From: Smithellaceae bacterium
GTDB taxonomy: Bacteria > Desulfobacterota > Syntrophia > Syntrophales > Smithellaceae
Assembly (NCBI GenBank): GCA_028704195.1
Contig: JAQVLL010000002.1
Coordinates: 1-24,479 of the forward strand
Length of the DNA stretch: 24,479 nt
Direction: 5' to 3'
Part shown: piece by piece, positions 1 through 24,479 of the stretch
How positions within the stretch are numbered: position 1 is the first letter of the stretch
Layout: every line of letters starts with the position of its first letter
Notes under the pieces: model-generated
Databases searched by the model: none
Told to the model about the DNA's origin: nothing
Seen by the model: the letters and a program-made list of their open reading frames with translations, nothing else
Translations under genes and position numbers: made by a program

Positions 1-10
1 CTTCCGATCT
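1..10 (+). other. Illumina adapter remnant (CTTCCGATCT), probable assembly artefact at a contig end
   Basis: Bases 1-10 equal the 3' end of the TruSeq/Illumina primer (..GCTCTTCCGATCT; reverse complement AGATCGGAAG). The Lon frame reads ..STYL-EIG here instead of the usual ..YLDW. Confidence 0.8.
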
Positions 11-923
11 CGAGGTAGGTCGATGATACGGTGTATTCAGCCGAAGACGGGTGCATTCGGGAAAGACGATCCAGTTCTCTCATCGCCTCTTTTTTTGCTT
101 CTTCCGGCAGGTCTTTTTCTTCGATCTTCTTGCGGTATTCGTCGGTTTCCACCGTGTTCTCGTCGGTTTCACCCAGTTCCTGTTTGATTGCTTTGAGCTG
201 CTGCCTGAGGTAGTATTCGCGTTGGCTTTTGTCGATGTCGTCTTTGACCTTGGTCTGGATTTTGTTCCCCAGTTCAAGAACTTCCATCTGGTGGTTCACC
301 ATGCGGGTCAGTTCTTTGAGTCGCTGCTTCACGTCGACAGTATCCAGGACTTTTTGCTTTTCTTCCACCGGTGCGTTGATAATCGACGCAATAAGATCGG
401 CCAGGGTACCCGCCTCTGTTATGGATTTGGCCATGGGCCCGAACTCCGGAGGCAAAAACGGCGAGAGCTTTAAGATGCGGTCGAAAAGGGCCAGCAGATT
501 GGACATCAGCGCTTCGGTTTCCAGATCCTTGACGTCTTTTTCCTCCAGCAGTTTAATGCGTGCCTGCTGGTAAGACTTTCCTTCAATAAGTTCATCAATC
601 GAAAAACGGCTGAGTCCCTGCAAGAGAAGCTGTGTGCGGTTTTCCGTTGTTTTGGCCATTTTCAGAATAACCGCGCAGACACCCACTTCATGCATGTCGT
701 ATTTTTTATACTGGTTCGGTGTTTCCGGTTCCTTTTTAGACATGATCAGACCTACAAGACGATCTTTGGTCATGGCTTCATCTACCAGTACGGATGCACT
801 TCCCGTTACTTCCAGCGGAATCATGGTTTTGGGAAACACCATTACATTTTGCAGCGGAAGGATCGGAATCACTTCCGGAATATTGAACGTATTTTTATTT
901 TCAGACCCGTTTTGTTGAGTCAT
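11..923 (-). CDS. lon: ATP-dependent Lon protease, N-terminal ~300 aa (truncated at the window edge)
   Basis: Manual translation from the ATG at 923 (SD AAGGAGGT upstream): MTQQNGSENKNTFNIPEVIPILPLQNVMVFPKTMIPLEV.. (Lon N-domain PILPL..VFP), then ..QREYYLRQQLKAIKQELG..ELDRLSRMHPSSAEYTVSSTYL. Absent from the ORF track because no stop falls in the window. Confidence 0.95.
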
Positions 924-957
924 TCTTACCTCCTTAATGTGTCGAAAAGAAAATCCG

Positions 958-1398
958 CTACTTCGTCGAAATAACTGACACGCGATGCGCTTTATGAACC
1001 GGCACCTTGCTCATCCTCACCATCAAAATGCCGTCGGCGTAAGAAGCCGTCGCTGACTGCGCGTCCACCGGCAAAGGCAGGGCGATGTTTCTTTCGAAAT
1101 AGCCGTGCGGAATTTCCGCCTGGCAGTAGCGCGCGTTCTGCAAAAGCTGAATCGCCTTGCGAATACCGGCGATTTTAATTTTATTCCGATTGACCTCGAT
1201 ATGCATTTCGTCTTTGTTCAGCCCCGCCATATCAGCAAGCACGATGATCTCATCCGCCGATTCATAAAGATCAATATTGGGGCGCCAGATGCATTCGTAA
1301 TTTTTAAAAGCCGGACTTACCAAATGAAAGATTTCATCCACTGCTTTTTGAAATTCATCTTCAAAATTACCGCCAAAATTAATTTTTATGTAGGTCAT
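958..1398 (-). CDS. Hsp20/alpha-crystallin family small heat-shock protein
   Basis: 146 aa with WRPNIDLYE..ADMAGL..GYFERNIALP..ASYADGIL motifs; directly upstream of lon on the same strand. Confidence 0.92.
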   Translation of the reverse strand: MTYIKINFGGNFEDEFQKAVDEIFHLVSPAFKNYECIWRPNIDLYESADEIIVLADMAGLNKDEMHIEVNRNKIKIAGIRKAIQLLQNARYCQAEIPHGYFERNIALPLPVDAQSATASYADGILMVRMSKVPVHKAHRVSVISTK

Positions 1399-1440
1399 GT
1401 TCGCCGCCTTTTTGTGCCGGATTTATTGATCGTATGTAAA

Positions 1441-1469
1441 ATTATAGTCATTCTAATGTGAATTGTAAA
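1441..1469 (-). promoter_or_regulatory. sigma70-type promoter for hsp20-lon (TTTACA-N17-TATAAT)
   Basis: Minus strand: -35 TTTACA at 1469-1464, 17-nt spacer, perfect -10 TATAAT at 1446-1441. Confidence 0.7.
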
Positions 1470-1486
1470 GACCGGACGGAAAAATT

Positions 1487-1507
1487 GTGGATAGTGGATA
1501 GTGGATG
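1487..1507. repeat. Short tandem heptamer repeat (GTGGATA) x ~3
   Basis: GTGGATA GTGGATA GTGGATG in the hsp20/typA divergent intergenic region. Confidence 0.75.
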
Positions 1508-1520
1508 ATGAAAATTAACC

Positions 1521-1549
1521 TTGCCGGCAGGAAAAAAACACTTTAAAAA
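1521..1549 (+). promoter_or_regulatory. Possible sigma70 promoter for typA (TTGCCG-N17-TAAAAA)
   Basis: Correct 17-nt spacing but mediocre hexamer matches. Confidence 0.3.
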
Positions 1550-1695
1550 AATCGCTGGTTAAATCATCAGGATTTTGCTATGGGAGAGCCCACTTTACGG
1601 AAAGCAAATCATTTCAGGGATATCCCGGTGGTTACACTTCGTTTCGTTTATTCCGACAACCATTTTACGTTGATGAGAGAAAAAGAAAGAGAGTT

Positions 1696-3516
1696 ATGAA
1701 AAAAGATCACTTAAGAAATGTTGCCATTATTGCCCATGTTGACCACGGCAAAACGACTCTGCTCAATGCCATGCTTAAACAGACCGGTGTTTTTCGGTCC
1801 AATCAGGCGGTGGAAGACCGAGTGATGGATTCCATGGCGCTGGAAAAGGAACGCGGGATAACGATTGCGGCAAAGAATACCGCTGTGGACTATAACGGTG
1901 TAAAAATCAATATCGTCGATACTCCCGGTCACGCCGATTTTGGGGGTGAAGTCGAGCGCAGCCTCAACATGGTGGACGGTGCGATGCTTCTGGTTGATGC
2001 TAGTGAGGGTCCGCTGCCCCAGACCCGCTTTGTGTTGAAAAAGGCTCTCGCGCTGCACCTGCCCATCATTCTGGTCATCAATAAAATCGACCGTCCCGAT
2101 GCCCGCATTGAGGAGGTCATCTCCGAGACCTATGATCTCTTTATTGACCTGGGCGCTGAAGAACATCAAATTGATTTCCCGATTTTGTACACCAATTCCA
2201 AGCTCGGTGTCAGCCACAGAAAATTAGGTGACGACAGTTCCGATCTACAGCCGCTTCTACAGACTATTATTGAGTTTATTCCTCAGCCTGAAGGGGATGA
2301 CGAAGCGAACACGCAGTTTTTGGTGACCAATCTGGATTATGATCCTTATGTCGGCCAGATTGCCATCGGCCGTCTACAAAGCGGAAGACTGGAGATGAAT
2401 AAATCATACAGTCTTTGCGCGCAGGATAAAATGATCGGAGGCGTCAAGCTCTCCGCCCTTTACACTTTTTATGGACTGACCAAAAAACCGGTGACCGTTG
2501 CAGAGTCGGGAGACATTATTTCACTGGCCGGGGTGGAAGATGTCACGATCGGAGATACCATTTCCTCACTTGATAATCCGCAGGCCCTGCCGCGTCTGAT
2601 TGTTGATGAGCCGACTGTGTCCATGATCTTTTACGTCAACGATGGCCCCTTCGCGGGCAAGGAGGGAAAATATTTAACCTCCCGCCATTTACTGGAACGG
2701 CTGGAAAAAGAATCCCTGCGCAACGTGGCCATCAAAATCAGAAAGCTGGATCGAACCGATGCGTTTGAAGTCTGCGGGCGAGGTGAATTGCAGATGGCGG
2801 TACTCATTGAAACCATGCGCCGCGAAGGCTATGAATTGATGGTCTCGAAACCTCAGGTTATCACAAAAAAGCAGGATGGGATAACCCTCGAGCCGGTGGA
2901 AAGGTTATTTTTAGACATTCCTGAAGAGTTTGTCGGAAGAATCACGGAAAAGCTGTCCATCCGCAAGGGGAGGTTGGAGAGCCTTGTTAATAAAGGTAGC
3001 GGTCGGGTCAGCATGGAATTTCTGATTCCGTCAAGGGGCCTGATCGGTTTCAGGAGTCAATTTTTAACGGATACCAAGGGGGGTGGTGTAATGAATTCAC
3101 TTCTGGAAGGCTACGCTCCGTGGTCCGGTCTGATCCCGCAGCGCAGTACAGGAGCGCTGGTGGCTGACCGTGCCGGTCGCGTAACAGGTTATGCAAGTTT
3201 CGCGATGGAGGATCGCGGAGAAATGATTGTGGCTGTTGGCACCGATGTCTACGCGGGCATGATCGTCGGCGAGCGGAACCGCACCCAGGATATAAACGTG
3301 AACATCGTCAAGGAAAAGAAACTGACTAACATGAGAGCTTCGACGTCAGATGCCACCGTGATTTTGCGACCGCCCAGGATTTTATCGCTGGATCAGGCCA
3401 TTGAGTTTATTGCCGAAGACGAACTGGTGGAAGTTTCACCGCATAATGTCCGTTTGCGCAAAATGGAACTTGACGCCACGCGCCGCCAGATGAAAGCACG
3501 CAGAGAAGAATCATGA
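1696..3516 (+). CDS. typA: Translational GTPase TypA/BipA
   Basis: 606 aa; [53 protein letters not shown] and KKLTNMRAS motifs. Confidence 0.98.
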
Positions 3517-3532
3517 TGCTATCAAGTCGCAT

Positions 3533-3587
3533 GTAGTTGCCAATTTCAGAATGGCAACTACCGGTAGGGAAGGAATAGCTTCTTTTT
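3533..3587 (+). terminator. Hairpins after typA (probable terminator region)
   Basis: Perfect 10-bp IR GTAGTTGCCA (3533-3542)/TGGCAACTAC (3552-3561), then a weak GAAG-N6-CTTC hairpin followed by TTTTT (3569-3587). Confidence 0.55.
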
Positions 3588-3620
3588 GCGCTTCCTTGCG
3601 GAATACGCCTGCGGAGCATG

Positions 3621-3641
3621 GTCACTGAGCCTGTCGAAGTG
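3621..3641. repeat. REP-like motif GTCACTGAGCCTGTCGAAGTG (single copy)
   Basis: Resembles a dispersed intergenic repeat family (CTTCGACAGGCTCAG core) recalled from Bacteroidota/Deltaproteobacteria; only one copy in this window. Confidence 0.3.
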
Positions 3642-3790
3642 CCGTCGAGCTATCCTTTGAATGCAACTTGGTATGAGTAACGGGCTTTAACGCCATGTTA
3701 AAGTTCAATAATACCATGTGATTCAGAAATATTGCTTTTGTCGGGGCAGAATGGACAGATAATGATGGAAATTGAGGTTGGAAAGACGAT

Positions 3791-3830
3791 CAGCAATCAG
3801 CCGTTACTGAGCGGCAACGGCTGATTGCTG
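3791..3830 (-). terminator. 15-bp perfect hairpin downstream of the lipoprotein gene (between convergent genes)
   Basis: CAGCAATCAGCCGTT (3791-3805), 10-nt loop, AACGGCTGATTGCTG (3816-3830); 15 nt past the stop at 3846. Confidence 0.75.
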
Positions 3831-3845
3831 TGGAACATCAAAAAA

Positions 3846-4253
3846 TTATTTCACGGCTTTTTCTGCTGCCTGTCCAACGGTGTCAACCGTTGTTTCCGCA
3901 CCCTCTTTGACCGCTTCACCAGCTTTCTGCGCGGTGTCTTTTGCTGCGTCAACCGTTGTTTCTGCGGTTTCTTTTACAGTTTCACCGGCTCTCTGTACAG
4001 TATCTTTTGCTGCGTCAACTGTTGTTTCCGCGGTTTCTTTTACAGTTTCACCGGCTTTCTGTACAGTATCTTTTGCTGCGTCAACTGTTGTTTCCGCACC
4101 TTCTTTGACCGCTTCAACGCTTTGATCAATTTGTTCGCCTGCTTTTTCCATTGCCCCCTCTTCTTTCTGGCAGCCGGAGACGGCAACAACAAGGATAAGG
4201 GCAAAGATGATTGGAACAATTCCTTTCAGTAATGCAACAAGTGACTTTTTCAT
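3846..4253 (-). CDS. Lipoprotein with 22-aa tandem amphipathic repeats (LEA/YtxH/apolipoprotein-like), 135 aa
   Basis: Start moved to the ATG at 4253 (SD AAGGAGGT). Basic N-terminus, hydrophobic stretch and lipobox VSG-C28; repeats of AGETVKETAETTVDAAKDTVQK. Confidence 0.85.
   Translation of the reverse strand: MKKSLVALLKGIVPIIFALILVVAVSGCQKEEGAMEKAGEQIDQSVEAVKEGAETTVDAAKDTVQKAGETVKETAETTVDAAKDTVQRAGETVKETAETTVDAAKDTAQKAGEAVKEGAETTVDTVGQAAEKAVK
3883..4118. repeat. 66-bp coding tandem repeat, ~3.5 copies
   Basis: TTCACC(A/G)GCT recurs at 3915, 3981 and 4047, with a partial copy at 4113; exact 66-nt period. Confidence 0.9.
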
Positions 4254-4407
4254 GGAGACCTCCTTTTTGTACATGATATTTTTTGATTTAAAAAATATTC
4301 AGTCTGCCAACTGAACCCTCTCTACTCATTTGTGACTTCACCTGATATGTGGCCGAATGATAGATGAAGTTCTTCTGGATGAAGATGGGTAAATCTGTTA
4401 CCCTTAA

Positions 4408-4437
4408 AATTTAGGATAATTAAATGATTCATGTCAA
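4408..4437 (-). promoter_or_regulatory. Possible sigma70 promoter of the lipoprotein gene (TTGACA-N18-TAAATT)
   Basis: Perfect -35 at 4437-4432, 18-nt spacer, -10-like TAAATT at 4413-4408. Confidence 0.45.
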
Positions 4438-4446
4438 GGGAAATGT

Positions 4447-7245
4447 TTAGCGGTTGAGTTCATCCCGGATAGCCATTCCGATGGTTTCCATGGTATAGGG
4501 CTTTTTGATGTAGGCTCCGGCCCCGAGTCGCTGCGCCTCCCGGACCCGGTCGGTTTCGGAAAAACCGCTTACCAGAATCGCCTTCTGCTTCGGATGGATC
4601 TGCAGAATCCTTTGATAGGTCTCCAGCCCGTCAATTCCCGGCGCCATGATCATGTCCAGAACCAGAAGGTCCGCCCGGTTCTCCCGTAGGTATTCCACGG
4701 CCTCCTCCCCCCCGGAAGCTGTATGAACCTGATACCCCATCTGCGCCAGCAATCCGGAGGCCACGTCTCGCTGCTCGGCAATGTCATCCACCACCAGAAC
4801 GGATTCCCCCCTGCCCCGGTATCGCTCCAGGGGGGTCTTCTGCCTGGGCAGGGTCATCCCCTCCCGTGTCACCGGAAAATATAGCGTAAAGGTAGTACCC
4901 TTGCCAACGTTAGACTGCACTTCAATATAGCCGTCGTGATCCTTTACGGTACCCCAGACGATCGACAACCCGAGGCCGGTGCCGCTTCTTCCCATCCCCT
5001 TGTTTGTGTAAAAGGGCTCAAAGATCTTGTCGAGATTCTCGGCCTCAATCCCCGTCCCCGTGTCCGATACGGTCAAAACAACATAATCCCCCTCCTCAAT
5101 CCGTTCGTACCCTCGGATGTCCCGGTCCAGGTACCGGTTCTCGGTCCGGATGGATACCTCACCCGCATCGGGAACCGCCTCCACCGCATTGGACAACAGG
5201 TTCATTAGCATTTTTTCCATATGGACGGGAGACGCCTTGATATTCATCAGATCCGGGTCACAGTTTGTCCGGATAACCACCCGCGGGTACTGCTCCTTCA
5301 TCCCCTCAAACACCGGCGTCTTGAAAAATCCCGCAATCACCGAGTTCAGATTGATAATCTCCGTCGCCGTGACCCCCCGCCGGGCCATCGTGAGCAGGTC
5401 CTGGATGATGGCCGCCCCTTTTTGGGTGGACTGCATGATCTTTTCGGCGTTGGTCCTTGCCCGCTGACCCTCGGGAAGTTGCATCAACAGCAGCTCCGAA
5501 TATCCGGTCAGAGCTCCCAGAACATTGTTCAGGTCGTGCGCCACCTTGCCCGCCATCCTTCCCAAAACTTCCATCTTCTCCGCACGCTGCAGGCGCTCCT
5601 GCATACTCTTCTGGTACTCCTCCGCCAGCTTCCGCTCGGTAATATCGTTGTACAGGACCTGGAACAGTCGATTGCCGCTCCACAGAACTTCCTTGCGAAA
5701 AACCCGCAGATGCCGGATGTCCCCGTCTCTTCTCACAATGCTGACCTCGTATTCGGACGGCACATACCGGTCTTTCTTCCTTTTAGCTTTCCGGTCTTCG
5801 TGTTCAGCAAAACTCTCAGGTGTGTAGCGATCTTTTGCTGGAATTGCTTCCAGTTCTTCCAGGCTTTTACAACCATAAATATCCAGAAGCGCCCGGTTGG
5901 CATACATCATCTTCCCCGTTTCAACAATAATAAGGGCTCCGAGAGGAGAATCTTCAAGGGAACGCCGAAAGTTTTCTTCTGCCTGCTTGAGCTCCTCTTC
6001 CATTTTTTTCCGTTCTGTGATTTCCAGAACCGAAATGATCCCGGCAGGATTTCCATTATAAACAATAGTCTCTCCCGAAAGGTCGACCCACTTGACGGTC
6101 TTGTCTTTAGAGAGAATTCTGAATTCGTAACGCCGGGTGACGGGCATGCCCTGCTGTCGCTTTTGTCCCCGTTCCATGACCGATTGTCTGTCATCGGGAT
6201 GAACGACATCCCAGAAGTTCATGGACAGGAGTTCCTGATTTGGGTAGCCCGTGATTGCCGTTGCGGCGGGATTCGCATAGATCCATCTGTCGTTTTGAAA
6301 CAAGAGGATAGCCGTTGGAGAAGATTCTGTGAGAATGCGGAATCTTTCTTCGCTTTCCCGAAGGGCATCTTCTGCCTTCTTACGTCTGGTGATGTTTCGG
6401 CCAACGCAGACAATGCCGGCAACTTTTCCATTACGGATGAAAGGGGAGCCGCTTACTTCACCAACGGTCAGGGTGCCATCCTTGCCGATAAATTCATAAA
6501 TAGAAGGCGGAAGAATTGAGCCTTTGAATATCTGGTCCAGATGATTGATGGCCTTTTCCAGAGATTGTGGTGACAGGATGGATCCTATTTCAGAAAGAGG
6601 ACAACCGATGAAATCCTGCGCTTTATATCCCAGTATTTTCTCCACGCTCGGAGACATGCTTAATATGTTGAGATTCGTGTCGAAGGAAAAAATAACATCG
6701 GTGATATTTTCAAAATTCAGGCGATACCTCTCCTCCAGCTCCTTGAACTCCTGGTTCGCCATTTCCAGGTCGAGTATTTTCTTTTCAAGTTTGTGAAAAA
6801 GAATTTCATTGTAGCGTCGGAAAAACTCCATTTCTTCGCCGAGGGGTCTTGCCGCCACGAAATTTTCAGTATTCTTTTCTTCCAGCAGTTCGATCAGGAT
6901 ATTAATCAGGGTTGACGGTTCCTCCGGCTTGATAATGAACCGGTCCGCACCGAGCGCCAGGGCAAATTTTTCGTCTTTTGGTTCCGTGTAGGTCGCTGTA
7001 TAAAAGACAAATGGGATATTTTTGAGTTTTTGGTCCGCTTTGCAGTGCTGGCATAAGGGATATCCGTCCATCACCGGCATCAGGATATCCGAGACGATGA
7101 GGTCGGGCATGTGATCCTGGGCAATTTTCAGGGCGACGCTGCCGTTTAGCGCTTCATGAACGTTCCACCCCTGTTTTTCCATCAGGATTTTCAGCAGGTA
7201 CAAATTGTCTGAATTATCATCAACAATTAAGACGTTTGTATTCAT
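4447..7245 (-). CDS. Hybrid sensor histidine kinase: REC - 3x PAS - HisKA - HATPase - REC (~932 aa)
   Basis: N-terminal REC (VLIVDD..SDILMPVMDG..FIIKP); three PAS domains ending NITRRK/EITERK/DITERK; H-box GKVAHDLNNVL; N/G boxes (NLLSNAVEA, DTGTGI, GTGLGL); C-terminal REC (LVVDD..LDMIM..KKPY). Start moved from the GTG at 7335 to the ATG at 7245 (SD AAGGA). Confidence 0.93.
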   Translation of the reverse strand: MNTNVLIVDDNSDNLYLLKILMEKQGWNVHEALNGSVALKIAQDHMPDLIVSDILMPVMDGYPLCQHCKADQKLKNIPFVFYTATYTEPKDEKFALALGADRFIIKPEEPSTLINILIELLEEKNTENFVAARPLGEEMEFFRRYNEILFHKLEKKILDLEMANQEFKELEERYRLNFENITDVIFSFDTNLNILSMSPSVEKILGYKAQDFIGCPLSEIGSILSPQSLEKAINHLDQIFKGSILPPSIYEFIGKDGTLTVGEVSGSPFIRNGKVAGIVCVGRNITRRKKAEDALRESEERFRILTESSPTAILLFQNDRWIYANPAATAITGYPNQELLSMNFWDVVHPDDRQSVMERGQKRQQGMPVTRRYEFRILSKDKTVKWVDLSGETIVYNGNPAGIISVLEITERKKMEEELKQAEENFRRSLEDSPLGALIIVETGKMMYANRALLDIYGCKSLEELEAIPAKDRYTPESFAEHEDRKAKRKKDRYVPSEYEVSIVRRDGDIRHLRVFRKEVLWSGNRLFQVLYNDITERKLAEEYQKSMQERLQRAEKMEVLGRMAGKVAHDLNNVLGALTGYSELLLMQLPEGQRARTNAEKIMQSTQKGAAIIQDLLTMARRGVTATEIINLNSVIAGFFKTPVFEGMKEQYPRVVIRTNCDPDLMNIKASPVHMEKMLMNLLSNAVEAVPDAGEVSIRTENRYLDRDIRGYERIEEGDYVVLTVSDTGTGIEAENLDKIFEPFYTNKGMGRSGTGLGLSIVWGTVKDHDGYIEVQSNVGKGTTFTLYFPVTREGMTLPRQKTPLERYRGRGESVLVVDDIAEQRDVASGLLAQMGYQVHTASGGEEAVEYLRENRADLLVLDMIMAPGIDGLETYQRILQIHPKQKAILVSGFSETDRVREAQRLGAGAYIKKPYTMETIGMAIRDELNR

Positions 7246-7471
7246 GTGTTCCTTCATGTTAAAGCGACCGGACAGATTGCCTTTTGACCTGACGGCGCGC
7301 CTCCGGGTTCGTTGTTTTGTCGATGGGGCGGGCACGACCCGCGGTTACTTACAGCGGGGAACACGCGTTTATCTATATTTTCACTCAACCTGTCAGAAAG
7401 TCAAGAAAATATTGTATAAAAGCAAGCAGATGGTAATGATATGCTCTTGATATAAAGGTTTATCCGATAGC

Positions 7472-9235
7472 TCAACAGTCTCTTTTATGTGCCTTGACGA
7501 TCTGTGAACGGATCATGCGCGGAAGAATCAGATGATGTTGTGGACAGATGGAGCGCGGATTTTGATAAACGCAGTTGGCAAAGCCTACCAAATATTTGCG
7601 CAATTGATCATAACGCACGATCTCGTCGACGAAGCCCTTTTGGGCGCAATACAGCGGATTGGACGTGTCATCATAATGTTTAACCATTTCGTTCATCCTG
7701 TCGATCGTAGGTTGCAAAGACCGTCCGTCATCTTTTTCCTTGACCAGGCGTCGGGCGTATGTTGCCGCCGCCGCCGTTTCTCCGTGCATGACGTTGATCT
7801 CTGTCGCCGCCGTACCCAGCGAGAAGGCATTGTTGTTGTTGGCTACCGGTCCGCCCATGACATAATAGCCGGCCACGCTGCCTTTGCGCAGAACGATGAG
7901 CATCATTGCCAGCTGGGAATTTTCAATGGAATAAATCAGGGATTGTCCGAGGCCTAGCAGCTCTGCTTTTTCCGCATCATCACCAACGTCAATGCCACTG
8001 GTGTCCTGAATCCAGATGACAGGAATTTTATCTCGGGAACACAATGTGACAAATTCACTCATCTTGATCAAACCCTGGCGGTAGAGCCTGCCGCCCGTCC
8101 CTTCATAGGCTTTGGTGTACTCCGGATATTCCATGAAAGCTCCCTGCCGGTTGCCGATCACGCCTATCAGGTATCCATCGATCTTCACCAGGCCTGTATA
8201 GACTTCCGGGCCGAATCCGGGACAGAATTCCATGTGCTCGGAGCGGTCGACCAGTCTTGCCAGCACTTGCTCGAAATCATATACACTTTTTTTATCAACC
8301 GGAACAATCGAGGCAATTTCCGATGGCGGATATTTTGGCTGTGCAGGTTCGGCCACGCGGAAAAAGCGCGGCCTGAATGCGGGAAGATCGTCCATGTAAT
8401 CCCTGATGGCGTCGAGCACCTGTTTTTCTTCGTCAAAAACGGCACGGAAAAATCCGGTGACATCGTAATGAATTTTAACGCTGCCGGGCGGAACGGATTT
8501 AAAATGCCTGGTCGCGCTGATGATTTCCTCCGCCCGCGTTTCATTGTAGGTCCCTGCCGGATGGATGCCGCTGAGGATGCCGCCGCCACCCACAGCCATA
8601 TTCGCCTTCTTATGAGCAAGCAGAATCACCGGACTGACCGACTGGTAACCGCCGCCTGCAGGATTGGTGCCGTAGATACCGGCAATGACCGGGTTGCCCA
8701 TGATCTCCAGCTCTGCATGGCGATAGAAACAGGCCCCCTGACCCCGTTTTCCTGCATACACTTTTTCCTGTTCGGTGAGCTTGACGCCTGAACAGTTCAC
8801 CAGCCACACCAGCGGAATGTGCAGGAGTTTGGCGATGTCCGTGACCCGCAGGTTGTTGTCCGGCTGACCCGCGATCCACGCGCCCGCCATCCATTTGTTG
8901 TTGAAGCCGATGAGGACGCACCACTTGCCGCGGATGCGGGCCAGGCCGTCCACGACGCCGGTGCTTCCCGATTCCTCGTTCTCCGGATCAAAGATGCTGT
9001 GCAGCGGGCAGAAGGTCCCGGGATCCACCAGGTATTCGATGCGCTGCCAGACGCTCATCTCGCCGCGCTCGTTCAGTCTGGACAGTGGGACGCCTACGGT
9101 TTTGATACGCTCGACTTCGGCGTCGATTGCCTTCATGATTTCTTCGATCTTTGAGCAGTTTTCCCTCATGTTTTCGATTTCTATTTCGGAAAGCTGGCTT
9201 CCCAGCGGATCCATTTTTTCAAAATACTGCCTCAT
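7472..9235 (-). CDS. gcdA: Glutaconyl-CoA decarboxylase alpha-subunit-like carboxyltransferase (divergent)
   Basis: 587 aa; collinear with Acidaminococcus GcdA as recalled: GKWCVL, AGAW..GQ, VNCSGVK..EQEKVY, GIYGTNPAGGGY, QGLIKM, QDTSGIDVG..AEKAELLGLGQSLIYSI, GTAATEI.VM.GETAA. SD AGGAG. Confidence 0.82.
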   Translation of the reverse strand: MRQYFEKMDPLGSQLSEIEIENMRENCSKIEEIMKAIDAEVERIKTVGVPLSRLNERGEMSVWQRIEYLVDPGTFCPLHSIFDPENEESGSTGVVDGLARIRGKWCVLIGFNNKWMAGAWIAGQPDNNLRVTDIAKLLHIPLVWLVNCSGVKLTEQEKVYAGKRGQGACFYRHAELEIMGNPVIAGIYGTNPAGGGYQSVSPVILLAHKKANMAVGGGGILSGIHPAGTYNETRAEEIISATRHFKSVPPGSVKIHYDVTGFFRAVFDEEKQVLDAIRDYMDDLPAFRPRFFRVAEPAQPKYPPSEIASIVPVDKKSVYDFEQVLARLVDRSEHMEFCPGFGPEVYTGLVKIDGYLIGVIGNRQGAFMEYPEYTKAYEGTGGRLYRQGLIKMSEFVTLCSRDKIPVIWIQDTSGIDVGDDAEKAELLGLGQSLIYSIENSQLAMMLIVLRKGSVAGYYVMGGPVANNNNAFSLGTAATEINVMHGETAAAATYARRLVKEKDDGRSLQPTIDRMNEMVKHYDDTSNPLYCAQKGFVDEIVRYDQLRKYLVGFANCVYQNPRSICPQHHLILPRMIRSQIVKAHKRDC

Positions 9236-9255
9236 GGCTGACTCCTGTATCGGGG

Positions 9256-10413
9256 CTAAACCCGGTTTGGTGCAAATCCCATTGCCGCGTTGGCAACAAT
9301 CATGGTGTGCATGTTGGATGTTCCTTCCAGCGTTTCGAACTGCTTGGAGTCCCGCAGGAATCGCCCGCAGGGATATTCATCGGAATAGCCGAAGGAGCCG
9401 AACAGCTTCATGCATTCATTGGCGTCGTGAACAACAACTTTCGCACCGTATAGTTTGGACATGGAGGTTTCCATCACGTTGGGCATTCCTTTGTCCTTGA
9501 GCCAGGCAGCCTTGTACACCAGCGCCGCCAGGGTTTCGTGTCCGACTTTCATTTCCGCAACCTGCTGCTGAATCAGCTGGTACCTGCCGATCTGCTTTCC
9601 GAACTGACAGCGCTCCGTAGCGTATTTTGCAGAGGCGTCCAGGATCGCGCCGGAAAGGCCCAGTGCGCCCGCGGAGCAGCCCAGGCGTGTGGAATTGAGT
9701 TGCGTCATGCACATCTGGAACCCGCGGTTGAGCTTTCCAAGAAGAAGGCTTTTGGGTACTTTTACATCTTCAAAGGTGATCTCTGCCGTGTCGGCTGCCC
9801 ACAGTCCGACTTTATCGTTGATTTTTTTTCGGGTAACGCCGGGAAGGCTGTAGTCCATGATAAAGCAACTGATACCGTTGGCGCCCGCGTCCTTATCGGT
9901 TTTAACATACAGCAGACCGTGATTGGTGACGGTTCCGTTGGTGATCCACATTTTGTTTCCGTTGAGCAGATAGTAATCGCCTTTATCATCAGCGTGGCAT
10001 TTCATTGAAGCGACGTCGGAGCCGATATCCGGTTCGGTCATGGCAAAGCTGCCGATGTATTCACCGCTGACGAATTTTGGAATATAATGCTGCTTCTGCT
10101 CTTGGGTGCCGAATTTCTGGATGGTCAGCGCAGGGCCCCAGCACTGCATGTTGAAGGCCATCCGCCAAGAGGTGTGCACTTTGGCGATTTGTTCAATAGC
10201 CAGAGCACCTTCCAGGAAGCCCATGCCATTGCCGCCGTACTTTTCGTCGATGGAGAAGCCGAAAAAACCCAGCTCGGCCATCTTGTCGAATATTTCTTTG
10301 CGCCAGAAATGATTTTTCTCATCTTCCTCTACATGCGGCGCGATCTCTTTTTCGGCAAAACTTCTGGCCGTGTCCTGAATCATCGTTTGTTCTTCTGTTA
10401 ATGCGAAATTCAT
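9256..10413 (-). CDS. Acyl-CoA dehydrogenase resembling non-decarboxylating glutaryl-CoA dehydrogenase (385 aa)
   Basis: Start moved to the ATG at 10413 (SD GGAGGA). FAMTEPDIGSD, NGNKMWITN and catalytic E363 (TLEGTSN). R84/N88 match the carboxylate-binding R87/N91 of the Desulfococcus enzyme; C-terminal NR; 20 bp upstream of gcdA. Confidence 0.8.
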   Translation of the reverse strand: MNFALTEEQTMIQDTARSFAEKEIAPHVEEDEKNHFWRKEIFDKMAELGFFGFSIDEKYGGNGMGFLEGALAIEQIAKVHTSWRMAFNMQCWGPALTIQKFGTQEQKQHYIPKFVSGEYIGSFAMTEPDIGSDVASMKCHADDKGDYYLLNGNKMWITNGTVTNHGLLYVKTDKDAGANGISCFIMDYSLPGVTRKKINDKVGLWAADTAEITFEDVKVPKSLLLGKLNRGFQMCMTQLNSTRLGCSAGALGLSGAILDASAKYATERCQFGKQIGRYQLIQQQVAEMKVGHETLAALVYKAAWLKDKGMPNVMETSMSKLYGAKVVVHDANECMKLFGSFGYSDEYPCGRFLRDSKQFETLEGTSNMHTMIVANAAMGFAPNRV

Positions 10414-10560
10414 ATTGTTTATCCTCCGAGGCTTTTTCCTGTTGCCATTGCGAGCAGACCCTTGGTCTGCGCTGCAATCCCTAAAGCATAGGGAAGGGTT
10501 TGAATAACCTGACCACCTGAAGGTGGTGCGAGACCACGCGACCATTCCCTGTGATAAATG
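10414..10560 (-). other. Highly structured intergenic RNA segment (4 stems, alternative pairings)
   Basis: Perfect stems at 10454-10470 (GCAGACC/GGTCTGC), 10478-10494 (TCCCTA/TAGGGA) and 10512-10527 (ACCACCT/AGGTGGT); long-range pairing 10541-10550 with 10490-10499. Confidence 0.55.
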
Positions 10561-11829
10561 TTATTTTCGTTCAATAATTACGCATATTCCCTGACCGCCG
10601 CCGCCACAGATCGTTTCCAGTCCGAAACGCTTATCTGACCGCACCATTTCGTTGATCAGTGTGGTAAGGCGCATCGTGCCGGTTGCTCCGATGGGATGGC
10701 CGAGTGAAATGCCCGATCCGTTTACATTGACCTTCGCATCCATCTGCTCGTCGGAAATCCCCGAGAGTCTTGCATCCGCAAGGCACTGGACGGCAAAGGC
10801 TTCCTGTACTTCAATCAGGTCCATCTGATCGATGGTTGCGTTGATCTTTTTCAGCGCTTTTTCCACGGCCCCCGGAACCGCGGGGTAGGTAATAGTGGGG
10901 TCTGTGGCCGCTACAGCGCAGGAGCGAAAATAGGCCAGGGGTTTTACGCCCAGCTCTTTCGCTTTCTTTTCAGAAGCCATCACAACCACGGCCGCGCCGT
11001 CATTTTCCGACGATGAATTGCCCGCGGTGCAGATACCATCCTGATAAACAGGTTTCAGTTTGGCCAGGCGCTCCAGCGTGGTTTCCCGGCGCGGTCCCTC
11101 ATCTGTTTTCAGGTAAACCGTTTCACCGCTTTTTTTGTCAAGGCCTATGGGCACAGGAACAATTTCATCGGCGAACTTGCCAGCGTCCTGTGCCGCGATT
11201 GCTCTCTTATGGCTGCGCAGCGCCCAGCGGTCAGCTTCTTCGCGGGTGATTTTTTCTCTTTTGGCCGCCGTTTCAGCCCAGGTCATCATCGAGCTCAGTT
11301 CCCCGTAGCGCGCGATGGGCTGAGACATGACCCGCCCGCGCTGGATACGGTCATAAAAAGGAATGCCCCACATTGCCAGCGCTCCGTGGCCGCGGGGCAT
11401 GAACCCGTATTTTTCATGGTTTTTCCCGCCCAGTCCCCACTTGATGTCTCCGGGAATGTATAATTCTCCCTGGCTCATGGATTCCATGCCGCCGGCAATG
11501 ACCAGTTCGGCATTGCCTGTCTGGATTTTCATGGCTCCGTAAAAGATGGTATCCAGCCCCGAGCAGCAGCGTCTGTCCAGCATGATCCCCGGGATGGTGT
11601 CCGGCCAGCCTGCATCAAGCACGGCCATACGCGCTCCGTTGGCGCACTCGCCGTTCTGGTAGGCCGATCCCATGATGACATCATCAATGATGGCCGGATC
11701 GATCCCCGTTTTTTTTATTGCCGCCTGTAAAACAAGGCTTGCCAGCCGGTAAACAGGCACATCCCTGAACGCACCTCCGTATGCGCCGATGGGCGTACGC
11801 GCGCAACTGATAAAAACCACATTTTCCAT
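10561..11829 (-). CDS. Acetyl-CoA C-acyltransferase (thiolase)
   Basis: Start moved to the ATG at 11829 (SD GAGGTG). Catalytic Cys (DRRCCSG), NSSSENDGAA, QEAFA, NVNGSGISLGHPIGATG and C-terminal ICGGGGQG. Confidence 0.95.
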   Translation of the reverse strand: MENVVFISCARTPIGAYGGAFRDVPVYRLASLVLQAAIKKTGIDPAIIDDVIMGSAYQNGECANGARMAVLDAGWPDTIPGIMLDRRCCSGLDTIFYGAMKIQTGNAELVIAGGMESMSQGELYIPGDIKWGLGGKNHEKYGFMPRGHGALAMWGIPFYDRIQRGRVMSQPIARYGELSSMMTWAETAAKREKITREEADRWALRSHKRAIAAQDAGKFADEIVPVPIGLDKKSGETVYLKTDEGPRRETTLERLAKLKPVYQDGICTAGNSSSENDGAAVVVMASEKKAKELGVKPLAYFRSCAVAATDPTITYPAVPGAVEKALKKINATIDQMDLIEVQEAFAVQCLADARLSGISDEQMDAKVNVNGSGISLGHPIGATGTMRLTTLINEMVRSDKRFGLETICGGGGQGICVIIERK

Positions 11830-11881
11830 AAACCGCACCTCGATAGATGAATTGACGTTTTCTTATGTATCTTTCCTTTGT

Positions 11882-13549
11882 TCAGGCCACCGTTTCCACT
11901 CGCGGATCTGTTTGATAGACGGGGCTGTACATCTTTGATTTAATGAATCCCGGTAAATCTGATGGTTCTTTCATCGCAGTGAGTCGCCTGGCAAATGCCA
12001 GCCTGGCAACGGTTGTCGCAATATGGAGGGACACTTCTCGAATGCGTGACAGTGACGGAAAAATCCTGCCCAGTTCCAAATCCTCTGTGGTTGCTTTCTT
12101 GGCCACGCACGCGGCAGCCACGGAAAACATTTCATCCGTTACCCGGGTTGATTCTGAAGCCAGAACGCCCAGCCCGACACCGGGGAATATATAGACATTG
12201 TTTGCCTGGCCCGGAATAAAATTCTGACCATTGATAACGACCGGCGGAAAGGGACTTCCGCTTGCAAATACCGCGTGTCCGTTTGTGTGGCTGTATGCGT
12301 CCTGTGCTGAGCATTCCGATCGTGAGGTCGGATTGGAAAGTGCAAACACAATGGGACGTTCATTCCATTTGGCCATGGCCTGTAAAATCTCCGGGGTGAA
12401 TGCCCCGGACTGCCCTGATGCTCCGATGATGGCGGTTGGTTTGATGGCATTGACCGCGGAGAAAAGATCGCGATGGAAGGGAAAGTCGTGGGCAAAGCGG
12501 CTTTTGTGCTGCACAAGGTCCGTTCGGCTCTCGACAACCAGTCCTTGGGAATCAACAAACCAGCAGCGGCCACGGGCTTCATTTTCAGAAAGACCCTGAT
12601 TAATCATGGAGGTGACTACCAGATTTCCGATCCCCAGGGCAGCCTCTCCCGCTCCCAGAAACACCAGTTTTTGGTCGGTCATTTTACCGCCGGTCATGCA
12701 CAGTGCCGAATACAACCCGGCCAGTGCCACACCGGCTGTACCCTGGATGTCGTCGTCGAACATGCAGTAGCGATCCCGGTAACGGTCAAGCAGCCGGAAG
12801 GCGTTTTTGTTGCCGAAGTCTTCGAACTGAATCATGACATGAGGGAATGTTTTGCTGGCTGCCTCCATAAACTCATCCAGGAGAGCATCGTATTCCTCCC
12901 CCTGCAGGCGTTCCTCCGGCAGACCGATATATTCCGGGTCACTCCAAAGCCCTTTGTTGCCGGTGCCGACATCGATCATGACCGGCAGGCATGCGTTGGG
13001 CGCGATGCCCGCACAGGCCGTGTAAAGTGACAGCTTGCCCACGGGAATTCCCATACCGTTGGAACCAAGATCGCCAAGTCCCAGGATGCGTTCGCCGTCT
13101 GTTACCACAAGGATGCGAACTTCCTTGTGTGGCCAGTTGCGCAGAATGCTCCTGATGTGGCCGCGATGATGCTTTGTAATGAAGATTCCACGGGGGCGAC
13201 GGAAAACTTTGCTGTATTCCTGGCAGGCCAGTCCAACGGTCGGCGTATAGATAATAGGGCTCAGTTCTTCGAGGTGCTCGATGAGTGTTTTGTAGAACAA
13301 CTGCTCATTGCGATCCTGCAGACCGATCAGATAAAGGTATTTTTCAAGGTTGCTGGGTTTGCGGCGGACATTGTTCATGATGTGCTGAACCTGCTGCTGC
13401 TGAGAAGAAATAATCGGCGGCAGCAATCCTTCGAGTCCCAGTGCTTTACGCTCAGCAGCGGTGAAGGCGGTGCCTTTATTCAAGGCGGGATCATGCAGTA
13501 AATCGATCCCCAGGGGAAGTTCCTCAAGACCTGATGGATGTTTTGCCAT
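11882..13549 (-). CDS. Malic enzyme, large (MaeA/eukaryote-like) type, possibly NADP-preferring
   Basis: 555 aa; NKGTAFT..ER..LGLEGLLPP, IYTPTVGLAC, VTDGERILGLGDLG, IQFEDF, DDIQGT, GAGEAA, ALSNPT..SEC and GQANNVYIFPG. Confidence 0.95.
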   Translation of the reverse strand: MAKHPSGLEELPLGIDLLHDPALNKGTAFTAAERKALGLEGLLPPIISSQQQQVQHIMNNVRRKPSNLEKYLYLIGLQDRNEQLFYKTLIEHLEELSPIIYTPTVGLACQEYSKVFRRPRGIFITKHHRGHIRSILRNWPHKEVRILVVTDGERILGLGDLGSNGMGIPVGKLSLYTACAGIAPNACLPVMIDVGTGNKGLWSDPEYIGLPEERLQGEEYDALLDEFMEAASKTFPHVMIQFEDFGNKNAFRLLDRYRDRYCMFDDDIQGTAGVALAGLYSALCMTGGKMTDQKLVFLGAGEAALGIGNLVVTSMINQGLSENEARGRCWFVDSQGLVVESRTDLVQHKSRFAHDFPFHRDLFSAVNAIKPTAIIGASGQSGAFTPEILQAMAKWNERPIVFALSNPTSRSECSAQDAYSHTNGHAVFASGSPFPPVVINGQNFIPGQANNVYIFPGVGLGVLASESTRVTDEMFSVAAACVAKKATTEDLELGRIFPSLSRIREVSLHIATTVARLAFARRLTAMKEPSDLPGFIKSKMYSPVYQTDPRVETVA

Positions 13550-13596
13550 ACGGATCTTATCTCCATTCCCTAAGATACAGTCTGTTCGATGTTGTC

Positions 13597-13625
13597 ATTA
13601 TATTTTGTTTGCAGATATTTTTCCA
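13597..13625 (-). promoter_or_regulatory. Candidate internal promoter upstream of malic enzyme (sigma54-like TGGAAAA-N4-CTGCA overlapping sigma70-like TGGAAA-N17-TATAAT)
   Basis: GG/GC at exact -24/-12 spacing (13625-13610) and TATAAT at 13602-13597, in a 180-bp intergenic gap. Confidence 0.4.
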
Positions 13626-13729
13626 TTGTTTAAAGGAATATATCCGCTCCTTTGGATTATTTATCGTTTCAATCCCGGTTATGATTGCCTTTTTCCTTCT
13701 ACCTGTCCGGCCTTTCCTGTTGTAAAAGA

Positions 13730-15565
13730 TCAACTGACGATCAATGCTTCTTCCGGACAGGTGAGGACAGAATCTTCTTCGCTCTTGATGAGAGCGGCCA
13801 GCACAGGTGTTCCCGGCAGGATGTTGTTGAGGTAATACCTGGCTGATGCAATCTTTCCCTGGTAGTAATTGTAGTCCGCCTCACCTTCTGTTAACGTATC
13901 AAGCTTAGAGGCGGCAATCCTGGCCTGATCCATCAGGCACATCGACACGTACACTTTTGCGAATACAAACAAGGCCCGGATGGCATACAGCGGAATCAAC
14001 CGGCGTTTGTTTTTCAGATCGGCGTACCAGGAATCATAGGTCGCTCTTACATCAGCCGCTGCCTGATATCCTTTGTCCAACTGACTCATCTCTTTTTCAA
14101 AATTCGGCATATTCATGTTCGCGTCGATGAAGGACCTGATGTCCTGCATCCAGGCAGTAAAAGTAGTTCCTTCTTTCATGCGCATTTTGCGTCCGATCAG
14201 GTCATTGGCGTGAATAAACGAAGTGCCTTCCCAAATGGAAAGAATTTTGGAATCCCGCAGGTACTGTTCAACGGGATATTCCTGCGTGTATCCCACACCT
14301 CCCAGTACCTGAATCGCCTGAGTGATCACACCGACACTTGCCTCACTTCCGTAACACTTAACCAGCGGTGTCAGAATTTCCGCAAACGAACCGCATCTTT
14401 TCGCTTTTTCTTTATCGGGGGAATTATTCTCAATGTCCAGGTAGTAAAATCCCTTAAAGATCATGGCGCGGATGCCTTCAACATGGGCTTTCATATCCAA
14501 AAGCATCCGGCGAATGTCTTCATGCCTGATAATGGGCACGCGCTCGGCTCCTTTAACACCAAACGGTCTTCCCTGAATCCGTTCTGTTGCGTACTGCGAA
14601 GCAAAATAGCAGGCGGCGGCTCCCTGGGTATTGGCGTTATGGCCCGTTCCGATGCGCGACTCGTTCATCATATGGAACATCATGGCCAGTCCCTGGGAAA
14701 ATCCATTTGCGTCAGGCGCGGGTCCAAGCATAATGCCCCGGCAATTGTCTTCATCACCAAAATTTAAAAGAGTTGTTGCCTGGGCGTGCAACCCCATTTT
14801 ATGTTCAATCCCCACGGTAGTGACATCATTGGAGTCCCCCATAGATCCGTCATCATTCACCCAGTATTTGGGTACTATATAAAGACCGATTCCAGGAGAA
14901 CCCATGGCTCCTCCTTCAGGTCTTGCCAGCACCAGGTGGATGGTGTTTGCACACGTGCCCTGATCGCCGGCGGTGATGAACATCTTGGTTCCCTTGATTT
15001 TCCAAATGCGGGGATCATGGGTGGGGTAGGAACGGGTAATAATATCAACTATATCGGAGCCGAAATTGGGTTCGGTCAGGCACATCGTTCCCTGCCAGTA
15101 TCCTCCCAGCATTTTTGAGACAAACATGTCCTGATCCTTCTTTGTGCCGAAACGAAAAATCAAATTCGCCGCTCCCGAAGTAAGCTTTACACAGGAAGTC
15201 AGTGCCGGGCAGGCTGCCGTGTTGATTTCAGCATTAGCCTTGTACAGCATCAGCGGCATCCCTGTTTCTACCTTAATGCACTCACTTGATGATCCCCAGC
15301 CGTTTTGCTGCAGATATTGGTATGCCTCCTTGAAGCCGGGCGCCGGTGTTACAACGCCTTTGTCAAATTTGACGCCGATCTTGTCGCCCGGTGCGTTGAT
15401 GGGATGAACAATTTCCCTGGATACTTTGTAACCTTCATTGAGCAGCATATCGACATCGTCAAGCGTGAAATTGCCCTTGAATCGATCGCACGACAAGACT
15501 TCCTCTGTCGGAAGCCATTCTTTTAAAATAAACTTTAAATCCCTGATGTCATATTTAAATTCCAT
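13730..15565 (-). CDS. Long-type (~600 aa, FadE5/DmdC-like) acyl-CoA dehydrogenase
   Basis: 611 aa; GTMCLTEPNFGSD, IKGTKMFIT.G, IHLVLAR, IEHKMG, MFHMMNESR, LTPLVK, QAIQVLGGVGY..EYPVEQY.RD and catalytic IWEGT. Confidence 0.93.
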   Translation of the reverse strand: MEFKYDIRDLKFILKEWLPTEEVLSCDRFKGNFTLDDVDMLLNEGYKVSREIVHPINAPGDKIGVKFDKGVVTPAPGFKEAYQYLQQNGWGSSSECIKVETGMPLMLYKANAEINTAACPALTSCVKLTSGAANLIFRFGTKKDQDMFVSKMLGGYWQGTMCLTEPNFGSDIVDIITRSYPTHDPRIWKIKGTKMFITAGDQGTCANTIHLVLARPEGGAMGSPGIGLYIVPKYWVNDDGSMGDSNDVTTVGIEHKMGLHAQATTLLNFGDEDNCRGIMLGPAPDANGFSQGLAMMFHMMNESRIGTGHNANTQGAAACYFASQYATERIQGRPFGVKGAERVPIIRHEDIRRMLLDMKAHVEGIRAMIFKGFYYLDIENNSPDKEKAKRCGSFAEILTPLVKCYGSEASVGVITQAIQVLGGVGYTQEYPVEQYLRDSKILSIWEGTSFIHANDLIGRKMRMKEGTTFTAWMQDIRSFIDANMNMPNFEKEMSQLDKGYQAAADVRATYDSWYADLKNKRRLIPLYAIRALFVFAKVYVSMCLMDQARIAASKLDTLTEGEADYNYYQGKIASARYYLNNILPGTPVLAALIKSEEDSVLTCPEEALIVS

Positions 15566-15615
15566 GACGTGTTTCCTTATTGATTCTGCCTCAGGTCCAT
15601 GTAATCCGTTCAGGC

Positions 15616-17700
15616 TTATTTTGAGTAGAAGCCCTTTCCTTCCCTGGCAAGTCTCTCGAGGAGCGGTGAGGGGGTCCAGTATTCGGCGCCGACGAGATCC
15701 CTGTACTTCAGAATCGCATCGTAAACCTTCTTCAGGCCAACCGTATCGGCATAGAACATCGGGCCGCCAAGATAAACGGGGAATCCATAACCGTTGAGCC
15801 AGACGACGTCAATGTCGAGTGGACGAGCCGCGATTCCTTCTTCCAGAATTTTCGCGCCTTCATTGATCATAGAGTAAATTGCCCGTTCGATGATTTCCTG
15901 ATCGGTGATGGTGCGGCGGGGGATCCCGACTTCCTGAGAATGCCTGATGATGAGTTCTTCAATCATCGGATCGGGCGTTGCATTGCGCTTTTCGTCGTAT
16001 TGATAGAAGCCGGAACACGTCTTCTGTCCGAAACGCCCCATCTCGCAAATCTTGTCGATGATGTTGCATGCTTTTTCCCGTGGGGTCAACGAGTCGAATT
16101 TGGCCTTACGGTTTCGCCAGCCGATATCCAGGCCGGCCATGTCGCCCATGGCATAAGGGCCCATGGGGAACCCGAAGTTGTAGATGGTCTTGTCGATCTG
16201 CCATGGTAGTGCGCCTTCCTCAAGCATGAAACCGCATTCTCGGGTGCGCCTGGCCAGCATGCGGTTGCCGACAAATCCGTCGCAGACGCCGACCAGAACC
16301 GGCACTTTGCCGATGGCCCTGCCCACTTTCATGGCGGTGGCGTAAACGTCGGGCGACGTTTTTGCGCCGCGCACGTTCTCCAGAAGACGCATCACATTGG
16401 CGGGGCTGAAAAAATGCGTACCCATGACGTCCTGCGGCCTTTTGGTAGATGCTGCGATTTCGTCGATATTCAGATAGGATGTATTGGAAGCAAGAATGGC
16501 TCCGGGCTTGCAGATGGCGTCAAGTTTGCCAAAGACTTCTTTCTTTACAGATATGTCTTCAAAAACCGCCTCGATGACCAGGTCAACATTCTTCAGGTCG
16601 TCATAGGAAAGGGTCGGTGTAATCAGCGATAAGCGCTTATCCATAATTTCCTGCTTGATTTTGCCTTTGGCAACGGTGCTCGCGTAGTTTTTCCTGATGA
16701 CGGCAAGACCCTTCTCCAGCAATTCCTGTTTGACTTCCAGAAGGACAACGGGGATCCCGGCATTGGCAAAGCACATGGCAATGCCGCCGCCCATCGTACC
16801 CGCGCCCAGCACGCCCACGGACCTGACTTCCCGTGTCGGTTGATCATCGGGCAGCCCCGGTATGCGGACAACCTCACGTTCGGAGAAGAAAACATGACGC
16901 AGCGCTCTGGACTGGTCTGATGCCTGCAATTCCAGAAATATGGCACGCTCCCGTTTCATGCCTTCGGCAAAGGGGAGCTCGGTGGCGATTTTGACAGCTT
17001 CGATGCATTTGTACGGGGCGATGGCGCCACGGAATTTGCGGGCATTGGCTTTGGCAAAATCGTCAAAAACAGAAGGGGAATCGACTCTGGCCTGTCGTTC
17101 GCTCACTTTGCGGACAGGACGTTTTTCGTCAATCACTCTTTTAGCAAAGGTAAGCGCCTCTGCTTTCAGGTCACCTTCAATGATTGCATCGAGAATGCCC
17201 ATTTCTTTGGCCCGGGTCGCCGGTACAGGAACACCGGAGGTGATCATTTCCAGCGCTGCCTGCACTCCGGCCACACGGGGCAGCCGCTGCGTTCCACCCG
17301 CGCCGGGCAGAAGTCCCAGCTTCACTTCGGGCAGGCCCACCCTTGCGGATGACACGGCTATCCGGAAATGACAGCCCAGGGGAATTTCAAGGCCTCCGCC
17401 CAGTGCCGTTCCGTGAATTGCAGCGATGACCGGTTTGGGAGAATCCTCGATGAACTGGCAGACATCCGGCAAATAAGGTTCCATGGCCGGCTTGCCGAAC
17501 TCCCGGATATCGGCGCCTGCAATAAAAGTGCGTCCCTCGCACAGGATGATCATGGCCGAAACACTGTCGTTAGCAATGCCTTTTTCCAGACCTGCCTTGA
17601 TTCCGGCACGAACGGCCTGGGACAGGGCGTTTACCGGCGGGTTGTTAACGGTAATGATCCCTATGTTTCCTTCTTTTGAAAAACGTACAGCTTCTGACAT
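15616..17700 (-). CDS. Bifunctional enoyl-CoA hydratase/3-hydroxyacyl-CoA dehydrogenase (PimF/FadB-like)
   Basis: 694 aa; crotonase domain (NPPVNAL, FIAGADI, HGTALGGGLE, LPEVKLGLLPGAGGTQRLPR) plus HACD (GAGTMGGGIA, EAVFE, ASNTS, HFFSPANVM, GFVGNRM). Collinear with Rhodopseudomonas PimF as recalled. SD AAGGAG. Confidence 0.95.
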   Translation of the reverse strand: MSEAVRFSKEGNIGIITVNNPPVNALSQAVRAGIKAGLEKGIANDSVSAMIILCEGRTFIAGADIREFGKPAMEPYLPDVCQFIEDSPKPVIAAIHGTALGGGLEIPLGCHFRIAVSSARVGLPEVKLGLLPGAGGTQRLPRVAGVQAALEMITSGVPVPATRAKEMGILDAIIEGDLKAEALTFAKRVIDEKRPVRKVSERQARVDSPSVFDDFAKANARKFRGAIAPYKCIEAVKIATELPFAEGMKRERAIFLELQASDQSRALRHVFFSEREVVRIPGLPDDQPTREVRSVGVLGAGTMGGGIAMCFANAGIPVVLLEVKQELLEKGLAVIRKNYASTVAKGKIKQEIMDKRLSLITPTLSYDDLKNVDLVIEAVFEDISVKKEVFGKLDAICKPGAILASNTSYLNIDEIAASTKRPQDVMGTHFFSPANVMRLLENVRGAKTSPDVYATAMKVGRAIGKVPVLVGVCDGFVGNRMLARRTRECGFMLEEGALPWQIDKTIYNFGFPMGPYAMGDMAGLDIGWRNRKAKFDSLTPREKACNIIDKICEMGRFGQKTCSGFYQYDEKRNATPDPMIEELIIRHSQEVGIPRRTITDQEIIERAIYSMINEGAKILEEGIAARPLDIDVVWLNGYGFPVYLGGPMFYADTVGLKKVYDAILKYRDLVGAEYWTPSPLLERLAREGKGFYSK

Positions 17701-17756
17701 GCTTAGGGTCTCCTTTTTTTATGAATGTAAACGGGGCTATTTTACTCCATTTACTT

Positions 17757-17772
17757 AGCAAATACCATACCA
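17757..17772 (-). promoter_or_regulatory. sigma54 (-24/-12) promoter of the catabolic operon
   Basis: Minus strand TGGTATG-GTAT-TTGCT matches TGGCACG-N4-TTGCW with exact GG..GC spacing, 56 nt upstream of the start, next to a divergent bEBP. Confidence 0.8.
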
Positions 17773-17813
17773 GTGAATGTTCATGGATTTATGCATTACC
17801 GAACAGGCGTCTG

Positions 17814-17864
17814 GGACTGTCCTGCCAATGATCTTTATATGTGCAACACCGGGATGGACCATCC
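17814..17864. promoter_or_regulatory. Candidate upstream activator sequences (two GGACYRTCC palindromes)
   Basis: GGACTGTCC (17814-17822) and GGACCATCC (17856-17864, within the perfect GGATGG-A-CCATCC); 42 bp apart, at about -72 and -114. Confidence 0.5.
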
Positions 17865-17890
17865 ATGCGAATCCGTTTTAGCTGACATAT

Positions 17891-17920
17891 TTGACAAAAA
17901 TGTATTTATTGTATACAATA
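17891..17920 (+). promoter_or_regulatory. sigma70 promoter of the activator (TTGACA-N17-TACAAT) overlapped by the palindrome TATTGTATACAATA
   Basis: -35 at 17891-17896, -10 at 17914-17919; perfect 14-bp palindrome at 17907-17920. Confidence 0.75.
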
Positions 17921-17965
17921 TAATTTATAGTGTATATTAAATAAACAATATGGATTGTATTCAGT

Positions 17966-19030
17966 ATGACGGGCATGAGCCATCAGCGCAAATATAAAAA
18001 AAATGAAACCGTTGGTCCGGCTGTTGCAAGGAAGGATCCCGCAGGGGAGAAGCTGGGAGCGGCATTTGACGAACTGATCGGCGCCAATGTTGCTTTTCGG
18101 GATGCCCTGATGACCGCCCAGCGGGCCGCTCAATCGGACATATCGGTTCTCATTATCGGGGAAAGCGGTACGGGGAAAGAAATTCTGGCGCGGGCCATCC
18201 ACCAGAGAAGCAGCCGCAGGGACAAGCCGCTGGTCGATGTCAATTGCGCAGCCATTCCGGACAGCCTGATCGAAAGCGAGCTTTTTGGATATGAACGGGG
18301 CGCCTTTACCGGAGCGCGCGCCGAAGGCCGAAAAGGCTATTTCGATGAGGCGCATGAAGGGACGATTCTGCTCGATGAGATCGGCGATTCCTCTTTATCC
18401 GTCCAGTCCAAATTATTGCGTGTGCTAGAATCCGGTTCCTTCAAAAGAGTCGGCGGGATGAAAAACATCAGGGTGAACGTGCGGATTATTTCTTCAACCA
18501 ACCAGGATCTTGCCGGTTTGATTGAAGAGAAAAAATTTCGTGAAGACCTTTTCTTTCGTTTGAATCCCTTCACGATTCTGCTCCCGCCGCTTCGTGAACG
18601 CATTGAAGACATCCCGCTTCTGGTTGATTATTTTTTGAAAAGCCACGATTTCGCAAGAAAGCAAAAATACAAATTTTCTCCTGATGCTTTCAGGGTCCTT
18701 CAAGGATATCACTGGCCGGGAAATGTACGGGAACTCAAAGGGGTTGTAAGCTATGCTGTGAATATGGCTCAATCGCCTTTGATTGATCCGTCGTCCCTGC
18801 CGAAATTTCTTTTTTCCGGACCGGACACGCCGCAAAATCATGGAAGGATAGTTCCTGGCGGTGTGGCCGCATCGTATAACCTTGTCGAATCGATTCGCGA
18901 TCTGGAACGTAAACTGATCACAGAAGCGTTAACCATTGCCCCAAACAAGTCGGCGGCCATTAAAATGCTGGGGATCAGCAGGAGGACCTTTTACCTGAAA
19001 CTGAAAGAATACGGATTGGATAAACAGTAA
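17966..19030 (+). CDS. sigma54-dependent activator (bEBP) with AAA+ and Fis-type HTH but no sensory domain
   Basis: 354 aa; GESGTGKE, VNCAAIP..LIESELFG, intact GAFTGA, LLDEIGD, FREDLFFRLN, WPGNVREL and C-terminal HTH; only ~30 aa precede the AAA+ domain. Confidence 0.93.
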   Translation: MTGMSHQRKYKKNETVGPAVARKDPAGEKLGAAFDELIGANVAFRDALMTAQRAAQSDISVLIIGESGTGKEILARAIHQRSSRRDKPLVDVNCAAIPDSLIESELFGYERGAFTGARAEGRKGYFDEAHEGTILLDEIGDSSLSVQSKLLRVLESGSFKRVGGMKNIRVNVRIISSTNQDLAGLIEEKKFREDLFFRLNPFTILLPPLRERIEDIPLLVDYFLKSHDFARKQKYKFSPDAFRVLQGYHWPGNVRELKGVVSYAVNMAQSPLIDPSSLPKFLFSGPDTPQNHGRIVPGGVAASYNLVESIRDLERKLITEALTIAPNKSAAIKMLGISRRTFYLKLKEYGLDKQ

Positions 19031-19037
19031 TCAAAAC

Positions 19038-19053
19038 TGGAATGACTTATGCA
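19038..19053 (+). promoter_or_regulatory. Candidate sigma54 promoter for the lyase-like gene
   Basis: TGGAATG-ACTT-ATGCA with exact -24/-12 spacing, 7 nt after the activator stop. Confidence 0.5.
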
Positions 19054-19082
19054 AAAAATTACATTATTTGACGTGGGACCCT

Positions 19083-20090
19083 ATGACCATGAATGAAAAT
19101 CGGGCATCGGCAGGCAAATCTTTCAGGAAGAATGATGCGCAGGTTACCATCGTGGAAGTATCTCCGCGGGACGGTCTGCCGGAGATCTGCAAAGGTTTAT
19201 CTACAACAGATAAAATAAAATATATCAATAAATTGTCCGAAACAGGTCTCAGGAAAATCGAGTGTGCATCTTTCATGCACCCCCGTCTTTTGCCCCTGGG
19301 CTACGATGCAGAAAAACTGATCACGGGCATTTCCAAAAAACAGGGTGTGACCTATGTGGGGCTTGTTCCGAATGAAATCGGTTGCCGCCGCGCGATGATA
19401 ACGCAAATCGATGAAATCCTGATTCTTATTTCGGCAAGCGACACATTCAACAAACTGAATATCGGCAGGACGCTGAAAGAAAGCCTCAATAAAATGCTCC
19501 CCTCCATACTGGATACGGCGGTAAAAAACTCACGCAGTGTCCGCGCTTACATGATGACCGCCTTCGGCTGCCCTTACACGGGTAAAATCAGCCCAGAAGA
19601 CATCGTGCAGTTGGTGTTAAAACTCAGTTACATGGGAGCCTCCGAAGTTGTGCTGGTCGATTCCACCGGAATGGCAAATCCCAGGTCGGTTCAAGCGATG
19701 CTCCGCGTCCTGCTGGACTTGCAGCTTGACATCAATCTGGCTGTGCATTTTCACAACACGAGAGGAGCGGCGATTGCCAACTGCATGGCCGCCTATGATG
19801 CGGGTATCCGCGTTTTTGACACGTCACTGGGCGGGATGAGTGCGACACCTTACGGGGTAAGCGAAATGGACGTCGGCAGCTGGAATGTGCCGACGGAAGA
19901 TCTGGTCCATCTGTTTGAAGAAATGGGCATTCCGACGGGAGTTGATCTTGAAAAGCTTCTGGATTGTGTCCGTATGGCAGAGCAAATGGCCAGAATGCGC
20001 CTTCCCGGTCATCTGCTGCGGGCAGGCAAGTCATCTCAGATCGTCGGGGTACCGAAGCATCTGCAGCGGCATCCCATCATGGATCAATAA
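19083..20090 (+). CDS. HMG-CoA lyase-fold (DRE-TIM) protein with altered active site
   Basis: IVEVSPRDG, KIE, FGCPYTG, HFHNTRG and NVPTEDL. Canonical RDGLQ reads RDGLP and GLGGCPY reads GMSATPY. Start is ambiguous (19068 TTG, 19083 or 19089 ATG). Confidence 0.85.
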   Translation: MTMNENRASAGKSFRKNDAQVTIVEVSPRDGLPEICKGLSTTDKIKYINKLSETGLRKIECASFMHPRLLPLGYDAEKLITGISKKQGVTYVGLVPNEIGCRRAMITQIDEILILISASDTFNKLNIGRTLKESLNKMLPSILDTAVKNSRSVRAYMMTAFGCPYTGKISPEDIVQLVLKLSYMGASEVVLVDSTGMANPRSVQAMLRVLLDLQLDINLAVHFHNTRGAAIANCMAAYDAGIRVFDTSLGGMSATPYGVSEMDVGSWNVPTEDLVHLFEEMGIPTGVDLEKLLDCVRMAEQMARMRLPGHLLRAGKSSQIVGVPKHLQRHPIMDQ

Positions 20091-20118
20091 ATCGATGCGG
20101 TTCTAAAACCGCGTCGAT
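20091..20118. terminator. Terminator hairpin between convergent genes
   Basis: ATCGATGCGGTT-CTAA-AACCGCGTCGAT, a 12-bp stem with one G-U pair; T-rich tail on the minus strand. Confidence 0.7.
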
Positions 20119-20158
20119 GATGATATTCAAAATGAAAGATGTTTATTTTGTATACACC

Positions 20159-22315
20159 CTACAGTTTCAATCCTTTTTTGATTCTCTCGAGCATGGCCTT
20201 TTCATCGTCGTCGTATGGTCCGTCCACCAGGCAGAGTCTGCGGGCAATGCTGAGGGCCTCAAATCGGTCGTCCTTGTCCTTGATCAGGACCGATAAGGTA
20301 TTGAACGCTTTATCCTCGTCAGCCTGAAGGATAGCGACCTGCTCATGCATAATTTTTTTAAATTGTGGTGCACTCAGTTTCTTGAGGACCTTGTGAGTTC
20401 TGGCGATTTCGTTGCCGATTTCAAAATGCCGTCTTTTCACGTGCTGACCGATTTTGGCAATGGCCACGTACACTCGTATTAAACCGGCGGCCAAACCTCC
20501 TTCTTCCATCGCCAGCAGGCGCTTGTCGTAATCAGCGCGCTCATGTTCCGGCAGCTCTCTGGACGGTTCTTGCGGTGCAGGCGGGAATAAACGCCTCAGC
20601 CAATCACTGCCGTAAATATTTTTAAACAGCTGCTCCTGGCTTAAGTCACGATAGTCGCGATAAATATCAAGAACATTTTCGACATATTCGGAAATAGATT
20701 TCTCCATGGCGTTAAAGGGGTTGTCTGTCGCCGCGGGCTTTCGGTTCTGCCGCGTGATCGATGCGATATTTTTAAGCGGTCGCATCAAGGGATTGATGTC
20801 GGCAAACAGGTAACGCTGGAGGCGGAGCGGATGCAGATAACGGATGACTTCCGCGGAAAGCTCCGTGGTCCAGAATTTTACCCACGGACGCGCGAGCAGT
20901 TGATAGACGTTATCATTGGCTTCGGATATTTTTGCCACCACACTGAAATCTGTTTCGTCTGTTGTTCCGTCATCATAGGCGGCTATGTCCGCAAATGTCC
21001 GCGGCTCAAAATGAGTGGTGAATTTGCCGCTCATGACATCGCCTTCGATCACCATTTCGTAAAGGCCGGGGCTCAAGAAATCAATCATGTCAAAATTGCC
21101 AATGATCTCGTTGTGTTCTTTTTTGGCTACGGATCCCGCAACAAAAATTCCCAGATGGCCGATTTTTTCATGGACAATGTAGATGATGACCTGCCCATGC
21201 CTTTTGATGTCTTCCACGGAGGAATAAACGCGGGGAATCCAGTTGAGCGCCTGCTGGGTAGGGGTGATGTTGTCACCCTGCGATGCGAAAACAATAATCG
21301 GACTTTCGATATTCTTCAGGCTGATCTTCTGACCTTCCTGCAGCTCAAGCTGTCCCTGTTCCAGTTTGTTGCCGACAAAAAGGTTTCGGACGATATAGTG
21401 GATTTCGTCGGTGTTCATCATGAAGAAACCGCCCCACCATTTTTCAAAGTTGAGATATCGATCCTCCTCCTTATCCACCTGCGAATAAACATTGTACTGC
21501 TTGGTCCAGAATGTGTTGGACGGATTGAGCAGCTCCATGTTCAGAACCAGGTTGGCGCCGTCAAAAACTCCGTTGCCAAGATCACTGAAAAAGGAATTGA
21601 CCCAGACGCCGCCTAACAGACCGCCTTTGTAGCGCATGGGATTGACTCCTTCGACTCCGCTCCAGTAAGACAAGGGCGCGCCGTTCAGCACCAATGGTCC
21701 CGCGACATCGGGTCGGTCCGCACAAGCCAGTGCCGCTGCCCAACCCGCCTGGCAGTTACCTATAATGGCCGGGGCGTCTGCTTCAGGGTGTAATTCGACC
21801 ACTTTCTCAATGAACGTTTCGATGGCTTCAATCACATCCGCCATGGTCTGTCCGGGGATAGGGTCCGTATAAAAGAGGATAAAATAAACCGGGTGGCCGT
21901 GTTCGAGCGCCATGCCGATTTCCGAATCGCGCTTGGACCCGCCGATCCCGGGACCGTGGCCGGCGCGGGGATCAATAATCACAATGGGCCGTTTTGGCCT
22001 TGTTACCCGTTCCCTGATCTTGTCCCGGCGATCGTCGACAACCTTTTGGATGTCGGCGCGGCGGCGGTCGGAAATTTTGACCAGTGCGTAATTGGCGGGT
22101 CGTTCAAAATTCTTGGCGTTAAGGATCATTTCGTAATTATACGTCAGCACCGGCGGCTGGCCGCTGCGGAGATGTTTGATGTAATTGTTGCCTCTTTTGC
22201 GTAAAATATCCGTGAAAATGATGGACCGCTGCAGGGAATCCACCATGTATTCGCCCAGATGCTTTTGCCAGTCGGACCACTGTGCGGTTTGATCATCACC
22301 GGTTTGTGTATCCAT
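20159..22315 (-). CDS. DUF3141-family PHA-synthase-like alpha/beta hydrolase
   Basis: 718 aa; DPRAGHGPGIGG, Cys nucleophile box GNCQAGW, GAPLSYWSG, NPSNTFWTKQY, FEKWWGG, ASQGDNITP and GHLGIFV (Cys-Asp-His triad). SD AAGGAG. Confidence 0.85.
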   Translation of the reverse strand: MDTQTGDDQTAQWSDWQKHLGEYMVDSLQRSIIFTDILRKRGNNYIKHLRSGQPPVLTYNYEMILNAKNFERPANYALVKISDRRRADIQKVVDDRRDKIRERVTRPKRPIVIIDPRAGHGPGIGGSKRDSEIGMALEHGHPVYFILFYTDPIPGQTMADVIEAIETFIEKVVELHPEADAPAIIGNCQAGWAAALACADRPDVAGPLVLNGAPLSYWSGVEGVNPMRYKGGLLGGVWVNSFFSDLGNGVFDGANLVLNMELLNPSNTFWTKQYNVYSQVDKEEDRYLNFEKWWGGFFMMNTDEIHYIVRNLFVGNKLEQGQLELQEGQKISLKNIESPIIVFASQGDNITPTQQALNWIPRVYSSVEDIKRHGQVIIYIVHEKIGHLGIFVAGSVAKKEHNEIIGNFDMIDFLSPGLYEMVIEGDVMSGKFTTHFEPRTFADIAAYDDGTTDETDFSVVAKISEANDNVYQLLARPWVKFWTTELSAEVIRYLHPLRLQRYLFADINPLMRPLKNIASITRQNRKPAATDNPFNAMEKSISEYVENVLDIYRDYRDLSQEQLFKNIYGSDWLRRLFPPAPQEPSRELPEHERADYDKRLLAMEEGGLAAGLIRVYVAIAKIGQHVKRRHFEIGNEIARTHKVLKKLSAPQFKKIMHEQVAILQADEDKAFNTLSVLIKDKDDRFEALSIARRLCLVDGPYDDDEKAMLERIKKGLKL

Positions 22316-22337
22316 AGAGATTCTCCTTGCAGTGCGT

Positions 22338-22390
22338 TAATTATTGATAATTATTAATTGTACCTTATCGATGTATCAGGCGGTTGTCAA
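22338..22390 (-). promoter_or_regulatory. sigma70 promoter of the DUF3141 gene (TTGACA-N17-TAAGGT) with an AT-rich palindrome at the start site
   Basis: -35 at 22390-22385, -10 at 22367-22362; TAATTAT-TG-ATAATTA at 22338-22353. Confidence 0.55.
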
Positions 22391-22607
22391 GACGGTAAAG
22401 ACGTTAATGCCCGGACGGCGAGGTGTTGAAGAGGACGAAGTTTTGTGGCCGGCCGGGTATCCTTCTCACCACGGGAAGGGCATTTGTGTATGGGGCATCA
22501 GGAGGGGTTTTGTCCTACGGCCGGATCCTTTTATACTCATGGAAAATTCAGAAAAGTTCTGTTAAGAACAATAAAAATGCTTTCAATCATCTCAAAGTGG
22601 GAAAAAT

Positions 22608-23825
22608 ATGCCGCAGGAAGATTTGAGCAAGCTTAAAATTGACAAATCCGATAAAAAAAGTGTCCTGGCCGACCGCAAAAAGAAGCCCTTTATTATTGCG
22701 GCCCTGGTTGTCCTGGTGATCGCCGCTATTCTTCTATATCATGCGGGCATTATCGCTCCGACCAGCACGGTGGATGTGACCACGGTCTCACTGGTTTATC
22801 CATCGCAGTCATTGTCTGTACTGAATGCCAGCGGTTACATTGTTGCCCAGCGTAAAGCGGCAGTGGCTTCCAAAATGACCGGCAGGCTTACTGCTCTGCT
22901 GGTCGAAGAAGGAAGCATTGTGAAAAAGGGACAAATCCTGGCCCGGATGGAAAGCTCCGATGTGGTTGCCGCAAAGGACCAGGTCGCGGCTAATCTCGCC
23001 AATTCCAGAGCCATGCTCAAACAGGCCATGGTAGAAAGGGATAATCTGCAGAAGGAGCACGCGCGTTACCTGAAACTGATCAAGAATGGCTATATCTCTC
23101 AATCGGAATACGATACGATCAATACCCGGTATCTGCGTTCCCATGAGGCTGTGAAAGCGGCCTTGGCAGCTGCGGATTCGGCGGCGGCCGCCCTTGCGGG
23201 GGCCGAAGCAAATCTCGATTACACGTTGATCCGCGCGCCATTTGACGGCGTGGTGCTGACTAAGAATGCAGACGTGGGCGATATTGTCACGCCGCTGGGT
23301 GCGTCAAGCACTTCCAAGGCCGCTGTCGTCACGCTGGCCGATATGGATTCGCTGCAGGTTGAAGCCGATGTGTCGGAAACCAGTATTACAAAAATTAAAG
23401 TCGGCCAGCCCTGTGATATTCAGCTCGACGCCCTGCCCGAAAAACGTTTCCGCGGAGAAGTGCACGCCATTGTGCCGACCGTCGACCGTGCCAAGGCGAC
23501 TGTTTTAGTCAAAGTGCGGTTTTTGGATATTGATTCACGGATGCTGCCGGATATGAGCGCCAAGGTGTCCTTTCTTTCCCGGGAACTGGCCGCCGGTGAA
23601 CTTCAGCCCAGACTGGCCGTGAATAAGGCCGCGCTGGTCAGCCGTGACGGCAAAAAAATCGTTTATCTGGCCCAGGATAATAAAGTGCGGGAGTCTGTCA
23701 TCTCCATCGGGGACACACTGGGAGACATGCAGGAAGTGCAAACAGGTCTGAAACCGGGCGACCGCGTGGTGCTGCAGCCGAAAGGATTGAAGGACGGGGC
23801 AAGGATCAAGGTAGCGGAAAGGTAG
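22608..23825 (+). CDS. MacA/HlyD-family periplasmic adaptor (membrane fusion protein) of an ABC export system
   Basis: 405 aa; N-terminal TM helix, ASGYIVAQRKAAVASKMTGRL, VEEGSIVKKGQILA, IRAPFDGVVL and VEADVSE. Confidence 0.92.
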   Translation: MPQEDLSKLKIDKSDKKSVLADRKKKPFIIAALVVLVIAAILLYHAGIIAPTSTVDVTTVSLVYPSQSLSVLNASGYIVAQRKAAVASKMTGRLTALLVEEGSIVKKGQILARMESSDVVAAKDQVAANLANSRAMLKQAMVERDNLQKEHARYLKLIKNGYISQSEYDTINTRYLRSHEAVKAALAAADSAAAALAGAEANLDYTLIRAPFDGVVLTKNADVGDIVTPLGASSTSKAAVVTLADMDSLQVEADVSETSITKIKVGQPCDIQLDALPEKRFRGEVHAIVPTVDRAKATVLVKVRFLDIDSRMLPDMSAKVSFLSRELAAGELQPRLAVNKAALVSRDGKKIVYLAQDNKVRESVISIGDTLGDMQEVQTGLKPGDRVVLQPKGLKDGARIKVAER

Positions 23826-23949
23826 CTTACGGGAAAAGCTTGAAGCATCCATCAGACCATGATTCAGCCGGGTCTTTATAATACGATCGAATGCAAAGTC
23901 GCTGGATGCCTGTGTCCAATCGAGTGATACGATAATCCAGAAAGATGAG

Positions 23950-24479
23950 ATGATTACAAAACCCCAAAAACCCATTGTTGAAATAAAAAATTTATACAAG
24001 AGCTATCACCGGGACAGTCTTGTAGTGCCTGTATTGTATGATATCACCTTTGATATAGCCGATGGAGAATTTCTGGCGCTGATGGGGCCATCCGGTTCCG
24101 GCAAGACGACGCTTTTGAACCTGATCGCGGGCATTGACAAGGCGGATGAGGGAACCATCCATGTCGGTGATATCGACATAACCAATCTGTCGGAGACGGA
24201 GCTGGCCGCGTGGCGAGCCAATTCTGTCGGTTTCATTTTTCAGTTTTACAATCTGATTCCCGTTCTCAAAGCCGTGGAAAATGTCGAACTGCCGCTTCAT
24301 CTCACTACACTGTCCAAAAACCAGCGCCGTGAACACGCCGAAATGGCCCTTTCGATGGTGGGACTGGGGCATCGGATGGACCATTATCCCGGTGAAATGT
24401 CCGGTGGGGAGCAGCAGCGTGTCGCCATTGCGCGAGCCATCGTTACCGATCCGACCATTCTGGTTGCCGACGAGCCAAC
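23950..24479 (+). CDS. ABC transporter ATP-binding protein, LolD/MacB type (truncated at the window edge)
   Basis: Manual translation from the ATG at 23950: MITKPQKPIVEIKNLYKSY..MGPSGSGKTTLLNL..GFIFQFYNLIP..MSGGEQQRVAIARA..ILVADEP. Confidence 0.93.
   Translation, partial: MITKPQKPIVEIKNLYKSYHRDSLVVPVLYDITFDIADGEFLALMGPSGSGKTTLLNLIAGIDKADEGTIHVGDIDITNLSETELAAWRANSVGFIFQFYNLIPVLKAVENVELPLHLTTLSKNQRREHAEMALSMVGLGHRMDHYPGEMSGGEQQRVAIARAIVTDPTILVADEP

Follow-up and report, generated by a model that had tools for sequence, protein, structure and literature searches.

The window analysed here, a 24,479-nucleotide stretch of a Smithellaceae (Syntrophales) MAG (85%-complete genome), raises the question of whether its six co-oriented genes form an undescribed system for the oxidation of dicarboxylates, as the initial annotation proposed, or a variant of a known pathway. 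Profile searches of the window revealed that all eight genes are open frames with strong family matches, and these genes, together with the -24/-12 promoter, were found at the positions annotated initially. Two start codons were corrected: the GDH-like gene starts at 10413, with GGAGG 8 nt upstream, and not at the longest-ORF start (10545), and 19083 is the probable start of the lyase-like gene, giving 335 aa.

7472..9235, minus strand: GcdA, carboxyltransferase subunit of glutaconyl-CoA decarboxylase (694 bits to 3GF3, 680 to 1PIX)
9256..10413, minus strand: non-decarboxylating glutaryl-CoA-dehydrogenase-like (GDH-like) ACAD, 385 aa (best solved relative 3MPI, Desulfococcus GDH, 311 bits)
10561..11838, minus strand: thiolase (acetyl-CoA C-acyltransferase; TIGR01930, 396 bits, cut-off 241)
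11882..13549, minus strand: NAD(P)-malic enzyme, SfcA/MaeA type (NF010052, 712 bits, cut-off 326)
13730..15565, minus strand: long ACAD, 611 aa, FadE5/DmdC type with an Acyl-CoA_dh_C tail (8PNS, 6IJC, 6KPT)
15616..17700, minus strand: bifunctional enoyl-CoA hydratase/3-hydroxyacyl-CoA dehydrogenase, monomeric MFE-1/FadB' type (Pfam ECH_1, 3HCDH_N and 3HCDH)
17966..19030, plus strand: sigma-54 enhancer-binding activator, 354 aa, no sensor domain (Sigma54_activat, AAA_lid_14, HTH_8)
19068..20090, plus strand: HMG-CoA-lyase-like DRE-TIM protein of a distinct subfamily (metal/catalytic residues R-D, E, HxH and N kept)

The gene order was matched by a 47.6-kb contig from a DNA run, covering 4068-22900, and this run may be the source sample; the sole 'RNA-Seq' run containing the locus is probably DNA. 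The locus is a known anaerobic glutaryl-CoA core to which further genes for beta-oxidation and one for malic enzyme have been added, and is new only as a variant; the description as undescribed holds for the exact gene combination, but not for the enzymatic core. With slightly better than even confidence, we read it from its sequence as a catabolic operon under sigma-54 control in a Smithella-type syntroph, the core of which would oxidize glutaryl-CoA to acetyl-CoA by the strict-anaerobe route. The GDH-like flavoenzyme would make glutaconyl-CoA without decarboxylation, GcdA would transfer the carboxyl group to biotin to leave crotonyl-CoA, and the hydratase/dehydrogenase and thiolase would convert crotonyl-CoA to two acetyl-CoA; we infer both the substrates and this direction of flux. 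As initially annotated, the cluster contains no CoA ligase/transferase, ETF or transporter; neither an activating enzyme nor a transporter was found within the window, and the ETF genes were located on contig C84. No BamA/Oah homologue above cut-off was found in the genome.

Alignment of the GDH-like ACAD with 3MPI revealed the equivalences R84 = R87, N88 = N91 and L362-E363 = V366-E367. The enzyme thus shares with Desulfococcus GDH the carboxylate-binding Arg and the loss of the decarboxylation Tyr, which is replaced by Leu here and by Val in Desulfococcus; the functions of this Arg and of the decarboxylation-aiding Tyr in GDH have been stated previously (PMC3169403). Its NF045552 score was 378 bits, below the equivalog cut-off of 470, and its orthologues are named non-decarboxylating GDH by KEGG/JGI automatic annotation. 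GcdA, located 20 nt downstream of the GDH-like gene, aligned with solved GcdA over its full length at ~55% identity, as judged by eye. These key residues and the GcdA alignment agree with the glutaryl-CoA branch predicted at the outset, in which a non-decarboxylating GDH works with GcdA, and this assignment is well supported.

The similarity score of the ACAD with butyryl-CoA dehydrogenase 4L1F (307 bits) was almost equal to that with GDH (311 bits), as would suit a conventional operon for the beta-oxidation of fatty acids or butyrate, with the 385-aa ACAD as a short-chain (butyryl/crotonyl-CoA) dehydrogenase and with GcdA and the malic enzyme as mere neighbours. A more distant relative, in which the ACAD orthologue lies with a crotonase, HCDH, two thiolases and a 4-hydroxybutyryl-CoA-dehydratase-like gene without GcdA, is in line with that reading. 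However, in the alignments made, only glutaryl-CoA dehydrogenases had Arg84, with Gly at this position in both Bcd and IVD; GcdA is linked to the GDH-like gene in 43/80 species-level loci of our comparison set (and in 64/151 genomes of the order); and contig C6 carries a classical butyrate cluster with bcd-like paralogues of its own. We therefore consider an ordinary butyrate operon highly improbable. The other 37 of the 80 loci lack GcdA, some of them keeping the thiolase-GDH genes and the lyase/activator pair, and GcdA was not found at the threshold used in a 94%-complete genome (G138); because some relatives lack GcdA, the ACAD product is not always handled by this subunit. Contig C289 encodes a GcdB-like pump subunit, and contig C364 an OadA-like protein that carries biotin.

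Comparison of the 80 loci revealed a conserved unit, in which the divergent activator and lyase-like pair faces an operon of thiolase, GDH-like ACAD and, usually, GcdA. The thiolase adjoins the GDH-like gene in 65 loci, and thiolase-GDH-GcdA is kept in 39. Five of the six operon genes occurred together in two loci, and the six-gene set in none of the 80 other species-level loci. The core in a sister lineage carries HCDH, SucCD, GcdB and a CoA-transferase; in 19 loci, GDH and GcdA flank a bona fide SucCD, and further loci have methylmalonyl-CoA mutase or epimerase next to the core.

This pattern bears on the initial proposal that a single operon serves both parities, with odd chains leaving via GDH and GcdA, and even chains via succinyl-CoA, succinate, fumarate and malate, and then pyruvate by malic enzyme. 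The recurrence of C4-dicarboxylate genes by the core speaks for it, as does the presence of a class I fumarase and an SdhA/FrdA-like flavoprotein in the genome. As a designed system, however, it fails because the gene set is not conserved; SucCD and malic enzyme never share a locus, and tblastn detected no SucCD homologue in the host genome. Succinate oxidation is also energetically costly for a syntroph. The malic enzyme itself was the single tblastn match in the 85%-complete genome, and is encoded elsewhere in the genome in three of five relatives whose cluster lacks it, so that it looks like a general enzyme. We judge the two-parity design very unlikely; a C4 link may nevertheless exist, judging from the SucCD or methylmalonyl-CoA mutase genes embedded in or adjacent to the core in other lineages.

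The malic enzyme gene was present in 18/80 loci, confined to a Smithella-level clade, and in 10 of these 18 it is immediately preceded by an OadA-type 5S carboxyltransferase (469 aa, without a biotin domain) that shares the operon with GcdA, a company that the two-parity design does not predict. In none of the 80 loci did malic enzyme occur with SucCD, HCDH or GcdB. Its distribution and 5S company point to a pyruvate/oxaloacetate carboxyl node: the malic enzyme would be a lineage-specific passenger of a 5S-carboxyltransferase/malic-enzyme module, not a designed second exit, and may link carboxyl transfer with the pyruvate/oxaloacetate/malate pool. A further candidate element lies upstream of this gene.

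13610..13625, minus strand: candidate second GG-N10-GC element P2, TGGAAAAATATCTGCA, ~60 nt upstream of the malic enzyme gene

In 11 relatives, a single P2 per locus lies shortly before malic enzyme, and its conservation exceeds that of the coding sequence. A scan of the operon's intergenic gaps revealed no terminator-like site, and the operon genes may be co-transcribed, although gaps of 180 and 147 nt and a possible internal promoter speak against it.

A stronger form of the carboxyl link would replace the sodium pump altogether. GcdA would pass the glutaconyl-CoA carboxyl group via a biotin carrier and the OadA-type 5S subunit to pyruvate (glutaconyl-CoA:pyruvate transcarboxylase), malic enzyme would, together with malate dehydrogenase, recycle or supply the C3/C4 partner, and the set could also run in reverse, carboxylating crotonyl-CoA without ATP. 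Besides the 5S-malic enzyme adjacency and P2, this finds support in the fact that 5S and malic enzyme never share a locus with GcdB, the gene found after GcdA in the sister lineage, and in a precedent from the 2010 genome paper on G. bemidjiensis, where GDH, gcdA and oadA are adjacent, pump genes are missing and a GcdA-OadA complex was proposed (PMC2996986). However, the window's operon has no 5S gene, and none of these operons encodes a biotin carrier. A pump is available in the window's genome and in 4/5 genomes with the 5S/malic-enzyme operon type, because each has one OAD_beta pump gene elsewhere. We regard such a shuttle, with its putative physical or kinetic coupling, as unlikely.

In the preferred reading, the glutaryl-CoA core is extended at its 5' end by the MFE-1-type bifunctional enzyme and the FadE5-type long ACAD, and because of this extension the operon has all four beta-oxidation activities. 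It could thus shorten longer acyl-CoAs, probably odd-chain dicarboxylic ones, to glutaryl-CoA. The best solved relative of the hydratase/dehydrogenase was 6IUM (762 bits), followed by peroxisomal MFE-1, and its FadJ/FadB NCBIfam scores fell below cut-off; it occupies the operon's first position only in the window and in the two nearest relatives (L014 and L088). These two lack the long ACAD at the corresponding position, indicating an insertion in the window relative to them. Orthologues of the long ACAD (72-86% identity) accompany the GDH cluster in 28/80 loci, in three arrangements, and the recurring company of long ACAD and hydratase/dehydrogenase functions is in keeping with the oxidation of chains beyond C5.

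The lyase-like protein keeps the metal ligands of HMG-CoA lyase but replaces its catalytic Cys: the loop GLGGCPY reads GMSATPY, with Thr for Cys and a four-residue insert, and Q is replaced by P in RDGLQ. This altered signature was common to 25 orthologues. The initial annotation had connected the lyase fold with methyl-branched substrates; more broadly, the substrate could be a 3-substituted C5-type dicarboxylyl-CoA such as 3-methylglutaryl-CoA, which the ACAD would convert to a 3-substituted glutaconyl-CoA and a hydratase to a tertiary alcohol that cannot be dehydrogenated, leaving cleavage to the lyase-like enzyme. Clear purifying selection on this distinct subfamily with an intact metal site is consistent with such a role, and the gene accompanies the thiolase-GDH pair even without GcdA; for one paralogue, an enoyl-CoA hydratase gene is located 43 nt upstream. 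GcdA is also related by family to methylcrotonyl-CoA carboxylase beta, with which it shares the same gamma-carboxyl chemistry. Nevertheless, all 25 orthologues have Thr for the catalytic Cys and a rewritten signature loop, the lyase-like gene belongs to the activator's sigma-70 unit outside the sigma-54 operon, both GcdA and the ACAD align best with enzymes of unbranched substrates, and no dedicated methylglutaconyl-CoA hydratase was identified. A 3-substituted substrate is in our estimation improbable.

Transcription of the glutaryl-CoA operon would start at the -24/-12 promoter, driven by the divergently encoded, sensor-less activator.

17757..17772, minus strand: sigma-54 (-24/-12) promoter P1, TGGTATGGTATTTGCT, 56 nt before the first ATG of the operon, kept in relatives
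17891..17919, plus strand: sigma-70-type promoter TTGACA-17-TACAAT of the activator/lyase-like pair (top match of the scan, 11/12 positions)

Within the window, P1 by itself did not exceed chance (12 two-mismatch matches versus 14 expected), and its significance comes instead from conservation of the element in relatives: among loci with the divergent activator, TGGTAY-N5-TTGCW heads the operon in 26/26, regardless of which gene comes first, and exactly one P1-type element per ~20-kb locus was found in 36 of the loci fetched. Together with rpoN in the genome, this makes the predicted sigma-54 control of the operon, also part of the initial annotation, well supported. The activator carries GESGTGKE (Walker) and GAFTGA motifs plus an HTH, and its open frame extends just seven codons further upstream; which party senses the signal we can only infer. 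It was paired with the lyase-like gene in 25/25 cases. As for the sigma-70-type promoter of this pair, a TGTATAC...ATACA...TGTCAA block recurs, by eye, in most Smithella-type relatives.

The window is an entire contig (24.5 kb) from a metagenome-assembled genome of 2.49 Mb and 85% completeness. Naming of its genes by Pfam and NCBIfam models revealed the following cluster.

Genes of the cluster
7472–17700, minus strand: six co-oriented genes, listed in the next six lines
minus strand: first operon gene, fused enoyl-CoA hydratase/3-hydroxyacyl-CoA dehydrogenase
minus strand: 611-aa acyl-CoA dehydrogenase (ACAD) with an extra C-terminal domain, FadE5/DmdC type
minus strand: malic enzyme, 712 bits against a cut-off of 326
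minus strand: thiolase, between the malic enzyme and GDH-like genes
minus strand: 385-aa ACAD, best model the Desulfococcus-type glutaryl-CoA dehydrogenase (GDH)
minus strand: carboxyltransferase GcdA, 20 nt downstream of the 385-aa ACAD
17966–20090, plus strand: two genes, a sigma-54 activator and an HMG-CoA-lyase-like gene

All eight genes claimed by the initial annotation were confirmed under these names, and their order was backed by a 47.6-kb contig from a DNA run; the start of the GDH-like gene was corrected to 10413. The malic enzyme contained both malic enzyme domains, exceeded the NAD(P)-malic enzyme family cut-off and scored under the cut-off of the malolactic-enzyme model. The bifunctional hydratase/dehydrogenase was nearest to Cupriavidus FadB' and peroxisomal MFE-1, and is of the generic MFE-1/FadB' type. 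Rhodopseudomonas palustris pimFABCDE likewise unites a fused hydratase/dehydrogenase with thiolase and ACAD functions in one operon, and the window operon, like pimFABCDE, plausibly acts on dicarboxylyl-CoAs. However, neither window ACAD matched PimC or PimD (101 and 94 bits against cut-offs of ~650 and 624), and a PimA-type ligase was absent from the window.

Analysis of the 385-aa ACAD revealed three ACAD domains and a residue, E363, aligning with the catalytic Glu of the Desulfococcus multivorans GDH (3MPI). Arg84 corresponded to Arg87 of 3MPI, Asn88 was kept, and the catalytic motif read Leu-Glu (LEG) against Val-Glu (VEG) in 3MPI. In the same alignment, butyryl-CoA dehydrogenase exhibited Tyr-Glu (YEG) and isovaleryl-CoA dehydrogenase no Glu at that position, and both carried Gly at the position of Arg84. 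Previous work showed that the GDH Arg binds the terminal carboxylate of glutaryl-CoA, that YEG is the motif of decarboxylating GDH, and that its Tyr interacts with the carboxylate leaving as CO2 (PMC3169403). Since the protein did not reach the NCBIfam equivalog cut-off NF045552 (378 against 470 bits), it was filed as GDH-like and not as an equivalog; overall, butyryl-CoA dehydrogenase is almost as similar to it as GDH is. The carboxyltransferase aligned over its full length, residues 1–577, with two solved GcdA structures (3GF3 and 1PIX; 694 and 680 bits, ~55% identity by eye), compared with at most 145 bits for other carboxyltransferases (AccD and the PCC and MCC beta subunits), and by this sequence comparison it is a true GcdA orthologue. 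The GDH-like ACAD and GcdA would together oxidise without decarboxylation and then decarboxylate via biotin, a known anaerobic solution. Arg84, Leu in place of Tyr, and a full-length GcdA 20 nt downstream all support the glutaryl-CoA branch, of the non-decarboxylating GDH type plus GcdA, that had been predicted for this cluster.

The same two-enzyme logic is found in the D. multivorans GDH and Syntrophus aciditrophicus SYN_00480 region, the latter from the host's own order, Syntrophales. In these systems, too, ACAD and gcdA are adjacent, and the Desulfococcus GDH has in common with the window ACAD the carboxylate-binding Arg and the loss of Tyr before the catalytic Glu; the two proteins differ in the Leu, not Val, at the switch position and exhibit roughly 45% identity by eye. 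The lower benzoyl-CoA pathway was considered as the source of glutaryl-CoA and not adopted: the 85%-complete genome yielded no match above cut-off for the ring-cleavage hydrolase BamA/Oah, so that, in contrast to the Desulfococcus and Syntrophus systems, the window system does not evidently belong to that pathway. We know of no description, for Desulfococcus or Syntrophus, of sigma-54 control by a divergent activator with a lyase-like partner.

Compared with the glutaconyl-CoA decarboxylase of 2-hydroxyglutarate fermentation, which the window GcdA matches at full length (~55% identity by eye), the remaining subunits are arranged differently: gcdB is unlinked here, neither GcdC nor GcdD was recognised in the 85%-complete genome, and the gene context is one of beta-oxidation. 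A GcdB-like (OAD_beta) gene was located on contig C289 of the host genome and a biotin-bearing OadA-like gene on contig C364, the product of the latter being the only strong biotinyl-domain match in that 85%-complete assembly. In the sister lineage, relatives with an HCDH/SucCD/GcdB version of the core, gcdB lies directly behind gcdA; the GcdB neighbours in the relatives examined included nothing recognisable as a biotin carrier. GcdA was present in 64 of 151 sampled genomes of the order, and some relatives retained thiolase-GDH and the lyase/activator pair without GcdA.

A GG-N10-GC element, TGGTATGGTATTTGCT (17757–17772, minus strand), was located 56 nt ahead of the first operon gene. Comparison of relatives revealed the motif TGGTAY-N5-TTGCW at the operon head in all 26 loci with a divergent activator, whichever gene comes first (FadB, 5S, HCDH, thiolase or CoA-transferase; 5S being an OadA-type carboxyltransferase subunit). 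Each of 36 fetched loci of ~20 kb contained exactly one match to the motif, against an estimated chance expectation of ~0.04 matches per locus. The activator combined GAFTGA, Walker motifs and an HTH and had no sensor domain; the open frame was closed 7 codons upstream, and rpoN was present in the host genome. The conserved and locus-unique promoter, rpoN and the adjacent GAFTGA activator thus argue for the sigma-54 control that the initial annotation had proposed. The two GGACYRTCC-type palindromes (17773–17870, minus strand) that it had pointed out upstream of the promoter were not kept in L014, the nearest relative with the same activator; in the same comparison, the block AATGCATAAATCCATGAA just upstream of −24 was kept. 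For the activator/lyase-like pair there is a separate sigma-70 promoter close to consensus, TTGACA-17-TACAAT, in a block that recurs in most Smithella-type relatives. Activators of Smithella-type loci were 353–354 aa long and sensorless, whereas those of the sister lineage (451–460 aa; L094 6127–7509 and L112 7624–8979) exhibited ~135 extra N-terminal residues without a match to any Pfam family. One of the two nearest relatives, L088, carried the order FadB-malic enzyme-thiolase-GDH-GcdA but neither the activator/lyase pair nor the promoter motif; a DUF3141 gene abuts FadB instead.

A second GG-N10-GC element, TGGAAAAATATCTGCA (13610–13625, minus strand), lies ~60 nt ahead of the malic enzyme gene and may be a candidate internal promoter. 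It was kept in 11 relatives at an identity higher than that of coding sequence; in the two nearest relatives a deletion of 1 nt disrupts it. A sigma-70 reading of this conserved block was rejected, since loci with 5S ahead of malic enzyme retain the GG-N10-GC frame but not the −10 hexamer. No terminator-like sites were found within the operon. One RNA-Seq-labelled run held 85% of the operon, covering genes and spacers evenly, and was flagged as probably DNA; its two sister runs held next to nothing of the operon.

To analyze the conservation of the cluster, we fetched 80 species-representative loci around GDH-like orthologues at 76–97% identity, the closest homologues being from Smithella, Smithellaceae and Syntrophales MAGs, and mapped onto them every window gene together with genes seen in relatives.

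Occurrence of cluster genes among the 80 loci
Thiolase adjoining the GDH-like gene: 65
GcdA within 10 kb: 43
Long ACAD, arranged in three ways: 28
Lyase-like gene: 27
Activator, in each case accompanied by the lyase-like gene: 25
SucCD: 19
Malic enzyme: 18
5S OadA-type carboxyltransferase: 11, of which 10 directly before malic enzyme
FadB-type enzyme: 5
GcdB: 5

Around a stable core, the gene content varies as a mosaic. Five of the six genes, without the long ACAD, occurred together in the two nearest relatives. The sister lineage exhibited the order HCDH-thiolase-GDH-SucC-SucD-GcdA-(GcdB)-(AFOR/Fe-ADH fusion)-long ACAD-ECH, and there a 600-aa CoA-transferase gene adjoins the lyase-like one. 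The fusion, a 948-aa protein joining aldehyde:ferredoxin oxidoreductase and iron alcohol dehydrogenase (L094 16795–19641, between gcdB and long ACAD), hints at omega-hydroxy or aldehyde acid substrates in that lineage.

These distributions bear on the initial proposal that one operon covers both chain parities, with malic enzyme as the C4 exit. A C4 connection as such may exist: sister-lineage SucCD scored above the equivalog cut-offs, some clusters are flanked by mutase and epimerase genes, and fumarase is present in the host genome. However, SucCD adjoining a CoA-transferase would be explained equally well by glutarate activation via succinyl-CoA, and tblastn of the host genome revealed no homologue of SucCD or of the 600-aa CoA-transferase. 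The proposal also did not predict the association of 5S with malic enzyme, and it did not hold against the 80 loci, none of which contained the full six-gene set and none of which combined malic enzyme with SucCD, HCDH or GcdB. The gene set behind the "two exits" idea is a mosaic of recent origin, not a system. Malic enzyme itself gave a single tblastn match in the host genome, and its orthologue lies elsewhere in the genome in three of five relatives whose cluster is without it, indicating that its presence in the operon is a lineage-specific recruitment.

We consider it somewhat better than an even chance that the cluster is a sigma-54-controlled operon for glutaryl-CoA-type dicarboxylyl-CoA oxidation, extended here by a full beta-oxidation enzyme set and the recruited malic enzyme. 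The enzymology of the core was already known in Desulfococcus, Syntrophus and Geobacter. Three things are new: the conserved sigma-54 circuit that includes a lyase-like partner, the wide presence of the sigma-54-controlled glutaryl-CoA module in Smithellaceae, and the mutual exclusivity of 5S/malic-enzyme and GcdB/SucCD modules. A 2026 comparative-genomics paper on 108 Smithellaceae genomes leaves the module unmentioned (zero hits for glutaryl, glutaconyl, malic and sigma). In digesters, landfills and oil-degrading consortia, Smithella and related bacteria act as key syntrophs, whose carbon routes have mostly been deduced from gene lists; the promoter motif is precise enough for regulon mapping, and the activator/lyase-like pair offers a testable signal module.

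The usual neighbour of malic enzyme in relatives was a 5S-type pyruvate/oxaloacetate carboxyltransferase of 469 aa that has no biotin domain; in the window, this position is filled by the FadB and long-ACAD genes. This association fits, but does not prove, a link between GcdA carboxyl transfer and the pyruvate/oxaloacetate/malate pool. A related arrangement is known from Geobacter (Citrifermentans) bemidjiensis, in which the non-decarboxylating GDH adjoins gcdA and an OadA-type carboxyltransferase (Gbem_1452–1454: GDH, gcdA, oadA), and Aklujkar et al. 2010 suggested that the two decarboxylases act together; that OadA has two biotin domains and the genome no pump genes (PMC2996986). In contrast, the 5S of the sister loci is without a biotin domain, malic enzyme is inserted, and the pump subunit gene lies elsewhere. 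The same loci recall the propionibacterial methylmalonyl-CoA:pyruvate transcarboxylase (12S/5S/1.3S), since they join GcdA, a member of the 12S superfamily, with a subunit of 5S type (485 bits against the 5S model); however, the acyl-CoA side is GcdA and not 12S, no 1.3S carrier is encoded nearby, and the window is without a 5S gene. In Smithella-type syntrophs, GcdA, the OadA-type 5S and malic enzyme might work together as a soluble carboxyl shuttle that runs in either direction between glutaconyl/crotonyl-CoA and pyruvate/oxaloacetate/malate, instead of or beside a sodium pump, switched by the sigma-54 activator with the rewired HMG-CoA-lyase-like protein as its constant partner. We regard this shuttle as improbable; the pump subunit gene is present elsewhere in four of the five genomes with the 5S/malic-enzyme operon type. 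If true, a shuttle of this kind, free of CO2 exchange, might even be part of the as yet unassigned six-carbon route of propionate dismutation in Smithella, which, in work of de Bok et al. from 2001, reportedly proceeds without label exchange with bicarbonate. Because the 5S/malic-enzyme and GcdB/SucCD modules exclude each other, the question of transcarboxylase versus pump is directly testable.

The lyase-like gene is the constant companion of the activator, always lying beside it. Its product has the DRE-TIM fold in common with HMG-CoA lyase (human HMGCL, B. subtilis YngG; 2CW6/1YDO) and passed the PRK05692 cut-off (276 against 246). Alignment to three solved HMG-CoA lyases revealed that the residues binding metal and substrate (R-D, E, HxH and N) are retained, whereas RDGLQ has Pro for Gln and the GxGGCPY loop is rewritten (GMSATPY against GLGGCPY), with the catalytic Cys replaced by Thr and a four-residue insert. 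These changes are conserved in the subfamily, and the loop signature was invariant in kind across 25 orthologues (56–87% identity), which argues for a maintained subfamily, not decay. The subfamily (at least 51% identity) occurred in 12 of the 151 sampled genomes of the order, 9 of them with GcdA. In another genome (L108 16872–18659), an enoyl-CoA hydratase gene is followed after 43 nt by a lyase-like paralogue, an adjacency suggesting a real hydratase/lyase step on a 3-substituted substrate, and also that the subfamily would be an enzyme and not only a regulator's partner. The initial idea that the operon handles a methyl-branched substrate keeps a low probability.

Several further features were observed around the cluster. 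A hybrid sensor kinase gene (4447–7335, minus strand; REC, three PAS, HisKA, HATPase, REC) follows gcdA on that strand after a gap of 136 nt and is retained in both nearest relatives; it might be co-transcribed with the operon or provide input to its regulation. A DUF3141 gene (718 aa; 20159–22315, minus strand) is a recurrent cluster neighbour (7 of 80 loci), and a phasin-like ORF (3846–4274, minus strand) is situated further upstream. The 147-nt thiolase-GDH spacer (10414–10560) is peculiar to this genome, the nearest relative having only 21 nt there. A riboswitch or other switch RNA was rejected as a conserved element there: a search of the whole window matched no Rfam family, the fold z-score was −1.95, and the 147-nt form is absent from the nearest relative. 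A 30-nt piece of it matched contig C223 of the same genome, and the spacer may be a small inserted repeat. Within gcdA, the tract 8807–8954 exhibited ~45 clustered base differences in contigs of two public runs that otherwise matched the window near-perfectly; this tract is strain-variable or recombined.

Follow-up and report, generated by a model that had tools for sequence, protein, structure and literature searches.

Organization of the locus

The window analysed here, a stretch of 24,479 nt on contig JAQVLL010000002.1 of a Smithellaceae bacterium, carries a gene for a sigma-54 enhancer-binding protein (hereafter the activator), followed after 52 nt by a gene for a homologue of HMG-CoA lyase, termed HMGL-T (Table 1). 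An HMG-CoA-lyase homologue at about this distance had been proposed in an earlier note on the same DNA, and the position of the start codon bears it out. Divergently from the activator runs an operon for acyl-CoA beta-oxidation, comprised of genes for a FadB-like hydratase/dehydrogenase, a long acyl-CoA dehydrogenase, a malic enzyme and a thiolase, together with a glutaryl-CoA-dehydrogenase-like acyl-CoA dehydrogenase and a GcdA-like carboxyltransferase. Related gene sets are divergent from the activator in orthologous loci L034-L038 and L042. Over positions 15600-22300, public runs X1 and X2 give low-depth contigs, probably of DNA.

Table 1. Features of the activator-lyase locus, in window coordinates
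Feature	Position	Strand	Details
Divergent acyl-CoA beta-oxidation operon (putative target)	7472..17700	-	Pfam and NCBIfam matches
Predicted sigma-54 promoter of the divergent operon, TGGTATGGTATTTGCT	17757..17772	-	conserved in orthologous loci
Sigma70-type promoter of the activator gene, TTGACA-17-TACAAT	17891..17919	+	11/12 consensus positions matched
Candidate site 1, 17-bp palindrome, TGTATTTATTGTATACA	17901..17917		exact motif match; overlaps sigma70 spacer and -10
Candidate site 2, TGTATATTAAATAAACA	17931..17947		site scans, alignment A2
Sigma-54 enhancer-binding protein gene	17966..19030	+	354 aa; AAA+ with GAFTGA, lid, Fis-type HTH
Predicted sigma-54 (-24/-12) promoter of the lyase gene, TGGAATGACTTATGCA	19038..19053	+	conserved position and sequence
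HMG-CoA-lyase-subfamily gene, HMGL-T	19083..20090	+	335 aa; PF00682, E 4e-34
Candidate site 3, TGTATACAAAATAAACA	20140..20156	-	50 nt past the lyase stop codon

Domain structure of the activator

Pfam models assign activator residues 37-204 to Sigma54_activat (PF00158, E 1.4e-66), residues 210-289 to the lid AAA_lid_14, and residues 310-349 to the C-terminal DNA-binding HTH_8 (E 1.3e-9). The motifs Walker A (GESGTGKE), GAFTGA and Walker B (LLDEIG) start at residues 65, 112 and 135, and sequence matches in PDB are to NtrC1, ZraR and PspF. Only 36 residues stand ahead of the AAA+ domain, and no Pfam match to an N-terminal domain was found in them. The protein thus has the AAA+, GAFTGA and Walker hallmarks of bacterial enhancer-binding proteins and their HTH, while the N-terminal sensor or receiver domain is missing. 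Sigma-54 and -24/-12 promoters are also present; rpoN is found in this genome as a fragment on contig C56.

The earlier note had described just such an activator, with intact GAFTGA, Walker A/B and HTH and without an N-terminal domain, and had argued from an in-frame TAA (17942-17944) and from a promoter close upstream that no such domain had been missed. Domain and motif positions agree with this description, the stop codon lies ahead of the ORF where it had been placed, and the sigma70-like promoter ends 46 nt before the ATG. The TTGACA of this promoter is invariant across orthologues (DNA alignment A2).

Loss of the PAS domain

Of the closest orthologues of the activator (59-81% identical), roughly one in two has kept an N-terminal PAS domain, and a PAS-like domain is present in 55 of the 117 closest homologues. 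Pfam gave no match at E below 0.01 on the N-termini of the long orthologues; their assignment comes from a fold search, in which all top Foldseek matches of the model (pLDDT 75) were PAS, and from faint PAS matches on record for P0146. Compared with PAS-bearing orthologues, the short activator has a deletion of ~240 bp (alignment A2), which removed the PAS core and lies between two conserved TGTAT-N7-A(A/T)ACA sites, sites 1 and 2. The distance between these sites is 30 bp in the genus of the window and 156 bp in family f17, and the alignments indicate independent deletions at least twice, in these two lineages. To fit the supported branches of a quick tree, at least five changes of PAS state are needed, and PAS seems to have disappeared more than once. 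On sequence comparison, the short activator is a derived, naturally PAS-deleted member of a PAS-AAA+-HTH family, and the module can be regarded as a natural experiment in the loss of a sensor domain.

Short activators retain GAFTGA (60/61) and Walker B (61/61) and are therefore maintained, not decaying; GAFTGA, Walker A/B and the HTH are kept in ~60 short orthologues that are 63-91% identical. In long forms, site 2 is in phase and reads VY(L/Q)(L/I/V)N with one fixed codon choice. Its counterpart in short forms (VY*IN and similar) is what remains, without coding function, of the codons that specify PAS strand V-Y-L-I-N, so a site with a former second role as PAS codons has outlasted the deletion as plain DNA.

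The lyase homologue and its catalytic loop

HMGL-T scores 275.8 (cut-off 246) against the HMG-CoA lyase model NF004283 of NCBIfam, which is a subfamily model and not an equivalog. Its residues were compared with those of B. subtilis YngG (1ydo), 6nds and human HMGCL (2cw6), using the list of catalytic residues for HMG-CoA lyase in PMC6941031. Over the whole barrel, HMGL-T is 37-44% identical to these DRE-TIM metallolyases (2cw6, 1ydo). It shares with them the metal ligands D42, H233, H235 and N275 (D30, H222, H224 and N268 in HMGL-T) and residues R41, E72 and Y167 (R29, E60 and Y156), and D204 is retained as well (D193). The sole replacement in the catalytic and metal sites against 1ydo and 2cw6 is Cys266 of GLGGCP, which has become Thr255. 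The catalytic loop accordingly reads GGMS-A-T-PY (GGMSxTP) in place of GLGGCPY and is followed by an insertion of four residues that ends in an invariant Trp-Asn; these changes, and the tie to a sigma-54 activator, set HMGL-T apart from HMG-CoA lyase (EC 4.1.3.4), the enzyme that splits HMG-CoA into acetyl-CoA and acetoacetate.

The claim that the lyase fold lacks catalytic residues therefore holds for the cysteine, but not for the eight other catalytic and metal residues, R29, D30, E60, Y156, D193, H222, H224 and N268, which are all present and invariant in 120 lyase homologues (63-100% identical). S253 and T255 of the Ser-x-Thr loop are likewise invariant in this set, while each of the other 22 HMGL homologues in the order has GGCP. 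By sequence, HMGL-T is a separate clade, confined among the genomes searched to four genera of one order. Members of the Ser-x-Thr subfamily are at present annotated as HMG-CoA lyase, although they are without the catalytic cysteine of that enzyme.

Mutation of Cys266 cripples human HMG-CoA lyase, so catalysis with Thr would need other chemistry or another proton donor. Because the metal and substrate site and the S253-x-T255 loop are invariant, HMGL-T looks like a working enzyme in which a Ser-x-Thr loop replaces the Cys loop. Guesses at its substrate, taken from the neighbouring genes, are 3-hydroxyglutaryl-CoA, citryl-CoA and citramalyl-CoA.

Pairing of the two genes across genomes

Orthologues of the activator and of the lyase are held by the same 8 of 121 genomes of the order, and the two genes are adjacent in all 8. 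Co-occurrence had been named beforehand as a check on the earlier proposal, and its outcome is strictly positive. Adjacency persists in loci L037 and L038 despite a tail-to-tail orientation of the genes, and no such activator adjoins any of the 22 HMGL loci of the canonical, Cys-containing type. Activator and lyase are thus a strict module, and functional coupling of the two genes is supported. Genes for orthologous activators that still carry PAS (75-81% identical) are followed after 70-75 nt by the same lyase gene, and the pairing therefore does not depend on absence of the sensor.

The search for fusions, a further check named in advance, was negative: no activator-lyase fusion was present among the best 150 of 8597 family representatives, which at 165-599 aa are too short. 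In orthologous loci, no further regulator gene was seen to be conserved alongside the pair. A literature search on the pairing, on HMG-CoA lyase in Smithella or Syntrophus, and on cleavage of 3-hydroxyglutaryl-CoA returned nothing relevant.

Promoters and candidate binding sites

The candidate sigma-54 promoter of the lyase gene, already pointed out in the earlier note, is conserved with the consensus TGGAA(T/C)Gnn(T/A)TATGC(A/T) at the same place in eight orthologous loci (L032, L033, L034, L035, L036, L041, L042 and L043). That of the divergent operon is conserved in L032, L033, L034, L035, L041, L042 and L043, and by eye in L036 and L037. Conserved -24/-12 promoters are thus found in 8-9 loci, from four genera and three metagenome contigs. 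By itself, TGG-N9-TGC occurs in the window no more often than chance predicts (17 matches, 16.75 expected), and the significance of these promoters comes from conservation of place and sequence across orthologous loci, not from pattern frequency.

Every orthologous locus has sites of the form TGTAT-N7-AWACA in three corresponding positions; none was found in the two control loci (L039, L040). Site 1 has a positional counterpart in each of the orthologous loci and corresponds to invariant columns in alignment A2. A site directly 3' of the lyase gene was located in L032 (4508), L033 (4931), L035 (9388), L036 (7717), L042 (10496) and L043 (2984). In the window, the three sites lie within 2.3 kb and make up the sole cluster in the genome, where ~20 sites are present in the 2.49-Mb assembly against ~11 expected. 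Scanning of this 85%-complete assembly revealed neither a second cluster, nor a site adjoining a -24/-12 promoter, nor further members of the regulon.

With up to 2 mismatches allowed, a motif search of the activator gene detected no site in the 1 kb ahead of the lyase promoter. To activate this promoter, the protein would have to act by DNA looping across ~1.1 kb or through a site that the motif misses. Site 3, judging from its conserved position, is probably a downstream enhancer or a looping anchor. A RocR enhancer beyond the 3' end of B. subtilis rocG, with the sigma-54 promoter ~1-1.5 kb away, was reportedly described by Belitsky and Sonenshein in 1999, and site 3 likewise lies past the putatively regulated gene. 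GGA-N3-TCC palindromes at 17814-17864 were also considered as an enhancer, and were set aside in favour of TGTAT-N7-AWACA, as they are not conserved in orthologous intergenic regions.

Comparison with known sigma-54 activators

PspF and HrpR/S are sensor-less activators controlled by the partner proteins PspA and HrpV. The locus described here resembles both PspF-PspA, of the E. coli phage-shock response, and HrpR/S-HrpV in three respects: the activator is made up of AAA+ and HTH alone, a gene that is (here putatively) sigma-54-dependent adjoins the activator gene, and the sigma70 promoter of the activator is overlapped by its binding sites, which are candidates in our case. It differs in that no homologue of PspA (PF04012, searched in the 85%-complete assembly) or of HrpV was found, and the neighbour is a TIM-barrel enzyme. 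Furthermore, close orthologues carry PAS, and with PAS-like domains in nearly half of the closest homologues the family is not natively sensor-less; the short activator thus appears as a truncated sensor-bearing regulator and not as one that is sensor-less by design.

Laboratory delta-A/delta-GAF forms of XylR, DmpR and NorR, from which the sensor was removed and AAA+ and HTH were left, are constitutively active. The same AAA+-HTH remainder makes up the short activator, and by analogy it may be constitutive too. Its truncation, in contrast to theirs, is natural, is present in many lineages, and appears to have arisen at least twice.

A probable regulator-target module and its alternatives

We consider it reasonably probable that the locus represents a local sigma-54 regulator-target module, in which the activator, acting at TGTAT-N7-A(A/T)ACA sites, would drive the lyase gene and the divergent operon, the lyase being a working enzyme and the short activator signal-independent. 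The activator gene would be transcribed from its sigma70-type promoter, and its product would bind the 17-bp sites, two of which overlie or follow that promoter while the third is found shortly beyond the lyase gene. Once bound, the activator would turn on two sigma-54 promoters, one leading to the divergent dicarboxyl/acyl-CoA beta-oxidation operon and the other to the HMG-CoA-lyase-subfamily gene, whose product would catalyse with the conserved Ser-x-Thr loop. The ~240-bp deletion between sites 1 and 2 would have taken the PAS core out of a PAS-AAA+-HTH ancestor, leaving an activator that is probably signal-independent, as the laboratory truncations suggest, and that is probably autoregulated, its own promoter being the main point of restraint. 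Read in this manner, the locus is a compact, strictly conserved sigma-54 module of syntrophic, Smithella-type Syntrophales, with a promoter and enhancer layout that can be read from the DNA. Counting against the regulator-target module are the distance of the lyase promoter from any recognized site, the effect of Cys266 mutation on the human enzyme, the dependence of some enhancer-binding proteins on their N-terminal domain, and the repeated PAS loss, which would be easier to understand were sensing supplied elsewhere.

The earlier note had placed this sensing in the lyase, reasoning from a sensor-less activator to a pseudo-enzyme that would act as its sensor in trans. This step is unsupported: orthologues with PAS intact are paired with the identical lyase in the same layout, the pairing therefore does not make up for a missing sensor, and the pseudo-enzyme-sensor reading, although the more exciting one, has to be corrected. 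Gating of the activator by the lyase in trans appears very unlikely. The earlier note knew of no described system of its kind; enzyme-gated enhancer-binding proteins are on record, however, in DhaK/DhaL-DhaR of E. coli and BtdS-RedR2 of Aromatoleum anaerobium, where a pathway enzyme whose gene the regulator controls binds and gates the enhancer-binding protein through its N-terminal GAF/PAS region (PMC10084136). The mechanism is of the same kind as the gating proposed in the note, but the short activator is without that region. A wider proposal, that the lyase, whether active or not, would bind AAA+ according to acyl-CoA load and gate sigma-54 activation, with a PspA/PspF-like feedback arising from the activator's control of the lyase gene, we hold to be quite unlikely. 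It would fit the reciprocal co-occurrence and adjacency in 8/8 genomes, even in the tail-to-tail loci, the conserved sigma-54 promoter which the lyase gene has of its own, as pspA does, the apparently repeated dispensability of PAS, and the existence of trigger enzymes on such regulators. However, an ordinary target gene would equally show adjacency and a dependent promoter, the identical pairing of PAS-bearing orthologues makes the lyase no substitute for a sensor, its active site is fully conserved, the best 150 family representatives include no fusion, and known trigger enzymes work via the regulator domain that is absent here. Structure prediction for a complex of the two proteins (score 0.00) weighs neither for nor against binding. 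We are equally sceptical of the more specific form, with the Ser-x-Thr lyase as a trigger enzyme that binds the AAA+ core by acyl-CoA load in PAS-bearing and PAS-less forms alike, and regard it as very doubtful. If true, such redundancy would explain at least two PAS deletions with regulon control kept, and the lyase would be without precedent as a trigger enzyme of an enhancer-binding protein that has no sensor; no finding requires such gating.

It is also unlikely that the short activator is under other control, exerted by an unlinked anti-activator, by a small molecule bound to AAA+, as c-di-GMP is bound by the AAA+ domain of FleQ, or by a repressor with the TGTAT-N7-AWACA sites as operators. 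The palindrome of site 1 lies over the sigma70 spacer and -10, a typical position for a repressor, no such site is close to the lyase promoter, and a hybrid PAS histidine kinase is encoded in the window (4447-7335), with others near L042. Yet wherever the activator-lyase pair occurs the sites accompany it, and they cluster nowhere else in the genome, which a local HTH protein fits best; moreover, no extra regulator gene is conserved with the pair, and a search of the 85%-complete genome for a PspA homologue gave no match. Finally, the short activator could be a crippled, non-activating remnant, with its regulon unexpressed or transcribed from different promoters. A domain has been deleted here, and there are enhancer-binding proteins that lose activity when the N-terminal one is missing, but we find this highly improbable, given the ~60 short orthologues with intact motifs and HTH, around which promoters and candidate sites are conserved as well.

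Pairing of the activator with the lyase homologue

The window corresponds to contig C295 of a 2.49 Mb, 85%-complete assembly. Its sigma-54 activator is a 354-aa protein with intact Walker A, GAFTGA and Walker B motifs, and domain search found no N-terminal domain in addition to the Pfam domains listed in the table. Domain search and motif positions bear out the description in the earlier note of an activator without a sensor domain but with AAA+ motifs and HTH. As also described there, an in-frame TAA is located at 17942-17944, and a TTGACA-17-TACAAT promoter ends 46 nt upstream of the activator ATG.

Features of the activator-lyase locus (nucleotide positions refer to the window)
Feature	Position	Remark
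Activator ORF	17966-19030 (+)	
Sigma54_activat (Pfam)	activator residues 37-204	
AAA_lid_14 (Pfam)	activator residues 210-289	
HTH_8 (Pfam)	activator residues 310-349	
TGTAT-N7-A(A/T)ACA, candidate site 1	17901-17917	perfect palindrome inside sigma70 promoter
TGTAT-N7-A(A/T)ACA, candidate site 2	17931-17947	
TGTAT-N7-A(A/T)ACA, candidate site 3	20140-20156	50 nt beyond lyase stop codon
Conserved -24/-12 promoter of lyase gene	19038-19053 (+)	TGGAATGACTTATGCA
Conserved -24/-12 promoter of divergent operon	17772 down to 17757 (-)	TGGTATGGTATTTGCT
Third -24/-12-like element	13611-13625 (-)	TGGAAAAATATCTGC; in 180-bp gap ahead of malic-enzyme gene
DUF3141 protein gene	20159-22315 (-)	718 aa; convergent to lyase gene
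Further upstream ORF	3846-4274 (-)	142 aa

A sample of 121 genomes of the order includes 71 with some HMGL homologue and only eight (4 genera) with the Thr-variant lyase, the orthologous activator being adjacent in 8/8. None of 22 Cys-type HMGL loci has this neighbour, and the reverse search with the activator through the 121 genomes returned exactly the same eight. Because the paired genomes are mutually related, this is a pattern and not a statistic. Adjacency persists in family f17 (loci L037 and L038) despite inversion to a tail-to-tail arrangement. The functional coupling suggested previously is thus real, the same 8/121 genomes carrying both genes, always side by side. The two genes constitute a strict module, independent of the sensor-less state.

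Loss of the PAS domain

Orthologous activators in three of the genomes (G111, G050 and G081) are 425-454 aa long, with an N-terminal extension of 100-125 aa that no later start codon avoids. The 120 closest activator homologues include ~60 short and ~55 long forms. Protein alignment revealed a conserved N-terminal domain common to the long forms, and its model (pLDDT 75) matched only PAS domains in the PDB. The long forms P0146, P0167 and P0134 share 75-81% identity with the window's activator and are followed, 57-74 nt downstream, by the Thr-variant lyase gene; at the loci of P0167 and P0134, the DUF3141 gene convergent to the lyase gene is present too. Since long forms keep the same lyase partner, the lyase is no stand-in for a missing sensor.

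In the DNA alignment, one clean gap of ~240 bp, flanked by two conserved 17-bp elements, separates short (window, L032) from long (L041, L042) forms. The second element encodes a PAS strand, V-Y-(L/Q)-(L/I/V)-N, with constant codon choice in long forms, and persists as non-coding DNA in short ones; translated in the former frame, the window gives VY*IN there. Elements are spaced by 156 bp in f17 vs 30 bp in the window's genus, so the deletion in f17 is an independent one. A quick tree requires at least five changes between presence and absence of PAS on supported branches, a pattern that could alternatively originate from allele exchange between lineages.

Candidate sites within the PAS reading frame of long genes (L034 at 11691 and 11862, L035 at 11495, L041 at 1198) encode V-Y-x-x-N, always with codons GTA, TAy, nnn, nnA, AAC. 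Judged from sequence, the same stretch doubles there as protein-coding DNA and a candidate DNA site. A homologue labelled Synergistaceae, P0229, carries a receiver (REC) domain instead of PAS and is 68% identical over AAA+ and HTH parts; here the sensor domain may have been swapped while the activator core was kept.

The lyase homologue and its possible role as a sensor

The next ORF, with ATG at 19083, encodes a 335-aa HMGL-like protein (PF00682) scoring above the NCBIfam HMG-CoA-lyase subfamily cut-off. It was aligned with B. subtilis YngG (1ydo, E 4e-65), 6nds and human HMGCL (2cw6), and critical residues were taken from PMC6941031. R41, D42, E72, Y167, D204, H233, H235 and N275 are kept, and only a loop is rewritten, from GLGGC(266)PY to GGMSAT(255)PY, with four residues inserted after it. 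Contrary to the view of a degenerate lyase without catalytic residues, only this loop with Cys266 has changed, and the eight retained residues are invariant among 120 homologues (63-100% identity), as are S253, T255, P256, G265, W267 and N268. Such conservation is what would be expected of an enzyme whose catalytic loop has been altered rather than of one in decay. Loop divergence is common in the HMGL family: among 132 representatives with a locatable H-x-H motif, 25 have a loop without Cys, of one kind or another.

It appears quite improbable that the lyase homologue senses in trans and gates the activator in a PspA-like loop. Strict adjacency, retained even after the inversion in f17, the lyase gene's own sigma-54 promoter and the repeatedly dispensable PAS domain would agree with such gating, but an ordinary target gene would be just as likely to show all of them, and the missing-sensor argument fails. 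The concept has precedent in enzyme-gated regulators of this class, DhaK/DhaL with DhaR and BtdS with RedR2 (PMC10084136), although these enzymes work through the regulator's N-terminal domain, which the window's activator does not have. The earlier observations therefore largely stand and their interpretation partly: coupling is retained, and the pseudo-enzyme sensor is not supported. On sequence grounds, the activator at this locus belongs to a PAS-AAA+-HTH family and has lost its PAS domain by natural deletion, and its partner represents an uncharacterised subfamily of HMG-CoA-lyase-like enzymes with a Ser-x-Thr loop.

Control region and proposed regulation

The three-place layout of TGTAT-N7-A(A/T)ACA is repeated in loci L032-L038 and L041-L043 and was not found in the controls L039 and L040. 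The entire 85%-complete assembly contains ~20 matches and no second cluster, and no site was found within 1 kb of the lyase promoter. The genome contains rpoN. Two GGA-N3-TCC palindromes (17814-17864) were rejected as the activator's enhancer; in the intergenic regions of orthologous loci, whether from the window's genus or from close relatives, they are not conserved, whereas the TGTAT-N7-AWACA sites are.

We propose that the lyase gene is a core target of the activator. The activator would bind all three candidate sites, repress or limit its own sigma70 promoter, and switch on both sigma-54 promoters, that of the lyase gene probably being served by looping from flanking sites. Site 3, beyond the lyase gene, is reminiscent of the enhancer that lies downstream of rocG in B. 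subtilis. Truncated XylR, DmpR and NorR are signal-independent, and by analogy the PAS-less activator probably is as well.

A contig from a public run labelled metagenomic RNA-Seq starts at 19059, near the start expected from the lyase promoter, but the run is probably DNA, at a depth of ~3, and does not count as transcript evidence.

Divergent operon and neighbouring genes

Genes of the divergent operon code for a FadB-like enzyme, long ACAD, malic enzyme, thiolase, glutaryl-CoA-dehydrogenase (GDH)-like ACAD and GcdA-like carboxyltransferase, and related gene sets are present at other activator loci. The third -24/-12-like element may, from its sequence, be a sigma-54 promoter within the operon that serves the malic enzyme, thiolase, ACAD and GcdA genes; a near-identical TGGAAAAGTATCTGCA precedes the malic-enzyme gene of a relative (L042 around 6332, -).

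In close relatives with a long activator (L042 112-7689 and the P0134 contig), the operon begins with an OadA/5S-type carboxyltransferase (HMGL-like and PYC_OADA), followed by malic enzyme, thiolase, GDH-like ACAD and GcdA-like carboxyltransferase; these enzymes might together provide a glutaconyl-CoA:pyruvate transcarboxylase along with a malate/pyruvate cycle. Instead, the window carries its FadB-like gene and long ACAD.

The convergent DUF3141 gene, whose product has weak similarity to PHA synthase, is also found in Smithella-type loci (L032, L033, L042 and the P0134 contig). Phasin/apolipoprotein-like matches of the 142-aa ORF are weak.

Follow-up and report, generated by a model that had tools for sequence, protein, structure and literature searches.

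Here we describe a branch of the HMG-CoA lyase family that is intact and strongly conserved in syntrophic bacteria of the Smithella type. Together with the sigma-54 activator gene immediately upstream it constitutes a two-gene module, newly recognised here, whose members are inherited only together. The lyase homologue, hereafter HMGLv, lies in a 24,479-nucleotide stretch of Smithellaceae DNA (the window, Table 1). Its retention of the metal site, its loss of two catalytic residues, and the constant company of the sigma-54 activator suggest that HMGLv probably acts as a C-C lyase on some compound other than HMG-CoA.

The HMGLv reading frame contains no internal stops and encodes 335 amino acids, in agreement with the preliminary description of this DNA, which had taken it to be full length. 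The protein matches the Pfam HMGL-like family (PF00682, E 4e-34) and scores 275.8 bits against the NCBIfam model NF004283, "HMG-CoA lyase", which is a narrow margin over the cut-off of 246 for a model whose type is "subfamily" and not equivalog. Its AlphaFold model had a pLDDT of 91.1 and a pTM of 0.89, with a pLDDT of only ~73 in the signature loop, as is expected of a flexible loop. The top Foldseek matches of this model were the HMG-CoA lyases 6nds, 1ydo, 3mp4, and 2cw6 (TM 0.83-0.94, rmsd 1.7-2.1 Å). Across the profile, alignment, and structure searches, synthases for isopropylmalate and homocitrate, 4-hydroxy-2-oxovalerate aldolase, and the carboxyltransferase of oxaloacetate decarboxylase matched more weakly; a search of the ESM Atlas returned generic HMGL-like clusters and nothing more specific. 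HMGLv carries the hallmarks of DRE-TIM metallolyases, namely the D30, R29, and E60 triad and H222-x-H224 on a TIM barrel.

Table 1. Features of the HMGLv locus, with positions in the window. Promoters are predictions.
Feature	Position	Strand	Basis
Operon encoding FadB-type hydratase/dehydrogenase, long acyl-CoA dehydrogenase, malic enzyme, thiolase, glutaryl-CoA-dehydrogenase-like enzyme, and GcdA-like carboxyltransferase (outside the module)	7472..17700	-	metabolic context
Sigma-54 promoter of the divergent fadB-type operon, TGGTATGGTATTTGCT	17757..17772	-	conservation
Sigma-70-type promoter of the activator gene, TTGACA-17-TACAAT	17891..17919	+	11/12 consensus matches
17-bp palindrome TGTAT-N7-ATACA, overlapping the activator's sigma-70-type promoter	17901-17917		conservation across loci
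Sigma-54 activator, AAA+ domain and Fis-type HTH, 354 aa, no N-terminal sensor domain here	17966..19030	+	Pfam
Sigma-54 (-24/-12) promoter of HMGLv, TGGAATGACTTATGCA, ~30 nt before the ATG	19038..19053	+	GG/GC at canonical spacing, conservation
HMGLv, HMG-CoA-lyase-family paralogue, DRE-TIM barrel, 335 aa	19083..20090	+	Pfam, NCBIfam, HMMER, AlphaFold, Foldseek
R29-D30-G-L-P33 (Arg and metal-binding Asp kept, RDGLQ-helix Gln to Pro)	19167..19181	+	codons, HMMER alignment
R29-D30 codons	19167-19172	+	direct reading
P33 codon	19179-19181	+	direct reading
KIE codons	19254-19262	+	direct reading
SFMHPRLLPL codons	19269-19298	+	direct reading
H222-F-H224, metal-binding HxH motif	19746..19754	+	invariant in clade and wider family; direct reading
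Rewritten signature loop G250-N268 (GLGGC to GMSAT, insert, G to W267 before metal ligand N268)	19830..19886	+	alignments
T255 codon	19845-19847	+	direct reading
W267-N268 codons	19881-19886	+	direct reading
12-bp hairpin between the convergent HMGLv and DUF3141 genes	20091..20118	.	-18.5 kcal/mol, z-score -5.7

Compared with characterised HMG-CoA lyases (EC 4.1.3.4; human HMGCL 2cw6/3mp3, B. subtilis YngG 1ydo, A. baumannii 6nds, and P. aeruginosa LiuE 2ftp), HMGLv is 36-42% identical, superimposes with an rmsd of 1.7-2.1 Å, has a similar length, and bears no extra domains. In human numbering, R41, E72, Y167, and C266 are critical residues, and D42, H233, H235, and N275 are metal ligands (reviewed in PMC6941031). 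The human ligands Asp42, His233, His235, and Asn275 correspond to D30, H222, H224, and N268 of HMGLv and are unchanged in all clade members aligned there. Human R41, E72, Y167, and D204 are likewise kept as R29, E60, Y156, and D193, with R29 being the predicted carbonyl-polarising Arg. In contrast, the active-site helix that reads RDGLQ in the lyases has Pro33 in place of its Gln, and the signature loop, G-[LI]-G-G-C-P-[YF] with Cys266 in the lyases, reads G-M-S-A-T-P-Y and continues into an insert. Thr thus stands for the loop Cys, Ser-Ala for Gly-Gly, and Trp for the Gly before the metal-binding Asn. Codon reading placed every substitution listed in the preliminary description at the position given there, and HMMER alignments to 1ydo, 6nds, and 2cw6 paired GGMSATPY with GGLGGCPY, just as GMSATPY had been read as the replacement of GLGGCPY. 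These alignments also placed a 4-residue insert after PY, which spans 4-6 residues across the clade (…SEMDV…).

These changes mark a conserved lineage. Among 120 HMGLv homologues at 63-91% identity, RDGLP occurs in 116 and Thr replaces the catalytic Cys in all 120, while Ser253, Trp267, and the insert are also kept. Within the new loop S253, T255, P256, G258, G265, and W267 are invariant and D263 is present in 111/120. The same columns in the wider family, sampled as 141-143 representatives of 50%-identity clusters, hold Gln in 140/141, the two Gly in 140 and 135-136, Cys in 124/143, and Gly before the Asn in 136. Against these representatives, the substitution pattern lies far beyond chance. 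The loop Cys is missing in ~13% of family representatives, however, so Cys loss alone is no proof of new function. A more distant branch (G017/P0121) keeps Thr255 and Trp267 and has Ala where the Gln stands. Proteins of 395-398 aa from the same order (such as that of G054, locus L063:7825-9012) occur in tandem with canonical lyases and share with HMGLv an HMGL-like domain without the loop Cys, but they are only 28-31% identical to it, retain the Gln, bear another loop insert, of 16 residues, have no GN/WN motif, and form a separate lineage.

The preliminary description had asked whether RDGLP and SATPY mark a conserved clade, and RDGLP, MS[AGN]TP[YF], and WN do define one that is monophyletic in our tree (support 100). 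Its stem branch is long (0.63, support 99) and is followed by short internal branches, although this long stem is common to one sister representative, P0122. The dN/dS of HMGLv is 0.07-0.17, the same as that of the adjacent activator. The substitutions are therefore neither private to this genome nor under relaxed selection, which supports the earlier view that HMGLv is no decaying pseudogene. Indeed, while the loss of two catalytic residues could suggest a decaying or recently inactivated gene, the chance of this is negligible given that dozens of genomes keep an open frame, the new loop does not vary, the promoter is conserved, and dN/dS is low. The module is accessory within the genus, being present in 28/46 genomes, and is also found in two other families of the order (f11 and f17).

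HMGLv was found in 8/121 genomes of our order sample, and an orthologue of the activator (E<=1e-90) was found in exactly the same eight. The activator adjoins HMGLv in the 7 other HMGLv-bearing genomes of this sample and in 20/20 further loci having upstream sequence (21 further loci in total); in G017 and G037 the two genes are convergent. Both genes are missing in G193, G214, G216, and G226, and one genome has neither at the corresponding site. The gap between the activator gene and fadB is only 265 bp in the window, too short to accommodate a sensor domain. In L050, L059, G111, G050, and G081, the orthologous activators carry an N-terminal extension of ~100 aa; a weak PAS signal (PAS_8, E=0.003) was seen only in that of L059.

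The region upstream of HMGLv is consistent with control by this activator. A scan of the window for the sigma-54 consensus gave 101 matches against 114 expected, which is not above chance, so the case for the promoter rests on its conservation in non-coding DNA: TGGAAY-N5-TATGCW is found at the same place in 18/21 loci, with a one-base variant in L047. The genome also encodes rpoN, as a fragment on contig C56. HMGLv thus has what would be expected of a sigma-54-dependent gene, namely a predicted -24/-12 promoter, rpoN, and an adjacent, co-inherited activator. The predicted promoter of the divergent fadB-type operon is conserved as TGGTAY-N5-TTGCT in 21/21 loci. The TGTAT-N7-ATACA palindrome is at the same place in 18/21 pair-bearing loci scanned, being unmatched there in L052, L036, and L037; the four loci without the module lack it, and G189 and G017 have it. 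GGACYRTCC palindromes, which also occur in the window, were considered as activator sites and set aside since they are not conserved in other loci, whereas TGTAT-N7-ATACA is. Downstream of HMGLv, the hairpin was more stable than all of its shuffled versions (0/200 as stable) and has no clear U-tract; it is probably a terminator, which would make HMGLv monocistronic in the window. The loop insert, the sigma-54 promoter of HMGLv, and its strict co-inheritance with the activator are additional to the preliminary description.

The genes around HMGLv are not those of a canonical HMG-CoA lyase. Its neighbours in the window are the activator, a DUF3141 gene, and the fadB/glutaryl-CoA operon, and the methylcrotonyl-CoA carboxylase and methylglutaconyl-CoA hydratase genes of a leucine/isovalerate or ketone-body context are not among them. 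HMGLv is thereby associated with glutaryl-/glutaconyl-CoA and beta-oxidation genes under predicted sigma-54 control, in contrast with the leucine catabolism of the canonical enzyme. In other families HMGLv is part of acyl-CoA enzyme operons. Co-directional genes for the long acyl-CoA dehydrogenase, a thiolase, and GcdA lie downstream of it in G050 and G081, and in the G050 operon Pfam analysis also identified a crotonase and a GcdB-type OAD_beta. The G017 copy is the last gene of a cluster encoding a CoA ligase, an acyl-CoA dehydrogenase, two hydroxyacyl-CoA dehydrogenases, a transporter, and an enoate reductase. Genomes without the module still contain orthologues of the operon genes sampled, the FadB and GDH types, at 81-96% identity, indicating that HMGLv is not an obligate step of the glutaryl-CoA pathway.

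Two genomes of the same genus, G054 and G084, each have a second, canonical-like HMGL match. The G054 copy (L063:8979-10022) contains GPRDGLQ and GGLGGCPY, and its leucine-type operon comprises genes for an acyl-CoA dehydrogenase, a carboxyltransferase, a hydratase, and a lyase. The canonical role thus appears to be filled by a separate, Cys-bearing lyase in these two genomes. However, no family member besides HMGLv was found in G111, G050, and G081, which are 95-98% complete, and in these genomes it might therefore act as the HMG-CoA lyase.

Weighing these observations, we somewhat favour the reading that HMGLv is an active metal-dependent C-C lyase whose substrate or mechanism has changed. 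The suggestion of new chemistry in the preliminary description fits the evidence, with a canonical lyase coexisting in the genus and the clade set off by a long stem branch. It is unlikely, in our judgement, that HMGLv is instead an ordinary HMG-CoA lyase with a drifted loop, in which another residue has taken the role of the Cys and which serves the breakdown of leucine/isovalerate or 3-methylglutaryl-CoA. Such an enzyme would account for the NF004283 score above the cut-off, for the three genomes with no other family member found, and for the resemblance of the G050 operon (acyl-CoA dehydrogenase, crotonase, carboxyltransferase, and lyase) to a leucine-type cluster, and Cys-less loops do occur in the family. 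It would leave unexplained why the critical Cys and a ~99%-conserved Gln were both replaced and the replacements then frozen, and it sits poorly with the fully canonical copy in a true leucine-type operon in the same genus and with an adjacent carboxyltransferase that groups with a glutaryl-CoA-dehydrogenase-like gene, not with isovaleryl-CoA dehydrogenase. An improbable alternative is that HMGLv is a Claisen- or aldol-type synthase working in the condensing direction, or a 2-oxo-acid aldolase acting on non-CoA substrates. The same fold and metal site, with no such Cys, are present in isopropylmalate, homocitrate, and citramalate synthases and in 4-hydroxy-2-oxovalerate aldolases, and both residues lost in HMGLv are associated with handling the acetyl-CoA enolate. 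However, these synthases are generally known to keep the Gln that HMGLv has lost, HMGLv has no C-terminal regulatory or dimerisation domain of the synthase kind, and HMG-CoA lyases are far closer to it (E 4e-65, rmsd 1.7 Å) than are synthases and aldolases (E 1e-7 to 1e-12, rmsd >3 Å).

The genetic arrangement raises another alternative, that HMGLv is a non-catalytic pseudo-enzyme that binds metal and acyl-CoA and acts as a trans sensor or anti-activator of the sensor-less activator, forming a metabolite-gated switch like PspA/PspF, where the protein made from the target gene acts back on the activator. PspF/PspA and HrpS/HrpV are cases in which sensor-less sigma-54 activators are controlled in trans by a partner protein. 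The present pair resembles these systems in architecture only, in that an activator without an N-terminal domain stands beside a gene that it probably transcribes; it differs in that the partner is an enzyme-fold protein and some orthologous activators keep an N-terminal extension. Strict co-inheritance and adjacency, the lack of room for a sensor domain in the window, the monocistronic arrangement of HMGLv behind its own predicted sigma-54 promoter, and the loss of two catalytic residues while binding residues remain would all suit such a switch. On the other hand, the ~100-aa extensions of some orthologous activators imply that a trans sensor was not needed ancestrally, removal of the N-domain often turns such activators constitutive, HMGLv lies inside enzyme operons in G050, G081, and G017 and is convergent with the activator in G017 and G037, and R29, E60, Y156, and D193 are conserved as in active enzymes. 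We know of no precedent for a DRE-TIM regulator, and we regard the pseudo-enzyme reading as highly improbable and less likely than new chemistry.

If HMGLv is an active lyase, it would be a neofunctionalised HMG-CoA lyase paralogue and still a divalent-metal-dependent DRE-TIM C-C lyase, with a changed substrate and/or proton-transfer mechanism and with a longer loop, having its own invariant residues, in place of the canonical Cys-bearing flexible one. The activator would turn on HMGLv, and probably also the divergent fadB-type operon, through the TGTAT-N7-ATACA palindrome. HMGLv may then cleave or form a 3-hydroxyacyl-CoA distinct from HMG-CoA, most economically its des-methyl analogue 3-hydroxyglutaryl-CoA. 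Formed by hydration of glutaconyl-CoA, this compound would yield acetyl-CoA and malonate semialdehyde; a 3-substituted 3-hydroxyglutaryl-CoA would be an alternative. Trp267 would take up the room vacated by the methyl group, with an acid or hydroxyl from the loop standing in for the Cys. This specific substrate is a guess, and the odds are clearly against HMGLv being a natural 3-hydroxyglutaryl-CoA lyase; such a branch would have no obvious energetic benefit over Na+-pumping glutaconyl-CoA decarboxylation.

Roles in two other pathways were also considered. HMGLv is not a candidate for the "novel ring-opening lyase" of anaerobic naphthalene degradation, which a 2025 review shows to be the AtuA-like ThnQ/ThnS pair. 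The enzymes of Smithella propionate dismutation remain unidentified (PMC13685792). Since the module is in only 28/46 genomes of the genus, and is found in families f11 and f17 as well, HMGLv is unlikely to be the long-sought enzyme of that pathway. A C5 route via malonate semialdehyde would moreover release C1 of propionate as CO2, whereas in the work of de Bok et al. in 2001 label reportedly never reaches bicarbonate; this argues against a link with dismutation. Glycyl-radical enzymes, taken as a proxy for alkane activation, occur in 39/47 genomes of the genus with or without the module and were uninformative.

Public records label the proteins of this clade "hydroxymethylglutaryl-CoA lyase", a name that automatic annotation has probably misapplied to HMGLv, as judged by its residues. 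In the literature searched for HMG-CoA lyase together with Syntrophus, Smithella, or Syntrophaceae, no article dealt with the enzyme in these bacteria. Because the name is kept though two residues needed by HMG-CoA lyase are gone, metabolic reconstructions of Smithella and other syntrophs may assign leucine or ketone-body chemistry that is absent. For the family, the clade represents a clean natural experiment in changing the catalytic loop of a DRE-TIM lyase, and the dedicated regulator and promoter of HMGLv offer a way to search for its inducer. Cleavage of 3-hydroxyglutaryl-CoA by an HMG-CoA lyase has been put forward as a new pathway step in a 2026 preprint on synthetic CO2-fixation cycles; if HMGLv were a 3-hydroxyglutaryl-CoA lyase or a related enzyme, it would be one that pathway designers seek. 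Were its substrate 3-hydroxyglutaryl-CoA or a related dicarboxylyl-CoA, HMGLv would provide these bacteria with a new exit from anaerobic glutaryl-CoA metabolism.

We aligned HMGLv, an HMG-CoA-lyase-family paralogue, by HMMER to three lyases of known structure, from B. subtilis (1ydo; E 4e-65), A. baumannii (6nds) and human (2cw6). The alignment reproduced, position for position, that of the preliminary description, whose observation of a retained metal site beside a rewritten catalytic loop is correct and biologically real (Table). Two features absent from that description were a 4-residue insert directly after the loop PY and Y156, the retained counterpart of human Y167. The critical catalytic residues of the human enzymes are R41, E72, Y167 and C266, and their metal ligands are D42, H233, H235 and N275 (review, PMC6941031); set against the alignment, all of these survive in HMGLv except the Cys.

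Table. Features of the HMGLv region and of compared loci (L-numbers; G-numbers are other genomes, C-numbers contigs). Positions without a locus name refer to the window; HMGLv residues are from the HMMER alignment to the solved lyases.
Feature	Position	Strand	Remarks
HMGLv ORF	19083-20090	+	open frame, 335 aa
HMGLv R29-D30	19167-19172	+	
HMGLv Pro33	19179	+	Gln in family
HMGLv E60		+	in KIE
HMGLv H222-F-H224		+	
HMGLv Thr255	19845-19847	+	replaces Cys; GGMSATPY vs GGLGGCPY
HMGLv WN		+	GN in solved lyases
HMGLv N268		+	in NVPTED
HMGLv SFMHPRLLPL		+	SFVSPKWVPQ in solved lyases
Sigma-54 activator	17966-19030		upstream of HMGLv; AAA+ domain and Fis-type HTH only
HMGLv sigma-54 promoter TGGAATGACTTATGCA	19038-19053		between activator stop and lyase ATG; GG and GC at sigma-54 spacing
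Sigma-54 promoter TGGTATGGTATTTGCT of fadB-type operon	17772-17757	-	divergent; stronger than HMGLv promoter
17-bp palindrome TGTATTTATTGTATACA (TGTAT-N7-ATACA)	17901-17917		overlaps activator sigma-70 promoter
GcdA-like carboxyltransferase	7472-9235	-	without membrane subunit
DUF3141 protein, 718 aa	20159-22315	-	weak similarity to PHA synthases
Activators with N-terminal extension	L050:8530-9927; L059:2177-3505; L035:10594-11958(-); L036:10446-11723(-); L037:5379-6677		
OadA/PycB-like carboxyltransferase, 473 aa	L050:6821-8242	-	HMGL-like and PYC_OADA domains, no biotin domain
G050 GcdA, then OAD_beta (GcdB-type) Na+-pump subunit	L036:2280-5430	-	
HpaB-family genes near activator-lyase pair	L036:16987-18495; L038:16088-17536		
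G054 leucine-type operon	L063 (G054:C23) 4071-10022		acyl-CoA dehydrogenase, carboxyltransferase, crotonase, two tandem HMGL-like genes

The substitutions are not private to one genome. A search of 5.8 billion proteins returned 120 close homologues (63-91% identity) in metagenome bins labelled Smithella, Smithellaceae, "Syntrophaceae" or "Deltaproteobacteria", named "hydroxymethylglutaryl-CoA lyase" wherever the sources give a name. RDGLP was found in 116 of these, the loop insert was retained, and Ser253, Thr255, Pro256, Gly258, Gly265 and Trp267 were each present in 120/120. In the wider family, sampled as 141-143 representatives of clusters at 50% identity, the columns altered in HMGLv hold Gln (140/141), Gly (140), Gly (135-136), Cys (124) and Gly (136). 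Ten family-conserved positions are altered in the clade formed by HMGLv and its close homologues (G27S, Q33P, V65T/M, Q72x, T194S, G253S, G254A, C255T, A265G and G267W), and these map to the RDGLQ, SFV..PQ and D-T motifs and the signature loop. The loop Cys is missing in ~13% of family representatives; outside the clade, loss of the Gln is confined to the nearest representative, P0121 (RDGLA), and a single further one.

Pairwise dN/dS for HMGLv was 0.07-0.17, with the adjacent activator gene in the same range. In a maximum-likelihood tree the clade was monophyletic (support 100), with a long stem (0.63, support 99), which it shares with one sister representative (P0122), and then short internal branches, the pattern expected for a functional change followed by conservation. 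An AlphaFold model built from a 106-sequence alignment had a mean pLDDT of 91 and a pTM of 0.89, with confidence dropping (~73) only at the rewritten loop and the two ends. Its top Foldseek matches were HMG-CoA lyases (TM 0.83-0.94, rmsd 1.7-2.1 Å), with other superfamily members (synthases, aldolases, carboxyltransferases) ranking far lower.

Of 121 genomes sampled from the order, 76 held an HMGL homologue and only 8 held the clade (51-100% identity). Variant and canonical-type copies occur together in G054 and G084, both of the window's genus. The canonical copy of G054 carries GPRDGLQ, GGLGGCPY and GN, and its operon, with an acyl-CoA dehydrogenase, carboxyltransferase, enoyl-CoA hydratase and two lyase-like genes, is the classical leucine/isovalerate arrangement. 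The last two genes form a tandem, in which a 395-aa protein that lacks the Cys and carries a loop insert of 16 residues is paired with the canonical lyase of 347 aa; several genomes of the order show this tandem again. The variant is the sole HMGL copy seen in the window's own genome, which is 85% complete, so a canonical copy may have been missed. Within the family, the variant was found in 28/46 genomes of the window's genus and 11/15 of a second genus, and in none of those from three other genera (0/36, 0/13 and 0/3 genomes).

The sigma-54 activator adjoins HMGLv in 8/8 HMGLv-bearing genomes of the order sample, co-directionally in six and convergently in G017 and G037. Another 21 loci came from named bins of Smithella and Smithellaceae, and the two genes are neighbors in all 20 of these that include upstream sequence. 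An activator orthologue (E<=1e-90, 60-74% identity) was found in exactly those 8/121 genomes, with no matches between E 1e-122 and 1e-90. Both genes are missing from four near-complete same-genus genomes; in G214, DUF3141 directly adjoins fadB and activator and lyase are missing there (L077 = G214:C47, 7375-11909), and a fifth genome, G189, has both, its lyase interrupted by a contig end. Taken together, strict adjacency and joint presence and absence indicate that the pair behaves as one accessory unit. Its outer flanks vary, with FadB, an OadA-like gene plus malic enzyme, or thiolase upstream and DUF3141 or HlyD downstream. The DUF3141 gene, outside the conserved pair, is convergent with the lyase in most Smithella loci.

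A lone sigma-54 match is not significant in the window, so the weight of the HMGLv promoter lies in non-coding conservation across 57-90% identical orthologues: TGGAAY-N5-TATGCW stands at the same place in 18/21 loci, L047 carrying a one-base variant. We found rpoN in the window's genome. The sigma-54 promoter facing the fadB-type operon is conserved in 21/21 loci, but other genomes do not conserve the GGACYRTCC palindromes put forward as activator sites upstream of it. Since fadB of G214, without the pair, retains a sigma-54 promoter (TGGCATGGTATTTGCC), its transcription must be possible with a different activator. The activator gene has a sigma-70-type promoter (11/12 matches). The palindrome TGTAT-N7-ATACA, which precedes the divergent sigma-54 promoter by ~130-150 bp, was at that place in 18/21 pair-bearing loci scanned (unmatched in L052, L036 and L037). 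G189 and G017 have it too, whereas the four loci without the pair do not. It is the best candidate for the activator binding site and probably serves as an autoregulatory operator as well. In L052 and L054-L057 the palindrome recurs immediately 3' of the lyase gene. In the window, that gene is followed by a 12-bp hairpin (-18.5 kcal/mol, z -5.7).

The divergent operon of the window encodes a FadB-type enzyme, long acyl-CoA dehydrogenase, malic enzyme, thiolase, glutaryl-CoA-dehydrogenase-like enzyme and GcdA-like carboxyltransferase. Downstream of the lyase in G050 and G081, and on its strand, lie genes for long acyl-CoA dehydrogenase, thiolase and GcdA; at the G050 locus, Pfam also identifies a crotonase and an OAD_beta (GcdB-type) subunit. 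In G017, it closes a cluster of CoA ligase, acyl-CoA dehydrogenase, two hydroxyacyl-CoA dehydrogenases, MFS transporter and enoate-reductase-type flavoprotein. Thus, the lyase has acyl-CoA enzymes as neighbors in every case. Since glutaryl-CoA genes persist (81-96% identity) in genomes without the pair, the lyase is an add-on rather than an obligate step. In L050, the OadA/PycB-like gene is placed between malic enzyme and activator; four other Smithella loci (L043, L044, L046 and L053) have a same-sized gap at that position. HpaB-family genes, members of the family that includes 4-hydroxybutyryl-CoA dehydratase, recur close to the pair in two further bacterial families within the order. Glycyl-radical enzymes did not track with the pair.

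The simplest reading is that HMGLv would be an active metal-dependent C-C lyase with changed substrate or proton-transfer chemistry; the helix Gln and loop Cys, both lost, presumably act on the acetyl-CoA enolate. That it is instead an ordinary HMG-CoA lyase is less likely; in favor of this reading, it narrowly passes the cut-off of the NCBIfam HMG-CoA-lyase subfamily model (275.8 bits, cut-off 246; Pfam HMGL-like, E 4e-34) and is the only family member in three genomes. The strict pairing with a sensor-less activator makes it attractive to see HMGLv as a pseudo-enzyme partner of that protein. However, this explanation is weakened by the placement of HMGLv in enzyme operons, by R29, E60, Y156 and D193 being conserved without a break, and by the N-terminal extension of ~100 aa on the activators of L050, L059, G111, G050 and G081. 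These extensions share the motifs …SDAAAI… and …VYVYLL…, with a weak PAS match in L059 only (PAS_8, E 0.003); the extension has been lost in the window's activator and most Smithella orthologues.

For an active lyase, the G050 operon offers a lead, as its carboxyltransferase, hydratase and lyase mirror the leucine pathway minus the methyl group. [quoted passage not shown] Cleavage of this compound by HMG-CoA lyase is a proposed new pathway step (2026 preprint). The assignment is a guess, and we saw no clear energetic reason for such a reaction. The naphthalene ring-opening lyase was rejected as a counterpart, being AtuA-like rather than DRE-TIM, and a role in the unexplained propionate dismutation of Smithella is unlikely because the pair is accessory. 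The HMGLv clade is a conserved, selected subfamily of the HMG-CoA-lyase family that has its own sigma-54 switch and is probably mis-annotated.
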